A DNA stretch of 64,000 nt from a virus: the IMG/VR virus record IMGVR_UViG_3300017963_000033, positions 1 to 64,000 of that record; one strand, written 5' to 3'. The notes under the pieces are model-generated. The model did no database searches. It saw only the letters and a list, made by a program, of their open reading frames with translations, and was not told where the DNA came from. The position numbers were made by a program, and so were the translations under genes. Positions 1 to 64,000 of this stretch are shown one piece after another. The stretch's first letter is position 1, and every line of letters starts with the position of its first letter.

Positions 1-99
1 AATTGCCATATACGCAAGGATAGAACGGAAAACGGAAAACGGGACAAAGTGGGGAAAACCGGGACAAACGGTCCCAAACACAAGAAAGGATGGTATAAA

Positions 100-408
100 A
101 TGGACGCAAGGATTGACGATCTGGTCGCAAGGATGCCCGAGGGCTGTGGCTTTAATCGCGAGGGACACGACATCCTGAAAAACGGCAAGGTGAGAGTCTA
201 TGGCTCCTATCATGTTATGAGCGAGTGGGGATACTATGTTGGGTATGCTGATTTTTCGGTCACGTTCGACCCAACGCTGCCCGACGATGAAATTGGCCGA
301 ACGTTCCGCCTTATGTTTCACGGCCAGACATCCCACTACCTCGCAAGGTATTATGACTTGAGAGAATATATCGAGGATACCGTCTACTATGGCTTGACGG
401 AAAGTTGA
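100..408 (+). CDS. Hypothetical early protein
   Basis: ATG at 100 after AGAAAGGA RBS. Confidence 0.75.
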   Translation: MDARIDDLVARMPEGCGFNREGHDILKNGKVRVYGSYHVMSEWGYYVGYADFSVTFDPTLPDDEIGRTFRLMFHGQTSHYLARYYDLREYIEDTVYYGLTES

Positions 409-556
409 CAAAACGGAATAGGCAAGGCAAAACCGGCTTTTGCCTTGCTGCCCGTTAACCCTACTGCGAGATCAAAACGGGTGAAGTGCAAACTATCGCA
501 GTATGTTTGCAAACGGGCAGCAGTGCAAAAGCCAAAAAATCAGAAAGGGGATAATC

Positions 557-748
557 ATGCTTTACATCTTGGCGGTTTTCGTGGCAATATGGGCAATTTT
601 TGGGTTTGCGGATTATGCCCACAGACATCCTATCCTGGCCCGCGTTTTCGTGGCGGTCGGCCTGACGGTGACTCTGGTCTCGGTGGCTTATATCTATGGC
701 TTGCAATTCCATGCTGCAACCGGGCCATTGTCAATCTGGAACTGGTAG
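557..748 (+). CDS. Small two-TM membrane protein
   Basis: RBS AGAAAGGGG; two hydrophobic segments (MLYILAVF...). Confidence 0.7.
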   Translation: MLYILAVFVAIWAIFGFADYAHRHPILARVFVAVGLTVTLVSVAYIYGLQFHAATGPLSIWNW

Positions 749-816
749 ACAAAAGCGAGGGCGAAAACACAAAGCGCCGCACTCACAGAACACAGAACAG
801 AAAGGGGATTTTTACC

Positions 817-1032
817 ATGTTCGATAGTTGGATGAAATGCAAAAAGTTGCGAACAGACTCGCCCGCCTATGTAGAATATAGGGCAATGACAGAGGCGGAA
901 GAGCGAAAAGCACGGCAAAGCGCCGTCAAGCGGACCATTGCCATTAGCCGCCGTTTTTCGGATGATGCAATCACGTGGTCGCACACCAACGCGGTGGCCG
1001 ATGCAAACGGATTGCCCACGGGCAGGAACTAA
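817..1032 (+). CDS. Hypothetical protein
   Basis: RBS AGAAAGGGG before ATG 817 (MFDSWMK...). Confidence 0.7.
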   Translation: MFDSWMKCKKLRTDSPAYVEYRAMTEAEERKARQSAVKRTIAISRRFSDDAITWSHTNAVADANGLPTGRN

Positions 1033-1154
1033 CCATGAAAACCCGACGAGTACAGAACGTGGCGGCGGCGGTTTTGCGGACGATTATCAGGCTAGAATGG
1101 GCGCTAGTCGCCCGATAGACTTTGCCCAAACGGGCAGGAAAGGAACGGAGTACA

Positions 1155-1469
1155 ATGGCAATCGAGATTATCACGAACGGGCATTCTAGGGATCTGCTGC
1201 ACTACTGGGAATTGACAGACAAGGAAAGGGAATGGTTCGACTTTGACGGCGCGGAGGATGCGGAGTATTTCTACTACCGAGGCGAGTGCTATTGCATGGC
1301 TGATTTTGTCTGGGTAGATCACCCGTTTTGGTCGGTCGGGCGGCCAAAAGAATTCGACGGATGGGACGGGTATCACTCTGAGGGGTTCTGCGGTGGCCTG
1401 TTGGTCAAGTATCCCCGCGACGATTGGGGGGAAGACACAGAACGGGTTATTGTAGGAGTGTACTACTAA
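1155..1469 (+). CDS. Hypothetical phage early protein
   Basis: RBS present; acidic, aromatic-rich protein MAIEIITNGH... Confidence 0.75.
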   Translation: MAIEIITNGHSRDLLHYWELTDKEREWFDFDGAEDAEYFYYRGECYCMADFVWVDHPFWSVGRPKEFDGWDGYHSEGFCGGLLVKYPRDDWGEDTERVIVGVYY

Positions 1470-1492
1470 GCAAAACCGGGGACCTTGTGTCC

Positions 1493-1534
1493 CCACAGAT
1501 ACCACAAAATCACTCGATTTTGTGGTATCTGTGG
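1493..1534. repeat. Perfect 19-bp inverted repeat hairpin
   Basis: CCACAGATACCACAAAATC-ACTC-GATTTTGTGGTATCTGTGG. Confidence 0.9.
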
Positions 1535-1585
1535 TGGCAAAAGACAAAGCGCCCACGGGCGCTAACACAGAAAGGATGACATACC

Positions 1586-1924
1586 ATGAAAACGAAAACC
1601 GGACGCATCCGCAAAACGGGGATGAAAGTGGAGATTTCACCGCTGCGCTGGGGAGGATACACAGCCAGGCCGGTCGGTCAAGTTTGGGTCAAAAAGTTTG
1701 GCGAGTATATGGCCGATTGGCTGAACAGCGATCCCAGCGTCCCAACGCTGGAGCTGGAGGAGTGCGCCAGTGTACTCTGGCAGCACGACGGGGAATTGCC
1801 CGAAACCGTGACCGAAAACCGGGCGGCCATGCGAGAGCTGGGGCGGGGATGGCCCGTCGTGGTCCTTGTAGATCCCTGGGAGTTTGGTCACTGGCTGGGC
1901 TGGGATGCGCACACGGTAGCATAA
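1586..1924 (+). CDS. Hypothetical protein
   Basis: RBS AGAAAGGA; 112-aa ORF. Confidence 0.7.
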   Translation: MKTKTGRIRKTGMKVEISPLRWGGYTARPVGQVWVKKFGEYMADWLNSDPSVPTLELEECASVLWQHDGELPETVTENRAAMRELGRGWPVVVLVDPWEFGHWLGWDAHTVA

Positions 1925-1994
1925 GAACGGAAAACACAAAACGGGCCGGCGACTTGGCGAAAGGCGGGCGCCGGCCATAGAAAAGGCAAAGGGG

Positions 1995-2240
1995 GTGGAC
2001 GTGATAACAGATAGGGTACTAGCAGTATATGATCGCAAGTCGCCGCGTCACAACTGGCAGATCGTTGGTACGTGCCGGCTGGAAAGCACAGAAAGGGCAG
2101 AGTACCTTGCACAAGTCTGGCGCGAACGGGCCGAAAAAACCGAGGGATGGGAAGAGTACCAACAGCACATTGGACCACTGACCTATCATAACGGGCAGGT
2201 GCCAAGCACCTTTCCAAGGAATCACAAGTGGGAGGGGTAA
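1995..2240 (+). CDS. Hypothetical protein
   Basis: GTG start; adjacent to next ORF. Confidence 0.6.
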   Translation: MDVITDRVLAVYDRKSPRHNWQIVGTCRLESTERAEYLAQVWRERAEKTEGWEEYQQHIGPLTYHNGQVPSTFPRNHKWEG

Positions 2241-2241
2241 A

Positions 2242-2472
2242 ATGGACATCGAACAGAATGACATCCCCAAATGGCTTATCCGTGAACTGATGCGGGGATT
2301 CAAGAACACAGCCATAGATGGGGATGGCTGGTTCCCCATTCATAACGAAAGGGCCAACGATAGGCTTTGTGGCATTTTTGGACTTGCGACCACCTACGCT
2401 GAGTACAAGATCGGGAATTCATTCCGGGTGCGCTTTGATTGGGCAATCCAACGGTGGCGCGTTTCAGCATAG
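2242..2472 (+). CDS. Hypothetical protein
   Basis: GGAGG RBS; starts 1 nt after previous stop. Confidence 0.65.
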   Translation: MDIEQNDIPKWLIRELMRGFKNTAIDGDGWFPIHNERANDRLCGIFGLATTYAEYKIGNSFRVRFDWAIQRWRVSA

Positions 2473-2667
2473 CGCGGGCGGCCAATTGACAAAGCGCCCG
2501 GCTGGGCATTCGAAATCCACCGGGCGGCCTTTGCCTGGCCAGTACCGACGAATAGGCCGGGAACGCTGGGCAAAGGTGGGACAAGCCATAACAGAACGGC
2601 GGCCACAGGGGCCGGCGGGCGCTTTGTCAAAGGCGGGACAGAAAAAACAAACGAAAGGGGAAAGGCG

Positions 2668-2889
2668 ATGGCCACAAGATTGCAAAGATCACAACTATGT
2701 AAAGGGTTTTTGAGGTTGCATGGCAAAGGCCAGGAACTGGACGCAATGGAGGCCGCCCGGCTGATGAATGATACCTGGGGCATCAAAGAGGATTGGCATG
2801 AATTCGCCTATGCCCTGGATGACCTATGCCGGGCGGGTGAAGCCACGAGGACAAAGATCGGCGGGTTCGAACGGTACATTGTAACCTGA
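2668..2889 (+). CDS. Hypothetical protein (possible winged helix)
   Basis: RBS present; short helical protein ending in a predicted beta hairpin. Confidence 0.6.
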   Translation: MATRLQRSQLCKGFLRLHGKGQELDAMEAARLMNDTWGIKEDWHEFAYALDDLCRAGEATRTKIGGFERYIVT

Positions 2890-3013
2890 AAACGGAAAGG
2901 GGCAAGCCTTCACTTGCCCCCTACTCTGTGGGCGGGTGCGTTGGTACGCGGCCACAGAGTAGGGAAAAATCAAAGGGGCGAAAGGCCCAAAACACAAAAA
3001 AGGAGAGTGTAAA

Positions 3014-3412
3014 ATGTTGGCTGGAAATGTTACGGTAGGAGAGCTGGACAAAGCATTGGAGAAAACCAACGAACGGTACGAGGGCAACTTGATCTGGAAA
3101 AGGTCTCCCGAACGTGTTGGCCGCCGCTTCCGCTTTACCTTGACGGTCAAAACGTCAAAGGGCAAAGGCGGACGGCGCGGTCACTCTGGCCGGCGCATCG
3201 CTGCGGCGTGTTACCATGCGCATGGGGACTTTTTTGACAACTTGCTGGAGATCCAGCCCGAGGCGTTTGTCCTGGTGGCTGGGGCAAAGGGGCAAAAGCG
3301 CATCGACATCGACGGCGGCAACTGGGAGGATTATAACCTCGGCAGCAACTGGCGGCCATTGTACGCATCCGAAGCCTGCGACTGCTGGGAATGGGATAAT
3401 CCTAGTGCGTAA
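3014..3412 (+). CDS. Hypothetical protein
   Basis: AAAGGAG RBS; C-x-H-x-H and CDC motifs. Confidence 0.75.
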   Translation: MLAGNVTVGELDKALEKTNERYEGNLIWKRSPERVGRRFRFTLTVKTSKGKGGRRGHSGRRIAAACYHAHGDFFDNLLEIQPEAFVLVAGAKGQKRIDIDGGNWEDYNLGSNWRPLYASEACDCWEWDNPSA

Positions 3413-3519
3413 AAGGCAAAGCGCCCGGCTTGCTGGGCAGGTCGGGCGCTTGCGCACAGGTCGGGCGCTTGCGCAAAGGGGCGGAAAGCTCCACAGAACG
3501 AAAACAGAAAGGGGATAAA

Positions 3520-4077
3520 ATGGAAAAGCAGAGAACGTGCGAGGAACGGGTCCAGGAGAACTTGGAAAGTACCCTGGAGGATCTGAGGGTGTTGTGGGCC
3601 GGCTATATGGGCCAGGACTGCCCAGAGTGCGACGGCGACGGGTACACCGACTGCCCCGACTTTGCCGAAAGCGAAGAGGGGGCAAGGGATTGCAGTCAGT
3701 GCGACAAGTGCGACGGGGACGGGTTCCCCGAGTGCGAAACCTGCGAGGGCTCGGGCACCGCACCAGAAGAACACCCGGATCTGGGGTCCTTCTGGGACTA
3801 TGGCCTGTGCTTTGACTATGTGCCCGATGGGACCTTTTCAGACCAGGATGAGGGGTATTTCAGATACCAACTAAGCACCGGGGGACCGGGGGATGAATTC
3901 CGGTTCTTTGTGGGCTATGACCACAGGCCCTACCGGGTGGAATATTGGTTCCTGGATTGGTTCGACGGCGCAAGCCGCACACTCTACGGCCAGGACCGGG
4001 ACCTGTTGCTGGACATCTTTGCCACGTTCGAGGAGATCGGCTCGGTGGAAAAGGCGTTCGAGGATGCCACTGACTGA
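3520..4077 (+). CDS. Hypothetical protein with DnaJ-type CxxCxGxG zinc-finger insert
   Basis: CPECDGDG, CDKCDGDG, CETCEGSG; RBS AGAAAGGGG. Confidence 0.75.
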   Translation: MEKQRTCEERVQENLESTLEDLRVLWAGYMGQDCPECDGDGYTDCPDFAESEEGARDCSQCDKCDGDGFPECETCEGSGTAPEEHPDLGSFWDYGLCFDYVPDGTFSDQDEGYFRYQLSTGGPGDEFRFFVGYDHRPYRVEYWFLDWFDGASRTLYGQDRDLLLDIFATFEEIGSVEKAFEDATD

Positions 4078-4315
4078 CCCAAAGGGGCGACTTTGACAAG
4101 GGCGGCGATGGAAACCGCAAAGGGGGAGGGGCAGCCCTCCCCCACAAAGAAAGGGGGACATCATGTAACCGCAAAGGTCAACCGGCAAGCCGATAACTGA
4201 ATAGCGCAGGGGTGCCCTCCCCTGCCAGGTGGCGACGTGCAGGGTACGCCGGCACCTGGCAGTGAAGGGCAAAAAGAACGCAAAGGGGGCGAAAGGCCCC
4301 AGAAAGGGGAAAGTT

Positions 4316-4621
4316 ATGATTCGCAGGTTCACTATCAAAGGGCACGGACAGGGGTATTTCTCAGTATGCGAGGATACACTATACAGTCCCGAGACGGCGA
4401 GAAACCTGGCCTATGACCTCCGGGCTGATGGTTTCTATTCAGAAGCTGGATGGTATGCCGCCCGCGCAAGGGAGGGGACTCAGTTTATCCGGGAAACTAG
4501 CGTTGGGACACGCTTCTGGGAGTATGAACTGCCCAGAAAGGTGCTGCGCAAAGTCACCAGAGAACAGCGCCACGCATTGGACAAAGGCCAGACGATCACC
4601 GTCTACGCCTGCATATACTGA
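4316..4621 (+). CDS. Hypothetical protein
   Basis: RBS AGAAAGGGG before ATG 4316. Confidence 0.7.
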   Translation: MIRRFTIKGHGQGYFSVCEDTLYSPETARNLAYDLRADGFYSEAGWYAARAREGTQFIRETSVGTRFWEYELPRKVLRKVTREQRHALDKGQTITVYACIY

Positions 4622-4632
4622 AAGGGGAGAAC

Positions 4633-5157
4633 ATGAACAGCTTGGAAACTGGACAGATCAAGAAACTGGCGAAGGGATACACGGACAAACAAATGGGCGG
4701 CATCGGCTACAATTCAACCCCCATCGAGGGGGTAGGGTGGTGGTCAAATGGGTCGGCCATCCTTTTCGAGGAGTACAAACAGCACAGCGGAAAGGTGCAG
4801 ATGCCCGAGCCCAAGGAGGCAACGGGCCGGCAACAGGAGCAGTGCGAAGCCTGGGCCAGTGGGCAGGGAACGCAAGCCTTCCCGGTCGAGGTCGCCAAGT
4901 TTGAGAACAGCGACTTGCGCTTGCTGCGCTTTGTGACCAAAGAGGGCCAGAGTGCATGGCTGGACGGGCGCTATGTGTCGGCACTCCTGAAACCCAAGCG
5001 GGCCGGCAAAGGGGACTTGACCTTTGAGCTGGTCGAGATGTCCCCCAGCGCGGCATTGCTGAGGGTGAAAAACGGGCGGCTCATCGGCATGGTAGCACAG
5101 ATCACCCCCAAGGATCTGGGCGAGATGGAATGGAATTTCAAGGCCCGGCAGGACTAG
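4633..5157 (+). CDS. Hypothetical protein
   Basis: RBS AAAGGGGAG; 174 aa. Confidence 0.75.
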   Translation: MNSLETGQIKKLAKGYTDKQMGGIGYNSTPIEGVGWWSNGSAILFEEYKQHSGKVQMPEPKEATGRQQEQCEAWASGQGTQAFPVEVAKFENSDLRLLRFVTKEGQSAWLDGRYVSALLKPKRAGKGDLTFELVEMSPSAALLRVKNGRLIGMVAQITPKDLGEMEWNFKARQD

Positions 5158-5217
5158 CCGAGGCACAAGCAAAGGGCCGGGCGGCGGCAAAGTCGCCCGG
5201 CCAGAAAGGGGAAAAGG

Positions 5218-5451
5218 ATGAGCTACTTGGACAATGAGATCGGGCGCTGCACATGCTGCGGGGACCCTGTGCCCAGAGAAACCCTGGACAAAGGGATCTG
5301 CGCTTATTGCCGGGATGAACACGCGGGACGGGCCAACTATTCGGCATCCTGGCCGCGAATTCGGCAAAGTCGGGCACCCTATGCCGGCAACCTGTGCCAC
5401 GTCGAGAGCAATACGCCGCTGGGCGCGATGCTGGAAAAGGTTGGGCAATAG
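5218..5451 (+). CDS. Small zinc-finger protein
   Basis: CTCCG...CAYC; RBS present. Confidence 0.65.
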   Translation: MSYLDNEIGRCTCCGDPVPRETLDKGICAYCRDEHAGRANYSASWPRIRQSRAPYAGNLCHVESNTPLGAMLEKVGQ

Positions 5452-5474
5452 CCCACGAACAGAAAGGGGAAAAG

Positions 5475-5759
5475 ATGTTAGCACAAGAGCATTACCGGGA
5501 AATGTTGGACAAGATCAACGGGATGGATGTCAAGGAACTGTGGCAGTTTGTCAGGGAAGATCCCGAAACCGCCGAACATTACAAAGATGAGATCAAGGAT
5601 CGGCTGGGCATGTTGTGCTGGGAGATTGGGCGCATCTGGGATGAGGTCGAGGGAACGGACTACAACAAGCGGACCCCCTCCAGCCCGGTCATGGGCACCC
5701 CCAACCGGCGCAGCATGACCTACAAACTCCGCAAGGTGGCGGGGTTCAGCTATCCGTAA
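5475..5759 (+). CDS. Hypothetical protein
   Basis: RBS AGAAAGGGG. Confidence 0.7.
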   Translation: MLAQEHYREMLDKINGMDVKELWQFVREDPETAEHYKDEIKDRLGMLCWEIGRIWDEVEGTDYNKRTPSSPVMGTPNRRSMTYKLRKVAGFSYP

Positions 5760-5776
5760 CAGAAAGGAGACAAATC

Positions 5777-5881
5777 ATGTACGAAGTGACCCAGGATGCA
5801 AAGGTGTTGGCTGAGTCCGCAGAGGGCAAGACGGCGCGAGATGAGATGGTATACTATCGGGATGTTTACCTAAACATCTAA
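5777..5881 (+). CDS. 34-aa small protein (MYEVTQDAKV...)
   Basis: Strong AGAAAGGAGA RBS; below the ORF-track cutoff. Confidence 0.5.
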   Translation: MYEVTQDAKVLAESAEGKTARDEMVYYRDVYLNI

Positions 5882-5885
5882 GGGA

Positions 5886-5914
5886 TTGACACCCCTGCCA
5901 ACGTGTGCTATAAT
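5886..5914 (+). promoter_or_regulatory. Consensus sigma70/SigA promoter
   Basis: TTGACA-17 bp-TATAAT with extended -10 TG. Confidence 0.85.
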
Positions 5915-5979
5915 ACGCTGGTAGGGGTGCGGTGGTGATAAGAGCCGTTATACCAAGTAAAATCAGAAAGGGGACAACG

Positions 5980-6405
5980 ATGACAAGCGCCAAGGAAAAC
6001 TGGGACGAAAAAATCAGCAACATCAGGCGGAGAGATGGCGGCTTTACAGGAGAGCCACCTGAACAGAATGTCGCTGATTCTATGAACCTTGAAGAAATCG
6101 CCGCCACAGTCCAAGACAACCCAACCCGTGTCTTTGATCTGGCAGGGGCATATTTGGAATATAGACGGGATGCAGAGGGATGCCCCTTTTGTGGTACATG
6201 GTATGCCCCTGGCGAATCCATTCCACCTGGATGCAGGGTTTGCAAGGGAACTTGTGAAGGGGCCAAGATCGCAACCGATGCGGTTGTAGCTGTAATGGAA
6301 AACCATGAGGCTCTGGAAGATAAGCAACTAGAATACTATATCAGGATTCTTGCACCTGGCTATTACCGGAGTGAATTTAGGAATCTCCTCCGCAATCGAC
6401 AATAG
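5980..6405 (+). CDS. Hypothetical zinc-finger protein
   Basis: CPFC...CRVC; directly behind its own promoter; AT-richer than neighbours. Confidence 0.7.
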   Translation: MTSAKENWDEKISNIRRRDGGFTGEPPEQNVADSMNLEEIAATVQDNPTRVFDLAGAYLEYRRDAEGCPFCGTWYAPGESIPPGCRVCKGTCEGAKIATDAVVAVMENHEALEDKQLEYYIRILAPGYYRSEFRNLLRNRQ

Positions 6406-6481
6406 CTAAAGCCCCAACGGGCCACAGCGAGGCCACAGGCGGGTGAGAGGCCGCCGCAAACGGACCTAAAGGAGGTTCACG

Positions 6482-7237
6482 ATGAAAACGGTAAATGATG
6501 GATTCCCTGGAAATCTGGACAGCACCTATTTCACGGCCACCGACTGCGAACCCTTTGTCGAGGCCAAAAGGGTGCATTACTACGATGGCAATGGCAGCCG
6601 GCGCTCCTGGGGCGCTCCCCAGGTGACCACGACCATCGTGGTGGATGAGTGCGATTTTCTGGCCCTGCACTTTGGGTTCAGCCACAAGCACCGGGGCGGT
6701 CAGGCGTGGCGCTACTATGTTATGGATAAGGGGACCCCGACGCGCAAACTCTGGCGCTCCCTCACCGACGATGAGCGGCAATTGGTCCTCGACAACGAGG
6801 ACAAGGCTCCTCGCTGGGCAAAGTCGCCTGGCAAACTGCGGGCCGATTACCGCAAGCCTACCCACACCGCGTTCACCGGCTACAAGATCCTGCGGGACAA
6901 AGGGGATGGCACATTCTCCAGCCTTTACGATGGCACGGAATGGGAAATCGGGAAGCGCAACGGGGAAGCGGTAGATCCCAGGTCTGGCAGCGATGGCTGG
7001 GGAAACCACCACCACGGCGGCGGGTTCTATGTCCACAAAGAGGTTGATTCGCTGATGAAGCTCTGGGAGCAGAGAGACCTGGTGCCTGAACGGTGCTACG
7101 AACCGGGCCAATATGCCCTGGTGGAATGCGAGTGCTCTGGACGGCAGGCACACTTTTCCAGCGGAAAGGTGGCGGTGACCTACTGCAAGCCGGTCAAGGT
7201 GCAGTCACACATCTCGCTGGAAGGAGAATTGGCATGA
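6482..7237 (+). CDS. Hypothetical protein
   Basis: AAGGAGG RBS; 251 aa. Confidence 0.8.
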   Translation: MKTVNDGFPGNLDSTYFTATDCEPFVEAKRVHYYDGNGSRRSWGAPQVTTTIVVDECDFLALHFGFSHKHRGGQAWRYYVMDKGTPTRKLWRSLTDDERQLVLDNEDKAPRWAKSPGKLRADYRKPTHTAFTGYKILRDKGDGTFSSLYDGTEWEIGKRNGEAVDPRSGSDGWGNHHHGGGFYVHKEVDSLMKLWEQRDLVPERCYEPGQYALVECECSGRQAHFSSGKVAVTYCKPVKVQSHISLEGELA

Positions 7238-7506
7238 AATGGCGACCCGCATGGTCTGAGGCCAGACGCGCCGGCCAGACGGCACGAAACCACGAACTGG
7301 CATCACGTCACCCTGGGGACCAGGGCAGCACCCTGATGGACCCCATCGAGGAGCAGGAAAAGCCATTCTGCTTCTTTTGTCAGGAGAACCGCACAACTAA
7401 GCTCAAGGTCGGCAAACTGGGCAGCAATGGATGCCTGGGCTATGGGGTGTACTGCGAAAAGTGCGGACCAGACCCAGCATCAAAGAGGGGGGAAAACCAT
7501 GGGTAA
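7234..7506 (+). CDS. Zinc-ribbon protein
   Basis: ATGA overlap; CFFC...CEKC. Confidence 0.65.
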   Translation: MKWRPAWSEARRAGQTARNHELASRHPGDQGSTLMDPIEEQEKPFCFFCQENRTTKLKVGKLGSNGCLGYGVYCEKCGPDPASKRGENHG

Positions 7507-7681
7507 ACTCTTCAAGATTCCCACCGGAGGCCGGCGGCGAGGCCGGCGCACCAATCCGATGCCCAAGATGGACTTTGAGAAATTGACGGGCATCAAGAAA
7601 GGGGACGTGATGGGGCTCAAAACGCCCTCAGCGGGCTCGGTCAAGTCCACACTCAGCTTCAAGGACTTGATCGGGTGGTAG
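7499..7681 (+). CDS. Small basic protein
   Basis: Overlapping start; Arg/Lys rich. Confidence 0.55.
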   Translation: MGKLFKIPTGGRRRGRRTNPMPKMDFEKLTGIKKGDVMGLKTPSAGSVKSTLSFKDLIGW

Positions 7682-7716
7682 CAACGCCCCGCCGTCGAGG
7701 GGCGGCGGGGCAACCT

Positions 7717-7789
7717 GGGCCGGCATGTACCAAGGGGGCGATTGGCACTTGCAATGCCGATGTGGCGGGTTCGATTCCCGCCCGGTCCA
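7717..7789 (+). tRNA. tRNA-Ala (UGC) with atypical D-arm, no encoded CCA
   Basis: Acceptor GGGCCGG/CCGGTCC with G3:U70 Ala identity and A73; anticodon arm TGGCA-CTTGCAA-TGCCG; T arm GCGGG-TTCGATT-CCCGC. Confidence 0.85.
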
Positions 7790-7830
7790 CTGGATGGATG
7801 TAAAATCAGAATCAGAAAGGAGATTGACAG

Positions 7831-8070
7831 ATGAAATTCACGAGGTATGTATTCCCCGTCAAGCAGGCAGCGGTCATGGAATCCATGCAGGACGAAAAGG
7901 TCACCGTGACCTTGACCTGGGCTGAGATCAACCTGCTGGAGGCGGCCATCAGGGTGGCCAAGGCCAGTGGTGACCTGGCAGCATACTATAGAGAACTGCG
8001 CAGCATCGAAACGGCGCTTTCCGTCGCCACGGCTGACCTGTTCGTGAAAGCAGCGGACAAGGCTGCATAA
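7831..8070 (+). CDS. Hypothetical cassette protein 1 (MKFTRYV...)
   Basis: RBS lies within repeat A. Confidence 0.75.
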   Translation: MKFTRYVFPVKQAAVMESMQDEKVTVTLTWAEINLLEAAIRVAKASGDLAAYYRELRSIETALSVATADLFVKAADKAA

Positions 8071-8129
8071 CACCAAGGGGGCATCCCGCCTGGGGTGCCC
8101 CGCAAGTAAATCAGAAAGGAGACTGACAG

Positions 8130-8366
8130 ATGAAATTCACGAGATATGCAAACCTGACCGAGGAACAGAAAGACAGGATTGTGGACTCCTATCGCTATGC
8201 CAAGTTTATGGGCTCAGATGCTGGACACGCAACCTCTTGCGCAGCAGTCAACGGCCTGGGACTGACCGACAAGCAGTGGAACGGCAAAATTGGTTCGGAT
8301 GCCTTTGCGGCAACCATGGCTGTCCTGGTGATGAGGGGGGAAATCACACTGAGCCACAGCGCCTGA
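8130..8366 (+). CDS. Hypothetical cassette protein 2 (MKFTRYA...)
   Basis: RBS lies within repeat A; shares only its first 6 residues with cassette protein 1. Confidence 0.75.
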   Translation: MKFTRYANLTEEQKDRIVDSYRYAKFMGSDAGHATSCAAVNGLGLTDKQWNGKIGSDAFAATMAVLVMRGEITLSHSA

Positions 8367-8457
8367 AACCAAGGGGGCATCCCGCCTGGGGTGCCCCGCA
8401 AGACAATCACTTTGCATAACTATTGTTAGCACAAGAAAACAGAAAGGAGATCGGGAG

Positions 8458-8631
8458 ATGAAAAGAGTACCAATGACATACAAAAGGAATATGATTTTTC
8501 GCTATTCCACGCTTGCCCCGTATCGTTGGGAATGGGGTTACTGGGACCCCTGTGGAACATTTCGGTGTGTTCGCTCTTTTCACCCAGACTTGACACTAGA
8601 CGAGTGCAAGGCAAAACTGAGGGACAAATAG
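8458..8631 (+). CDS. 57-aa cassette protein 3 (MKRVPMTY...)
   Basis: AGAAAGGAG RBS; flanked by repeat C; below the ORF-track cutoff. Confidence 0.6.
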   Translation: MKRVPMTYKRNMIFRYSTLAPYRWEWGYWDPCGTFRCVRSFHPDLTLDECKAKLRDK

Positions 8632-8694
8632 GGAGCACGATAATCACTTTGCATAACTATTTCAGCACAAGAAAACAGAAAGGACATAGATAAC

Positions 8695-9060
8695 ATGCCA
8701 AAGGACTTGGAAAAGCAGAAGGATGGGCTGCTGAATCTCATCGCGTTTGCCGTCGAAACCGATGGGTTCCAGCCGCAAACGGAAGAGCAGGAACGGAAGA
8801 TGCTGGACCTGGTGGAAAGGGTCAGGGCAGACGGTACAAATGCGCAAGACCTGCGCAGCCTGGTCCTCCTCGTGCAGGAGACCATCTCGCTGCCGTTCCT
8901 GACCGCCACCCAGGCTGCCGCATGGCTGGGCCTGGCCTACAGGACCATCCAGGATGCGATGTACCAGAAGCGGCTGCCCAGCGTCAAGATGGGCCACGAC
9001 CGCATCATCATGATGCAGGACATCCTGAAGTATCACGAAAACCGGCGCTACAGTCTGTAG
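8695..9060 (+). CDS. Excisionase-like HTH DNA-binding protein
   Basis: C-terminal LTATQAAAWLGLAYRTI...RLPSVKMG motif; immediately upstream of the recombinase. Confidence 0.75.
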   Translation: MPKDLEKQKDGLLNLIAFAVETDGFQPQTEEQERKMLDLVERVRADGTNAQDLRSLVLLVQETISLPFLTATQAAAWLGLAYRTIQDAMYQKRLPSVKMGHDRIIMMQDILKYHENRRYSL

Positions 9061-9085
9061 GCGCTGGACAGAAAGGAGACAAACC

Positions 9086-10060
9086 ATGCGCCTGCAAGAG
9101 GCGGTAGACAAATACCTCGATGACCTCGGCCTGGAGGTCAAGGCCGGCAACAAGTCCCCCGCAACCGTGCGCACCTACCGCACTGGCCTGCGCCGGTACG
9201 TGCAGGCGCTGGGGGACCCAGACCTGGATGACCTCGACGGCAATGAGGTCATCGAGTACATGCGCGGGCTGGCGCAAGAGGATCTAAAGCCGCGCACCAT
9301 CGAACTATACCTCACGGCAGTTTCTCAGTTCTATCAGTGGATGGCGCTGGAGGAGGTCATCATCCTCCCCGCAAACCAGCAGGAACGGGTGGGGGCAAAA
9401 ATGCGCAAGTGGAGAAAGGGGCGCAAAGAAAAGCGCCTGCCGCGCACACCCAACGAAGATGCCGTGCAAGCCGTGCAGGACGTGGCGCAGACCCCCGCAA
9501 AGGGGACACACACGACCGCACGGGCTGCGCAACGTGCGCGAATCTCGCGCATGAGGGACGCAGCACTGTTCGCATTCCTGCGCAGCACGGGCGCAAGGGT
9601 TTCCGAGGTTGCGAATGCCTTGCGCGACGACCTGGACCTGGAGCGCAAACGGGCGCAGGTCTACGGCAAGGGCCGCAAAGAGCGCGTTGTGTTTTTGGAT
9701 GATGCCGCAACCTGCGCCATCCGGGCGTACCTCGAAGCGCGGGACGCGGCGAACCTGCGCCGGCCCACCAAGGGGGAGGAGGCACTGTTCTCCCGACACG
9801 ACAAAAGGTCGGGCTGGGCGGTGCGGGGCATGAGCCCCAATAGCATCCGCAACGCGCTGCACAGTCTGTGCCAGGAGGCTGGCGTGGAAGGGTTCACGCC
9901 GCACCAGTTGCGGCACCGTGTAGGGGCCAGGGCCATAGGCCCTCTAGGAATCCGGGGAGTGCAAGAACTGCTGGGGCATGAAAGCCCGACGACCACGGCG
10001 CTGTATACGCATGTGGAACCGGACGCGCTGGCCGAGGCGTTTGAGGAGTTGGACCTGTAA
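9086..10060 (+). CDS. XerC/XerD-type tyrosine recombinase
   Basis: SPATVRTY N-terminal domain; catalytic TGARVSE, GKGRKER, PHQLRH, LLGH, TALYTH. Confidence 0.95.
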   Translation: MRLQEAVDKYLDDLGLEVKAGNKSPATVRTYRTGLRRYVQALGDPDLDDLDGNEVIEYMRGLAQEDLKPRTIELYLTAVSQFYQWMALEEVIILPANQQERVGAKMRKWRKGRKEKRLPRTPNEDAVQAVQDVAQTPAKGTHTTARAAQRARISRMRDAALFAFLRSTGARVSEVANALRDDLDLERKRAQVYGKGRKERVVFLDDAATCAIRAYLEARDAANLRRPTKGEEALFSRHDKRSGWAVRGMSPNSIRNALHSLCQEAGVEGFTPHQLRHRVGARAIGPLGIRGVQELLGHESPTTTALYTHVEPDALAEAFEELDL

Positions 10061-10127
10061 CATTCCAAAGGGGGAAAGGGGGGATGCCTCTTTCCCCAAA
10101 ACACATCTCAGAAAGGAGACTGAGGAA

Positions 10128-10973
10128 ATGGACGAATTGAAAGCATTGGTCGAGGAGGGAAAAGCATACTATGTGCAGCTCTCGCAACAGCGAGACCAGG
10201 AAGCGCAGGAAAAGCATGAACAGAGTATCAAGGACGCAAAGGAGGCATGGGACAACCTGACAGGCTATGTACGCAGCATCGTGCCCGAGGTTCTACATCC
10301 TTACATCAACAAATGGGATGTCCATAGTCCAGAAGCCAGACCAACAAGAGACATGAGGGCTGAAATCGTGGTGCCAAGCTGGCGTCCTATCTGGGTGAAT
10401 GTCGGACAAACAGCGCGTGAGTACGCCGAGGGAGGACCTTGGCATCTCATGACCATCTGCGTCCCATGGGCGGGTGAAGAATGCTGCATCCCAGAGTATG
10501 ACCGAGAATACTTTTTCCATGGCCCAGACGACTTTGGCTTTGCGGAAGGGGATGGGCCTTTCTATCTGGACACTCGCAACAAACAGACCTTCTCACAAGA
10601 TGAATGGCATAAAGTCTGCGCGTGGGCACAACATCATGGAACACTCCAGGCCAAGCGAGAAGAGGAGATAAAGGAGAAAAACACGGCGGCCTGGGCAGCC
10701 TATCGGGAACGACAGGCAGAGAAAGAACGCATCCAGGCCGAAACGGCTGCCGCAAAGGCAGATCCTGGCGGCCCTTCTCCTGTCCTTCCCTGGCATAGGA
10801 TGAAGGTGGCCCATGACACCCTGTTCACCGTGCAGGCCCTGGAAAAGGGAGAGGCCGCATCGGCGGCAGCACTGGTGGCCATAGCCCACATGCTCTACGC
10901 CTATCTGGAATGGGTGCATAATGACATCTGCAAGGAACCTAGGAACTTTGGGGATGGCCCACCGTTCTTGTGA
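10128..10973 (+). CDS. Hypothetical protein
   Basis: AGAAAGGAG RBS before ATG 10128. Confidence 0.75.
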   Translation: MDELKALVEEGKAYYVQLSQQRDQEAQEKHEQSIKDAKEAWDNLTGYVRSIVPEVLHPYINKWDVHSPEARPTRDMRAEIVVPSWRPIWVNVGQTAREYAEGGPWHLMTICVPWAGEECCIPEYDREYFFHGPDDFGFAEGDGPFYLDTRNKQTFSQDEWHKVCAWAQHHGTLQAKREEEIKEKNTAAWAAYRERQAEKERIQAETAAAKADPGGPSPVLPWHRMKVAHDTLFTVQALEKGEAASAAALVAIAHMLYAYLEWVHNDICKEPRNFGDGPPFL

Positions 10974-10974
10974 C

Positions 10975-11335
10975 CAATTCCGCGTCCGCCAATTGCTCAC
11001 GCCAATCTGGCGAATAGCACACGCTGGCGCGGGTTGGAATACATCTCCACCAAGGAGGAGCCGGGCGACAAAGGGGACTGGCCCACCCCACCTAAAAGGC
11101 TACCTGCTCTGACCTGCGGCAGGCGGCCAATCAAAACCAAAGGGGGGAACCCAACTGGAGACAGTGTACTGCGGTGCGAGTTTGGAATACCCCAAGGCTG
11201 GATGTGATTCCCAGCAGGTCACAAACCGCTGGGTGCGGGCATAGAGGTCGGCCCCGTAGTATCAAACCAGGTCGTGGTTGCGGGGTGTCAGTGCCATCAC
11301 CCGCGCCCAGCGGGGCGTTTGTAATGACAAACATT
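10975..11335 (+). ncRNA. Candidate structured non-coding RNA
   Basis: Gap with no credible ORF and many complementary segments, e.g. CCGCTGGGTGCGGG/CCCGCGCCCAGCGG and TGACCTGC/GCAGGTCA. Confidence 0.4.
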
Positions 11336-11338
11336 CGT

Positions 11339-11366
11339 TTTGAACTTAATGCGGATTAAGTTCAAA
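11339..11366. other. Symmetric dif/lox-like recombination site (11-6-11)
   Basis: TTTGAACTTAA-TGCGGA-TTAAGTTCAAA. Confidence 0.6.
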
Positions 11367-11413
11367 AGTCAAGGGGTCGCGCACCTACGCGCGAGAAAGG
11401 AATAACAATAGTC

Positions 11414-11650
11414 GTGAGATACTATCATGAGGGACAGGATGTACTTGCGAATTGCGGGACGCTTAAAAAACCACAATGGATACCAGGCAAGGTGGTGAAT
11501 GTTTTTGACAGAAATTCAGCCGCCGTCGTTCGGCCTTATGAAGTCGAGTTAGAACGCGAAGTCGACGGTCGACCGAGATGGTTTTTTGGTTGCCACTACA
11601 TAATAGCTGATACGAAGCGAAACAGGAAGCGGAAAGGGATTGCCCCCTGA
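11414..11650 (+). CDS. Small SH3-like hypothetical protein
   Basis: GTG start after AGAAAGGAA; W.PGKV....YEVEL pattern. Confidence 0.55.
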   Translation: MRYYHEGQDVLANCGTLKKPQWIPGKVVNVFDRNSAAVVRPYEVELEREVDGRPRWFFGCHYIIADTKRNRKRKGIAP

Positions 11651-11824
11651 AAAGGTCTCGGCACACCAGCCGAGACCTTTGTGCGTTCAAGGAAAACAAG
11701 GCCCGCTGGCGGGCAAACCAGCGGGCCTCTGGCAAAGAGGAGGTAAGGTGAGAACGATTATGTCAGCCTGTGCCCCCCTGGCCAGGGACACAGGCTCTCG
11801 CAGGGAAACGGGCAAGATGAAAAC

Positions 11825-12091
11825 TCAAAGAGACTCACGCATCACAACCCCATCGGGCCACATCCACGCCGGCACCAAGGTATCCTCGTGCGACCCAGGC
11901 TTGACCGGCTGGCCGCACCCATAGCACAAGTACAGCATATTGGCCTTGAGGCGCACCATCGTCTGCCAGAGCGTCTTGGGAATCCCCCCGCTGGGCACCC
12001 ATCCCGTGGGAAAAGGCCCTACCTTGACCACCTGCTGGTGAATGGCATCACCCGCCCGCCCACACCACACGCACCGATAGGTATCAAGCAA
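11825..12091 (-). CDS. Zinc-finger hypothetical protein
   Basis: CVWC...CYGC; overlaps the upstream gene. Confidence 0.55.
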   Translation of the reverse strand: MLDTYRCVWCGRAGDAIHQQVVKVGPFPTGWVPSGGIPKTLWQTMVRLKANMLYLCYGCGQPVKPGSHEDTLVPAWMWPDGVVMRESL

Positions 12092-12683
12092 CCAATCCCC
12101 CCATCAGTGTCTGGATGTCCAAAACCTTTTGCCGCGCCTCCTCCAGGGAGAGCAACGCATCCCCGCAGAGATCCAGGACCTCTTTCACAGGGCACTCATC
12201 GGGCGGCGGCTCGGGCGGTTCCTCAGACCTGACCACAATGCCTATGTCTGGATGCTGGTGATTGGTGGCGGCCACCATACCCAGTCCCTGAATCAGGGGG
12301 GTCTTGTGTCCGAATATCCAGACCTGGTGGGGACCCAGTTGCCCCTTGTCGGGCCAGTAGTAGGCCCCATCCCCCATCCCAAAGCCGACCTCCCCCATGG
12401 CGTTGGTGACTCCCCGGATGCACCACTTGCCCATCACAACATCAAAAACCGCATCATGCGCCTGTTTCACATCGGGCCACCACCAGGCCACCGGGATGTC
12501 CTCCATGGGCTTGCCGTTCAGATCCTTCACCTTGACGAGCAAGGTAGAACTGGGCAGCATCTCCTGGAGGTAGGCAACCGCCCAGGCATCCGTAGTGTTT
12601 TCCAGGATGGGCAGGTCGCCAAAGATGGCAACGAATGCCTCTTGGCTGATTGTGTTTCCATTCCGGTCATAGTAGATCATCAT
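12084..12683 (-). CDS. Hypothetical protein in the putative lysis cassette
   Basis: WWWPD...GEVGFGMGDGAYY...GPH...GLGM...NH motif, recalled from Anaerolineae extracellular proteins (unverified). Confidence 0.65.
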   Translation of the reverse strand: MMIYYDRNGNTISQEAFVAIFGDLPILENTTDAWAVAYLQEMLPSSTLLVKVKDLNGKPMEDIPVAWWWPDVKQAHDAVFDVVMGKWCIRGVTNAMGEVGFGMGDGAYYWPDKGQLGPHQVWIFGHKTPLIQGLGMVAATNHQHPDIGIVVRSEEPPEPPPDECPVKEVLDLCGDALLSLEEARQKVLDIQTLMGGLVA

Positions 12684-13147
12684 TCCCCTCCCCCTGCAAG
12701 CCCAGACTTGTCCCTTGATTGCAGCGCAGCCTGTACCGCCTCCAGCACAGCCTGTACCGCCTGCAACAGGGCCGCATCTCGGGCCGAAACTGCATCATCG
12801 TGCTTGGCCATCTGGGTGGCCGTGGCCTCTGCCACGGTTGCGACCCCTGCCGCAACGTCGCGGAGGGCCTGCCCTACCTGTTCCTGGGCTTCGTTCCCCT
12901 GGACGACCAGCTCATCAAAGCGGGCAATCAAAAAACGCCTTTCCTCATCCCCCCGGAGAACCATGTCGGTCATGTATTGCTCGTGCCGCTGCCGCTCGGC
13001 AGCAGTGGCCTCCCGTTCCTTTTGGTTTGCGTTGCGCTCTCCCCGCAAACTGAACAGGAGGATGACAAGAACGCTGATGAGAACAACCGCAATTAGGGGT
13101 TGTTCCCAAAACTGGGGAACCGACAGGAACTCCAGGAGTTCACTCAT
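12680..13147 (-). CDS. Membrane-anchored coiled-coil protein
   Basis: N-terminal TM helix followed by a helical region. Confidence 0.7.
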   Translation of the reverse strand: MSELLEFLSVPQFWEQPLIAVVLISVLVILLFSLRGERNANQKEREATAAERQRHEQYMTDMVLRGDEERRFLIARFDELVVQGNEAQEQVGQALRDVAAGVATVAEATATQMAKHDDAVSARDAALLQAVQAVLEAVQAALQSRDKSGLAGGGE

Positions 13148-13440
13148 CGGCTATCTATGTCCTTTGGGGGCCTGATGAACAGAAAGTAGGCAAAAGGGGG
13201 TAGCGCCCCAAGGATGAACGCCTCTAGGGTCATCACCGCCCCGCGCCAAGACGGGTCAGGGTTTCCGGTGACCATCGTCCAGGCCAGCAATGCCAGGAAG
13301 ATGGCACTGCCCGTAGCCCAGCCGAGCATGATGGTCCCAAACAACCTGGCCACCCAGGCTTCAATGGCAAACAACCTGCCGGCCAGGGCCAGGGAAAAGA
13401 CAAGCCCTGACGAATACAAAACCAGGCGTAGGTATTCCAT
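13144..13440 (-). CDS. Three-TM membrane protein (holin-like)
   Basis: 98 aa with three hydrophobic helices. Confidence 0.65.
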   Translation of the reverse strand: MEYLRLVLYSSGLVFSLALAGRLFAIEAWVARLFGTIMLGWATGSAIFLALLAWTMVTGNPDPSWRGAVMTLEAFILGALPPFAYFLFIRPPKDIDSR

Positions 13441-13446
13441 GAGAAC

Positions 13447-13809
13447 CTATTTGAAGGCGGGTCCCTTGGTCAACGAATCTGGGATAGGCAGCCCCAGCCT
13501 CTTGAGGTTGTCAGCCAGATCGGCCAACAACATGGTTTCGAGTGCCACCCAGGTCGCCGTCGAAAGGCCACCAACCTCCAGGGTATCTCCGACGAAAGCC
13601 AGAACACCGAACACGGCTGTCAGGGGGAGCACCTTTTTCCACAGGAATTCCGCCACCTTGCCCAGCAGGAATTCGCTGGTGCGGACGCTGGCAGCGATGG
13701 CTACCGCAACGTTGAGGAGGATGTGGAGCAGGAGGACCTTGACCTCCCAAAAGCCCCACAGCCACAGGATGAATACTTGTGCCTGAGTCAACAGAGATTC
13801 AAAATCCAT
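13447..13809 (-). CDS. Putative holin
   Basis: Multi-TM; C-terminal ...LADNLKRLGLPIP pattern seen in phage holins; AGAAAGGAG RBS. Confidence 0.65.
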   Translation of the reverse strand: MDFESLLTQAQVFILWLWGFWEVKVLLLHILLNVAVAIAASVRTSEFLLGKVAEFLWKKVLPLTAVFGVLAFVGDTLEVGGLSTATWVALETMLLADLADNLKRLGLPIPDSLTKGPAFK

Positions 13810-13869
13810 GGGACACTCCTTTCTCAAGGTACAACACACCAATGGCGCAACCGGCTGTGCGCCTCATTC

Positions 13870-13898
13870 ATTATACCCCAAATAATGACCCCTGTCAA
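13870..13898 (-). promoter_or_regulatory. Consensus promoter for the holin cassette
   Basis: TTGACA-17-TATAAT on the minus strand. Confidence 0.8.
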
Positions 13899-13961
13899 CA
13901 GATTATACCAAGGGTTAGGAAAGTTTAACCTGGAGACTTAATCCAAGGTCAAAATTGGGTC

Positions 13962-13990
13962 TTGACAAGGGGGTGGTTCTATGCTATAAT
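13962..13990 (+). promoter_or_regulatory. Consensus promoter (divergent)
   Basis: TTGACA-17-TATAAT with extended TG. Confidence 0.85.
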
Positions 13991-14045
13991 GGATTCCACT
14001 AGTATATATTAGCTACCAGACATCAATATTCAGAAAGGAGGTTAC

Positions 14046-14318
14046 ATGCCACAGCTAAAACGGTTTGACGTGAAGGTGTCAGTGAACTTCACGGAGGAGC
14101 AGGTCAGAGACCTGGATGATATGGCTGCACAACTGGATCTGAACCGCAGTGATGTCATCCGCCGCCTCGTAGTAATGGGGATGCCCCTGTTTGTGAACTG
14201 GCTCCATCAGGGACTTGTGCCCAATGGGGGTGCTGAACGCCATACCCATGGTGTAAGCGATGCCCTTGTAGAAGAACTCCCTGGCGGCTACCAACCGGAG
14301 TATGACTATGACCAGTAA
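14046..14318 (+). CDS. Ribbon-helix-helix (CopG-like) regulator
   Basis: VSVNFTEEQVRDLDDMA...NRSDVIRRLV. Confidence 0.8.
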   Translation: MPQLKRFDVKVSVNFTEEQVRDLDDMAAQLDLNRSDVIRRLVVMGMPLFVNWLHQGLVPNGGAERHTHGVSDALVEELPGGYQPEYDYDQ

Positions 14319-14661
14319 CTGGCTCGACGGCATCGACTTCCCGGCAAAGATGGTCCTGTTCCGGTTTGAGCCCTCGCTGAACAGTCCAAGGGTCTGCACG
14401 GACCAGATTCTGTTGCACAACGAGGCAGATTATCAGGTACGCCTCCAAACATACAAAGACCTGGAGCTGCGCGGGGGCGACCAGTACGTCCACTTTTATC
14501 ACGACCTTGTGCCCGTGCAAGACATCAACGAGGCAATGGCGGCCCTCAGCCGGTTCCTGTCCACAGACCAGGGACCCCACTGGACCGGCGAACCCACCAG
14601 GGTTTCCTGGAAAGCAATCGAGGGGATGCTGGCACAGATTCAAGAAAAGGAGGCAGTATGA
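14302..14661 (+). CDS. Hypothetical protein
   Basis: Overlapping operon gene. Confidence 0.65.
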   Translation: MTMTSNWLDGIDFPAKMVLFRFEPSLNSPRVCTDQILLHNEADYQVRLQTYKDLELRGGDQYVHFYHDLVPVQDINEAMAALSRFLSTDQGPHWTGEPTRVSWKAIEGMLAQIQEKEAV

Positions 14662-14882
14662 ACAGTCACAAGATCCTTTTCCCACCTTTCGTCTATCGCA
14701 TCCAGAGGAAGATCGAACGGTACTTCGAGCCCTTCCCCCTGGGCCTCGCCTGCTGCCTTTTTGCCCTGGCTGTCATCTGCGCCGTGTTCAGCCAATGGTT
14801 CTGGTTTGCCATCACCCTGGCCATGGGCCTCAGCACAGTATGGATGTCCTGGCAGATGGCAAGGGATGCGCGTGGACAATGA
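14658..14882 (+). CDS. Small membrane protein
   Basis: AAGGAGG RBS; two TM segments. Confidence 0.65.
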   Translation: MNSHKILFPPFVYRIQRKIERYFEPFPLGLACCLFALAVICAVFSQWFWFAITLAMGLSTVWMSWQMARDARGQ

Positions 14883-15066
14883 CTGGAACACCTGGGCGCT
14901 ACACTATGAGGACAAGACCGTCGTCCTCACCAGCCTCATGTCCCTCGATGAGTTGTGGGAATGGTATGGGGGGCACGGCCTGCTGGACATCGTTCCCTAC
15001 AATCCCACTGAACCTGACCGGGATGATGCCCATCTGGTAAGGGGAGACCATGACGCCGACCTATGA
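14866..15066 (+). CDS. Hypothetical protein
   Basis: Fills the operon gap with overlaps at both ends. Confidence 0.5.
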   Translation: MRVDNDWNTWALHYEDKTVVLTSLMSLDELWEWYGGHGLLDIVPYNPTEPDRDDAHLVRGDHDADL

Positions 15067-16609
15067 CCGGGACTATATCTACATCCGGGATAGGCCCATC
15101 CTGCACACCACTGCCAGACGGGATTGGGTGTGCGGCACCTGTGAAAGCCCCCTCAAGGGGATCTGGCAAGACAGTCTTATGATCACCGTTTGTGCCAGGG
15201 ATGCCAGTCATCCAGTGGATGGATTCATCCACCAATCGGCCCTAGAGCGCAGGGTCCATCGAGAACTTATGTTCGGTCATGCACTGGCCGAAAAGGAAAG
15301 GAGAACTATGAGTAGACTGAAAGACCGTGACAGGGAGGATGCACCAGGAGTGCCCCTGCGGCTGAGGCTGGGGCGCGTTGGAAAGATCAGGCAGGGCGTC
15401 ATGGCCAAGAACAAGGATGGAAGAGACTACCCGCTGGCCACACCCTATTTCATCATCGAACCGGCAACTACTATCAAAGAGGACAAATATCGAATCCTGT
15501 CGGAGGTCAGGGCTGCGATTGATGCCCTTGTCCCTGGGCAGGATCTGGAAAAGCCCACTGTGTTGCCCATCATCTTCCTCATCAACGATGATGCGATGAT
15601 TGCCCCCGAGTCCTACAAACTCAGGCGCGGCAAAAAGGGGACTGTCTGGTGTGCCGGCAACGGCGAGACCATCCTGTGGAAGCTGGATGACCAATTCCGA
15701 GTTGAGGTCAGCCAGGGGGTCCACGTCAAAACGGGCGAGATCCTGCGTTGCCCAGGAGGGGACAGGGACCATGAGCGCCACCCCTGGTGTGAGGAGTGCA
15801 ACGGCGAGTTTGAACTGAACTTTGCCATCCAGGGCTATGACCGCAGCGGCGTGTGGCTGCTGCGCACCAAGAGCATGAACTTCCGGGACCAGTTTTGGCC
15901 TCAACTGGCCATCGCCCGAGGGTTTGTCCAGCGAGGCGTGGTGCCCACTCTGGCCGATGTGCCGTTCTTGCTGCGCCGGCAGAAAGAATCTATTACGGCT
16001 CCAGTAGGGGCGAACAAAGGTTTGTCCACTGTCGAGATGCCCATCACGTCCATCGAAATCGAACCCGGATTCCTCAAGTGGGCCAGGGGACGGCAGCAAC
16101 GGATGGTTCAGGCGTTGCAGGCCGGGGAAGTGCTGGCCCTCTCGTCAGGGGAAGAGGGATGGCCAGAGGATGAGGAGGACGGATATATCGACGGGGAAGT
16201 GGACGTGCTGCCCGAGACAATGGAGGAGGCAAATAAACCAGCCGACGAACCCGCCCCGCCCCAGCCCAAACCAGAACCCAAAAAGCCTGCGCCCCGTGCA
16301 AGTAAGCTGGCCCCATCCCCGCGAGAGGCAGCGCCCAGGCGTGGTGCGCAAGCCAAGGAGAAACAGGACCAGCCGGTGGATGAGAAGGCTCCCCCGCCGC
16401 CGACGAACCCGGAAACGCTGAAAACCTCCATCAACTGGGTGACCAGCGGAAAGTACGACACGGTGGGGGATGTCTTGAAGGCGCTGAGGCGCATCTTCTC
16501 GAACAACAAGTACACCTGGCCGGTCAACGAACCAGAAGCATACCCTGAACTTCTGACCTTGTTGGTCCAGGACCACCAGGCCAGCGAGGACGCCAAGAAG
16601 GACAAGTGA
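15050..16609 (+). CDS. Gp3-like / recombination directionality factor-like protein (possible internal start at 15308)
   Basis: RLGRVGKIRQG...YP...YF motif and Cys cluster; acidic, Pro-rich tail; second RBS AAAGGAG before MSRLKD. Confidence 0.6.
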   Translation: MTPTYDRDYIYIRDRPILHTTARRDWVCGTCESPLKGIWQDSLMITVCARDASHPVDGFIHQSALERRVHRELMFGHALAEKERRTMSRLKDRDREDAPGVPLRLRLGRVGKIRQGVMAKNKDGRDYPLATPYFIIEPATTIKEDKYRILSEVRAAIDALVPGQDLEKPTVLPIIFLINDDAMIAPESYKLRRGKKGTVWCAGNGETILWKLDDQFRVEVSQGVHVKTGEILRCPGGDRDHERHPWCEECNGEFELNFAIQGYDRSGVWLLRTKSMNFRDQFWPQLAIARGFVQRGVVPTLADVPFLLRRQKESITAPVGANKGLSTVEMPITSIEIEPGFLKWARGRQQRMVQALQAGEVLALSSGEEGWPEDEEDGYIDGEVDVLPETMEEANKPADEPAPPQPKPEPKKPAPRASKLAPSPREAAPRRGAQAKEKQDQPVDEKAPPPPTNPETLKTSINWVTSGKYDTVGDVLKALRRIFSNNKYTWPVNEPEAYPELLTLLVQDHQASEDAKKDK

Positions 16610-16666
16610 ACCAGGTTGCCCCGCTGGTTCCTCTACGCCAGCGGGGCAATAGAAAGGAGACAAACA

Positions 16667-17554
16667 GTGAGAGAACATTTTCAGGATTTCAATTTCCAGA
16701 GCGCCACCCTGGAAGTGATTGAGCAAGTGGCCGGCATCATGGGACAATACCGCCGCATGGGGTTTGTGCTAACCGTGCGACAGGTATACTATCAACTTGT
16801 TGCGAGGGGCCTCATTGAGAACTCGCTTTCCTCCTACAAGCGCATCGTCAACATTGTGGGCAATGCCCGACTGGCCGGCATGTTGGATTGGGGCCTCATC
16901 GAGGATAGAGAACGCCCGGTACACTATCCAGGTCATTGGGATGGTGCCAGCGACATTGCACAATCCGCCTATCACAGCTTCCGGGTGAATCGTTGGAAAT
17001 ACCAACCCTGGCATGTGGAAGTGATGTGCGAGAAAAAGGCCCTTGAAGGCGTCCTGCGCCCCGTCTGCGCAAGGCTGGATGTCAGATTTCAGGCTAACCG
17101 GGGCTACAGCAGCCTCACGGCAATGTACGAGACTGGGAAGCGCCTGGAGAGAATGGTTGCTGGTGGAAAAGATGTTGCCATCCTATACTTTGGCGATCAT
17201 GATCCAAGCGGCATGGATATGGACCGTGACATCGCAGAGAGGCTGTCGATGTTTTCCCGGTGCCGTGTTGAGGTCGAGCGGCTTGCCCTCCTCATGGACC
17301 AAATCGAGGAGATGGACATTCCAGAGAACCCTGCCAAGCTGACAGATAGCCGTGCCGATGGATACATCGCCCAATATGGCATGTCCTCTTGGGAGCTGGA
17401 CGCCATGGAGCCGCAGACTATGGCAGACCTCGTGGAGGGTGCCATCTTGAGTTTTCGGGACGAAAGCATTCATGCCGAAGCGATGGACTTTGAAGAAGAA
17501 GAGAAAGAAAAGCTGTCCGCATTCATCCAGGACAATGAGGACAGCACCTACTGA
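16667..17554 (+). CDS. TopoVI-A/Spo11-like TOPRIM domain protein
   Basis: LTVRQVYY, EVMCEK, RGYSS, YFGDHDPSG and ELDA motifs. Confidence 0.75.
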   Translation: MREHFQDFNFQSATLEVIEQVAGIMGQYRRMGFVLTVRQVYYQLVARGLIENSLSSYKRIVNIVGNARLAGMLDWGLIEDRERPVHYPGHWDGASDIAQSAYHSFRVNRWKYQPWHVEVMCEKKALEGVLRPVCARLDVRFQANRGYSSLTAMYETGKRLERMVAGGKDVAILYFGDHDPSGMDMDRDIAERLSMFSRCRVEVERLALLMDQIEEMDIPENPAKLTDSRADGYIAQYGMSSWELDAMEPQTMADLVEGAILSFRDESIHAEAMDFEEEEKEKLSAFIQDNEDSTY

Positions 17555-17566
17555 AAGGAGACAAAC

Positions 17567-17983
17567 ATGCCAAATATCAGGACCAGGCGCAGATACGGCA
17601 AGCACGAACAACGCCCGCCCCATCTGGACTACTGGATGCCAACAACCTCCTACCAGAGCTGCCCGACCTGCGGGGATGTACTGACCTGGCTTTGCCCAGA
17701 GTGCAAGGACAACTATACCTACCAGGAGTATCTTGACGTTTGGGAGGAGCACTTTGGGGATGAAACCACGGGAGAAATAACCTCTTGGCACAGTGGAGTT
17801 TCAAGACAAAACATCGTCCACAGGCTGTCAAGGAGGCAATTTCAGCAATCACTTGCCATCGTAGGCCGCAATGGGCGATGGATTGATAAGGAACTAAAGA
17901 AACCTTTCGAGGAACAGGATGGCCAGTGGGTGGACAAGTTGTTTGCCGAATCATTTCCGCACGAATTGCGGCTATTCATGTAG
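17567..17983 (+). CDS. Zinc-ribbon hypothetical protein
   Basis: CPTC...CPEC; RBS present. Confidence 0.65.
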   Translation: MPNIRTRRRYGKHEQRPPHLDYWMPTTSYQSCPTCGDVLTWLCPECKDNYTYQEYLDVWEEHFGDETTGEITSWHSGVSRQNIVHRLSRRQFQQSLAIVGRNGRWIDKELKKPFEEQDGQWVDKLFAESFPHELRLFM

Positions 17984-18001
17984 GAGCAGAGAGGAGAACG
18001 C

Positions 18002-18343
18002 ATGACAGAGGCAGAAGAAATGACGGAGTTACAGTCACTAGATGATGCAGTCCCATTCCTGGGACACTACATTGTCTGGCGTCAACACGATTCTCTTTGG
18101 GAACCAACCCATTGGAATACATACCGTGGCTACCTAGAGCGCGTAAAACAACCATATCGTGGGCTCGGGATGGGGTATCCCATCGTGAGGGAAATCATAA
18201 ACAATGTGCATTCTATGAGCGCCATCGCAGAGGGAAAGATCACTAAAGGCAACAGGATGCAGGTGCGTTTGGCATCCCAAAATGAAATCGCAAGCATGGA
18301 ACTGTCCTATGGGAGGAAGCCGCTGGGGGAGGAAGCCGCATGA
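18002..18343 (+). CDS. Hypothetical protein
   Basis: GAGGAG RBS. Confidence 0.65.
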   Translation: MTEAEEMTELQSLDDAVPFLGHYIVWRQHDSLWEPTHWNTYRGYLERVKQPYRGLGMGYPIVREIINNVHSMSAIAEGKITKGNRMQVRLASQNEIASMELSYGRKPLGEEAA

Positions 18344-18735
18344 ACACAGACCGCCAACTGATCATAACCCTCGTCGCCCCTGAGCATTATCACATCCAGT
18401 GGGGAACCAAGGTGCGAACAGGGTTCACCTGGGACGAGATGCTGGGCGAGGTCGCCCATCTCACGTGCCCCCGCGATGGGGGGGGATGGCAAGAAAAGCT
18501 ATTCTGCTCCATGCGCCCCGAAGAGGTCTGCAAATGTGGGCGTAGGAAGAACCGCAGCGACGACCTGTGTGTGGACTGCCGGCTGATCGAACCAGCACCC
18601 GAGCAGAAACTGGGCACCTGCACCATCTGCCACCAACCCATCTACCAGACGATCATGGCAAACCTGTGGGCGCACAAGGATGCCAGCCTGAACCTGGACC
18701 ATGTGGCCGAGCCGGTAGAGGAGGATGGGGAATGA
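18340..18735 (+). CDS. Cys-rich hypothetical protein
   Basis: ATGA overlap. Confidence 0.65.
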   Translation: MNTDRQLIITLVAPEHYHIQWGTKVRTGFTWDEMLGEVAHLTCPRDGGGWQEKLFCSMRPEEVCKCGRRKNRSDDLCVDCRLIEPAPEQKLGTCTICHQPIYQTIMANLWAHKDASLNLDHVAEPVEEDGE

Positions 18736-18983
18736 GAGATTTCTTTTGGGAAGTTCTCCTCATCTTCCTCGTCGTCATAGGGACTGGGGTTGTCGTCGGC
18801 CTCATTGTGATTGATGACACACAATACGCCTTCGACATCGAGTGCTGCCAGGTAGAAACAGATACCTGCTACCACGAAACAGGCATCTACGGCTATGGCT
18901 TCCCCGACTGCCCAGACGGCTTTGAGTTCAAGCATGGGGAGTTGTGGACGGTCGATGAGTTCCTGGCTGGAGGGGGTGAATGA
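18732..18983 (+). CDS. Membrane-anchored hypothetical protein
   Basis: N-terminal TM; ATGA overlap. Confidence 0.6.
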   Translation: MRDFFWEVLLIFLVVIGTGVVVGLIVIDDTQYAFDIECCQVETDTCYHETGIYGYGFPDCPDGFEFKHGELWTVDEFLAGGGE

Positions 18984-19195
18984 TGGGCGCAAGAGAGTCC
19001 GAAATCCTGACCTTCATCAAGGGGTACATCGAGGAGCACGGCTTTGCCCCCACCATCCGGGAAATCTGTGATGCCACATGCTGCCGCTCTACCAGCACGG
19101 TGGCCTACAACCTGGATTCCCTGGAGCGGAGGGGGTTGATCACCAGGGAGCAGGGGAAGGCGAGGACGATTCGATTGGTAGGAAAGGAGGAGTGA
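18980..19195 (+). CDS. Stand-alone LexA DNA-binding domain protein
   Basis: EILTFIKGYIEEHGFAPTIREIC...STSTV...L..LERRGLI...KARTI; no peptidase domain. Confidence 0.85.
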   Translation: MMGARESEILTFIKGYIEEHGFAPTIREICDATCCRSTSTVAYNLDSLERRGLITREQGKARTIRLVGKEE

Positions 19196-19521
19196 TGGCA
19201 TCACCAGAGAAGCACGAAACCCATTGCCCAAATCCGCAATGCGCAGACATCGTAGCCAGCCATGGGGAACCGTATCACCGAGTTTATCCCTCGCATGATA
19301 AGGATTATGTGGCTCGGTGTGAACAATGCGGGGGGAGACTGACCCATGATGGCAAGTGGGTCTACATCTGTGTGACCTGCAACAAGGAGGTTGATGAACT
19401 GTTTGGCCTATTCGTCCCCCACAACTGCAAGGAGTGCCAGCAGAACTTGCTGGATGAGCAGCGGCGTTCGGGGAACATCTGTGGGATGTGCCGACAACCA
19501 CGGGCACTGTGCTGTTGCTGA
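19195..19521 (+). CDS. Multi-zinc-finger protein
   Basis: Five CxxC-type pairs; AAAGGAGG RBS. Confidence 0.7.
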   Translation: MASPEKHETHCPNPQCADIVASHGEPYHRVYPSHDKDYVARCEQCGGRLTHDGKWVYICVTCNKEVDELFGLFVPHNCKECQQNLLDEQRRSGNICGMCRQPRALCCC

Positions 19522-19536
19522 AATTGGCTTGACAAA

Positions 19537-20064
19537 ATGATCTGGACTATCTCGCACAGAGCCGACTCCGCAGCATTGCCAATCGCGGACAGGCATTACA
19601 ATCGCCAAAAGCCGGGAACGCCGCAATTTGTCCCGCCTGGGCGCTGCCTGGTCTTGCTGACAGACGACAGAACGGCGCTTTGGGTCACATCCTGGCCTTT
19701 TGCAAAATATGTTAAACACGCATGGCCAGGCGCTTGGATCAATTCGCTTTTTCGCAATGAGGGACAATATAAAGCCAGCGAACTAATCCGCAGCGCCGTC
19801 GCTGTTACTATAAGTTTTTGGCCCAATGTGCCAGAGTTGGGAATGATCACCTTCATTGATCCCCGACACGTCAAGCCAATCAAAAGGCGAGGCCACGACA
19901 CGTGGGGCTATACTTACCTCAAGGCAGGATTTGAGCCAGCCACCCCAGCGACAACTGCTGGCGGATTACTCGCTTTCCAGATGACGCCCGACCGAATGCC
20001 TAAACCAGCCCTGGCAATAGGTCAACAAATAAAATTGGGTCTTGACAGGTGCTGGAAACTGTGA
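19537..20064 (+). CDS. Putative Mom-like GNAT DNA-modification enzyme
   Basis: ADRHYNRQ...QFVPPG, SLFRNEG..ASELI, ITFID and GYTYLKAGF motifs recalled for Mom-like phage proteins. Confidence 0.55.
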   Translation: MIWTISHRADSAALPIADRHYNRQKPGTPQFVPPGRCLVLLTDDRTALWVTSWPFAKYVKHAWPGAWINSLFRNEGQYKASELIRSAVAVTISFWPNVPELGMITFIDPRHVKPIKRRGHDTWGYTYLKAGFEPATPATTAGGLLAFQMTPDRMPKPALAIGQQIKLGLDRCWKL

Positions 20065-20070
20065 TATACT
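20042..20070 (+). promoter_or_regulatory. Promoter of the replication operon
   Basis: TTGACA-17-TATACT with TG. Confidence 0.8.
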
Positions 20071-20083
20071 TGATATTGGATTC

Positions 20084-20250
20084 GTTGGGAGTGACGCCCC
20101 AACTTTTAACATAAGGCGACTGGCATAGAAGGCCCTTGTGGTTTCTCACATGGGCGGTTACGGAATCTACGTGCCGTAGGTGGCAGCGTCAACGTAGAAT
20201 TGTCCAGTCGCCGCCGTACCGTCCAGGTGAGAAGCACCAAGGGCTTTTTT
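20084..20250 (+). ncRNA. Structured leader RNA / attenuator (C4-like)
   Basis: Long hairpin 20129-20247 ending in a U-run; GGCGACTGG (20115) is complementary to CCAGTCGCC (20204). Confidence 0.55.
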
Positions 20251-20272
20251 ATTGACCTGAGAGGAGAAACAG

Positions 20273-20614
20273 ATGCCTAACATCGCGCTCTACCAAACAC
20301 AGGACATGATAAACGACTACCACGCCTCGCTGGCCGAGTTCAAAACCTGCCAGCGGCTGCTCACCCTCCTAGAGGCCGACGTGCGCTCCGAACAGGGACG
20401 CAACCCGGTCAGGGGGAGCATGGCCCGACAGGAGATGGCCAAGACTCGCAGACACATCCGCCACCTGCAAGAAAGGCTGTCTGGCAACGAACAAATCCTG
20501 CGGGCCATCCGCCGAGAGCTGGAGCGCCGGCAGGCTCCACAACTGGACGACCTGCCCGAGATCCCGCAGGTGGTCGAGATCCGATGGGGGTTCCGTGAGG
20601 GAAGAGATGGCTAA
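20273..20614 (+). CDS. Coiled-coil hypothetical protein
   Basis: GAGGAG RBS. Confidence 0.7.
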   Translation: MPNIALYQTQDMINDYHASLAEFKTCQRLLTLLEADVRSEQGRNPVRGSMARQEMAKTRRHIRHLQERLSGNEQILRAIRRELERRQAPQLDDLPEIPQVVEIRWGFREGRDG

Positions 20615-21089
20615 TAAACCCCTACTCTACCGTGTCGAACTTCCTGATGTCGAAGTAGAGGTCTTGGATACAGGTTTTGTCATCATCCCTGCCAGCAGGT
20701 TCAGAAGCCCATGGGAACAGCACAGCGTCTATACTGAGATTGCAAGGGAACTGGCCTACTTCCATGCTGAGGAGGGACCCTACACAATCAACATTGGCCT
20801 CATGGAATGCCAGGTCACCGTCCTCAACTACCTGGACCAGGAGGGCCATGGCATTGTTGTCTGGGAATACTACATCCCCCAGAATGACACCGCCCCCGAG
20901 CCCCAATACACCCTCATCGACCAGGAGGGCCGGCAGCCAGCCGCAGTCAACTATGACCCCATCTGCATCGCTCCCCCCAACAGCACCGTGTCTTTCCGCC
21001 GTGCCTCTGAGGACCCGAGGGACACGTGCCCTGTGGAGCATATCATGGTTTTGGGGATTGTGCTGATGCGGCCTGGGGAGGAAGCATGA
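20607..21089 (+). CDS. Hypothetical protein
   Basis: Overlapping operon gene. Confidence 0.65.
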   Translation: MANKPLLYRVELPDVEVEVLDTGFVIIPASRFRSPWEQHSVYTEIARELAYFHAEEGPYTINIGLMECQVTVLNYLDQEGHGIVVWEYYIPQNDTAPEPQYTLIDQEGRQPAAVNYDPICIAPPNSTVSFRRASEDPRDTCPVEHIMVLGIVLMRPGEEA

Positions 21090-21427
21090 TCTTCCTGCCG
21101 ATGGAGGAGATGACGCGAAAGGCTATTCTGTTGGAAATGTATCGCCAGGGTACAATGCTGGTAATAGATACAGAACACTTTCATGCTTCCTCTGAGGAAT
21201 ATGAGCGGCACCATACCAAGCTACAACACCTACTGATAGGCACCTTTGAGCGCAAACAAAAGGCTATCGAGGAACACTGGAAACGGTGGGAAGATACTGG
21301 GCTGTCTGGATTCAGGCTTGAAGATGATGCCCTGATCTATGAGGATACTTGGTGGGTGCGACTGGCTGAGGATCTGAGATTACTTTTGGATGATATGGAA
21401 CTGACACAGAAAGGAGACCAACTATGA
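21086..21427 (+). CDS. Hypothetical protein
   Basis: ATGA overlap. Confidence 0.6.
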   Translation: MIFLPMEEMTRKAILLEMYRQGTMLVIDTEHFHASSEEYERHHTKLQHLLIGTFERKQKAIEEHWKRWEDTGLSGFRLEDDALIYEDTWWVRLAEDLRLLLDDMELTQKGDQL

Positions 21428-21443
21428 AACAGGGAGGCTTTCT

Positions 21444-22271
21444 GTGAGTACACAATCTGAGGAATTCGCTTTCCGCAACCCGGTCAAGCAAGTCGGCTTT
21501 GCCCAGCTTGAACACGTCATCGCTTTAGATCACGAACTGAGTGATGGGGCCTATCGCACCCTGGCCCTCTACATGAAGTATGCCCAGCAAAAGGACACAT
21601 GCTTTCCGGGTATCGAGCGCATAGCAAAGGACAGGGGGAAGAACGTAAGCACCATCTCCCGACACAATGCAGAACTTGAAGCCCTGGGTTACATCACCCG
21701 CCAGCGCAGGACAGGCACAACCACATTGACCTACATCGAGGACGTATATGAGATCCCCCGCCTCAAGGCTGTTGCCACCGATGAATTGTCACATCGCAAT
21801 AATGATAGGTGTAAAGTTGCAATAACGCAATCTGTAACGTTGCAAAAATGCGATGTAGAAGAAGAACAAGGGGAAGGAGAACAAGGGGAAGAATATACTA
21901 TGGTGCCTACGGCACCGGATTCTCCATCTCCTGCTATTGAATCCCCTAGAACTTTTCAGGACTGGGAACAGTTTTTGCTGGAGGCTCCCAACAAACCGGC
22001 TGCACTCCGCATCATGGCCGTGTCCCTTTATGGTGCCGGCAAGGTGCCAGAAGATAACTATGGCATGATTGGACGGGCCTTGAAAAAACATGATCTGCAC
22101 TACATGGCCGGCCTGTTATGGCAGTGGAGTGCTCGGCCTCCCAATGGGGACCCATTCAAGTATGTCATAGGAATTATGAATGCCAAAAACGGAAACAGAC
22201 GACACACCGTCCCAGTAGACCGCAAACGAGAGGAGGAAGAATTTGACTACGCAAACAGCCAGCAGTGGTGA
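21444..22271 (+). CDS. Phage replication initiator (HTH_36-like)
   Basis: LSDGAYR...CFPGIERIA...STISR...LEALGYI; precedes a DnaC-like ATPase. Confidence 0.8.
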   Translation: MSTQSEEFAFRNPVKQVGFAQLEHVIALDHELSDGAYRTLALYMKYAQQKDTCFPGIERIAKDRGKNVSTISRHNAELEALGYITRQRRTGTTTLTYIEDVYEIPRLKAVATDELSHRNNDRCKVAITQSVTLQKCDVEEEQGEGEQGEEYTMVPTAPDSPSPAIESPRTFQDWEQFLLEAPNKPAALRIMAVSLYGAGKVPEDNYGMIGRALKKHDLHYMAGLLWQWSARPPNGDPFKYVIGIMNAKNGNRRHTVPVDRKREEEEFDYANSQQW

Positions 22272-23184
22272 CAGTCATAGCACAACAACAAAACGCCGCG
22301 TATTGAATGAGAGGAGTTTTGTAACGCTCCAACGCGCCTGGATGGATGTCCGGTGCCCAGCCTGTCGGGATACAGGGCACGTTGCCCTGTACCCAATCCA
22401 GGACAAAATGGGCCTCCTGGCCTGGTCCCTCGCCCGCATCCCTTCCGACAAGATTCCCTGGTGCAACCACTGTGAGGCGGGACCCCGAGAACGGGCCAAA
22501 TATGAGGATGCGGTTGGAGGCTATAGGCAATCCGATCTCCTGCGCAACTTTGAGCAGGCCCAGGTGCCAGAGCGGTTTCATGGCCTCGGCCTGGACACCA
22601 TCCAGATGATGCACCGAAAGGGCAAAGAGATGGCCCTGGCCGCTGCCGCCATGTTCCTGGATCTCGGTTATGCCATACCAGAGATGGTGTGTGAGTACGA
22701 CAAATCCATACAGGCACATGGTAAAAACCGCAGGGATGGCCTTGCCTTCATCGGCAAGCCAGGCGTGGGCAAGACGGGCATCCTCTCGGTAGTTTTCCAG
22801 GAGATGGTACAGCAAGGGACCCAGGGCCTGTGGGTAGAACTCTATGACTTTTTTGCCTCCATCCAGGGGCAATATGGAAAAGATGGCGGCCTGGCCCACG
22901 AACGCATGGAGGCAGCCCAAAAGGTAGAACTCCTGTTCCTGGATGATTGCGGAGACCCTGACCGGAGGGATACCAACCGGGATTTGCTGCCAGAGACAGA
23001 TGACAAGCGCCGAATTCTATGGCAGGTGCTGGACCATCGGCATGGCAAACATCTGCCAACCCTCATCACCAGCAACCTGGACCGCTCAGGGCTGGAAACA
23101 CAATGGGGCACCCGTCTGGCTGCCCGCCTGTGGGAACTCTGCTGGGTGGTGCCCGTGGGCGGCGTTGATTTGAGGGGCATCTGA
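22243..23184 (+). CDS. DnaC/IstB-like AAA+ helicase loader
   Basis: Zinc finger, Walker A GKPGVGKT, Walker B LFLDD, TLITSN. Confidence 0.9.
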   Translation: MTTQTASSGDSHSTTTKRRVLNERSFVTLQRAWMDVRCPACRDTGHVALYPIQDKMGLLAWSLARIPSDKIPWCNHCEAGPRERAKYEDAVGGYRQSDLLRNFEQAQVPERFHGLGLDTIQMMHRKGKEMALAAAAMFLDLGYAIPEMVCEYDKSIQAHGKNRRDGLAFIGKPGVGKTGILSVVFQEMVQQGTQGLWVELYDFFASIQGQYGKDGGLAHERMEAAQKVELLFLDDCGDPDRRDTNRDLLPETDDKRRILWQVLDHRHGKHLPTLITSNLDRSGLETQWGTRLAARLWELCWVVPVGGVDLRGI

Positions 23185-23450
23185 TGAACCACGTCCACCG
23201 TGTCTTTCCCTATCGCCATGAACTCGGAGGCCAGGGCGTTCTCTGCACCACCGAGCAAGCCTTTGCTGAGTTTGTCCAGCAGGTCATGCTTACCCTCAAG
23301 GTGAGAGCCCATCACCATCCTGGCACTTTGATGGGCAAAGCCTATAGGGTCAAGATTCCCGGCACTGGAAACTATATCCTGGTCTGCACGTTTGAGACCA
23401 ATGAGCAGCACTACAGCGCGGATAGGGTGTCGCTGTTTTGCATGAATTGA
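23184..23450 (+). CDS. Hypothetical protein
   Basis: TGATG coupling. Confidence 0.6.
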   Translation: MNHVHRVFPYRHELGGQGVLCTTEQAFAEFVQQVMLTLKVRAHHHPGTLMGKAYRVKIPGTGNYILVCTFETNEQHYSADRVSLFCMN

Positions 23451-23474
23451 TGAAAAGGATGAAGGTGACGACCA

Positions 23475-23720
23475 ATGGAGGTCTTGCCCAGTTATGACGC
23501 TGGCCAGAAAGGAGACCTCTTGCAAGCGCAGGAATTGCTGGCAGAGATGTCGAGAATGGCAACCCAGGTGAGTGCCCTCCTCGGGCGCAACCTGACCGTC
23601 AAGGGAGTCAACGGGACAAGCCAGGTAGAGATGGATGCTATCTACCAGGCCCATTGCCTGGTGCCCACCGGGGCCATCATGCGAACTAGCCAGTGGGTCA
23701 GGGAGGCGATTCGCCAATGA
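23475..23720 (+). CDS. Hypothetical protein
   Basis: Operon position. Confidence 0.55.
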   Translation: MEVLPSYDAGQKGDLLQAQELLAEMSRMATQVSALLGRNLTVKGVNGTSQVEMDAIYQAHCLVPTGAIMRTSQWVREAIRQ

Positions 23721-24214
23721 TCCTCCTTGCCCTGGACCCCAGCCTCTCGGCCATCGGCTGGTGCGTGATGGACACTGACTTGCGGGACCACGAGTGCATC
23801 ACCGCCGCAGGGGTATTCAAGCCCAGCGGAGACTCCCTAGACCTGAAACTGACCTCGGCATCCAAGTGGTTGGACAGTCTTGCAGAGCAGTATCGCCCAG
23901 AAACGATAGCCCTGGAGGTCCCCGTGGTGGCCAAGAATATCCGAACCACCATCAAGCTGGCTCAATTGTCTGGAGCCCTACGCTTGACGGCGTTTCAGTG
24001 GACAGAGAGGACCATTGAGGTCTACCCCGGTGGCCGGCTGGCAGGGCTGGGGTTGCCTATCAAGACAAAAAGGGACGATGCCAAGCGCCTGGTCACAGGT
24101 CATGTCAACAGCATCTATGGCCTGGACCTTGACCCGAAAAGAGAGCACGACATCGCAGACGCGGTTGCCGTGGCCCATGCGGCGTGGTCGATGCTGCGGC
24201 AGGAATGGTTCTGA
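23717..24214 (+). CDS. ruvC: RuvC-like Holliday junction resolvase
   Basis: LLALDPSLSAIGW, IALE and HDIADAVAVA catalytic acidic residues. Confidence 0.85.
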   Translation: MILLALDPSLSAIGWCVMDTDLRDHECITAAGVFKPSGDSLDLKLTSASKWLDSLAEQYRPETIALEVPVVAKNIRTTIKLAQLSGALRLTAFQWTERTIEVYPGGRLAGLGLPIKTKRDDAKRLVTGHVNSIYGLDLDPKREHDIADAVAVAHAAWSMLRQEWF

Positions 24215-24255
24215 TAATGGTGATATTCGGGAACAACGCAGGAGGTTAAGGTGAC

Positions 24256-24726
24256 GTGAGGGCACTGACACTATGGCAACCGTGGGCGACACTAGTCGCC
24301 ATTGGTGCAAAGAGAATTGAAACACGATCATGGACTACAAGCTACCGAGGGCCGTTGGCGATCCATGCCGCCATGAGCACGAGGGGGCATGAGGCATATT
24401 GGCGCGAACCTTTCTTTGCTGAACTAAGGGTTTACCATTACAATAGGCCACACGAATTACCCCACGGTAGGATCATAGCAGTTTGCGAACTGACCGACAT
24501 CCTTCCGACTGAGGATGTCCGAGGAATCATTGAGAACCGAGAATTGGCATTCGGTGACTATGGGGACGGACGTTATGCCTGGAGATTAGAAAATATCCAT
24601 AGGTTGCCGATTGAAATGCCAGCGCGGGGATACCAAGGTCTGTGGCAGTGGGATTATTCTGGCGAGACAGCCGCAATTCAGAGGATGATTTATACATCCA
24701 TGGACAACCAGAAAGGAGACACATAA
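24256..24726 (+). CDS. ASCH domain protein
   Basis: ALTLWQPWATLV..G.KRIETRSW...YRGPLAIHA. Confidence 0.9.
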   Translation: MRALTLWQPWATLVAIGAKRIETRSWTTSYRGPLAIHAAMSTRGHEAYWREPFFAELRVYHYNRPHELPHGRIIAVCELTDILPTEDVRGIIENRELAFGDYGDGRYAWRLENIHRLPIEMPARGYQGLWQWDYSGETAAIQRMIYTSMDNQKGDT

Positions 24727-25475
24727 TGCCGACAACGCTTTACAATGGAGACATCGAACTGGACTTTGACGCGAGGAAACACACCTACACCCTAAACGGG
24801 ATCAAGGTGCCCAGTGTCACAAAAATCACAGGAGTCCTTGACAAGCCCGCCCTCCAACATTGGGCGGTGAACACGACCCTGGACCATCTCAGGGACACCC
24901 TCCAGGCAGACACCCCATACACGGCTGAACAGATCCAGGGCATCCTCGATGATGCCAAGGGAGCCAGGTGGCGGCAGTCCAGGGAGGCGCTGAACATCGG
25001 CGGGGATGCCCACGATTGGATTGAACGCTACGTCAAGGCCAAACTCCTGAACATCTCAGGGGCCGAGATGCCCACCTATCCCCCTACCCTGGCAGCCGTC
25101 AAATCCTTTCTGGCATGGGAACAGGAGCACGAGGTCCACTGGGTTGCCTCCGAGCGCAAGGTCTATTCCAGGCTGCACAACTATTGCGGCACCCTCGATG
25201 CCCTGGCCGTGCTGAATGGGGTCCTGACCGTAATTGACTTCAAGACATCGTCTGGGATCTATCCAGAGATGTACTTGCAGGTCGTCGCCTACGCCCAGGC
25301 GGTAGGCGAGGAGGACGGCATCACCATCGGGGACGTGGCTATCGTGCGCATCCCCAAGGATGGGGAGATGGTAGAGGTTGCCATGTCGGCTGACAGCGGT
25401 CAGACGATGATGCAACTGTTCACTACGTTCCTGCACTGCCTGGGGATCTACCAGTGGAAGGAGGCAACCAAATGA
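24726..25475 (+). CDS. PD-(D/E)XK exonuclease
   Basis: PSVTKI, G...H, SE..V, GTLD, IDFKT and LQVVAY motifs. Confidence 0.85.
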   Translation: MPTTLYNGDIELDFDARKHTYTLNGIKVPSVTKITGVLDKPALQHWAVNTTLDHLRDTLQADTPYTAEQIQGILDDAKGARWRQSREALNIGGDAHDWIERYVKAKLLNISGAEMPTYPPTLAAVKSFLAWEQEHEVHWVASERKVYSRLHNYCGTLDALAVLNGVLTVIDFKTSSGIYPEMYLQVVAYAQAVGEEDGITIGDVAIVRIPKDGEMVEVAMSADSGQTMMQLFTTFLHCLGIYQWKEATK

Positions 25476-25639
25476 CTGTATCAAAGGTACTCATTATTTT
25501 ATGTTCCTTTTTCCTAGCCTATACAGTCAAAATATTACTTTTTCCTAACGATTCTGAAAGATATAAACAGGCTGTTGGCTTGCTATCTATATCTACAATC
25601 TTGGCACTGGTTGCCTATTTTGTCCAAGTGGCGGTATGA
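25472..25639 (+). CDS. Small two-TM protein (moron)
   Basis: Very AT-rich; RBS lies within the repeat. Confidence 0.6.
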   Translation: MTVSKVLIILCSFFLAYTVKILLFPNDSERYKQAVGLLSISTILALVAYFVQVAV

Positions 25640-25643
25640 TCAA

Positions 25644-25940
25644 ATGTCCACACTACTCGACATCGGCAGCACATTCGACTGGATCACGCCGCTCATAGCA
25701 ATGATTCGGGATGTGGTAGACGGGCCGTCTCACACCTTCATTATCCCCTATGATTGTGGATGGAGCGGAAGAGAGATTGTTCGATTACTCAAGAGACGGG
25801 GTGTTAGCAGTTGGGGACACATGATTGTCAATCAGCAGTTTATGATCACAGTGCGACAACAGCAAGCACAATGGGCTTATCATATCCTGACACGGGCAGG
25901 GATTTCCGTAGAGTATAGAGTCACTGACAATACGGGATAG
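25644..25940 (+). CDS. Hypothetical protein (moron)
   Basis: Lies between the direct repeats. Confidence 0.6.
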   Translation: MSTLLDIGSTFDWITPLIAMIRDVVDGPSHTFIIPYDCGWSGREIVRLLKRRGVSSWGHMIVNQQFMITVRQQQAQWAYHILTRAGISVEYRVTDNTG

Positions 25941-25996
25941 ATTGATCCCCTGCATTGTCTGGGGATCTACTAGTGGAAGGAGGCAACTAGTAGACT

Positions 25997-26620
25997 ATGA
26001 TTTTATTGACCCACCTATCGTCGCCAACTTATAGAATCCTAGCCACCATGCTACCAAATCATTTTGGTAGCCTCATTCAGCCCAGATCGTATACTCACAA
26101 AGCGGCGATTGTCGAGGGCTGCTGGCGGGCAGCGGACAATGACGCATATAATAAATTCAACGCCGAGAGATTCCAAACTATGTTGAAGGTTCACCGGCCC
26201 TATTTGTCCCGATGCCTCTTTGTAGTTGCCCCAGATTCAGTAGGGGATCACGAGGCAACGCTGGCATTCTGGCACAATTGGAAGCGGACAATAAGCTACG
26301 CAGGATACCCTGCCGCCTTCGTGGCACAGGATGGATGCACAATCAAAGACGTTCCCTGGTCCGAGGCAGATGCTCTTTTTATCGGAGGACATGATCAATT
26401 CAAAGACAGTGATGCCATGCCCATTATCCGAGAGGCCAAGCGGCGGGGGCTGTGGGTGCATGTTGGCCGGGTAAACGATAGCCCGCGCCGTCTGCGTTAC
26501 TGCCTAGAATTGTCCGTCGATTCAATCGACGGGACGGCATACGCGCAGAAACCAGACAAGATGCTGCGCTGGTATTTGAATCAGCGGGCGACATACGCAA
26601 GCCAAGGGAGGTTATTGTGA
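25997..26620 (+). CDS. dpdA: TGT-fold DNA 7-deazaguanine transglycosylase (DpdA-like)
   Basis: ADNDAY, PDSVGD, AFVAQDG, FIGG, VHVGRVN and DSIDGT motifs; adjacent to YhhQ. Confidence 0.7.
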   Translation: MILLTHLSSPTYRILATMLPNHFGSLIQPRSYTHKAAIVEGCWRAADNDAYNKFNAERFQTMLKVHRPYLSRCLFVVAPDSVGDHEATLAFWHNWKRTISYAGYPAAFVAQDGCTIKDVPWSEADALFIGGHDQFKDSDAMPIIREAKRRGLWVHVGRVNDSPRRLRYCLELSVDSIDGTAYAQKPDKMLRWYLNQRATYASQGRLL

Positions 26621-27126
26621 TCTATATAATTTTGTACCTCGTCGCCATCGTCTTTGCCAACCTGGCCGTTGCTTGGTTCGGGCCTGGCGTGTCGGTGGTC
26701 AATGCATTCCTATTCATCGGCCTGGACCTGACTGCCCGCGACAAACTGCATGATGCCTGGCACAAGCGCGGCCTCGTGTGGAAGATGACTGCACTGATCG
26801 CCACCGGCTCGCTGCTGTCCTGGGCGCTGAACCGCAACGCCGGGCCGGTTGCGTTGGCCTCGTTTGTCGCGTTCGCTGGGGCTGGCCTGGTGGATGCCAT
26901 TGTCTACCACTTGCTGGGCGACCGGGCAAAGCTGCTCAAGATCAATGGCAGCAACGTGGCAAGCGCGGCGGTGGATAGCGTGATCTTCCCCGCGCTGGCG
27001 TTCGGATTCCCGCTGATGGTTGGCGTGATGCTGGGCCAGTTTGTCGCCAAGGTCGGCGGTGGCTTCCTCTGGTCGCTAGTGCTGAACTGGCGACCACAGC
27101 GCAAAGTCAAGGGGGAGGCGCAATAA
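26617..27126 (+). CDS. yhhQ: VUT-family preQ0/preQ1 transporter
   Basis: AIVFANL, FIGLDLTARD, ALASFVAF, SNVASAAVDSVIF, GQFVAK. Confidence 0.8.
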   Translation: MIYIILYLVAIVFANLAVAWFGPGVSVVNAFLFIGLDLTARDKLHDAWHKRGLVWKMTALIATGSLLSWALNRNAGPVALASFVAFAGAGLVDAIVYHLLGDRAKLLKINGSNVASAAVDSVIFPALAFGFPLMVGVMLGQFVAKVGGGFLWSLVLNWRPQRKVKGEAQ

Positions 27127-27202
27127 ACTGCCCAGCCTACTATCTCCACCAGCCACTTCTGAGGAAAGAAAAAAGGTCAAGTACAAGTTTGGGCGGCTGT
27201 GT

Positions 27203-27276
27203 TCATCACTTACAGGACTTGAACCTGTAACCAAACGTTCCTGATACGTTCGCGCTGCCAATTGCGCTAAAGTGTG
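27203..27276 (-). tRNA. Atypical tRNA-like gene, anticodon CAG, short variable arm
   Basis: D arm GCGC-AATTGGCA-GCGC; anticodon arm AACGT-ATCAGGA-ACGTT; T arm ACAGG-TTCAAGT-CCTGT; bulged acceptor stem; no CCA. Confidence 0.65.
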
Positions 27277-27313
27277 TAAGCCACCACCAGGTTAGGGTAC
27301 TCGACCCGCAAGA

Positions 27314-27342
27314 AGTATACCCCACTTTCCCAAAGATGTCAA
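27314..27342 (-). promoter_or_regulatory. Promoter for the tRNA-like gene
   Basis: TTGACA-17-TATACT on the minus strand. Confidence 0.75.
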
Positions 27343-27351
27343 ATTGGGGTC

Positions 27352-27380
27352 TTGACAGGCGCTGGAATCTGTGATATACT
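27352..27380 (+). promoter_or_regulatory. Promoter of the FtsK module
   Basis: TTGACA-17-TATACT; near copy of the promoter at 20042. Confidence 0.8.
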
Positions 27381-27412
27381 GTCTGTGTAATGACATTGTG
27401 CGGAGGGAATAC

Positions 27413-27619
27413 ATGGGAGAGCAAGACACAATAGGAAAACAGGATGTGACGCTGACAATCAGGCTCGGGTTGCCGTTGCGGAAACAGGCATCAGCCAAGG
27501 CCATAAGGGATGGCTTTAGCCTGTCAGGGGTTGTGCGAACACTCCTACGCAGATACGTGGCGGGGGACATCCAGATCGAGACAACGGTCACGATGTCTGA
27601 GGAGAAGGATGATGGATAG
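27413..27619 (+). CDS. Ribbon-helix-helix regulator
   Basis: TLTIRL...LRKQA..KA..DGFSLSGVVRTLLRRYV. Confidence 0.75.
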   Translation: MGEQDTIGKQDVTLTIRLGLPLRKQASAKAIRDGFSLSGVVRTLLRRYVAGDIQIETTVTMSEEKDDG

Positions 27620-28319
27620 GCTCATCAACGCCGCCAGGAAATTCGATGCCGTGGACGCCATCGCCAAGTCAATCCCCTGGCTGTCGCCCATTCCCTCGGC
27701 CTACTTTGTCGCCCGCTCAGGAATGGCCCACCTGAGCCTGCCCCTGCCAGTGGCCATCGTCGTCGCTGCCATCATCGAAACTCTTGGACTCGCCACCGTC
27801 AACAGCGCCTTGGTTCTCTACGACTGGAACGTCCAAAAGCGCAAGAACGACCCGAAAGCACCGACCTGGATTGCCCTGGCCCTGGCAGGGGTTTATATCA
27901 TCGCCACCCTGTTGTTGGTGGTGTTCTTGGAAGTGTTTCCGTTCCTGGCCACATACGCGCCTGGCCTCTTTCCGTTCCTGGCCATCGTCGGCGCGGTCAA
28001 CCTGGCAGTCCTATCTCAGCACAAGCACCGTGTCGCCTCGGTGGATGAAGCCAAGGCTGAGGCCAAGGCCGGGAGGGAGCGCAGGAAGCGGGAAAAGGAG
28101 AGGGAGGAAGCTGAGGCGGCATTGCCACCGACACAGGTAGCGCAAGTCTCTGACTGGCGGCTGCTGGTGAATGATGGAGCCCTCGATCACATGAACGGCG
28201 ACCGCCTGGACGCCACCACGGTTGCCGAGATTCTGGCCCAGAACGGTTATGCACAGCCCTCCATGCGGGCCATGCAGGGATGGGCCAAGAATTGGAACGA
28301 TGAAAAGGAGACCAGCTGA
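27609..28319 (+). CDS. Multi-TM protein with coiled coil and possible C-terminal HTH (DUF2637/Spd-like)
   Basis: Three to four TM helices followed by a charged helix. Confidence 0.6.
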   Translation: MMDRLINAARKFDAVDAIAKSIPWLSPIPSAYFVARSGMAHLSLPLPVAIVVAAIIETLGLATVNSALVLYDWNVQKRKNDPKAPTWIALALAGVYIIATLLLVVFLEVFPFLATYAPGLFPFLAIVGAVNLAVLSQHKHRVASVDEAKAEAKAGRERRKREKEREEAEAALPPTQVAQVSDWRLLVNDGALDHMNGDRLDATTVAEILAQNGYAQPSMRAMQGWAKNWNDEKETS

Positions 28320-28542
28320 GAGGAGACACTACTGCGGAATTCAGGGATGGGAGACGAGGACAATGGATGAAGATGGAACCGGGGAACTGACGTTTGACGA
28401 GGTTGACATGCAGGACATGATTGACGATTGGTCGCGGATCTATGCCGAGGGTGTACGCGTTGACGGCTGGTATTATGACTGCCGGTCGGCCACCGTGATT
28501 ATCCGGCTGATTATCGAAGAGGGAGAGGACACCGACGCATGA
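28300..28542 (+). CDS. Acidic hypothetical protein (start uncertain)
   Basis: Operon position. Confidence 0.5.
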   Translation: MKRRPAERRHYCGIQGWETRTMDEDGTGELTFDEVDMQDMIDDWSRIYAEGVRVDGWYYDCRSATVIIRLIIEEGEDTDA

Positions 28543-28850
28543 CACTAAGCTGGGGCCTGATGTGGTATGACGGAGATCCCAAGAAACCATTCATGGACAA
28601 GGTGGGCCAGGCTGCCCGGCGCTATCGGGAGAAATATGGGCACTGGCCCAACACCTGCTACGTCCATCCCAACATGGTAGAAACAGACCCGGTGCTGACC
28701 CCGGTTGATGGGAGGGGGTCGGGCACAACCATTCGGGTCACCACAGCGCCCAACATCCTGCTCCATCATTTCTGGCTGGGGGAGGCACAGGATGCCAGTG
28801 GGCAACCGGCTGCCCAACTGTCACTCCATGGGTTGCGCCATGAAGTTTGA
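28539..28850 (+). CDS. Hypothetical protein
   Basis: ATGA overlap; GLMWYD...RYREKYG..PN.CYVHP. Confidence 0.7.
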   Translation: MTLSWGLMWYDGDPKKPFMDKVGQAARRYREKYGHWPNTCYVHPNMVETDPVLTPVDGRGSGTTIRVTTAPNILLHHFWLGEAQDASGQPAAQLSLHGLRHEV

Positions 28851-28974
28851 GATTGATCGCAAGCGCCGGCTAAAATGGACCGTCCAGGATCTACTCTGGA
28901 CCAATACACCTTGGTTCCTGCTCTTGGTGGTAGGAACCATCGTGGCGGTAGTCATTTCAGGAAAGGCAGAATGA
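28840..28974 (+). CDS. Small single-TM protein
   Basis: Overlaps both neighbours. Confidence 0.5.
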   Translation: MKFEIDRKRRLKWTVQDLLWTNTPWFLLLVVGTIVAVVISGKAE

Positions 28975-29645
28975 GCAAGAGGGTCCAGTCCACAAGCCAG
29001 AAAGATACAGACCGGCTCATCGTGGAGCATGTCCAGGGACCAAAGATCCGGGGGGTGGATCTCGAGATGGGGGACAAGACCGACAGGACGGTGGGAATTG
29101 TCCTGGCCATTGTCTTTGCCCTGGCTGCCATCTTTGCTTGCGGGGCCTTGTCTGGCACGTCCACAAGCAGCCCAAGCAGAAGTAGCAAGCCCTGGGAGGG
29201 ATGGGCCTATGTGCTCCCTGTCGTGGGCATCCTCCTCGCCATCCTGGCGCTGATGGTCCTTGTCTATCTCGGGGCCAGGATGTATCTGTCCCTGGCGCGT
29301 CTTTATGCGGAAGTCAACGCCCAGGACATTCAAGCCCGCGTGGTGCCGGCAGATGCCAACGGGAGCAAGGGGATGTTTGTCACCGGGGATAAGCGCGGAG
29401 CCGTAAACCTAGACGCACTGCCAGGGGCCACAGTCACCGGCCTTCACAAGGCAGATAAGGTTGTGGTGCCCGAGCCGGCAACCGAAGCCGAACAGCAGGC
29501 AGCCAACCAGGACAAGATGATCCGTCTTGCTACTGCTGCGCGGGCCATCCCCCCGCTTGGAGCGCCGAAACCGCCCCCTCAGATTCGGGAAGTGTCACCC
29601 GACTCGGAGGAGGTCGGATGGCTGGTGGATGGGAGAGAAGAGTGA
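28971..29645 (+). CDS. Two-TM membrane protein
   Basis: Two hydrophobic helices; ATGA overlap. Confidence 0.7.
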   Translation: MSKRVQSTSQKDTDRLIVEHVQGPKIRGVDLEMGDKTDRTVGIVLAIVFALAAIFACGALSGTSTSSPSRSSKPWEGWAYVLPVVGILLAILALMVLVYLGARMYLSLARLYAEVNAQDIQARVVPADANGSKGMFVTGDKRGAVNLDALPGATVTGLHKADKVVVPEPATEAEQQAANQDKMIRLATAARAIPPLGAPKPPPQIREVSPDSEEVGWLVDGREE

Positions 29646-30271
29646 GACCATACATTGACTTTGTGTCAGGTGAAAACACAGACAAGATCCCTGACTGGTT
29701 CACTGCCCAGCGTGAGGAGATTGATTGCCCATTCTGTGGACGAAAAGGATATGCCTGGAAACAGGAATATGCTCCTGCTACCTGGAACCAATGTCATCAC
29801 TCTATCATTGCAGATGAGAATGGAATGATGGATGCAGATCATTGCAAGATGGGTTATCTTGTATGGCCTTTGTTCTCAGGAGAAGAGGAACCTCACATTG
29901 AGGACTGGGGACTTGGACAACGATTCATTAAGAATATTCCCAGCCGAGACAGGTTGCCAGAGCACTTGTGGCAGTACCTGAACGGCGAGGGGAAGCGTAA
30001 AGGACTTGCCACGTGCTTGATCTGTGACGATTCATGGTTCTGGAAACTGCCGCATCACATCAAACCACTGAAAGGATATGCGGGACCGTTTCCCTATTGT
30101 GAGGAATGCAACCAGCAATTCGGTCGATTCAGGCACATTCAGGCCATGCTAAGATTGTGGCGGGAATGGCTTGCCTGTTGTTATCGGGAAAGCCTGCGCA
30201 GCGTCGAGTATCGGCGTGTAACACGCACAACGCTGAATGCAGTCCTGGGCATTATGGCGCATGGAGGATAG
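29642..30271 (+). CDS. Cys-rich hypothetical protein
   Basis: CPFC, CLIC, CEEC. Confidence 0.6.
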   Translation: MRPYIDFVSGENTDKIPDWFTAQREEIDCPFCGRKGYAWKQEYAPATWNQCHHSIIADENGMMDADHCKMGYLVWPLFSGEEEPHIEDWGLGQRFIKNIPSRDRLPEHLWQYLNGEGKRKGLATCLICDDSWFWKLPHHIKPLKGYAGPFPYCEECNQQFGRFRHIQAMLRLWREWLACCYRESLRSVEYRRVTRTTLNAVLGIMAHGG

Positions 30272-31633
30272 GTGAATCCACGGCAGGTTGAACAGCGGGT
30301 GACTGATGCCCTCACACAACTGAAACTGTGCCATCGAGAACGTGGCGTCGTCCGGGGCCAGGTGTCCTTTACGGACATCTGGCACTGTGAGGATGTCCAT
30401 GGGCGAGGCCCCGTGGTGGGCCTCGTGGTTGATGTTGCCAACCTGCCGCTGGGGGTAGACGCGGGAACCCTGACCAGTATCAAGACCCTGCACCACCTGG
30501 AAACGGTTCTGGAATGCACCATCAAGTGCCAGAACACCAAAGGTATTACCTATGCCGTGTTCCTAGATGAGCCACCCGATTCCAACATCCCAGACGCAGT
30601 GCCCTTCACCATGGAGGACCGCCCCGAGGGAGACTACATGATTCCCCTGGGCGTCGGTCCTACCGGGCCGGTGTGGAAGAGCCTGACCGAACTTGACTCC
30701 ATCCTGGTGGCCGGCACCCGCCGCATGGGCAAGTCCACCTGGGTCAACTCGGTCCTCGCCGCGCTGCTCAAGCACCACACCCCCGAGCAACTAAAGCTGG
30801 CCATCATCGACCCCAAGCGGGTGGATTTTGGGGCCTGGGCCGCAGCTCCGCACTTGTTGTGGGAGATTGCCAGAGAGGCCCATGAGGCGGCCTTGTTATT
30901 GGAACAGATGTTCAAAGAGATGAACATGCGTTCGGCGGCCATCATCGCTGCCAAGTGCGCAAACATTGACGACTACAACAAGATTGCGGAGCAGCCCATG
31001 CCCCGCATCCTAATCGTCTGCGACGAGGCTGCATACCTCCAGGAAGTGGGGGAGGATGCCATCCAGATGCTGTCCCAGATCCTCAGCCTGGGCGGGGCCT
31101 TTGGCATCCATGTGATTGTTTCGACCCAGCGCCCGGATGCCCAAAGCATTTCCAGCCTGCTCAAGGCCAATCTGCCGGTACGCATCAGCTTTTGGTTCCA
31201 GGCCCCTATCAACTATCGCATTGCCCTGGAGCCACCGCAGGGGGCGCGGGTGCCGCGCATCCCCTATCACAAGGGACGATTCGTCCTATCCATCGACCAT
31301 GCCTACCAGGTGCTCCAGGGCTATCGCCTGGACAACGAGGCCCTTTGGGCGCTGGCCGAGGAGGTCCAGGCCGGGCGGTCGCTGCCCATTCCGATGCGCC
31401 ACCTGGAGATGATGCGCTGGGCGCGAGATGAAAACGAGGGTTATCTGTCCATTGCTGCTGTGGACAATTTCCTGGGAGAACGGCGGGAAGGAGAACCCTC
31501 CCGCAAGAAACTGTGCAAGGACTATGAGCGGGCGGGATGGCTGGAGAAGGACCCCCAGAAGAACAACGCTCGGCGGCTGACCATCCGGGCGGTTGGAATT
31601 CTTGAGAGGTTCGAGGATCTATGGCAACAATGA
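30272..31633 (+). CDS. FtsK/SpoIIIE-family DNA translocase-like ATPase
   Basis: ILVAGTRRMGKS, IIDPKRVD, PRILIVCDE, STQRP; winged-helix-like C-terminus. Confidence 0.9.
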   Translation: MNPRQVEQRVTDALTQLKLCHRERGVVRGQVSFTDIWHCEDVHGRGPVVGLVVDVANLPLGVDAGTLTSIKTLHHLETVLECTIKCQNTKGITYAVFLDEPPDSNIPDAVPFTMEDRPEGDYMIPLGVGPTGPVWKSLTELDSILVAGTRRMGKSTWVNSVLAALLKHHTPEQLKLAIIDPKRVDFGAWAAAPHLLWEIAREAHEAALLLEQMFKEMNMRSAAIIAAKCANIDDYNKIAEQPMPRILIVCDEAAYLQEVGEDAIQMLSQILSLGGAFGIHVIVSTQRPDAQSISSLLKANLPVRISFWFQAPINYRIALEPPQGARVPRIPYHKGRFVLSIDHAYQVLQGYRLDNEALWALAEEVQAGRSLPIPMRHLEMMRWARDENEGYLSIAAVDNFLGERREGEPSRKKLCKDYERAGWLEKDPQKNNARRLTIRAVGILERFEDLWQQ

Positions 31634-31827
31634 TAGAAAAAGTGATGTCCTTCATAGGTGCCATAGCAATCGGTGTGGCAATCATGCTGAATGTCACGGC
31701 ATTGATAGCCTCTATCAAAGGGAATATGGAGACCATCAATATCATCGGTGCTGCACTTTTTGCTTTGGCGGTCGGCCTGTCTTTTCTGTATATCGCAAAG
31801 GAAACACTGGATAGAATTCTGTCTTGA
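31621..31827 (+). CDS. Small two-TM protein
   Basis: Hydrophobic and AT-rich. Confidence 0.6.
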   Translation: MATMIEKVMSFIGAIAIGVAIMLNVTALIASIKGNMETINIIGAALFALAVGLSFLYIAKETLDRILS

Positions 31828-31838
31828 AAGGAGACATA

Positions 31839-32759
31839 ATGGCTGAACTGTGGATGGAAACAGACGTTGAGAAAGCGAGAACCTATGCTGCCCCACCGAA
31901 GGTGCGAATGTATGCTGCACAAGAGTTTGCAATTGCCTCACCAGTCGAGGCAACATCCTTGATGCACAAACTGGAACAATCGCCAAGCAAGCCCCTGCTG
32001 GCATCAGCATTCACAGCAGGGGAAATCAGCATCATCCTCCAGCAAGGAAGATTTGTTCTTGCCGAAAAGTTGGGGGTTCGCGGGCTGACGCTGGATGATC
32101 TGGCATTGTTGTATGTCGTGGACAGTTTCGCCCTACTTCTCTGGCAGGTAGGCCGCACAGAACCCTTGCAACAAAGCATCAACGCTGGTTCAATGCCATC
32201 TGTGTCGCAGTCCATTTCCACTGCTCGCCAAGCGGCTGCCGCCGCTGCAATTGCTGCTGCCAGCCAAAGACAGATTGATTTTATGCCCATGCAGATGCCA
32301 CGGGCACATAGGGTTCGTGCTCCGCGCTTGCGCCGGCAACGAGCACAAATTCCCCACAGTGATCCAGTCTTGGTGCTAGACCTACGACCTGGCAGACTCG
32401 ATCTTGATGCTTACTACAAGGCCCAACGGAAATGGTGGGGAGCCTTCACCAATGGTGGAAACAAGGGTACTAGAATGGGTCTTAGGGATGCCAATAGGAA
32501 ACTGGAAAGATTGGTAGAGACAACCAATAGTACCCCAGGCATCAGGCCACGGGCACGATTACTCCTGAATCAGGAATTTGCCAGGGTACGCGCCGATCTG
32601 GCAAGTATGCCGCAAATAGGAAGTTTCCAACGCCAACAAATAGATGATTTCACCATCGACAGGGTTTTCAGGGCTATATTCTATCTCATCTTTTTCGGTG
32701 CCATATTGGCAGCAACTTGCGCAATGCTGTATGGCATCTTTCACTTGATCATGATGTGA
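31839..32759 (+). CDS. Hypothetical protein with C-terminal TM
   Basis: AAAGGAG RBS. Confidence 0.7.
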   Translation: MAELWMETDVEKARTYAAPPKVRMYAAQEFAIASPVEATSLMHKLEQSPSKPLLASAFTAGEISIILQQGRFVLAEKLGVRGLTLDDLALLYVVDSFALLLWQVGRTEPLQQSINAGSMPSVSQSISTARQAAAAAAIAAASQRQIDFMPMQMPRAHRVRAPRLRRQRAQIPHSDPVLVLDLRPGRLDLDAYYKAQRKWWGAFTNGGNKGTRMGLRDANRKLERLVETTNSTPGIRPRARLLLNQEFARVRADLASMPQIGSFQRQQIDDFTIDRVFRAIFYLIFFGAILAATCAMLYGIFHLIMM

Positions 32760-33393
32760 GGACAGGCACTGGGCCTGACCAGAAAGGAGACTCTGAATGA
32801 GTGAGCGTTTAGGAGGATGCGCGGAGGCGTTGCGCGTCGTGGCCTTGATTGTGTTGGTAGTTGGCCTTGTCGTCCTCATCGGGCTGGGCATCATCGTTTA
32901 TGGAGATGCCCATGAGAAGCGGAGTGCCGCCATCGACACTCAGGCCAGGGAGAAAACAGCCCAGACGGAGATTGCCTGGAACGGGATAACCGAACGCACC
33001 GCCACCGAAGAGGAAGGCAAGACTAAGCGCACTGCCATCGAAGAGGAAGGCAAGACTGAGCGCCAGTTGAACCAGTTGAACCATGAGAAATTTCTACTGA
33101 TCTGGGCAGAACAATCCTGGGAACAACGGCTTGTCATGTTGGCTGAAATCACCAGAGGTATGACCTCAGAGGAGCGCCAAGCACTCCTGCACATGATGAA
33201 CGCCTATGAGGCTGGAAACACTGCTGAGGATCGCAATTGGACCCAAATCTTCGCCTGGGCATGGGCAATCTTCGGTGCCATCCTGGTGTTTTGGTTCCTG
33301 GGACGCCCATTGCTCAAGCGGGTCTTTATCTCTATGCCATGGGGATGGTAGTGAGCAGTGGTGGACAGGCACTGGGCCTGACCAGAAAGGAGA
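32760..33393 (+). repeat. 31-bp perfect direct repeats (32760-32790 / 33363-33393) flanking one gene
   Basis: GGACAGGCACTGGGCCTGACCAGAAAGGAGA, two copies. Confidence 0.9.
32797..33351 (+). CDS. Membrane protein
   Basis: N- and C-terminal TM; internal RTA.EEEGKT repeat. Confidence 0.7.
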   Translation: MSERLGGCAEALRVVALIVLVVGLVVLIGLGIIVYGDAHEKRSAAIDTQAREKTAQTEIAWNGITERTATEEEGKTKRTAIEEEGKTERQLNQLNHEKFLLIWAEQSWEQRLVMLAEITRGMTSEERQALLHMMNAYEAGNTAEDRNWTQIFAWAWAIFGAILVFWFLGRPLLKRVFISMPWGW

Positions 33394-33451
33394 TTGCAAA
33401 TCCTTTAATCAAACTGATTGCCTAGCTGACAAACAAACAAAGTGGTGAAGA

Positions 33452-33490
33452 GAGACCGGGGCTACCATCATGGTAGCCCCGGTCTTTTTT
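33452..33490 (+). terminator. Rho-independent terminator between convergent arms
   Basis: AGACCGGGGCTACCA-TCA-TGGTAGCCCCGGTCT followed by a T-run. Confidence 0.85.
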
Positions 33491-33494
33491 GCGT

Positions 33495-34115
33495 TTAGGG
33501 GAGAATGGTCCTGCTCACCATGTACCTCGGGCGCACGTCCCGATAGATGTAGGAACGCCCCCGGTTCACAGCGTCAATCTCCTGAATCTGTCCCTGACTG
33601 CCTGTTGTGCCATTGTTGCGCAGGATGATGAGCACCAGCGGCAACTCGGACAGATAAGGCCCCCAGGTGTCCATGACCTCGGGCCAGACCTCATCCTCAG
33701 CCTCTGCCGCCGTCGCATACTCGTTGGTATCGTAATAGAATGCAAGCCCCACATCGCTGTATGCCCAGGCCACCCCATCTATGACCAGGCAGATTCCGCG
33801 ATAGTAATAGGCATTGGTATACGATGGTGCCCCATCATCGAGGCCACCTGGCCCAAACTCTGCATCTCCAGGGTCTACAATCTTGGCACGTCCAAAGCCT
33901 GGACCATCCGGGCTTTCATACATAATGCCGCCACGGGCATGGACCAGCGTGGATGGTGGACAGCTCGGATACACGGCAAACCAGTAGTGCATGTTATCAT
34001 ATCTGGCCCTGGCCCTCTGCCGTGCCTGTTCCAATAGGATCTCCTTAAAGTTGTTCAGGATGTCCATATTGGAGGAAATATGCCTTGGCCTAGTATCCTT
34101 GCGATAGAATGTCAT
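33495..34115 (-). CDS. Hypothetical protein, last gene of the tail operon
   Basis: Coupled to the upstream tail gene. Confidence 0.65.
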   Translation of the reverse strand: MTFYRKDTRPRHISSNMDILNNFKEILLEQARQRARARYDNMHYWFAVYPSCPPSTLVHARGGIMYESPDGPGFGRAKIVDPGDAEFGPGGLDDGAPSYTNAYYYRGICLVIDGVAWAYSDVGLAFYYDTNEYATAAEAEDEVWPEVMDTWGPYLSELPLVLIILRNNGTTGSQGQIQEIDAVNRGRSYIYRDVRPRYMVSRTILP

Positions 34116-35260
34116 ACTGTCTCACTTCTGGTCCACAATTCTGCCTTGCCTTCGATGACTTCCTCATTCTGCCCGTCGATGGCCCCGGCGACCTCGGTGA
34201 TCCTCATGTCATATTCATTGCCCCACAACACCAGGGTCACCAGATCCCCCAAGGCCCAATCTCTCCCATACAAACACCACTCTGTCTGGACCGGCTTGAA
34301 TGTGACAGTGGTGATGGCCCCCAGGTCCACCAGGTACTGCTCCAGGATGTCAGGAACACTGTCGATGCTTGCTGTGTCTGAGACATCCACATAATCCTCA
34401 CGGCGACGGTAGGGACTCTCTGCGATGGCATCACTGTTTTCGGCCTCGACAATGTCCTGCTCTCCTCCCCCTCCCTCCCAGCCGCCATAGAGATAGGTCA
34501 CTTCCTGAGTCCGACTTACCCCGACGAATGGTTCCAGCACGTTCTCAAATTCAAGGCTAAAGATGGTGGGATTGGCGGCATATCCTTTCCTGCGGTCGGT
34601 GCCATAGTAGGGACAGTAGGTGCGGAACTCAAAGCCATCACTGACGCGCACCACCCGAAAGTCGGTTTGCCATGTTTCCCCGGCCAGTGTCTTTACAGCC
34701 GTTAGGAGCCTATCATAGCGCCCCTCGTAGCAGCCATACGTTCCCTCGCCTCGGTTGCCCTCCACAGAAAAGTTGCTGAACTGCCTTTCCAGCGCAGCCC
34801 CGCCCCCCATGGACTCTGAAACCATGGCCTTCATCACATCATCGGCAGGTCCAAACATCCACCAGATGCCATAGTCCCGCCACTGCTGCGAGGCGCTGGG
34901 CACAGGAGTCAGGACGGGTTGGTCTATCAACCACTCAGGACTCATGCCGGTGCTGGCCCAGTAATGCTCGTCAAACTGCCCCGTCATCAATTCTTCTGGA
35001 TTGTGGTGAAACCCATAGAATTCCTCATAGTAGCCTGAACCATAGTCCCGCTCTACGAGGATGCCATAATCCACCCGAAAGAGGTCTTTGGTATCTGTCT
35101 CGGCTACGAATTCGGCCCGGTAGACGGTGGCATCGTTCAGCTTGTGATGCCAGGCGATGGATAGGAAGTCGGATTCGTGAACCCCACTGGCATGGAGGAG
35201 GGCCAGCTTGGAGCCGGTCCAATCGCACAGCCACACCTGGTACTGGGCAAACTCAGGCAT
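34112..35260 (-). CDS. Siphovirus minor tail / baseplate hub protein (ReqiPepy6 Gp37-like)
   Basis: YGRDWALGDLVT, RREDYVD and FSLEFENV motifs. Confidence 0.75.
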   Translation of the reverse strand: MPEFAQYQVWLCDWTGSKLALLHASGVHESDFLSIAWHHKLNDATVYRAEFVAETDTKDLFRVDYGILVERDYGSGYYEEFYGFHHNPEELMTGQFDEHYWASTGMSPEWLIDQPVLTPVPSASQQWRDYGIWWMFGPADDVMKAMVSESMGGGAALERQFSNFSVEGNRGEGTYGCYEGRYDRLLTAVKTLAGETWQTDFRVVRVSDGFEFRTYCPYYGTDRRKGYAANPTIFSLEFENVLEPFVGVSRTQEVTYLYGGWEGGGGEQDIVEAENSDAIAESPYRRREDYVDVSDTASIDSVPDILEQYLVDLGAITTVTFKPVQTEWCLYGRDWALGDLVTLVLWGNEYDMRITEVAGAIDGQNEEVIEGKAELWTRSETV

Positions 35261-36275
35261 CGGCAGTCCAGCTCATCTCAATCCCGAGCAGTCGCATGGC
35301 GCTGTTGTAACTGTCGGCTGCGCCGTCTCGGTCCAGTTTGATGATGATGATGTCGCCGGCATTGATGGCGAACGCGGCGATGAGCTGATCCCGGTAGACA
35401 GTGGTATTGACCCTGGCCTGCTGGTCTGGGGTGATGGTGCCATTGGTGTTGGCCAGGGTCCCCCCATAGGGACCGGCATAGGTGTTATAGTCCCACTGGC
35501 ACAATTCCGCTCCACCCCCAGCTCCATTCACATCTGGCACCGACCAGACATAAATGTCTACCTGGGCGCTCACCAGCCCTGTGGGAGCCATAAAGTAAAC
35601 CCATCCCGTGTTGGTTGCGGCATCCACAAACTCCCAATAATCATAGGATGCACCCGCCGTCCAGGTGCAGGGATTCGTGCTATCGGGCTCAATTTCCCCA
35701 GAACCCTTGATCTCGTAGCGTGTCCGGTCTGGAACTTTGACCGGCGTCACCGCACCCAGGGCATAGTGCTCCGTGTCCACGGCATTGGCTGGCCATTCCG
35801 TGGTCCATTGGCAATATTCCCTGGTGTCGGTCAGGGTGATGGCCCCGGCTGCATTCACTAGCACGGTGGCCAGGGGCACTTCGTAGATGGCCCCGGCTCC
35901 CTGGGTCAGCGCCGGCACGGCAGGGACAGCAGCCTCCGTCCCAACTACCCTTCCGATTCGGGCTGTCTGAATAGACCAATCCCGCCGCACGACAATGCGG
36001 TCATAGCGCGATGTGCCGGCGCTTGGCGTGGGGATGTTGACTGTCACCCCGGCGTCGTTCTCGTAGAACATGCCATAGATGATAGCCGCCCCTGTGTCCA
36101 CGCTGACCGGACTGGAGGCCCCAGTGATGGCCAACTCATTCAGCCAACCACGGAGTACCCCCCGGTTTCCGGTGCCATTCAAGAGCGCCCGGAAAAAGGT
36201 ATCCATCATGTGGCTTTGTGTATAGGGGCCACCATCCCCTGCAACCCCATCCCAGAACATGCTCGTTTGCGCCAT
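35253..36275 (-). CDS. Baseplate/receptor-binding protein, paralog 3
   Basis: Shared N-domain FWDG...GVL.GWLNEL...YEND...RYDRIVVRRDW...PLA. Confidence 0.7.
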   Translation of the reverse strand: MAQTSMFWDGVAGDGGPYTQSHMMDTFFRALLNGTGNRGVLRGWLNELAITGASSPVSVDTGAAIIYGMFYENDAGVTVNIPTPSAGTSRYDRIVVRRDWSIQTARIGRVVGTEAAVPAVPALTQGAGAIYEVPLATVLVNAAGAITLTDTREYCQWTTEWPANAVDTEHYALGAVTPVKVPDRTRYEIKGSGEIEPDSTNPCTWTAGASYDYWEFVDAATNTGWVYFMAPTGLVSAQVDIYVWSVPDVNGAGGGAELCQWDYNTYAGPYGGTLANTNGTITPDQQARVNTTVYRDQLIAAFAINAGDIIIIKLDRDGAADSYNSAMRLLGIEMSWTADA

Positions 36276-36276
36276 G

Positions 36277-37269
36277 TCAGCTATCCGCCGTGTATTCGAG
36301 TTCGATCAGGTGGACAAAGGAATTGTATCCGAGTGTGTCCCCACCGGCTGCTCCGTCACGGTAAACTTCCATGTGGACAATGTCTCCCGCTGATAGAGTC
36401 AGTGTGGTCAAGGCATCCCGATACATATAATCATGCAGCCGATTATCATTGGCAATAGCCAGGGTTCCTGCCTGATTGGCCAATACAGCACTGGGCTGCG
36501 CATCCCAAGAACTCCATCCCCACAAGACATCGCCGGCAACAACAACATCCGACCCTGGGCTATTCCAGACATAAAGTGTCATCGTGGCGCTGCTGATGTC
36601 GGATGGCACACGAAAGGTAACCCATATTGTGTTCAGCGCGGCAGCAGAAAAGCTCCATGCAGGGAAATAGGGCACTCTCGTTGTCTGGGGATAGTTGGTT
36701 GGCGGATTGGTTGCATCTGGCTCCATGGCCCCATAGGGAAAGTAGACAGACCGCGCCTGGTTCTCCAGCTTTGCCGTCGTCACCGCATCGTTCTGAATGT
36801 GGTCTGTCTCAACCACATTGTCCTGCAAAATAGTGCTGAACTCACAGAAATCACGACCATCGGTGATCAGTGTGATGATTCCTGCCAAGGTAGTGACCTG
36901 GGCCAGGGGGATGTCGTAGGTCACCCCTGGGTTCTGCACCAGGGCCGCCACCTGGGTCAGCCTAGCCTGTGGCGTAGCCCAGTCTCTGCGCACGACCACC
37001 CACACCGTTGAGTTGTTGGGTAACGCCACGGTGGCGGCTGCATCATTCTGGTAGAACAGGCCATAGAGGATACCCCCTCCAGTATCCACACTGGCATTGA
37101 GGGCACCCCCGTCAGTGACCTCCAATTCATTCAGCCAGCCCTTGAGGACTCCTTGATTTCCGGTGCCGTTCAGGAGTGCCCGAAAGAAGCGGTCCATCAA
37201 TTCATCATCGGTGATGCTGACCGCATCTCCTGTGGCGCTCCCATCCCAGAACCTACTGCGCTCTGTCAT
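36277..37269 (-). CDS. Baseplate/receptor-binding protein, paralog 2
   Basis: Same N-domain. Confidence 0.7.
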   Translation of the reverse strand: MTERSRFWDGSATGDAVSITDDELMDRFFRALLNGTGNQGVLKGWLNELEVTDGGALNASVDTGGGILYGLFYQNDAAATVALPNNSTVWVVVRRDWATPQARLTQVAALVQNPGVTYDIPLAQVTTLAGIITLITDGRDFCEFSTILQDNVVETDHIQNDAVTTAKLENQARSVYFPYGAMEPDATNPPTNYPQTTRVPYFPAWSFSAAALNTIWVTFRVPSDISSATMTLYVWNSPGSDVVVAGDVLWGWSSWDAQPSAVLANQAGTLAIANDNRLHDYMYRDALTTLTLSAGDIVHMEVYRDGAAGGDTLGYNSFVHLIELEYTADS

Positions 37270-38366
37270 TACAGATACCCTGTGTAGACCAATTCAATGC
37301 CTAGAACCAGAGAGGTTGCAGGGCTAGAATCTGCCTCGATGACATACAGGACAACCTCCTCACCAGTAAGATTGGTGACGCTCATCAACTGATCCCTGCC
37401 CACGGTGCCATTCACTGCCGTTGTACTGCAAGCCACTGTTTCATAGTCTCCAGAATAGGTAACTGGACCCCCATCCACATAATGTTGCCAAGCACTGTTG
37501 ACCTGACCCAGATTGCTGCCATCGTACATCCACCATAGGTATACGTCGATGTCTCCCGAGGCCCAGTCATCAGGCACCTTGAAGGACCAATGGCCCATCG
37601 GGTCAAAGTTTACAGTTGCCGTCCAGCCCTCCTCAGAAACTGCGGCGGACTGCCAGACAAAGGCTGTGGTTCCCCCAATTAGCCTCGCTGCGGCAGAATA
37701 GGAAAACTGAGTGCTGGTTGGAGCAGTAGGCGATGGCTGCATATTCCCACCGCCCAGGAATTTCCGCTTGGTTCTTGTCGCTCGGGCGTTATCGTCTACA
37801 GACTCATTGGTCAAGTGCGCCGTGGCAAACGCATCATCCTGTGGATAGACGGTGAACGTCACAAACTCCCGCGCATCGGTGACGGTGATCACCCCGCCCG
37901 TGGTCACCTGCAAGGTCGCCAGGGGAATGTCCCAGATCCCCGTCCCATCTGGGGCCGCACTCTGGGTCATGGCTGGCACACCACTGCCCTCTATCCCGGC
38001 AATTCGTGTGATCCTCGCCGTCTGTGCTGCCCAATCCCGCCGCACGACAATCCGGTCATAGCGCGTGTCGCTGGAAGGGCTGGGCACCGCCACATTCAGG
38101 CTGGCATCATTCTCATAGTACAGGCCATAGACGATGGCCGCCCCTGTGTCCACTGCCACTGGGGTAGCTACGCCAGTCACCGCCAATTCGTTCAACCAGT
38201 TGGCCAGGACACCCCGGTTGCCATCCCCATTCCACAGCGCCCGACCCATGATGTCCACCCAGGGGGACTCATAGTCCTCGTGGGCCATGTGGTAGCCCCC
38301 ATTGGGCGTCCAGGTATCGGCATCTCCCAGGCTTGCGCCGTTCCAAAAGAACGATTTCTGGGTCAT
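37269..38366 (-). CDS. Baseplate/receptor-binding protein, paralog 1
   Basis: Same N-domain; start MTQKSFFW. Confidence 0.7.
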   Translation of the reverse strand: MTQKSFFWNGASLGDADTWTPNGGYHMAHEDYESPWVDIMGRALWNGDGNRGVLANWLNELAVTGVATPVAVDTGAAIVYGLYYENDASLNVAVPSPSSDTRYDRIVVRRDWAAQTARITRIAGIEGSGVPAMTQSAAPDGTGIWDIPLATLQVTTGGVITVTDAREFVTFTVYPQDDAFATAHLTNESVDDNARATRTKRKFLGGGNMQPSPTAPTSTQFSYSAAARLIGGTTAFVWQSAAVSEEGWTATVNFDPMGHWSFKVPDDWASGDIDVYLWWMYDGSNLGQVNSAWQHYVDGGPVTYSGDYETVACSTTAVNGTVGRDQLMSVTNLTGEEVVLYVIEADSSPATSLVLGIELVYTGYL

Positions 38367-39292
38367 GTGCCCAAAACCTCCACATACCAACAGACCTGCA
38401 CGGTGGTCGTCAGGTTGACCGCGCTGCCGGCGCTCCACCAGGTCAGGGCGTTGGCCCCCGGCTCTAAGGTGAACGTGCCAAAGTCACCGCCCACATAGGT
38501 AATCAGATTCGTGCCCGCACCATTCTGGACAGTCTTGTCCGGGATGTTCAAAGTCACCGTCTCGCCGGCAGAGATGGTGTAGCCATCCCATTGCAGTACC
38601 GCCCCATTGGCGGCGTTTGTCAGTGTCCAGTCCTCGGTCGGCCCGGTGATGGCAATGACCGGCTTTGTCTCCCAGGACCCATCATTGTTCGCTGTCAGGG
38701 TCGCTGTGCTAACCGTAGTGCCCAGCAAAAATGGCCCGGTGAATGCCAATTCTAGTTCTGCGTTCTGGGTCAAGGTGCTGGTCGAGACACAGGTCCTGCC
38801 ACTCGCATCCCGCGTTTCCCCCACATCCAATGGGCTGTTGACCCACTTGGGAATAGGATCGTAGGCAGTCAAGACCACAGTTCCAGTCTGTACCAACGGC
38901 GTGGGTTGTTCCTGGCTGGACAGGTCATATCCTCCCGTCACCCACACGTTCTGGTACTCAAACTTGAGTCCGTCCGGGGTGATGAGCCGCAGGATATGCG
39001 CTCCATTCTGCGGACTCAACATCTCGATGTTGGCCCGGCGCTTGGCATACATATCCCCGCGTCCACATCCCCGCAGGTAGAGAACCAGGTTGATCACCCT
39101 GGGCCGAACGGCATAGCCCCAGTGGCTCTCACCAACCTGGAATGGTGCCCGCGTGGTCCAATGCTGGATAGGCGGCATTCCCAGTCCCGAGACCTGCTGC
39201 CCCAACCGTCCAGGGAACGACAGGGGATAAACAACCCCATTGGCGTCCTCCAGTTCCAGTTCTGGTGCAGGTCGGTATCCTCGCAGCCTCAT
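38363..39292 (-). CDS. Distal tail (Dit) protein
   Basis: Follows the tape measure; GLGMPP, A.DP, NDGS..T.P.I.ITGP, L.PG.N motifs. Confidence 0.8.
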   Translation of the reverse strand: MRLRGYRPAPELELEDANGVVYPLSFPGRLGQQVSGLGMPPIQHWTTRAPFQVGESHWGYAVRPRVINLVLYLRGCGRGDMYAKRRANIEMLSPQNGAHILRLITPDGLKFEYQNVWVTGGYDLSSQEQPTPLVQTGTVVLTAYDPIPKWVNSPLDVGETRDASGRTCVSTSTLTQNAELELAFTGPFLLGTTVSTATLTANNDGSWETKPVIAITGPTEDWTLTNAANGAVLQWDGYTISAGETVTLNIPDKTVQNGAGTNLITYVGGDFGTFTLEPGANALTWWSAGSAVNLTTTVQVCWYVEVLGT

Positions 39293-42200
39293 CGTCGTAG
39301 ATTCCTCAACGTCATCTCATAACCGGCCAGGTCGTCCAGCAGGCTGGCCTCACTCTGATAGCGGGGATAGTTGGCCGTGACCGACAGATTGGTCTGGTTC
39401 GTCGTTTGCTGGCTCCCGGCAAATATGCCTGGCGGCAGGCTGACATGCTCTGCCGGCATGACGCTGCGCATCCCAGAGGCAGTCACGTCGAACGCAGCCT
39501 GGATGTTGGCCTGGATGTCGCTCAGGTCAAAGCCCTTCTCGTACCCGGCAATCTGATCCTTGCCGAACTGCTCAAACCACTTGGATGGGGAATTGCCGCC
39601 ATATTGGGCATTGAGCCAATCAAAGTAGGCTTTCCAGGTCTCGTACATCCCCCCCGGTCCAAACAGGTGCCGCTCCAGGTCCTCACGTTGGCCCTGATAC
39701 GCATCCGCAAACGCAGTGCTTTGTTTGGACAGTTCATCTATGATGACCAGTTTCTGTTTGTCCATCTCTGCCAGGATTTTGGCCCGTTCCTCAGACTTTG
39801 CATCCTGGATCTGTAGCAATTGCTTGGCATAGTGGGCTCTTAATTCTGTTTCACGGTCGGAATAGTTCTGGCGCTCATCCTGCAACTGCTCCTGGAGGCG
39901 CTGCCGTTCCTCTTCGGCGGCGGCCTCCAATCTGGCCTTTTCCTCAGCAAGCTGGCGGTCCAGGTCATCAAGACGTTCCTGGTATCGCCGCGCAATCTCC
40001 TCCCGCTCTCGCTGGTTCTTGATGCGCAGTGCCTCTTGTTGCCGTTGGTATTCCCGCTCAATCTCGGCCAGTTCCCGCTGGTGCTGGATCTCCAGGTCCT
40101 GCAATCGCTGGTTGTACTGGCGCTCCTTCTCGGCCTTTTCCCGCTCAAATCGTTCCTGCTCCTGGGCAAGCTGTTCCTGGTATGCCGCCTCGCGGGCTGC
40201 CTGCTCCTCTTCCAACGAGCCTTCCAGGTTTTCCAGGCGCTTCGCCTGTTCCCTGGCAATGTCGTCGGTAATATCCTCCTGAGCCCAGGCATAGTCCTCA
40301 TCTATGTTGGCCAGTTCTTCGAGGAGGGCCGCATAGAGTTCGCGGAAGGGTCCCCCTACCTCGTGAGGCTCAACCTCAATTTCCCCGAGAAAGATGGACC
40401 GCAGGAACTCTGCGTACTCATCGGCGTAGTTGCTATTCTCCAGGCGCTCAAGCGCCTCGCGCAGGAATTTGAGGCGCGTGTCACTCCGCTTTTCCTCAAA
40501 GTCCTCTTCGAGGTCATCCAATTTCTGTTGCTTGATGTTTTCAATCTCAAGCAGTTTGTTGGCGTGTTCCTGGGCCAGGTCCTCCAGGTCAGAATAATAG
40601 TCAGCTTGGAGGTCATCCATCCTGCGCTGGTGGTCGCGCTCAATGTCCTCCAGGTCCTGGACCAAGTCCCTGGCCAGGTCCTCACGCTTTTGTGCATATT
40701 CCCGCTCGGCATCCTCGATGTTTTGGAGGCGGTCGATGGCCAATTCTTTCAGGGCGTTGTTCAGGTCGCGCTCGGCATCTTCCAGGTCCTGCTGGAATTG
40801 GATGCCCAGCTCGGCCCGGTCGCTCCAGTAGTCAGCTACGGCATCGAGGATGTCCCGTTGTAATTCGACATCAATGTCGGCCAGGTCCTGGAGAATGTCG
40901 GATACTGAGTCGGCATGGTCCTCTTCCAGGCCGATGAGGGCATCGTGCAACTGTTCCCGCGCCCGTTCCCTGGCCTCATTCGCCCGCTGGTCGGCGGCAA
41001 TCAGTTGATCGGCTCCCTTTTCGGCAACCTTTCTGATGCGGTCCTCAAATTCATCCTGGGCCTCTACAAAATCAATAAAGGACCGCTGCCACAAATCAAG
41101 GGAGTGCGCTCCTTCTTGGGCGGCGGTGACAACCGCTCCCGCTGCCCTGGATACCGCATCAAATTTGTCAACGGCATCTCCAGCCTCAGACGCCATCCTG
41201 GCCATGGATTCACCAACTCCATCGGCCCCACTCTGAACTTCTCGCTGGACCTGGGCGACGGTTTTCATAGCCTCGGCAAAGGCATACGCCTGGGTTTCAG
41301 AATATCCCAGGCTGATGGCCAGGTTATACATCGCCTCTTCATCGGCAAGGATGGCAAGTTCGGCAGCATTCATGGACTGAGCTGCATTGCGCAACCCATC
41401 TGCCACAAAGTCCAGCTTTGTCCTAAATTCCCCGGTTGCCGTAGATACCAGAGAGAAAGAGTTGTAGGTATTGATGAGACGGAACGTCAGTTCCTGAATT
41501 TCATCCTGTGCATTCTGTAACTCCAGTGCTTGCAATCCCTCACCGGCCTCCTGAGAGGCTTTGGCAATCTCATACAGGCTTTCACTGAGTTCATAGGATG
41601 CCAGTTCGGCAACCTCAATATTGGCTCGATAATCCTCATAGCTGTCCGAGGCTTCCAGGATGGCCGCTGCCTCTGCCTGCCGTGCATTGTCCACCGCATC
41701 CATAGCAGCAACAAGCCCCACGAGGCCGACAATCAACCCACCGGCTCCCAACAAAGCCAGCGAGGAAACGCCCATGGCCCCAGACAACGCGATGAATCCA
41801 GCCCGCAACTTGGCAAGTTGCGGCAATAGGACAATTGCCGTCCCGGTCAAACCCGCGAGGGCCGAGGCCGATCCCCCTGTGGCCAGGATGAATACTTGCA
41901 TGGGGTCTGACAGCTCTGTGGCGCTCTGGATGAGGTCCCGCACCAGGGGGAGGGCTGCATCCAGTGCCGGCGTCAGGTGTTCTCCAAACTCCTCAGCCAG
42001 GTCTGCCACGTCGGTCTGAATGGAGCGGATTTGTTTGGCAGCGGTGCCCATGGCAGCCTCATAGGCCCCGGCAATCGTCGGGGCCTGGGCCAGGACTTCG
42101 TTGAAGGCCGCCTGCTGCCGCTGGGCCACCGTCATGTCTTTGACGGCAACCCCGTTGGCCTGTGCCCAATTTTCGTAGGCAACATTGAGGTTGATCATCA

Positions 42201-42786
42201 ACCCGTAGGTGCGCAGCACCCTCGGGTTCAGGGTTGTGATGCCCCGGACTAGACCCTCAACCGCCACAGAAGAGTCCTGCATGGCGAAAGTGGCTGCATC
42301 CTGGGCCAGCCTTGCCAACTCTGTGGACCGCTGCCAGTCTAGGTTGTAGCGGATGAGCTGGGCAACGGTTTCATTGGCCACAAGACCGGATAGGTGCAGT
42401 TCTCGCACTCCCTGGACCTGTTCTTGTACCGCCTGCGAGGTCAGGGACGATGCCCTGTCCAGGTCTCCATTGGCCTCTGCCAGCCGCTGGGCATTGATGC
42501 GGGTGATTTCCAGGATGGCTCCCAATTCCTCGATGCGAGACGCGGAGAGACCGATGGCCCCAAGCATACCCAGGCCCGCCGTGCCGGCAGCCGCCAAAGA
42601 AACGCCAAGTGCCCTGAAATCCGCCTGTGCCTTCTGGGCTGATTGCCCTGCCTGGGCAGACTGCTGGGAGGTTTGGTTTAGGGAGTTGGAAAACTGGTCA
42701 AGGGCATCGTTGGCCTTGCCAAGTTTCAGGATGAACTCGTCATATCCTTGAACGACGAGTTGTACGCCACCCTGCGGTACAGGCAT
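39289..42786 (-). CDS. Tail tape measure protein
   Basis: 1165 aa, helical, central TM region, C-terminal NSPSKWF motif. Confidence 0.9.
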   Translation of the reverse strand: MPVPQGGVQLVVQGYDEFILKLGKANDALDQFSNSLNQTSQQSAQAGQSAQKAQADFRALGVSLAAAGTAGLGMLGAIGLSASRIEELGAILEITRINAQRLAEANGDLDRASSLTSQAVQEQVQGVRELHLSGLVANETVAQLIRYNLDWQRSTELARLAQDAATFAMQDSSVAVEGLVRGITTLNPRVLRTYGLMINLNVAYENWAQANGVAVKDMTVAQRQQAAFNEVLAQAPTIAGAYEAAMGTAAKQIRSIQTDVADLAEEFGEHLTPALDAALPLVRDLIQSATELSDPMQVFILATGGSASALAGLTGTAIVLLPQLAKLRAGFIALSGAMGVSSLALLGAGGLIVGLVGLVAAMDAVDNARQAEAAAILEASDSYEDYRANIEVAELASYELSESLYEIAKASQEAGEGLQALELQNAQDEIQELTFRLINTYNSFSLVSTATGEFRTKLDFVADGLRNAAQSMNAAELAILADEEAMYNLAISLGYSETQAYAFAEAMKTVAQVQREVQSGADGVGESMARMASEAGDAVDKFDAVSRAAGAVVTAAQEGAHSLDLWQRSFIDFVEAQDEFEDRIRKVAEKGADQLIAADQRANEARERAREQLHDALIGLEEDHADSVSDILQDLADIDVELQRDILDAVADYWSDRAELGIQFQQDLEDAERDLNNALKELAIDRLQNIEDAEREYAQKREDLARDLVQDLEDIERDHQRRMDDLQADYYSDLEDLAQEHANKLLEIENIKQQKLDDLEEDFEEKRSDTRLKFLREALERLENSNYADEYAEFLRSIFLGEIEVEPHEVGGPFRELYAALLEELANIDEDYAWAQEDITDDIAREQAKRLENLEGSLEEEQAAREAAYQEQLAQEQERFEREKAEKERQYNQRLQDLEIQHQRELAEIEREYQRQQEALRIKNQREREEIARRYQERLDDLDRQLAEEKARLEAAAEEERQRLQEQLQDERQNYSDRETELRAHYAKQLLQIQDAKSEERAKILAEMDKQKLVIIDELSKQSTAFADAYQGQREDLERHLFGPGGMYETWKAYFDWLNAQYGGNSPSKWFEQFGKDQIAGYEKGFDLSDIQANIQAAFDVTASGMRSVMPAEHVSLPPGIFAGSQQTTNQTNLSVTANYPRYQSEASLLDDLAGYEMTLRNLRR

Positions 42787-42789
42787 TTC

Positions 42790-43044
42790 CTATCGCCCCC
42801 GTTTCACTGCCTGGGACAATGCGTCCTGGCGGTGCATGTCCAGTTCTCGATGGCGGGAGTACCAGGCCATCACCTTGGCCTTAAACCGGGATGGATATTC
42901 CCCAGACTCCCATTTCCACATATCAAGTCCCGCTGCCGTCGCCGCTTCCCACTCCATCATCGGCTGGCTCAGTTCCAGCCCCGTCCTCGCCGCGTGTTTC
43001 AGCGGATACTCTGCTACGTCCTCGCCGTGTCTGTGAACCCAGAA
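42790..43044 (-). CDS. Frameshifted extension of the tail assembly chaperone (gpT-like)
   Basis: Open +1 frame from ACG TTT C to a TAG 3 nt before the tape measure ATG. Confidence 0.6.
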   Translation of the reverse strand, partial: FWVHRHGEDVAEYPLKHAARTGLELSQPMMEWEAATAAGLDMWKWESGEYPSRFKAKVMAWYSRHRELDMHRQDALSQAVKRGR

Positions 43045-43573
43045 ACGTGTCGCGGGCTTGCGCTACCTCCAGGGGGCGCACTCCATAGAGCGGGGCAATG
43101 GTGTGCATGTCGGCCCCCGCTACTGCGACGTACCGCTTATACAGGTACTCCAGGTCAAAGTCATCCTCAAAGTCAAACCCGTCCAGGTTCAGGCGACCTT
43201 TCTTGGCCAGGAATTTCAGGCGTCTCAACCAGGTGGTATCCTCTGGTAGTCCATCTACCAGGTCCACACCGAACAGACACAGGGCATCCAGCACCGCATC
43301 CCCACGCTGGACATTTATTCGCTCCACGGCGGCAAGGTAGACCGGGTCGTTCGGGTTTTCCTCTTCCCGCTCTTTGGCCTCAATCCAAACCCTGGGAACA
43401 TCTGGATACGGAATGCTGGCCTTGACATCCTCAACCAGGGATGAGGACACGGCTTTGAGCTGCACCCGGACCCCGCTGGTCAGGGTGACGATAACATCCA
43501 CGTCACCCTGACCTGCGATTTCTTTGGCGCGGTCTTTTACCAGCGCCTTTGGGTTCTTACTGTTTCCATTCAT
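42923..43573 (-). CDS. Tail assembly chaperone (gpG-like)
   Basis: Lies between tail tube and tape measure; AGAAAGGAG RBS. Confidence 0.7.
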   Translation of the reverse strand: MNGNSKNPKALVKDRAKEIAGQGDVDVIVTLTSGVRVQLKAVSSSLVEDVKASIPYPDVPRVWIEAKEREEENPNDPVYLAAVERINVQRGDAVLDALCLFGVDLVDGLPEDTTWLRRLKFLAKKGRLNLDGFDFEDDFDLEYLYKRYVAVAGADMHTIAPLYGVRPLEVAQARDTFLGSQTRRGRSRVSAETRGEDGAGTEPADDGVGSGDGSGT

Positions 43574-43609
43574 CGTGATTGTCTCCTTTCTTAGGTGACC
43601 AGGCGATGC

Positions 43610-45109
43610 CTAGTCAGTCCCCACGACGATGATGCCATCGGTGGCATTGTCGGCCAGGCCGACGCCCACGACATGGTTGGCATCGTAGATACACGCAGCC
43701 AGCGCATTGATGCGGTCGTTGGCGGGAATGGTCGAGGTCCCTTCCGGGATGATCTGCCACGAATACCCGCCATCGTAGGTCCGCAGGATGCGGCCTGCCG
43801 GTGTGGTGGTTGCGTGGGCCAGGTAGCCCACGTTTCTGTTGGAGAAGGCGATGTCGTAGACGACGCCAGCCCCGCTGCCAGGGAAGCCCTTGAGAGTCCA
43901 GGTCGTGCCTTTGTCTACGGTGTAGTACAGGCGACCATTCGAGGTTCCGATGAGCCAGGTCAGTTCGTCCTTCACCCAGACACAGTTGAAGTGGATGCCA
44001 ACCCCCAGGCCAGGGCCAGGGAGAGACGACCAACTCAGGCCATCCTCGGTGTAGACCAACGCGCCGTTGTTGCCGACCGCCACACCGAATTCATCGGACA
44101 TCATGTGGACGGCGTTGAGGTTATCGGACACGGCAACCCCGGCATCCAGGACGGTGACACCAGCGGTGATGTCGTCGGTGCGGTAGATGTAGCCGCTGGC
44201 ACCGACGATGTAGAGATAGCGCCCGCCTACTGCCCGCCAGCAGTCGTTTGGTGCCCCCACAAAGCCCGTGGCGATCTCGGTCCAGTCCTCGTCATAGCCG
44301 ACTGTGTCAATCTCGCTCTTGAGCGCATAGTGGGCGCTGCCCGAGGCGTTGGAGACGACGACGACATAGGCACCGACACATCCCACAGCCGATGGGTCCT
44401 CTGCCGCGCCCAGGGTGTCGATGTCGTCTGCATACCAGTTGGACCCATCCGCAGTGTGGATGATGTCTGCCGGCGTCCCAGGGGACCCGCCTGCCGCACT
44501 GGAGATAGCATAGATGTGCTGGCAGCCGGTGCTATCCTCCTCGCACTCCCCACAGGCTACCTGGTCGCAGATGACCACGTCCAACACTTCATTCGTGACG
44601 ATGCTGCCCGCGACCTCAGCCACCGAGAGCTGTAGGATCTCGTAGAGGGTCGCCGCGCTGATGGCACCCGTTTCTTGAACCGGGTTGCGCTCGTCCGAGG
44701 ACAAGGCCCCCAGGTCGTCCGTGGACCAGTCGGAGATGTACGCCCCCTCCATCACAAGTGCTTTGGTGAAGGTGTTGAACAAAGTCGGGTCCGTGCATTC
44801 TCCAAAGTGTACGTGAACATCGACACCGCACCCGATTTCTGCCAGTCGCAGCAGTTCAGACGCCGTGTCGGCCAGATAGCGACTGACCAGGTCCATGGTG
44901 GCCCGTTCCTCCGCACCCCTGACGGTGTCTACCTCGGTAAACTTGTCATACTGGATGTCGGACGGACATTCGATGGTGGTCAAATCGCCATAGCTTTTGG
45001 ATACTGCTCCCGCTCTCATGCAGCCTTGATAGTTGGGGGCGTGGTCCGGTCGCCCACCACCATCAACAAGAAAGACGCGGGAGAATCCAGTTTTGGCATA
45101 ACTAGCCAT
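43610..45109 (-). CDS. Putative major tail (tube) protein with C-terminal BNR/Asp-box beta-propeller
   Basis: Synteny; repeats HTADGSNW, YTEDGLSW, YTVDKGTTW, RTYDGGYSW. Confidence 0.65.
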   Translation of the reverse strand: MASYAKTGFSRVFLVDGGGRPDHAPNYQGCMRAGAVSKSYGDLTTIECPSDIQYDKFTEVDTVRGAEERATMDLVSRYLADTASELLRLAEIGCGVDVHVHFGECTDPTLFNTFTKALVMEGAYISDWSTDDLGALSSDERNPVQETGAISAATLYEILQLSVAEVAGSIVTNEVLDVVICDQVACGECEEDSTGCQHIYAISSAAGGSPGTPADIIHTADGSNWYADDIDTLGAAEDPSAVGCVGAYVVVVSNASGSAHYALKSEIDTVGYDEDWTEIATGFVGAPNDCWRAVGGRYLYIVGASGYIYRTDDITAGVTVLDAGVAVSDNLNAVHMMSDEFGVAVGNNGALVYTEDGLSWSSLPGPGLGVGIHFNCVWVKDELTWLIGTSNGRLYYTVDKGTTWTLKGFPGSGAGVVYDIAFSNRNVGYLAHATTTPAGRILRTYDGGYSWQIIPEGTSTIPANDRINALAACIYDANHVVGVGLADNATDGIIVVGTD

Positions 45110-45383
45110 GTTCTGCCTCCCTATACAAGTGGATCACTTTCTTCCGCATTGCTCCAAGGATCGCTCCCTCGAGTCCTTGCCTTTGCTGCACATCCAGCCA
45201 GGAGTACAGCCCCGCGTCCACCAGCAGGTTGTGTAAGTCCCGTTTGATTGCCTCCCAGTCCATGCCCTCCAGAACGGGCGGGTCCTGGAGGATGCCCTGG
45301 GGGGCAGCCTCATCGGGATCTTCTTCACGCACCAGTGAACGGTGTTTGTAGCCGTTGTTGTCTGTCCATGTAACTGCTCTCAT
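45102..45383 (-). CDS. Hypothetical protein
   Basis: Coupled at both ends. Confidence 0.65.
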   Translation of the reverse strand: MRAVTWTDNNGYKHRSLVREEDPDEAAPQGILQDPPVLEGMDWEAIKRDLHNLLVDAGLYSWLDVQQRQGLEGAILGAMRKKVIHLYREAEHG

Positions 45384-46681
45384 ACGGCAAAGGCTCCCTT
45401 TTGCTTTCCACGCACAAGGTTCTTGAGATACCTCCATGCTTCCATTTCCCCTATGCGCGTCCCGAATGGGTTGGAAAGATCGTCCCACAACACTGAGTAA
45501 CTGACATCGCCGGCATCGGCAGCCACGTCCGTTTGCAACCATCGAACCAATGCACCCGCCGACCCACAGGAGCAGACCGGCCTGCGCAGCCTGGACGTGG
45601 CCAGCCAGGCGATGATCTTGGCCCATTGATCAGAGAGACCATCACACCGCCTGCCGGCGAGATTCAATTCACTCAGGTTTCCACAATAGTAATACAACTT
45701 GACCTCATCTGGGTCCCTGCACACCGACCAGCTTGCGGCTGCCCATTGCGATTCACTGTCATCGTAGGTTGCCGGCGCGGGAACCACAATTCCCTTTTCG
45801 GCGTCTCGGATGTGGGCACACCCATTCTGCTCAGTCAAGGTACACGCCGCACAGCCGGCAGTTCCACAGAAGGTACAGCACCCGCCACTGATGGCTCCTG
45901 GTTGCGGTTCCCAGTACAACACGGCGCTGACCGCCGTTGGATCATTGTACTCCCGATAGACATCTGCCTCAGTCACATAGACCCCTCCATCGTCCAAGTT
46001 GACTGATGGCACTCCATCTGCCTGGGTGGGGAAGGCTTCCCAGTTTGCCGGTTCGATAAACTGCCATTTCCAGAAGGTGGCCGTCATCACGCCGCCAGCG
46101 ATGACCTTGGTGCGGGCCGGTCGGATTTCCCATTCCGGTTCGCCATTGTGCCCGGCGAAATAGACCTTGACCTCGCACTCATCGGTCAGGGTCGTGGCAA
46201 TGGTCACGGTAGCTGTTTCGTTGAACCCGTCGCCATCCTCATCACTGTAGACCAGGGTTCCCCCTGCGACAGTTACTTGACCGATGAGGGTTGTGGCCCG
46301 TTGTCCCGGTTCGATGATCTTGCCATAGGCAGTGCGGATGCTTTTGTGTTGGCCTCGCACATTCAAAGCGCCGATGCTATAGTATTCCGGGCGATGGAAC
46401 CGTGGAAACATCTTGACATCTTGGGCAATCCAGCGGGGTGCCGGCCACCAGCCAAGATAGTCAGCGATGGACTGCTCGGCTATGGCAATCTCTCGGGCGA
46501 TGTCCTCCCGGCTGCTGGCATCGGCGTGTTGCCAGGGATGCTGGTAGGTGATGTCATTACACGAGTTGTCGAACGGAAACACAATCGCGCTCAGGCCCTG
46601 GTTGAAGTGGGGTGGGGTCAGGCCAATGATGGCCGCATAGCGGTCTAAAGCCAATAGGGTTGGAGTGCTTGCCCTTGCCAT
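45380..46681 (-). CDS. Putative virion (head-tail) protein
   Basis: Position in the structural operon; Cys clusters. Confidence 0.55.
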   Translation of the reverse strand: MARASTPTLLALDRYAAIIGLTPPHFNQGLSAIVFPFDNSCNDITYQHPWQHADASSREDIAREIAIAEQSIADYLGWWPAPRWIAQDVKMFPRFHRPEYYSIGALNVRGQHKSIRTAYGKIIEPGQRATTLIGQVTVAGGTLVYSDEDGDGFNETATVTIATTLTDECEVKVYFAGHNGEPEWEIRPARTKVIAGGVMTATFWKWQFIEPANWEAFPTQADGVPSVNLDDGGVYVTEADVYREYNDPTAVSAVLYWEPQPGAISGGCCTFCGTAGCAACTLTEQNGCAHIRDAEKGIVVPAPATYDDSESQWAAASWSVCRDPDEVKLYYYCGNLSELNLAGRRCDGLSDQWAKIIAWLATSRLRRPVCSCGSAGALVRWLQTDVAADAGDVSYSVLWDDLSNPFGTRIGEMEAWRYLKNLVRGKQKGAFAV

Positions 46682-46694
46682 CTTAGTTCCCCCC

Positions 46695-47054
46695 TTATCC
46701 CCCCTGCGTATGTTCGTGCCACACGATGCGTCCCCCATAGGAGAGTAACATCGCCGCTCCGCTCAGAGCCAGCGGCAGCAACACAGGCCACCATAGCAAC
46801 CCAAACAGCGCACAGAACGCGCCGGCCCACAGGGAGATGCACCAGAAGCAGGATAACTGCTTTCCCCAGAATCCCCGGTATTGTTCCTCTTTGTAGACCC
46901 CAGACCGATAGCGCAGTCGTTCAAATACATCCTTGGGACCCGCCTCCATGTAGAACATGACCGCCACGCGCCAAGTGGCCAGGACCATCACCGCTGCCTG
47001 GACAGGCCCCACGGTCAGATATTCTCTGAGAATGTCCCACCACTCAAGCCCCAT
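46695..47054 (-). CDS. DUF1360-like membrane protein
   Basis: LATWRV...GP..VF..LR...LSCFWCISLW. Confidence 0.7.
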   Translation of the reverse strand: MGLEWWDILREYLTVGPVQAAVMVLATWRVAVMFYMEAGPKDVFERLRYRSGVYKEEQYRGFWGKQLSCFWCISLWAGAFCALFGLLWWPVLLPLALSGAAMLLSYGGRIVWHEHTQGG

Positions 47055-50000
47055 CTGGCACTCCCTGCGCCATGCGCATGGCGGCGGTGTAGATCATATT
47101 CGCCCGTACCTCTCCGACGCCCCGGATGCCGGTCAACCCCTCCTGGCCCATGGCAATGACCTGCTCCAGACTGACAATGCCTTGCTCGGCAAATCCCTTG
47201 GCGATGGTGGCAGTCACCCCCGCCAGCTTCTGGGGATCAAATTTGCCGCCATTGATGGGCGCTTCATCAGTATGCGTCCCAGCCAGGATGGCGTCAATGT
47301 CCACCATCTTCGGGGGCGGTGGTGGTTCGTGTGATTCTGTTTCATTCGGCACTGCCGGCGCAACCTCAACCGCCAAGGGTTCTGGGGCTGGCAGCGGTTC
47401 CCGCTCCTGGGCCACCGGCCTGCGCTCCACGATGGGGTCAAACAGATGTTGCGCGAGGCGAATGTCCTCCCGATGAACCAGGAACTTTTCACCGCCTCCC
47501 CGGAATCCGTAATGGATCTTCCATCCCTCGCGGGTGGCTATCATGTGCAGCCCCTCGATGCGGTTCGCAAACGCAGCCGCACCGACAAGCGTATGCTGTC
47601 CCCGGTTCGGATGCCGGTACAAGCACAAAATAAAGTCCTCATCTGCCGCCAGGTTGAGAACCGGGGCATTGGATGGTATTGCCCTACTTGGAGACGCTGC
47701 CCCAACGGGCGCTGTTTTCCTTCCACCACATCCTCCACACATCTGTATCTCTATCCTTTCATGCTTCTCCCGCAAGTATGCGAATAGGTTTTCGTGTTGC
47801 TCAGTGCCTATGTCACGGCGCTGCCCAAGATAGAAATGGTAGACCACCAGCGGTTCTGGCACCCTGCGAAAGCACTTGCCTGCCTTTGCCAGCCGCCACC
47901 AATAATCCACATCCTCCCAGGAGACCATGTGGGTGTCAAATCCCCCTACCTCATCGTGCCACGCCTTTGGAACCAGAGAAGTAATGAGGTTCCAGGTAAA
48001 GACCGAGCGCGGGTCTCCTTCCGGTTGCCGCTGTGCCCTGGCTACATCATACTCCGGGGCCTCATAGCGGATGGCGGTCAAGCCATCATCTTGTCGCCAC
48101 AGGATATTGCGTTGCAGCTTCTCAGACAGGCCCCCTGGGTCCTCGATGAATGCCTTGCCCACATAATCGCTGTAGACAATGGATTCCTGTACGTCCCATT
48201 CGCTCAACATCCGTTCGATGGCGTGGGGATACAGCCAATCATCGGCGTCCAAAAACAATAGGAATGGTGCCCTGGCAAACATGGCTCCAAAGTTACGGGC
48301 CGCCCCGGCTCCCTCTTGCCGTCCTATGCCCCGCCATTTCACAAACGGATAGGCGTCCATCAGGCGCTGGGGCGCAGGCTGTTCGCTGTCCCAGACGACG
48401 ATGGTTTCCCATCTTCGGAAGGTCTGGGCCTCAATAGAGTCCAGGGCATCCTCCAGGGGCTCCACATGCCTGGGACCCGCCACGGGGATGATGACGCTGA
48501 CAACGGGCTCATCATACTGCCGCACCGGATGGCTCAGGCGCTGTGGGGTGGCATAGGAGGCGAATGGATGCTTGCCATCTTGGACCCATGGATGCCAGGC
48601 CAGCCAGTCCGGTTCCTGGTAGTCCTGGGCACCTGAGACACGCCCGGACATCCAGGAATAGATGAACAGGGGTTCTGCGGTGACCTTTTTGCCCTTCCAA
48701 CCGTAGGCCCCTGCCCTCAGCCAGAATTCGGCATCCTCGGCCCCGGCCCCGATGGGACAGTACCGCTTTTTGTAGCCTCCCAGGGCCTGCCACATCTCAC
48801 GCCTGAACACGCAACAAGTAGGCACCTGATTCTGTTTCTTGAGTTGATTGTCAAAGTTCCAGTCTGCCGGCCAGGGGCTGACCCCCGTGGACCCATCTTG
48901 TTTCACCCAGCGCAATCCGGTGTAGGCAACGCCCAGGCTGTTGTCCAGTTCCATTGCCCGGACACATCGTTCTATCAGTTCAGGTTCCATGGCATCGTCG
49001 GCATCGAGACAGCAGATGTAGGTGGCCTCGGTGTGTTCGATGCCGGTGTTTCTGGCAACCGCCACACCCTGGTTGTTCTGATGGACGTAACGCACCCGCC
49101 GATCTCGCTGGCCCCATTCCGCAACCGCTGTGGCGGTGGCTCCCTCATCCGGGGAGCCATCGTCCACGACGATGATGTCCACAATCTGGTCATAGGTCTG
49201 TTCGATGGCGCTCTCGATGGCCCGACCGACCTTGGCGGCATACAGATAGCTTGGAATGATGATGGCTACGGTGGGTTCAGGTCGCGTAAGGGCTTGCTCA
49301 AAGACCTGGGCCACCTTCTGGCAAGCCATCTCCCAGGTATAGGGCTTTACCATGTGTCTGGCGTTTGCCCCCAGGGTGTCCCGGTGTTTCAGGCAGTAGG
49401 CCAGCCCATCAATCAGGTCCCCAATGTCCCCCGGCCTGGCCAGGTAGCCGTTGGTGCCGTGCTCAACCAGGTCCAGGTTGCCACCATGGGCATACCCCAG
49501 CACCGGGACCCCCGCAGCCATGGCCTCTAGGACCCCGATGCCAAAGGTTTCCTTGGTAGTGCTGAGGTAGACGTTGGCTCCCTGGACCAGTTGCCGCATC
49601 TGCTCATGGGGCACGACGCCAATCTCTGAGATATTGGTCCGACGCCTGCGCGGTGCAAAAGTTGTGACAAAGTGATTGTGAACGAAGGCGGTGGCCAGGT
49701 CGCTGAGAGGGCTGGGGTCGCACACGTCTCCCTGTCGATTCTTGTTCCACAGGATGTACCCCCCGTTTGGCCTGTCATGTTGCCATTCATCCCACTCGAT
49801 GCCATGGCCCACGACCACCGGGATGCGCCTCATGTCGCGGATGACCGACTCGGCCACCCAGGCGCTGGGGACGGTGATTACCCTGGCCTGGCGCATGGTT
49901 TCGATGACACTGGCGTTGGCTTTGTACTCCCAGCCTGCGGCGGCATAATCCGCCGACCAGTAGAGGCCATGGGTCATGGCCACGTCCACGTGTTCTGTGT

Positions 50001-50160
50001 TCGTGCCAGCATGGCTGACCTTGAGGTCATAGGACTCGCCTTCGCTCACGAATTCCACACCAAATGTGGGGCAGTGGCGATGGTATGCCTCTACGACACG
50101 TTTGATGCCCGATTCCTCAGAGCGAAAGTGTTGAAGCTCTGGGAGCATCCAGACTTTCAT
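47044..50160 (-). CDS. Multidomain glycosyltransferase GT4-GT2-GT2 with C-terminal helix-hairpin-helix
   Basis: ETFGIGVLEAMAAG (GT4); IIIP/VDDGS/ARNTG/LDADD; VIIP/ARNFG/LDADD/ED; GIRGVG HhH. Confidence 0.9.
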   Translation of the reverse strand: MKVWMLPELQHFRSEESGIKRVVEAYHRHCPTFGVEFVSEGESYDLKVSHAGTNTEHVDVAMTHGLYWSADYAAAGWEYKANASVIETMRQARVITVPSAWVAESVIRDMRRIPVVVGHGIEWDEWQHDRPNGGYILWNKNRQGDVCDPSPLSDLATAFVHNHFVTTFAPRRRRTNISEIGVVPHEQMRQLVQGANVYLSTTKETFGIGVLEAMAAGVPVLGYAHGGNLDLVEHGTNGYLARPGDIGDLIDGLAYCLKHRDTLGANARHMVKPYTWEMACQKVAQVFEQALTRPEPTVAIIIPSYLYAAKVGRAIESAIEQTYDQIVDIIVVDDGSPDEGATATAVAEWGQRDRRVRYVHQNNQGVAVARNTGIEHTEATYICCLDADDAMEPELIERCVRAMELDNSLGVAYTGLRWVKQDGSTGVSPWPADWNFDNQLKKQNQVPTCCVFRREMWQALGGYKKRYCPIGAGAEDAEFWLRAGAYGWKGKKVTAEPLFIYSWMSGRVSGAQDYQEPDWLAWHPWVQDGKHPFASYATPQRLSHPVRQYDEPVVSVIIPVAGPRHVEPLEDALDSIEAQTFRRWETIVVWDSEQPAPQRLMDAYPFVKWRGIGRQEGAGAARNFGAMFARAPFLLFLDADDWLYPHAIERMLSEWDVQESIVYSDYVGKAFIEDPGGLSEKLQRNILWRQDDGLTAIRYEAPEYDVARAQRQPEGDPRSVFTWNLITSLVPKAWHDEVGGFDTHMVSWEDVDYWWRLAKAGKCFRRVPEPLVVYHFYLGQRRDIGTEQHENLFAYLREKHERIEIQMCGGCGGRKTAPVGAASPSRAIPSNAPVLNLAADEDFILCLYRHPNRGQHTLVGAAAFANRIEGLHMIATREGWKIHYGFRGGGEKFLVHREDIRLAQHLFDPIVERRPVAQEREPLPAPEPLAVEVAPAVPNETESHEPPPPPKMVDIDAILAGTHTDEAPINGGKFDPQKLAGVTATIAKGFAEQGIVSLEQVIAMGQEGLTGIRGVGEVRANMIYTAAMRMAQGVPDGA

Positions 50161-50420
50161 AACTTGAGTCCTCTCACAGCCATCTGGGGCACCAGAATCT
50201 GCGGCCTCTTGGGATGTTGTCGCTCAAACATCTGCGAAGCCAACCCGATGAATGTCTGTGCAGACGACAGGCAGATGAGCGCCCTGTCCTGTTCTGGCAC
50301 GTGCTCATTCATCAGCACAATGATCTCCCCCGTCTCGGGATGGAATCCCACCTGGGCAAAGATGGGCACTTGTATCCCGGCTGGGACCTCCTCCACTCCC
50401 CCCTGTTCTTCCTCACTCAT
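50157..50420 (-). CDS. Hypothetical protein
   Basis: AGAAAGGAG RBS; coupled. Confidence 0.7.
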   Translation of the reverse strand: MSEEEQGGVEEVPAGIQVPIFAQVGFHPETGEIIVLMNEHVPEQDRALICLSSAQTFIGLASQMFERQHPKRPQILVPQMAVRGLKL

Positions 50421-50952
50421 CGGTGTCTCCTTTCTGTAGAGAACCTTCGCACAGCCAGATGCTGCGCTCCATGTTGCGATACTCCACGACGGTTGCGCCT
50501 ATCTTGCGCACCCTGTCCCAGTAGTGTTTGAGATGCCACAGCATCTCTGCGTCATCCCTGACCTTTCCAGGTCCATCGCCACGATATTGGCACTCAATCA
50601 ACGCCCTGCGGCTGTGGGCATGGATGGCTTTCAAAGTTCTGTGCATACTGGGCATATAGGGCAGCACCGAGAAACAGAGGATGAGGTCATACCTCAGCCG
50701 CTTGTCCAACCATTCCAGCAGGTCCTCCTCATGGATGCTGATGCCATTGCCCTCACACCGCGCCCGCGTTGTTTTCACAATCTCCGGGTCGTGGTCCACG
50801 CCGTCCACGATGACCGCGCCCGCTTCCCGCATCTTGAGCAGCAAATCCCCATGGCCACACCCCAGGTCGGCCACCAACAGGTCCCGAAAGTCTATAGCCT
50901 GGCTGATGATCTGCCATTGCTCAGGACCCCTGCGGTTCACAAACCCTGACAC
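50413..50952 (-). CDS. Class I SAM-dependent methyltransferase
   Basis: VADLGCGHG, GVD, YDLILCFSVL. Confidence 0.85.
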   Translation of the reverse strand: MSGFVNRRGPEQWQIISQAIDFRDLLVADLGCGHGDLLLKMREAGAVIVDGVDHDPEIVKTTRARCEGNGISIHEEDLLEWLDKRLRYDLILCFSVLPYMPSMHRTLKAIHAHSRRALIECQYRGDGPGKVRDDAEMLWHLKHYWDRVRKIGATVVEYRNMERSIWLCEGSLQKGDTDE

Positions 50953-51368
50953 AGTTCCTCCATCGTCCGGTGCAGCCAGTAGGCGTCTCCCTCCCGCCGC
51001 TTGTCTGGCCTCGGGTCATCCCACATCCTGGATTCTCCAAAGTCAATCAGGTAGGGTTTGTTGCCCCTGACGATTACTGCGTACTTGGTCAGGTCGCCAT
51101 GTCGGATGCCAGCCCTCTGCAAGGCAGCCAGGACCAGGTATTCATGGGCCATGAATGCTTCCCGGTTTGTGACCGGCTGGCCTTCTCCCAGGTCCTGCAT
51201 CCTGATCAACTCGATGTCCACTTGCTCGGCGTAGGGCACATATCCCGAGTCTTTTAGCGACAGAAGCGCATAAATCTCATTGTCGGTCATGTACTTGGGC
51301 TGCCGCTTCCAGATCCAGCCATCCTCGCGCCAGACGCGGCTGATGCCGTTATCGGTAATCAAGCTCAT
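50937..51368 (-). CDS. Minimal protein-kinase-fold phosphotransferase (Kdo/RIO-like)
   Basis: GIRHGDL...YLIDFG. Confidence 0.75.
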   Translation of the reverse strand: MSLITDNGISRVWREDGWIWKRQPKYMTDNEIYALLSLKDSGYVPYAEQVDIELIRMQDLGEGQPVTNREAFMAHEYLVLAALQRAGIRHGDLTKYAVIVRGNKPYLIDFGESRMWDDPRPDKRREGDAYWLHRTMEELCQGL

Positions 51369-52071
51369 CGAGTAGTTCTCCGAAATACTGTTCGGCCAGG
51401 GCCTTTTCCTCCGGGCCAAACTCGTTGCGCCAGTCCCCCACGATGCCTTTTCTCAGAAAGCGCAACTGAAAGTCCCTGCCATAGTTCAGGGAATGCCCGT
51501 TCGTCTTTGTCCACTCCCTGCGGTTGTGGAAGGACTGCCGCGCCACGACCGCCTCAACATCCTTCACCGGCTGGAGATGCAGCGTGTGCAGGATGCGCCA
51601 TAGCTCAAGTGTGGTATCCTTATGCAACCACTCGTAGCGGGTCACACACTCAGGTAGCCCCGAGGACATCCATGCCCGCACCCAGGGAACCAGTCCCCCT
51701 CCATGTGGCATGGGCCACTTGCCCTGGCCCAGACAATGGATGTACTCTAACAAGGGCCTGTCCCAATGATGCGCCCCTGAGACACAGATGTCCCGAGGGT
51801 CCCGCAGTACCAAAACTATCTTCTCGGAGGTAAGGTGCTCATAGGCCAGTTCCGTATGTTTGGGCGACAGTACATTTCCCCCTGGGACAGGGACAGGGTG
51901 CCCCTGTCCAATATAATGTTCCCCCTGCCGGCCCTGGCCTTCTGTGGCGATTGCCTTGGGTGTCGAGGGAGGGTGGATGGCTCCCACTGGCGAATCCAGC
52001 ACATCCCCCAACAGGCGGGACAGCCACGTGGTCCCGCTCTTCGGATACCCTACGACCAGGATCTTGGTCAC
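51349..52071 (-). CDS. PAPS-dependent sulfotransferase
   Basis: GYPKSGTTWL (5'-PSB), RDPRD..VS (3'-PB), RKGIVGDW. Confidence 0.9.
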   Translation of the reverse strand: MTKILVVGYPKSGTTWLSRLLGDVLDSPVGAIHPPSTPKAIATEGQGRQGEHYIGQGHPVPVPGGNVLSPKHTELAYEHLTSEKIVLVLRDPRDICVSGAHHWDRPLLEYIHCLGQGKWPMPHGGGLVPWVRAWMSSGLPECVTRYEWLHKDTTLELWRILHTLHLQPVKDVEAVVARQSFHNRREWTKTNGHSLNYGRDFQLRFLRKGIVGDWRNEFGPEEKALAEQYFGELLDELDYR

Positions 52072-52886
52072 CGCTCAACCCCTACCAGATACCGATGCCC
52101 CAGGCGGTGCCCAGGGACCTCGTAGTCGAACCATTCATATCCCGGCTTGCTTTCCGCAAACTGCTCAAAGTAGGAACGGTTCTCTAGGCCCTGAAAGTGG
52201 GTCTGGTATAGAATGACATAGCCCCTGGTCCGCACATTGCCCAGGACAAAGTCCCGTAGCTCAAAAGGAACCTCCGACAGGGAGCAGGCGGCGATGAAGA
52301 GATCGTAGGTGATGGAGCAGACTACCTGCTCAAACCACTCGGGTTTCCAGTAGATGAACACCCGTGGCACTCCTGTCTGAGAACAGTAATAGTGTTGGAG
52401 CCATGACAGCTCAGGCAGATCATAAATGACGTGGACTCCCTCAAAGCCAAGCTGGTAGCAGAGTCTGGCCATCGAGCCGTATCCGCCCCCGAATTCGAGG
52501 ATGGCCCTGGCATCATCTTCCACCCGTTTCCCGGCCTTGTCCTCCCACTGTTTGAGAATGTACGCCTGGTGGACCATCTGTCCGCTGGCATCCTCCCATG
52601 CTTTCATCCTCGTAGGAGCCCCAAAGGTCGTCTCCCGGATGCCCCTCTGCCAGCGCCACCAGCCATCCTTTTTCAGTTCGTCCAGTTCCATGTTGGCCTG
52701 GGGCGAGTCCCCCACAAACAGGGCTTCGTGAACGATGGGCCAGGTGAGGAACAGGCTGGGGTCATCGTTCAGGATCTTTTCCCGAATTTCAGCCTGCCGG
52801 CGAATCCAGGTAAATCTGGGATAGTCGCCCGGTGGATTCATGGGTGGCAGGTCCCTGATGGCCTGCCGCAGTTCCTTTTTATCCAT
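52068..52886 (-). CDS. Putative sugar O-methyltransferase
   Basis: ILEFGGGYG..AR, YDLPE...LQ..Y, SLSE. Confidence 0.75.
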   Translation of the reverse strand: MDKKELRQAIRDLPPMNPPGDYPRFTWIRRQAEIREKILNDDPSLFLTWPIVHEALFVGDSPQANMELDELKKDGWWRWQRGIRETTFGAPTRMKAWEDASGQMVHQAYILKQWEDKAGKRVEDDARAILEFGGGYGSMARLCYQLGFEGVHVIYDLPELSWLQHYYCSQTGVPRVFIYWKPEWFEQVVCSITYDLFIAACSLSEVPFELRDFVLGNVRTRGYVILYQTHFQGLENRSYFEQFAESKPGYEWFDYEVPGHRLGHRYLVGVER

Positions 52887-54081
52887 GGGGACCTCTCTTG
52901 GTGACACAGTAGCTGGCGATGCAATTTGCGATGCGCTCCATCTCGGGCCTGCCCAGGCCCTGGTGGCAGCCCACATAGAAACCATATTTGTTCAGCCATG
53001 CGGCCACCGGATAATCACTGGGGTCCCACATCCCCTCGTAGGCCGGTTGGTCTGTCAGGCGCAACATCTCCCGAGTCTCAACGCCATGAGCCTCCAGGTA
53101 GTTGCACAGGCCCCACTTGTCCTCCCCGAGGCCATGGGCGACGATGGGATACATCATGTAAGCGTGGCTGGTGTCCAACCTGGTGAGCGGCCTCTGGATG
53201 TAGCCCTGGCGCTCGACCTCCTCCAATAGTTCGGAAAGATACTTGGCGTTCTCCCGCCGCTGGGCTATCATCTGCGGCCAGTCAGGCAATTGCCCCAGGG
53301 CCAACGCCGCCTCCAGCTCTGTCACCCGGAAGGAATGCCCGATGGACTGGAAATTGAATCTGCGCTCCACGACCTCCCTCAGCCGGTCGCTGGAAAGCCC
53401 ATCGTCGTCGTCAATGCTCAGGTAGATGCCATCCCGCCCATGGTTGACCAGGGAGCGCATCTTGACCGCTAAGTCCGGGTCGTTGGTCGTCGCCACACCA
53501 CCAACCCCAGCAGTCAGCAAGTGGGCCACATAAAGGCTGAAACACCCAATATCTCCCCAGGAGCCTACGCGCTTGCGTCCATGGTCCACAAACATGGTCT
53601 CACAGGAATCCTCGATGATCTTGAGCCCTTGATTTCTGGCGATCATGTGGACTGCTGTCATGTTACATGGCATCCCAAACAGGTGGACTGGGATGATGGC
53701 CCTCGTCTTTTCGGTGATGGCCCGTTGGATCTTGCTGGGGTTGATGCCATAGTAGTCCGGTTCCACGTCCACCAGGACAGGTGTCATCCGGTTGTGCAGC
53801 ACGATGTTGACCGTGGCGACGAAGGTGCAGGCCGGGACAAGGACCTCGTCCCCATCCTGCCAGCCATGTAGTTCCTTGAGCGCCTGGAGCGCAACCTGGA
53901 GGCTGCTGGTGCCACTGTTGGACAGGACGGCATGGGCGCAGTCGTGGATGTTGGCGAATTGGGTCTCAAAGATTCTGGACATCGGGCCGTAGCTGATGCG
54001 CCCGGTGGCCAGCACGGTGTCCACCAGTTCCCGCATCCTGCTCGTGACCTCGAAGGTGCCCACCCCTATCTTGTCCATCAT
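52879..54081 (-). CDS. DegT/DnrJ/EryC1/StrS PLP-dependent sugar aminotransferase
   Basis: SGTSSL, TFVAT.N, IIPVHLFG, IEDSCE; the usual Schiff-base Lys position reads His (SLYVAH). Confidence 0.85.
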   Translation of the reverse strand: MMDKIGVGTFEVTSRMRELVDTVLATGRISYGPMSRIFETQFANIHDCAHAVLSNSGTSSLQVALQALKELHGWQDGDEVLVPACTFVATVNIVLHNRMTPVLVDVEPDYYGINPSKIQRAITEKTRAIIPVHLFGMPCNMTAVHMIARNQGLKIIEDSCETMFVDHGRKRVGSWGDIGCFSLYVAHLLTAGVGGVATTNDPDLAVKMRSLVNHGRDGIYLSIDDDDGLSSDRLREVVERRFNFQSIGHSFRVTELEAALALGQLPDWPQMIAQRRENAKYLSELLEEVERQGYIQRPLTRLDTSHAYMMYPIVAHGLGEDKWGLCNYLEAHGVETREMLRLTDQPAYEGMWDPSDYPVAAWLNKYGFYVGCHQGLGRPEMERIANCIASYCVTKRGPHG

Positions 54082-54794
54082 ACCTCCCACGGGGCCAGCA
54101 GGCCATCCTTGCGCATCTTTTCCACATCTCCCGGCTCAATTTCAGCCGTCAGTAGTTTTCCCGAGTCCCCCCCGCGCATGGCCAGACATACGCGAAGCGG
54201 CCATTGTCTAGTGCCCAGGACGATGACCTCCTGGTAATGCGACAGCCGCACGGTTCCCTGTAACTCGACTTCGTGGGGCGATTCCCCAGGAATCAGGACC
54301 TGGCGCAGGTGCTGCTTACGCCAGAACCCCGGCATCAAACTCAGGTGGTAGGGTGAACCCGGCATCGACTTGACCAGGTCCAAGCGGCCCACGTGCCCGT
54401 AGGCTTGCATCCCCATGGCATAGAGCCGGTCCCCACAAACATCCATCTTGGCGACGTACTCAAATTGGAGCATGTAGCGGTAGAGGATGTCCAGGGCCTC
54501 GCTGTCCACCGGCCTGATGGGCCACATATCCTCCAGGAGCAGCAGAAAGACCTCCTCCTGCCGCTCATCCAGAAACTTGATGAGGGCATCAGACCACTTG
54601 TCGAATGGATACATTTCCTGGGGTCCGATGCTGTGGAAGGTCCAGGATTCTGGCAGGTCAAAGGTGGGCTGGCTGAATCCTCCCACCACGACCTTGGGCA
54701 TGGGTTTCCAGTATCGCTCCATCAGCCACGCGAGGGGCCTGAGCGCCGGCAGGTACTTGTCGCATGTCGTGACAAAGATGGTGTACTCAGCCAC
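54078..54794 (-). CDS. Putative GT-A-like glycosyltransferase
   Basis: TCDKY...WS..L...LLLLED motif; position in the sugar cluster; start uncertain. Confidence 0.5.
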   Translation of the reverse strand: MAEYTIFVTTCDKYLPALRPLAWLMERYWKPMPKVVVGGFSQPTFDLPESWTFHSIGPQEMYPFDKWSDALIKFLDERQEEVFLLLLEDMWPIRPVDSEALDILYRYMLQFEYVAKMDVCGDRLYAMGMQAYGHVGRLDLVKSMPGSPYHLSLMPGFWRKQHLRQVLIPGESPHEVELQGTVRLSHYQEVIVLGTRQWPLRVCLAMRGGDSGKLLTAEIEPGDVEKMRKDGLLAPWEV

Positions 54795-55818
54795 GACCAC
54801 CCCCAAACCGCGCCTCATAGTCTGCGAACATATCCCGCAGGGTGGTTTCCATCGGCGTATCTGGTATCCATCCTAGTAGGTCCCTGAGCCGTGTGGTGTC
54901 GGGGGCGCGTCTGGCGTGTCCATCCGGTTTGCTGGTGTCGAATTGATAGGCGATGTCTTTGCCCGAGAGGGTCACAATCGACTGGACAAGGTCGGAGATC
55001 CTGATCTCCTGCCTGTGCCCGATGTTGATTGGCCCAGCGTCCCACGCCGCTTGGCAATAGGCCAGGCGCACGAGAGCCCTGGCGATGTCTCTGACATCAA
55101 CCAATGTGCGTGTTTGATTGCCGCTGCCCCAGACTTTCAGCGGATTCTCTCCCTCCATGACGCGCCTGATCAAGGCCGGCGCAACGTGGGACGCATTGGG
55201 TTCGTAGTGATCTCTTGGTCCAAAGACGTTAAAAAGGCGCACGATGACGCACGGGACATTGTGCTCTCTGTAAAGGTGCCGCACCATCTGCTCCCCTACC
55301 CACTTGGCGATTCCATAGCCATGGTTTGTGGGCTCTGGATTGCAGATGTCGCCCGCGCTTTCTGGTGTCGGGACCGGCGCGTCCCCCGGATAGACACAGG
55401 CAGTGCTGATATAGACAAACAGACGTGGTTTGCAGATTCGCACCGAGTCGATCATCGACTGGTTGATGGCCAGGTTCGCCCGCAGCATCTCGTATTGGTT
55501 GCGCCGGTTGTACTCGATGCCGGCAACCTTGGCTGCCAGGTGCCAGACCACGTCCGTTGGCTTACAAGGATAGCCAGTATGTTCAAGGTTCCGGGGCTGC
55601 AATCGTACCTGCCCCGTTTTCATGGACCCATACAGGTTGTCCATCTTTCCTCGGGAAAAGTCATCAACCACGGTTACGCTGTGGTGGATGTCCACCAGGG
55701 CATCTACCAGATGGGACCCGATGAATCCAGCTCCCCCAGTGACGATGTGATTGCCGCCACTTGGAGGCACATCCCCTTCCCACTGCGGCAACGGTGTCGC
55801 AGTCGTTCTGTCTCCCAT
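54787..55818 (-). CDS. NAD-dependent nucleotide-sugar epimerase/dehydratase (extended SDR)
   Basis: VTGGAGFIGSH, HLAA, STACVY, YGIAK. Confidence 0.9.
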   Translation of the reverse strand: MGDRTTATPLPQWEGDVPPSGGNHIVTGGAGFIGSHLVDALVDIHHSVTVVDDFSRGKMDNLYGSMKTGQVRLQPRNLEHTGYPCKPTDVVWHLAAKVAGIEYNRRNQYEMLRANLAINQSMIDSVRICKPRLFVYISTACVYPGDAPVPTPESAGDICNPEPTNHGYGIAKWVGEQMVRHLYREHNVPCVIVRLFNVFGPRDHYEPNASHVAPALIRRVMEGENPLKVWGSGNQTRTLVDVRDIARALVRLAYCQAAWDAGPINIGHRQEIRISDLVQSIVTLSGKDIAYQFDTSKPDGHARRAPDTTRLRDLLGWIPDTPMETTLRDMFADYEARFGGGRG

Positions 55819-56002
55819 TTCTGTCTCCTTTCTCAAACGGGGGTGGTGCAGAAAGGAGACTCAAAATCACCACCCCCGCGACTTGCCCCGAAGGGCAAGC
55901 ATGATTCCCAACCGCCCGGACAATCTCCTTTCTTGGCGGCATTCACCTTTTGAAGGGGAGGATCAGTTGCCTGACCCTCCCATCATCACGGTTCAACTAC
56001 AA

Positions 56003-57436
56003 CTACCGCTGGCCACCAGGGAACCAGACCGCGTAGCGCGTCCCAGCCGTCCGGTAGCTCACGCCACCATCAACATGGTACGGGCTGGAGAAGTCAGGTT
56101 CGCGCAGGTGCTGGAGCGGCGTGTAGCGCACATTCTGGAGCGCACCAGCAAGCTGGGGCGTCCTCAACACCACACGCTGTTCCGTCTTGAGCGATAGGCT
56201 GTAGCACCATCGCTGTTCCAGGTACGACCAGGAATATGCGCCGGCATCGGTGTGGAACCAGGACTGCCGGTTCCGCAACTGCGCCTCATCGGCAGCCGCC
56301 TGCCGATAATCCACATACTCCCGATACGTCACCGGGAACCCGCCGTTGACCGTGATCGGCACGGCGTAGATGGTGCTGGCAAACTCGCCGGCTGCCAGGT
56401 TGGCGTTGTTGGCGTTGTTGTGCTCAAAGATGCCGGTGTCCTCGATGACATCGTACCAGATGCCGTTGATGGGGATCTGGTTGCGGGTGCGCATGTCGTC
56501 GCGCATCTGGACGTTGACATTGTCGTTGATGACGGCAGCGTTGTAGCCCACTTGGGCCGTTTTGCAGCGATTGGTCAGGTAGGAGCAAGGCCAGCAGGCC
56601 GACAGCTCGAACCACAACTGGGGACGCATGGCGAGGACCCAGCGCACCGGCTGCAAGCCAGTGTCGGTGGCCAGCGATTCCAGGTAGTACATCATCGCGC
56701 TCAGGTACTCGACAATCTCCAGCGTGGTGCCGCACACGTCGTTGTAGGCAAAGTTCTTGATGTCCGAGTCCAGCGAGGCGCAGGCACCGCCACTGGCAGC
56801 ATCCACCTGCCCGGTGGCAATCTGCACCGTCAGTCCGGGGAAGGTCCCGGCAGCCACAGTGCCCTGCCATAGGTCGGTGTGCAGGGCCATCTCCATGTAC
56901 GCGCCTGTTTTCAGCATCTCCATCTTGGTGATGACATTCAGCGCGTCCTCGGTTGTGATGTTGCCTGGGGTGAGGTTGGTGCCTCCGAGAACAGCATCCC
57001 CGACGAATCGCAGGTCTCGGAAGTCGCCCCGGTTGATCCGCAACATCACCTTGTCCATCTCGATCTCCTGGGTATCGAACCTCTTGAGACCGAAATAGGC
57101 GGTCAGTTGGCACCCTTTTTCGTAGCCTGTTGGGGCCGCCGCACAGGCGTTGGTCGGCTGGGTGCCGCTCGGGGCCGTAAAGCCGGTCAGCGTCCAATAC
57201 CTGGGGTCCTCGTCCACGGACGGGAACAGCGGCAGGACGCTGGAAATCGACTTGGGCCTGACATAGGTGCTGAACACATCGGGTTCCGCACCGAGTTGGG
57301 CAAAGACACCGCCGAGGCCATGCAGCTTCTGGGCCGTCATCACCCCGCCTGCGGTGTGTTTTTGCAGGTCCATCTCCTTGCGGAATTCCGTAATGCTTTT
57401 CTCCAGAAAGTCCATGAACAGTAGATCGTTACTCAT
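56003..57436 (-). CDS. Putative major capsid protein
   Basis: Follows the protease/scaffold gene; GGAGG RBS; strongly GC3-biased codons; followed by hairpins. Confidence 0.7.
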   Translation of the reverse strand: MSNDLLFMDFLEKSITEFRKEMDLQKHTAGGVMTAQKLHGLGGVFAQLGAEPDVFSTYVRPKSISSVLPLFPSVDEDPRYWTLTGFTAPSGTQPTNACAAAPTGYEKGCQLTAYFGLKRFDTQEIEMDKVMLRINRGDFRDLRFVGDAVLGGTNLTPGNITTEDALNVITKMEMLKTGAYMEMALHTDLWQGTVAAGTFPGLTVQIATGQVDAASGGACASLDSDIKNFAYNDVCGTTLEIVEYLSAMMYYLESLATDTGLQPVRWVLAMRPQLWFELSACWPCSYLTNRCKTAQVGYNAAVINDNVNVQMRDDMRTRNQIPINGIWYDVIEDTGIFEHNNANNANLAAGEFASTIYAVPITVNGGFPVTYREYVDYRQAAADEAQLRNRQSWFHTDAGAYSWSYLEQRWCYSLSLKTEQRVVLRTPQLAGALQNVRYTPLQHLREPDFSSPYHVDGGVSYRTAGTRYAVWFPGGQR

Positions 57437-57437
57437 G

Positions 57438-58991
57438 TTAGCCTCCGTGGCCTCTCTGGGCAGCCATCAACTCGTTGATGAACGGGACATGGGTCTGCCC
57501 TCGCTGCCCATCAGTCGCCAAGGTCTCGGTTGGGCCGCTTTTGGCGAGGCTGGTCCTGCCGTCCACGGCGGTTTCATCTGCTCCAATCACAGAGCCAATC
57601 AGGCTGGTGAGGCTGTGGGCCGGCGTCAGCGTCAAGACATCCTTGACCTTTTGCTCGTCCTCCCTCTGGAGGGACTTGAGTTCTTTGGTCATGCCTGCCA
57701 GTTCGGCCTTGAGCGCGGCGACATCATCCACCAGCGGTTTCAGGAATGCTCCAACCGCTTCCGCGACCTCGGATGCGGTCACGTAGACGGGTTCCTCGGC
57801 AACGGGGGCCTCCTTGTCCTCTTCGGGTTCCTGGGTTTCCTGAGCCTCTTCGGTTTCCTGCTCTTGAAGCTCTTCGGCCTCAGTATCCTCTGCCTCTTTG
57901 GACTCGACCTTGCCGGCGAGTTCCTTTTCTGTTTCTTCCAGTTGGCGCTCCAGGTTCGCAACCCCCTCCTCTCCCATCACCTGCTCAAGGAAAGGCCGCT
58001 TGTTCTCTGGCACTGCCATGGTTTCCTCCTTCACTACTCTGAATCCAGTTGCATGTTTGTTTGCAGCCGCCCAAGCTGGTAGGGGGCTGATCTCGCGTGA
58101 CCTGTAGCGCGTGATGATTGTTGGATCTTCTGTATCGCGCTGGACCTGCGAGGCCGGCATCCCATGCGAGGTTCCAAGGTCAACCATTTCTGCCAAGCTC
58201 TTGGCAATGTGCTCCTTGCCCTCGTCAAAGGTTCCACTGGCCAACGCAAAGCCATTGTCGTCATAGGCTACCCAGTCAGCCGCCCCCGACCGAGTGCCAC
58301 CCACATGCCAAAGCCACAGCTCGGGCATGGGCCATTCCCCCGAGTCCACTGCCTTGACGAACTCCTGGTGAGCTGTCGAGGCGATGATCTCTGGGGGATT
58401 GTCCTCATCTCTGAATTTGTTGCTATAGACAGCCAGCCAGCGGTATTGCTCGGTGGCCTTGTCTTTGAAAACCATGAAAGGATGGGGAGACTCTTTGGTG
58501 TCCCACTCCATGTCCTCGGAGGCATAGAGCCGTTTCAGCTTGCGGAGGGCTTCTTGTTTCCCTGGGCCTTCGTACCGATTGCCCCGAAACCCCCCTGCGG
58601 AGGTCAAGGCCGCTTTGGCTGCCGCCATGAGACGATGGTCTGGGGTGCCGTTCTTTTTGACCGGGAGATGCCAGGTGGATGGTTTCTGAGGGTCCTCTAT
58701 GACAAGGTAGTCGCCGGCAGGTCGTTTTTCGCCTCCCTCTGTTTTCATGGGGGTCGCCTTTTCAAGGCCGAGCGCGTCTCTGACCTTTTGCAGAATGGCG
58801 CTGTCGGCAAGCAAGTCAGCCAGCACCCTCTTTTTCTCAGATACATCGGCCTCTTTCTTGTCCTCTTCCCACATCGAGTAGCAGACAGCCGCCGCCTGTT
58901 TTTGGTCTTTGGCGGTGCCGTCCTCCAGCACGAGGGGGATGCAGCGACTGACAAAGTCCTTTTGTGATTCGTTTTCTCCTGGCGTTGGCAT
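57438..58991 (-). CDS. Prohead protease-scaffold fusion
   Basis: RDEDN..EII, LWLWH, SHG, EISPLP..AAN (HK97 protease-like); acidic coiled-coil C-terminus. Confidence 0.75.
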   Translation of the reverse strand: MPTPGENESQKDFVSRCIPLVLEDGTAKDQKQAAAVCYSMWEEDKKEADVSEKKRVLADLLADSAILQKVRDALGLEKATPMKTEGGEKRPAGDYLVIEDPQKPSTWHLPVKKNGTPDHRLMAAAKAALTSAGGFRGNRYEGPGKQEALRKLKRLYASEDMEWDTKESPHPFMVFKDKATEQYRWLAVYSNKFRDEDNPPEIIASTAHQEFVKAVDSGEWPMPELWLWHVGGTRSGAADWVAYDDNGFALASGTFDEGKEHIAKSLAEMVDLGTSHGMPASQVQRDTEDPTIITRYRSREISPLPAWAAANKHATGFRVVKEETMAVPENKRPFLEQVMGEEGVANLERQLEETEKELAGKVESKEAEDTEAEELQEQETEEAQETQEPEEDKEAPVAEEPVYVTASEVAEAVGAFLKPLVDDVAALKAELAGMTKELKSLQREDEQKVKDVLTLTPAHSLTSLIGSVIGADETAVDGRTSLAKSGPTETLATDGQRGQTHVPFINELMAAQRGHGG

Positions 58992-59101
58992 GGTTCTACT
59001 CCCACAACACAAAAAGCCGCCCCTCGGGCGACCAGAGATTCCCTATCGCCACAAAGAAGCGGCCCACCTTTCGGCCAGCCATGTGCTTTTCTGTCAACTA
59101 C

Positions 59102-59130
59102 ATTATAGCCTATGACTGGCGTTTTGTCAA
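59102..59130 (-). promoter_or_regulatory. Consensus promoter for the capsid operon
   Basis: TTGACA-17-TATAAT on the minus strand. Confidence 0.8.
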
Positions 59131-59136
59131 GACAGT

Positions 59137-59316
59137 TTAGCCCTGGTCTTTGCACCCCTCCCGCAGGACGCGCTTGCCGGCCTTGCGCAGGTCGGCGGTT
59201 GTGGTGTCATGCCCCAGTTTCGTTTTCTCTATGAGACAGACCATCTGGAGGAGGAGGCTGCGCAGTTCCTGCCAGAACTGCTCATCCTGGGTGTGGCAGT
59301 CGCCGTTACAAGCCAT
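59137..59316 (-). CDS. 59-aa hypothetical protein (MACNGDCH...)
   Basis: TGATG coupling with the upstream gene; below the track cutoff. Confidence 0.6.
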   Translation of the reverse strand: MACNGDCHTQDEQFWQELRSLLLQMVCLIEKTKLGHDTTTADLRKAGKRVLREGCKDQG

Positions 59317-60878
59317 CAGCAGCCACCAACTTGAGAACCGGCGTCTTGACCCGTTCCCGCTTGGTAGAGGGCAACAGTGCCATAACTTACTCCACCAATG
59401 CGGAATGGAAAGTTGGCATTACAAAAGATGTTATTGTTGCTTGCCCAGGTAGGGGCCACAAACCAATCATAGACGCGCCAGGTTAGAGACCACCATGTAT
59501 TCTGTCCCAAGGTGACATTCGCCCCGGCGTGTTGGATCACGAGCCCGTTGCAACCGCTCGTGCTTGGATTGGTGATTTCACAGTTGTTGATTGTTACTGT
59601 CGCTGCCTGAGTAATCTGCCACAGGATTCCAGTCGTGGTGTTGGTCAGGTTGATGATAAGATCGTCAATGTCCACGGTAACGGCAGCCTGGATGGTCATC
59701 ACCCGGTCAAAAGGATGGACACTACCGTCGTTTGTGACCGGGTTTGTCCCCTCAATAGTCACGGTTGAGCCGTTGACAAGGATGGCACGACCGCAGTTTG
59801 TAAATGTGCAATCTCGGATGAGGGAGTTGGGCGTGTTCCCAGCAACGGTGATACCTGTCCATAGATTCTCACAGGTACATCCATCATGGACAACATCCCC
59901 CATACCCCCTATCCCGCAGTGTCCATAAAAGCCACCCTCCCCACCCCGGAGAAGGTCATCAGCCGATGTAGTACAATCTGTATAAGTTGTACCCAGTCCT
60001 TCCCCAACCGCAGAATAGTATACAAACATGGCCCCCACGCCTTCGGTCCAATAGGCATTGTGGGCTACACAGTCAGTCAGGGTGGTTCCATCCTCAGTCA
60101 AAAAATTATGTGCCGAGCCATCGGTGGCCCAGCAATCATTCAGGGCTGAGTTCTTGCCAACCTCCAGGGAGCCATCCTCGTGGAGATTGCGTTGGGTGTG
60201 GACACTGGTGATGGTGCAGGCATAACTCCTTCCCGTGAGACCATACCTGCGTTGTGTGTACTCGTAGGTGGACCCATTGGTCGCCGGGTTGTCGCTGCCT
60301 TCTGTATGGACATAGAGGGTGACCGTTCCCGCACCCTCCGCGCTTAGAACATAACTGTCTGGGGTGGTGTCACAGGTAGCGATATTGGCCACCCGGACCA
60401 TGTTGATGCCATCCTCGTAGACATTCACATAGTCCTTGCCGGCACCAACCCAGTTTGGCGTGATGGAGCATTCATAGACGTTTGTGCGGCCCGCCGTCTT
60501 GGACCACTGCCCTGCCGTGATGACATCCGAGGCATCCAAAAGTGGTCTATTCCCCGTGCCATAGGCAAAGATGGGACAGCCAATGCCGGGGACATCCATC
60601 TGCTCCCGCCAATGAGATCCACGCGCCAGGGCAACAGACTCTCCAGCAACCCAAACAGATTCCAGTTGGGCAATCGTTCGGAACGCCTGGCTGGGAGACT
60701 TGCCACTGTTGGCATCATTGCCATTAACCGAGTCTACAAACCAATTGGCAATCTCTGCCCCGGCCCTTTGGCGATGTCTGACCGGCTTGTGTTCATGTTT
60801 TCGAGGGCCTATTTGTAGAAAAGATGGAGATCCTACGATGGGCACCAATTTGAAAAATCCCCTCCTGGAAATGAACAT
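59316..60878 (-). CDS. Right-handed beta-helix (pectin-lyase-like) protein with twin-arginine motif
   Basis: SRRGFFK; FVDSVNGNDANSG.SP..AFRTI; repeated I.DC.F.N strands. Confidence 0.75.
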   Translation of the reverse strand: MFISRRGFFKLVPIVGSPSFLQIGPRKHEHKPVRHRQRAGAEIANWFVDSVNGNDANSGKSPSQAFRTIAQLESVWVAGESVALARGSHWREQMDVPGIGCPIFAYGTGNRPLLDASDVITAGQWSKTAGRTNVYECSITPNWVGAGKDYVNVYEDGINMVRVANIATCDTTPDSYVLSAEGAGTVTLYVHTEGSDNPATNGSTYEYTQRRYGLTGRSYACTITSVHTQRNLHEDGSLEVGKNSALNDCWATDGSAHNFLTEDGTTLTDCVAHNAYWTEGVGAMFVYYSAVGEGLGTTYTDCTTSADDLLRGGEGGFYGHCGIGGMGDVVHDGCTCENLWTGITVAGNTPNSLIRDCTFTNCGRAILVNGSTVTIEGTNPVTNDGSVHPFDRVMTIQAAVTVDIDDLIINLTNTTTGILWQITQAATVTINNCEITNPSTSGCNGLVIQHAGANVTLGQNTWWSLTWRVYDWFVAPTWASNNNIFCNANFPFRIGGVSYGTVALYQAGTGQDAGSQVGGC

Positions 60879-60884
60879 ACCAAT

Positions 60885-61595
60885 TTATAAGGCCGCCATC
60901 GCTGTATAGACTGTCAAAAATTGTGCATCAGTTAGAACACAATCATAAATCACGAAAGCGGGAATGATGCAATCTTGGAACCCTGCTGCCGCCCCGCCGT
61001 TATCAACACATCCAATATAGGTTGTCGTCGTTGGCTGCCCGGTATATGCAGGAAGAGGGGTGCCAATGGGTGCCCCATTTCTATATGCTGTATTCCCCGC
61101 TACTCCAAGATTCCCCGCCGCAGTGTTTGGGGCAGCAGCCATGAACCCATTGCCGTTATGGTAGACCGAATTTGCACCAGATAGCGGGATACACCCAAAC
61201 CGCTGAGTGCCAGAGATGTTCTGTAGTAATCCCCAAACCCAACGACCACTGATTGTCGCTCCCGAAAACTGACACAATACAGATTGGGATTGGTCATTCT
61301 GGGGAATGAACCCGGTATCTAGCCATTGAGTAGAACCATTAAACTGCCATCCCCCCGCTACAAGCGTGGGTGCCACTCCGGGCGCGGCATGATTCCCATT
61401 TCCCGACAAGTCAAGGTAACTTGTCGCCAGGTCAGCCGCCCCTTTCGGTTTATAGGCGGCCCAAACGCAAAGCCCCTCCTCGTTTGGGTCCCACCATGGC
61501 GGAATGACTTCACCAGCTACGCCATCCCACACCAGGACAGGACGATGCCGCTGGGATCTACCTAGATACAATGGGGAAGATGAAATCACCGGCAT
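60885..61595 (-). CDS. LamG/ConA-like lectin-fold protein
   Basis: DLSGNGNHA, FNGSTQWLDTG, YRNG, YIG, IYD..LT. Confidence 0.75.
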   Translation of the reverse strand: MPVISSSPLYLGRSQRHRPVLVWDGVAGEVIPPWWDPNEEGLCVWAAYKPKGAADLATSYLDLSGNGNHAAPGVAPTLVAGGWQFNGSTQWLDTGFIPQNDQSQSVLCQFSGATISGRWVWGLLQNISGTQRFGCIPLSGANSVYHNGNGFMAAAPNTAAGNLGVAGNTAYRNGAPIGTPLPAYTGQPTTTTYIGCVDNGGAAAGFQDCIIPAFVIYDCVLTDAQFLTVYTAMAAL

Positions 61596-61611
61596 TTACA
61601 CATCTCCCCAG

Positions 61612-61947
61612 CTATACCTCTTTCCAGAACTGGATATGGGCTATGGCTCCATTCGTGTCGCTGTAGATGGAGATGGACTGAAAGTCGGAAATAGGACCAA
61701 TCGAGCGTCCGCCCCCATCGGGGATGAATCCGGGGCTGTTTGTGCCAGCCGTTGGCGAGTTGATGGCATAGTAGATGTTCCCACCGTTGGCGTCGATTGA
61801 TATGGTATCGGCCTCGCTGGGTGGGGTGATCTGCTGGCTCACTACCCCATTCAGCGGGTAGGCATTGCTGCCATTGGCGATATAGAGCCACGCCGGCAGT
61901 TGGGTTTGGGTCTTGCCCGGAAGTCTTTCTGCTCCTGGCTTTGACAT
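61612..61947 (-). CDS. Hypothetical virion protein
   Basis: AAGGAGG RBS; beta-rich. Confidence 0.7.
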   Translation of the reverse strand: MSKPGAERLPGKTQTQLPAWLYIANGSNAYPLNGVVSQQITPPSEADTISIDANGGNIYYAINSPTAGTNSPGFIPDGGGRSIGPISDFQSISIYSDTNGAIAHIQFWKEV

Positions 61948-61957
61948 GGGTTCCTCC

Positions 61958-62482
61958 TTATGCTAATCCCCTGGTCACCGCATCCTGCACATCCCGTGCA
62001 AGAGGGCCAATCAATTTCTCACCCAGGGCAATGGACCACTCCCTGGGTTCCCGGATGCCTGGGTGATCGACCTGTGAAAAATTCGTGACAGGTCCATACT
62101 TCTTTCGCTGGCTGGAGCCAAAATGACGTTTGCGGGTGGCAGCCTTGTAGCTGTTGCCCCGTCCCTGAAACGGAAATCTCAGGTAGGGCGCGTTGCGAGG
62201 CCCAAACCTTTTCCCCTTGGACCCCTCGTCAATCCGCCGCCACTTCATCACCAATTCTGCCGATCCTCCCGGCCCTATCCACAGATACAGACTCCCGGCC
62301 TGTCGCCAGGCCAGGTGGGTAAAGATGGGTGCCCCCTCGGTCCAGGAGGAGGTTGTTTTCTCAAACTGCTTTTGCCCATATTTCCCCACCTTGTCCAGAA
62401 CACCCCCGACCTCTTTCTGGACCTTGGGCACATTCAGCGCCTGCTTGGGGATGATGGCCTTGGCATAGATGGTGAACGGCAT
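61958..62482 (-). CDS. Putative neck/tail-completion protein (HK97 gp10-like)
   Basis: Basic; DEG......I, V.HPG...R motifs. Confidence 0.55.
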   Translation of the reverse strand: MPFTIYAKAIIPKQALNVPKVQKEVGGVLDKVGKYGQKQFEKTTSSWTEGAPIFTHLAWRQAGSLYLWIGPGGSAELVMKWRRIDEGSKGKRFGPRNAPYLRFPFQGRGNSYKAATRKRHFGSSQRKKYGPVTNFSQVDHPGIREPREWSIALGEKLIGPLARDVQDAVTRGLA

Positions 62483-62490
62483 GAGCCTGC

Positions 62491-63141
62491 CTACCCTGCA
62501 TACCCGTGGCAGCCCCAGAAAAAGCTGACGGTGCTGCCATTGGTCGCGTTCCATACCTGGACCCATATCTTGGTGCCCACATCCACCCTGGGCATTCGCC
62601 CTTCGGCAGGAAGGCCCGAGCTGAATGGACCCCCGCTGGTGATAAACATTCCCTCTGACCACTGTCCCGCACTGATGGCCGCCGCGCTGGTGCCGGTGCC
62701 ATAGATCAGCCTGATTCTGTAGGGCGTCGAGTGATCGGTATCTGTGACCAGGACGGTGTGCGCGTCAAACTTCACATAGGTACTAATAGTCGGATTGTCG
62801 CCCGTCCCGCAGATGGGAATGGCGGTGCCCCAGGTGTTGTTGCCGCTGGTAGCCACGAATGGCCTATTGACGTTAGCCTCGATGGCATTGGTTTCATCTG
62901 GCGCGGCTACGGCCCCCCACCAGCGTTCCCGACTGTGGAAATGCTTTTCAATCTCGTGGACCCGATAGGCCAAAGAATTGCTGGTGCCGGCCAGGCCATC
63001 GGTGGACGCGCTGTCAATCTTCAAGATTTCAGGACTATCCACCCCCTGTGCAGCGAGGATAGCAGCCACATCAGCCTGGAGCTGCGCAACGGCAGCCTCC
63101 ATGGCCCCAATATCATAGGCCAGTACAATCTGTCCCATCAT
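62491..63141 (-). CDS. Hypothetical virion protein
   Basis: Coupled to the upstream gene. Confidence 0.65.
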   Translation of the reverse strand: MMGQIVLAYDIGAMEAAVAQLQADVAAILAAQGVDSPEILKIDSASTDGLAGTSNSLAYRVHEIEKHFHSRERWWGAVAAPDETNAIEANVNRPFVATSGNNTWGTAIPICGTGDNPTISTYVKFDAHTVLVTDTDHSTPYRIRLIYGTGTSAAAISAGQWSEGMFITSGGPFSSGLPAEGRMPRVDVGTKIWVQVWNATNGSTVSFFWGCHGYAG

Positions 63142-64000
63142 ACCCTCACAATCTCAAGACGCCTGCTACACCGGCAACGTCCGTGGGCCGGTGGCCCATC
63201 AGGAAATTCCTGGGACCACACCACTTTTGGTTGCTCATGGAGCGGCCTGCAAATCAACTCGCAGACCATTTCATCATCAGCCGTGACCCAGAACTCTTCC
63301 AGCCGCAGCCCCAGCGTCTCCAGGAAACTGACATTGGTATCGAATGCCTGGGAGAACGCCACCGTGATCAGCGTGATGGCAATCAACGCCGCCCGGTTGG
63401 CGTTAAAGGCCGGGGCCAGCAGTTCCTCAATCTCATCCATGGCCAGCGTCTCGGCGGCCACCCGTGCGCTGACTGTGTCCACCACCTTTTTGGTCGTGCC
63501 CTCCAGCCGGGTCGCCTCCTGCCAGGCAAAGTCGTGCGCCCACTGGCTGGCAACAGCGGCGGTTTCTGCGGGGTCGAAGGGGATGTCGTACTCATTGCCC
63601 AGGCGCTCCATCTCGTCCATAAAGGCCCGGAAGAGGAACTTGGCCAAGACAGCAGCCAGCGCGGCGGTGAGGGCTCCATAGTCAGGCTCTCGGCCTTCCT
63701 CCACTGCCTCCTCGAACTCGGGGGAAAAGTCATCAAAGACACCCTGCACCGCCTTCTGCATCTCGGTTTCCAGCGTAGCGCGGGTTCCCTGTTTCAGGGC
63801 TTTCTCTTCGGCGCTTTCTTCCTCCTCATCTTCCTCCTGTTCAGCCATGTCCTCTGCGGGTTGGGCGGGTTCCTGTGGGGCTGCGGGTTCTGGTTCCTCT
63901 GCCTCTTCGGCTTCCCCGAGCAACCAATCCAATGCGGCCACTGCCTCCCTAGCCTCATCCCTTCCTGCGTCGTCCATTTCCCGGCTGACACTCGCCCGTT
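63138..64000 (-). CDS. C-terminal part of a head morphogenesis (Mu gpF/SPP1 gp7-like) protein, possibly portal-fused; 5' end outside the window
   Basis: RAALIA.T, W.TADDE.VC..IC.PL, PPAHGRCRC; frame stays open to the window edge. Confidence 0.75.
   Translation of the reverse strand, partial: RASVSREMDDAGRDEAREAVAALDWLLGEAEEAEEPEPAAPQEPAQPAEDMAEQEEDEEEESAEEKALKQGTRATLETEMQKAVQGVFDDFSPEFEEAVEEGREPDYGALTAALAAVLAKFLFRAFMDEMERLGNEYDIPFDPAETAAVASQWAHDFAWQEATRLEGTTKKVVDTVSARVAAETLAMDEIEELLAPAFNANRAALIAITLITVAFSQAFDTNVSFLETLGLRLEEFWVTADDEMVCELICRPLHEQPKVVWSQEFPDGPPAHGRCRCSRRLEIVRV

Follow-up and report, generated by a model that had tools for sequence, protein, structure and literature searches.

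T4-type phages carry promoter-early stem-loop (PeSL) cassettes in their hyperplastic regions (Arbiol et al. 2010, PMC2839356; Comeau et al. 2014, PMC4122927). These are composite modules of a stem-loop (GGGG...CCCC), a promoter, and a Shine-Dalgarno (SD) sequence; crossovers fall in the stretch from the -10 box to the SD or ATG and give rise to mini-circles (PMC2839356). The classical morons of temperate phages are independent transcription units (“The moron comes of age,” PMC3594210).

We analyzed a stretch of 64,000 nucleotides (“the window”) from a virus record of 79,319 bp. At 7810-10060, three families of short repeats (A, B, and C) and three small genes precede an excisionase-like gene and an integrase gene (xis-int), in the order A-gene1-B-A-gene2-B-C-gene3-C-xis-int. 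In our preferred reading, which we give a probability of roughly 0.6 as a whole, accessory genes form a small hyperplastic block within an early rightward operon; A, B, and C are portable expression signals rather than recombinase sites; and the small genes are shuffled by homologous recombination at promoter-less, PeSL-like cassettes made up of a stem-loop and a translation-initiation region.

Results

A rightward operon in a temperate phage

The record has direct terminal repeats and a CheckV completeness of 100, and the phage is complete, uncultured, temperate, and integrase-bearing. The rightward operon begins with a promoter at 5886 and continues through a tRNA-Ala gene, genes 1–3, and xis-int to ORF281 (Table 1). 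This promoter is likely to drive the operon that holds the whole locus; a scan of the + strand for consensus promoters found no other before 13962. Canonical terminators with U-tracts lie at operon ends (33452-33490 and 11698-11729). ORF281 has a GC-rich hairpin ahead of it (about 10069-10097), and the 16-nt context of its ribosome site is identical to that of gene2. The phage also encodes RuvC (E = 1.4e-12) and a weakly matching Cas4-like nuclease. Near the integrase gene, only one short-spacer palindrome is perfect (11338-11367), and it shows no relation to A, B, or C.

The tRNA has the G3:U70 pair, an atypical D arm, and an Rfam score of only 25 bits. Comparing its 3' end with host tRNAs gave no plausible match (0 hits for a 31-nt pattern). 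A 25-nt pattern hit four scattered MAGs (Clostridiales and candidate phyla radiation), which is uninformative as a clue to the host or to attB.

Table 1. Features of the locus and of two similar arrangements elsewhere in the window
Feature	Description	Position	Strand	Basis
Sigma-70 promoter	Perfect consensus (TTGACA, 17 nt, TATAAT, with TG)	5886..5914	+	12/12 matches
tRNA-Ala(UGC)	Within the operon, 19 nt upstream of A copy 1	7717..7790	+	ARAGORN
Repeat A, copy 1	Extended SD, spacer, ATG plus 5 codons (MKFTRY); on gene1	7810..7849	+	
gene1	79 aa, small helical protein, no family	7831..8070	+	Structure model; family searches
Repeat B, copy 1	Identical 35-nt core; stem 8078-8087 with 8092-8101	8072..8106	+	
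Repeat A, copy 2	Native gene2 initiation region	8109..8148	+	Relative P0122 begins MNKFTRYANLT
gene2	78 aa, four-helix bundle model	8130..8366	+	Confident model, pLDDT 86.5
Repeat B, copy 2	Identical 35-nt core; stem 8374-8383 with 8388-8397	8368..8402	+	
Repeat C, copy 1	Leader ending in the SD of gene3	8398..8451	+	
gene3	57 aa, between the two C copies	8458..8631	+	Search retrieved itself alone
Repeat C, copy 2	Precedes the xis-like gene as its leader; differs from copy 1 by 3 substitutions and a 1-nt deletion	8635..8687	+	
xis-like gene	Excisionase-like HTH protein, 121 aa	8695..9060	+	Sub-threshold family matches
Integrase	Tyrosine recombinase/integrase, 324 aa	9086..10060	+	SAM-like core-binding and catalytic domains
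ORF281	Final operon gene, 281 aa, no family	10128..10973	+	Family profile searches
Second case	39-48-nt gene-boundary segment (25430-25477, 25949-25996) around an AT-rich insert	25430..25996	+	
Third case	31-nt leader and ribosome site, 100% identical (32760-32790, 33363-33393)	32760..33393	+	

Direct repeats at gene boundaries

An earlier note, made from the sequence alone, had proposed this order of elements, with genes 1 and 2 sharing a ribosome-binding site, the N-terminus MKFTRY, and a 35-nt hairpin around unrelated bodies, and with gene3 enclosed by two copies of C. All of these elements are present where that note had placed them. The A-specific part, B, and C each occur exactly twice across the 79,319-bp genome; for B and for C, the number of matches expected by chance is 0.00. 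The three families are mutually unrelated, and all of the repeats are direct. Together, B copy 1 and A copy 2 form one 77-nt intergenic module, a stem-loop plus an initiation region (8072-8148).

We counted 15 local direct repeats in the genome (at least 20 nt long, at least 85% identical, and at most 1.5 kb apart), versus 0–1 in ten Markov shuffles. About nine repeat pairs lie at gene boundaries, and five of these are within the 0.9 kb directly upstream of xis-int. We rejected an assembly artifact as the source of the array: the junction between B copy 1 and A copy 2 is unique and must exist in the reads, the repeats are shorter than the read length, and identical proteins are encoded on three contigs.

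A chimeric 5' end on gene1

The copies of A are 95% identical over 40 nt and span the ribosome site, the ATG, and codons 2–6. Relative to the start codon, A extends from -21 to +19 (approximately the size of a ribosome footprint), so its boundary reaches 19 nt into the coding sequence. The core of A, CAGAAAGGAG, is a ribosome site that is used genome-wide: with at most one mismatch, it occurs 35 times in the window versus 4.4 expected, mostly just 5' of gene starts on the + strand, and CAGAAAGG occurs 25 times on the + strand versus 4 times on the - strand. The locus-specific part of A does not include its first ~13 nt (AATCAGAAAGGAG). The SD of A, AGAAAGGAG, would pair with a 16S rRNA tail of the ...CCUCCUUUCU type. 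In its initiation region, gene3 agrees with A at 21 of 24 nt, and the initiation region that genes 1–3 share is more specific than the genome consensus. Another adjacent gene pair has an initiation region plus two codons in common.

Between the proteins of gene1 and gene2, MKFTRY is the sole stretch that BLASTP finds to be shared. The bodies cannot be aligned as DNA, and a profile-profile comparison with hhalign gives a probability of 0.2%. Gene1 has two relatives, P0125 (66%) and P0126 (41%), both without its 7-residue N-terminal extension. Gene2 has one relative, P0122 (55%), which starts with MNKFTRYANLT; in other words, KFTRYANLT is native there. Because P0122 has KFTRYANLT and the relatives of gene1 lack the extension, gene1 carries a transplanted leader of the gene2 type. 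Judged by these relatives, the 5' end of gene1 is chimeric, with a gene2-type initiation region and the first six codons fused in frame. Residues 1–8 of gene1 are predicted to be disordered (pLDDT below 50 in the structure model), and there is no further in-frame ATG ahead of M16.

Gene3 is an ORFan with 46% GC, versus 57% for the genome; this base composition appears to be foreign, which supports shuffling. Searches of genes 1–3 against Pfam, PHROGs, NCBIfam, and PADLOC gave no match, and neither did Foldseek searches of the gene1 and gene2 models against the PDB (at E ≤ 0.001). In the ESM Atlas, the small genes matched just unnamed viral clusters, at 0.86.

A tandem duplication with later divergence would also give two units with similar ends, if genes 1 and 2 were old paralogs whose bodies drifted while the regulatory ends were conserved. 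The units are near-equal in length (299 and 296 nt; 79 and 78 aa), and both proteins are small and all-helical. However, the homology falls abruptly from 95–100% to background at both edges, the hhalign probability is negligible, and the two families have separate relatives with differing N-termini. We consider this scenario to be largely refuted and give it almost no weight.

A hairpin and an AT-rich leader

The identical cores of B lie within 49-nt segments that are 90% identical (8065-8113 and 8361-8409). Both copies begin 2 nt past a stop codon, one after gene1 and one after gene2. The hairpin has a GC-rich and perfect 10-bp stem, a 4-nt loop, and no bulges (-22.4 kcal/mol for the centroid). 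One pair in the stem is a G-U pair, which forms only in RNA of the + sense. No U-tract follows B, and there is no B at gene3. The terminators at this genome's operon ends do carry U-tracts, and B is more likely to be an intercistronic element for RNA stability or processing than a terminator. B also fits a 9-6-9 dyad (8/9 matches), and a tyrosine recombinase could, in principle, act on such an architecture.

The copies of C (31–33% GC) align as blocks of 27 and 24 nt with a 1-nt indel between them. Their fold z scores are -0.5 and +1.0, and their automated dyad score equals the shuffled median. We infer that C serves as an unstructured, AT-rich leader. We rejected two other identities for C. 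The scan for sigma-70 promoters, which did pick up 12-of-12 consensus promoters in this phage, missed it. Nor does it hold up as a dif-like 11-6-11 site: compared by hand, its arms match at just 6/11 (copy 1) and 5/11 (copy 2), and the spacer of copy 2 is 1 nt shorter.

Similar arrangements far from the integrase

Genes between direct repeats are also found at 25430/25949, 32760/33363, and 78879/79278. These sites are 15–70 kb from the integrase, and their repeat sequences are unrelated. At 25.4 kb, the insert has 36–45% GC, and the Cas4-like gene has a second, decayed copy of its 3' end at 25949-25996, with the ribosome site retained. At 32.8 kb, the repeats enclose a gene for a 184-aa membrane protein, and the copy at 33363-33393 is an orphan ribosome site: no ORF follows, but rather a canonical U-tract terminator. 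The right edges of C and of the 25.4-kb and 32.8-kb repeats are at or just past the SD, as expected if homology stops where differing genes begin. Within this one genome, the chimeric 5' end of gene1, the orphan ribosome site, and the decayed gene end are indirect signs that the modules may have acted as breakpoints of gene insertion, deletion, or replacement.

Alternatively, the shared ends might reflect selection rather than mobility. A, the hexapeptide, and the hairpin would then be kept as operators or tags, and the array would be a static set of co-regulated genes. For example, a translational repressor resembling T4 RegA might bind A, or MKFTRY might be a short targeting tag at the N-terminus, comparable to the sequence that sends T4 internal proteins to the capsid. 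Such selection would fit with the initiation region of the three neighboring genes, which goes beyond the genome consensus, and with the other adjacent pair mentioned above; also, the sole substitution in the shared codons of the two A copies is synonymous (AGG versus AGA). On the other hand, the relatives of gene1 function without the extension, which is predicted to be disordered, and constraint on a hairpin or operator does not require 35/35 identity that includes the loop and the unpaired flanks. Selection would also leave the orphan ribosome site and the decayed gene end unexplained. Overall, we think that a static array is unlikely, and selection on these ends is only partly a rival because it is compatible with shuffling.

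The integrase and its possible role

The HTH protein encoded upstream of the integrase scores below the cutoffs for HTH_17 (E = 1e-4, 22.9 bits versus 27) and TIGR01764 (24.9 versus 28.8), and it matches phrog_66. The integrase has no arm-binding domain, and its catalytic columns (R..K..HxxR..H..Y) are invariant. The earlier note had called it a Xer-type recombinase. This is right as to the domains, but the protein falls short of the cutoffs for XerA (153 versus 220 bits), XerC (150 versus 335), XerD (146 versus 330), and XerS (95 versus 267). Against the integron integrase model TIGR02249, it scores 68 bits versus a cutoff of 265, and only residues 238–311 align; against PRK15417, it scores 37 versus 435. 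By these scores, the integrase is Xer-like in domain make-up only and is not an equivalog of XerC, XerD, XerA, or IntI. A relative of it, P0002 (62%), is encoded on a short contig, as are P0122 and P0125.

Exact-pattern scans of IMG/VR with B, C, and the A-specific part gave 0 hits each, and blastn of 6400-11400 against the INPHARED phages matched nothing. Using the large terminase, the integrase, or an alignment of the gene1 family as queries against IMG/VR also turned up no relatives. We rejected the metagenome matches to the integrase alignment as relatives (the best had 37% identity, and they are generic XerD-like genes). Three contigs with an identical integrase also encode identical gene2 and gene3 proteins; these contigs are possibly re-assemblies of one sample, and their content would fit with a fixed set of genes.

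In an integron- or pdif-like system, the Xer-like recombinase would recognize the repeats (most plausibly B, as an attC-like site) and would capture or excise A-gene-B units. All of the catalytic residues are present, the genome's densest cluster of boundary repeats is immediately 5' of xis-int, and the dyad in B lies downstream of ORFs, like attC. Nevertheless, we regard this system as very improbable here. The locus has three unrelated kinds of repeat, and gene3 has no B. The dyad symmetry of A and C is not above that of shuffled controls (the best arms, at 0.56–0.67, equal the shuffled median), and the putative spacer is 1 nt shorter in one C copy than in the other. Both GTTRRRY and RYYYAAC are absent from 7700-8760. 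The stem of B is perfect and lacks both bulges and R/L boxes, and the G-U pair within it suggests a role as RNA. Also, the boundary of A is inside a coding sequence, the integrase misses the integron and Xer cutoffs, the pattern recurs far from the integrase with unrelated repeats, and the palindrome at 11338-11367 resembles none of the repeats. The earlier note had already held that this is not a classical integron, and the integrase score, the lack of attC R-box motifs, and the co-orientation of the integrase with the small genes bear this out.

We also considered a dedicated, hairpin-directed exchange of cassettes by a phage protein, with the B-A module and the C leader as its substrates. 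The agent would be either the Xer-like recombinase with the HTH protein, acting on the 9-6-9 dyad of B, or a pair of RuvC and Cas4-like nucleases. Such a mechanism would account for the repeats piled up beside xis-int, and if it existed, it would be a promoter-less “translation-cassette” analogue of the integron in a temperate phage. We view it as a long shot.

Discussion

Instead, we favor homologous recombination at expression signals. Because the repeats are 31–77 nt long and nearly identical, they could serve as short patches of homology, and small genes would enter and exit by recombination at these patches. In the simplest version, a single crossover would insert a circle (a gene with its leader or B-A module) and would yield repeat-gene-repeat, and the reverse crossover would excise the gene as a mini-circle. 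(The origin of the first repeat-gene-repeat unit is left unexplained by the circle model.) Catalysis might be provided by the host's RecA or by the phage's own recombination enzymes, as it encodes a RuvC resolvase and the weak Cas4-like nuclease. The proximity of the integrase would reflect a dispensable region of the moron type and not catalysis by the integrase. The non-random clustering of boundary repeats upstream of xis-int counts against this model, in which dispensability is the only explanation for it.

The earlier note had interpreted the locus as one of cassette capture or shuffling, with both recombinase-driven stockpiling and T4-type shuffling through regulatory repeats as precedents. 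The T4-type comparison fares well: the repeats coincide with expression signals and have sharp edges, and the chimeric gene1, the GC content of gene3, and the distant cases agree with it. Recombinase-driven stockpiling does not, given the three kinds of repeat, the lack of dyads in A and C, the lack of attC motifs, and the scores of the integrase.

If our reading is correct, then the shuffling of small genes via repeated expression signals extends beyond the large lytic T4-type phages and operates in a temperate, integrase-bearing phage, with a module that is reduced to an RNA hairpin and a ribosome-binding region and has no promoter. The transplant of a neighbor's leader and first six codons onto gene1 illustrates how a phage can plug a foreign ORF into an operon for immediate translation. 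There is also a caution for annotation: a hairpin downstream of small ORFs that neighbor a tyrosine recombinase gene is not enough to make a locus an integron.

Comparison with known systems

Like integrons and pdif modules, the locus has small, promoter-less, co-oriented ORFs beside a tyrosine recombinase, and a hairpin repeat lies downstream of two of these ORFs. Unlike in integrons, the recombinase is not IntI by curated cutoffs, and both the R-box motifs and a bulged structure of the attC type are missing. Furthermore, integrons have attI and Pc next to a divergent intI, whereas this integrase is co-oriented with the small genes and downstream of them, and the only promoter is 1.9 kb upstream (at 5886). 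The pdif modules of Acinetobacter plasmids have XerC/XerD sites. Here, the recombinase is neither XerC nor XerD, there are three direct repeats rather than one type of site, and there are no 11-6-11 sites (28-bp XerC-6-XerD) in alternating orientation.

As with morons, small accessory genes of atypical composition (gene3 and the 25.5-kb insert) sit between resident genes, including beside the integration module. But these genes carry translation signals only and would borrow the transcription of the operon, as our scan found no sigma-70 promoter or U-tract terminator of their own.

Compared with PeSLs, the module here has no sigma-70 promoter, its cassettes are inside one operon, and its stem-loop, which lacks a U-tract, is unlikely to be a terminator. 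One of the repeats enters the coding sequence by 19 nt and gives a chimeric N-terminus. Each repeat has only two copies; in RB49 and phi1, by contrast, PeSLs occur throughout the hyperplastic regions. Also, this phage is temperate, has an integrase, and is about 79 kb, and swapping among relatives and circles are proposals here. In both cases, the module is short, composite, and intergenic, with a GGGG...CCCC stem-loop and then an SD and an ATG (8072-8148 in this phage). Modules are repeated around small ORFans, the homology has its edges at or near the SD and ATG, and the repeat-gene-repeat arrangement fits with excision and insertion of mini-circles via homology patches of under 50–80 bp.

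Organization of the locus

We mapped the locus by reading the sequence from 7000 to 12500, by listing ORFs, and by searching for repeats. Three repeat families (A, B, and C, with two copies each) frame three small genes upstream of xis (the excisionase-like gene) and int (the tyrosine recombinase gene). The order A-gene1-B-A-gene2-B-C-gene3-C-xis-int, as given in an earlier note, is confirmed, as is the placement of gene3 between two copies of C. The copies of A are 95% identical over 40 nt. The B cores match at 35 of 35 positions, so gene1 and gene2 are indeed followed by the same 35-nt hairpin. The copies of C share a 27-nt block (93% identity) and a 24-nt block (96%) with a 1-nt indel in between. 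B and C each have two matches in the window, versus 0.00 expected, and the whole genome contains exactly two copies each of the A-specific part, B, and C.

Features of the locus (plus strand)
Feature	Position
tRNA-Ala(UGC)	7717-7790
A1	7810-7849
gene1	7831-8070
B1 core	8072-8106
A2	8109-8148
gene2	8130-8366
B2 core	8368-8402
C1	8398-8451
gene3	8458-8631
C2	8635-8687
HTH, excisionase-like gene (xis)	8695-9060
Tyrosine recombinase gene (int)	9086-10060
281-aa ORF	10128-10973

The virus record is 79,319 bp long, with direct terminal repeats of 123 bp and a CheckV completeness of 100, and it carries genes for tail and tape-measure proteins, for a large terminase, and for an FtsK-like ATPase; it is thus a complete tailed-phage genome. 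(Among the tail genes at 35253-38438, on the minus strand, are three tandem paralogs, with segments that are 70-74% identical and about 1 kb apart.) We found no close relatives in IMG/VR (integrase, gene1 family, or terminase as queries), among INPHARED phages (blastn), or in JGI metagenomes (integrase alignment as query; top match 37% identity). Identical integrase, gene2, and gene3 are found on three contigs each, which weakly suggests fixed content among the few observed copies. Amid the virion genes, at 47044-55818 (minus strand), are sugar-modification genes that encode a 1038-aa multi-glycosyltransferase protein, a DegT/DnrJ aminotransferase (E = 9e-83), and an NAD-dependent epimerase (E = 7e-50), which suggests glycan modification of the virion or of the host surface.

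The repeats coincide with expression signals

A opens with 13 nt that form the standard ribosome-site context of this genome. CAGAAAGGAG with at most one mismatch occurs 35 times (versus 4.4 expected), and CAGAAAGG occurs 25 times on the plus strand and four times on the minus strand, and many of the plus-strand copies precede a predicted start codon by about 8-12 nt. AGAAAGGAG is complementary to a 16S rRNA 3' tail with the ending ...CCUCCUUUCU. Relative to the ATG, A extends from -21 to +19, about as much mRNA as an initiating ribosome covers.

B begins 2 nt past the stop codon at both copies and forms a hairpin (10-bp stem, 4-nt loop; -22.4 kcal/mol); one of its pairs is a G-U, which can form in plus-sense RNA only. 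No U-tract follows B, whereas canonical U-tract terminators end operons at 33452-33490 and 11698-11729. Neighbouring genes are also trailed by GC-rich hairpins that lack a U-tract (for example, at 7686-7711 and at about 10069-10097). From its sequence and position, we read B as a putative intercistronic element for RNA stability or processing.

C is 31-33% GC (versus 57% for the genome), is unstructured, and terminates in a Shine-Dalgarno sequence. It might serve translation as a leader, or it might be a regulatory region that depends on an activator. We rejected C as a sigma-70 promoter: it is not sigma-70-like, though the phage has promoters that match the consensus at 12 of 12 positions (5886 on the plus strand, 13898 on the minus strand, and 13962 on the plus strand, with related promoters at 20031 and 27341). 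This near-perfect family (5886-5914, 13870-13898 on the minus strand, 13951-13990, 20031-20070, and 27341-27380) marks where operons start and implies that the host has a canonical sigma-70; three of its members have a 40-nt context in common (AAAATTGGGTCTTGACA...TATAMT). On the plus strand, no consensus promoter other than 5886 lies upstream, so the three small genes probably share a transcript with xis and int. Since this operon includes the tRNA-Ala(UGC) gene, maturation of the tRNA would cleave the transcript immediately before gene1. This tRNA has the G3:U70 identity pair, an odd D arm, and an Rfam score of just 25 bits, and across 185,579 species genomes its 3' end matched only four scattered MAGs.

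Gene1 as an apparent chimera

The gene1 and gene2 proteins have only MKFTRY in common. Their bodies do not align, and profile-profile comparison of the two families (probability 0.2%) indicates that they are unrelated, as the earlier note had it. Searching the full library with gene1 identified P0125 (66% identity, 72 aa) and P0126 (41%), both of which start at gene1 residue 8-9 and lack KFTRYVF. In contrast, the sole relative of gene2, P0122 (55%), begins with MNKFTRYANLT. Thus, the hexapeptide and initiation region are native to the gene2 family, and, judging from these alignments, they were transplanted in frame onto gene1. Several other observations fit this history: gene1 has no further in-frame ATG ahead of M16, residues 1-8 of its structure model have pLDDT below 50, the two families are unrelated, and gene3 is low in GC and matches nothing but itself.

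The layout could arise by single crossovers. A circle carrying A, the gene1 body, and B, crossing into a resident A-gene2-B, would give exactly A-gene1-B-A-gene2-B, and C-gene3-C-xis would result if a circle of C-gene3 crossed over with the xis leader.

As to function, none of the three genes had a family match in Pfam, PHROGs, NCBIfam, or PADLOC, and an Atlas search returned unnamed viral clusters only. Gene3 (46% GC) matched only itself among 5.8 billion proteins. The gene2 model is a confident four-helix structure (pLDDT 86.5) and the gene1 model is helical (pLDDT 70); neither matched the PDB at E ≤ 0.001.

Similar repeats elsewhere in the genome

Genome-wide, we counted 15 local direct repeats with copies of 20 nt or longer, an identity of 85% or higher, and a distance of at most 1.5 kb, versus 0-1 in each of ten Markov shuffles. 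At 25430-25996, a 39-48-nt segment with the end (last ~45 nt) of the Cas4-like nuclease gene and the next ribosome site is duplicated 519 nt downstream (25430 and 25949). The second copy has gained in-frame stop codons and kept the ribosome site, and the AT-rich insert between the copies (36-45% GC) encodes a 55-aa hydrophobic ORF and others. At 32760 and 33363, a 31-nt leader with its ribosome site (100% identical) surrounds a gene for a 184-aa membrane protein (32797-33351). The second copy (33363-33393, 31/31 identical) is an orphan with no ORF, followed by the terminator at 33452-33490, and resembles a scar left where a gene was inserted into or deleted from a translation-initiation region. 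Finally, two adjacent small genes, one at 78.9 kb and one that spans the genome end (78879-79301, beyond the window), have a common 24-nt initiation region and first two codons. Short iteron-like direct repeats lie nearby in a non-coding stretch (77821-78111; 21 nt twice, 124 nt apart, and 20 nt twice, 80 nt apart).

In C and at the 25.4-kb and 32.8-kb sites, the right edge of the repeat is at or just past the Shine-Dalgarno sequence, which is where homology would end if a leader-bearing element recombined before a different gene.

Capture by the recombinase is unlikely

The earlier note read the locus as capturing or shuffling cassettes. The 324-aa recombinase has a Phage_integrase domain (E = 5e-28), a SAM-like N-terminal domain, and conserved catalytic R, K, HxxR, H, and Y columns, and it matches the phrog_1 integrase. 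It scores far below every curated Xer or integron-integrase cutoff: 153 bits for XerA (cutoff 220), 150 for XerC (335), 146 for XerD (330), and 68 for the integron integrase (265). Also, the attC-type motifs GTTRRRY and RYYYAAC are absent from 7700-8760. The dyad symmetry of A and C is no better than in shuffled controls. Read as a dyad, the B hairpin is 9-6-9 (8/9 matches), and B is the one element of the three whose architecture alone could suit a recombinase site, a role that we consider very improbable. Moreover, the repeats at 25.4, 32.8, and 78.9 kb lie at distances of 15-70 kb from the integrase gene, and their sequences are mutually unrelated. We conclude that the note's interpretation is supported in part: recombinase-driven capture is unlikely, and the small genes are likely shuffled through repeated regulatory elements, given that the repeats coincide with expression signals, that gene1 appears chimeric, and that the pattern extends across the genome.

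As for the recombinase's own site, the sole perfect short-spacer palindrome near the integrase (13-4-13, at 11338-11367) is architecturally a better candidate than A, B, or C, or it may be an operator. This AT-rich sequence occurs once in the window, bears no relation to A, B, or C, and sits in ~440 nt of non-coding DNA that follow the int operon. A 519-aa early protein (15050-16609) carries a Gp3-like recombination-directionality-factor domain (PF18897, E = 2e-16), though the integrase of this phage belongs to the tyrosine recombinases and not to the serine recombinases.

Shuffling through regulatory repeats could use other enzymes. The phage has genes for a RuvC resolvase (E = 1.4e-12) and for a weak Cas4-like nuclease; these enzymes, together with host RecA, could act on 30-80-nt patches of homology.

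Comparison with known systems

The locus lacks the defining features of pdif modules and, in agreement with the earlier note, those of integrons. The small genes resemble morons in composition and placement, but none was found to have its own sigma-70 promoter or U-tract terminator. The closest known system is the PeSL (promoter-early stem-loop) cassettes of T4-type phages, although the locus has no promoter, its hairpin has no U-tract, one repeat extends into coding sequence, each repeat has just two copies, and the phage is temperate. PeSLs are modules of a stem-loop (GGGG...CCCC), a promoter, and a Shine-Dalgarno sequence around ORFans; their crossovers lie between the Shine-Dalgarno sequence or ATG and the -10 box, they form mini-circles that inverse PCR can detect, and they may need general phage recombination alone, with <50 bp of homology (PMC2839356; PMC4122927).
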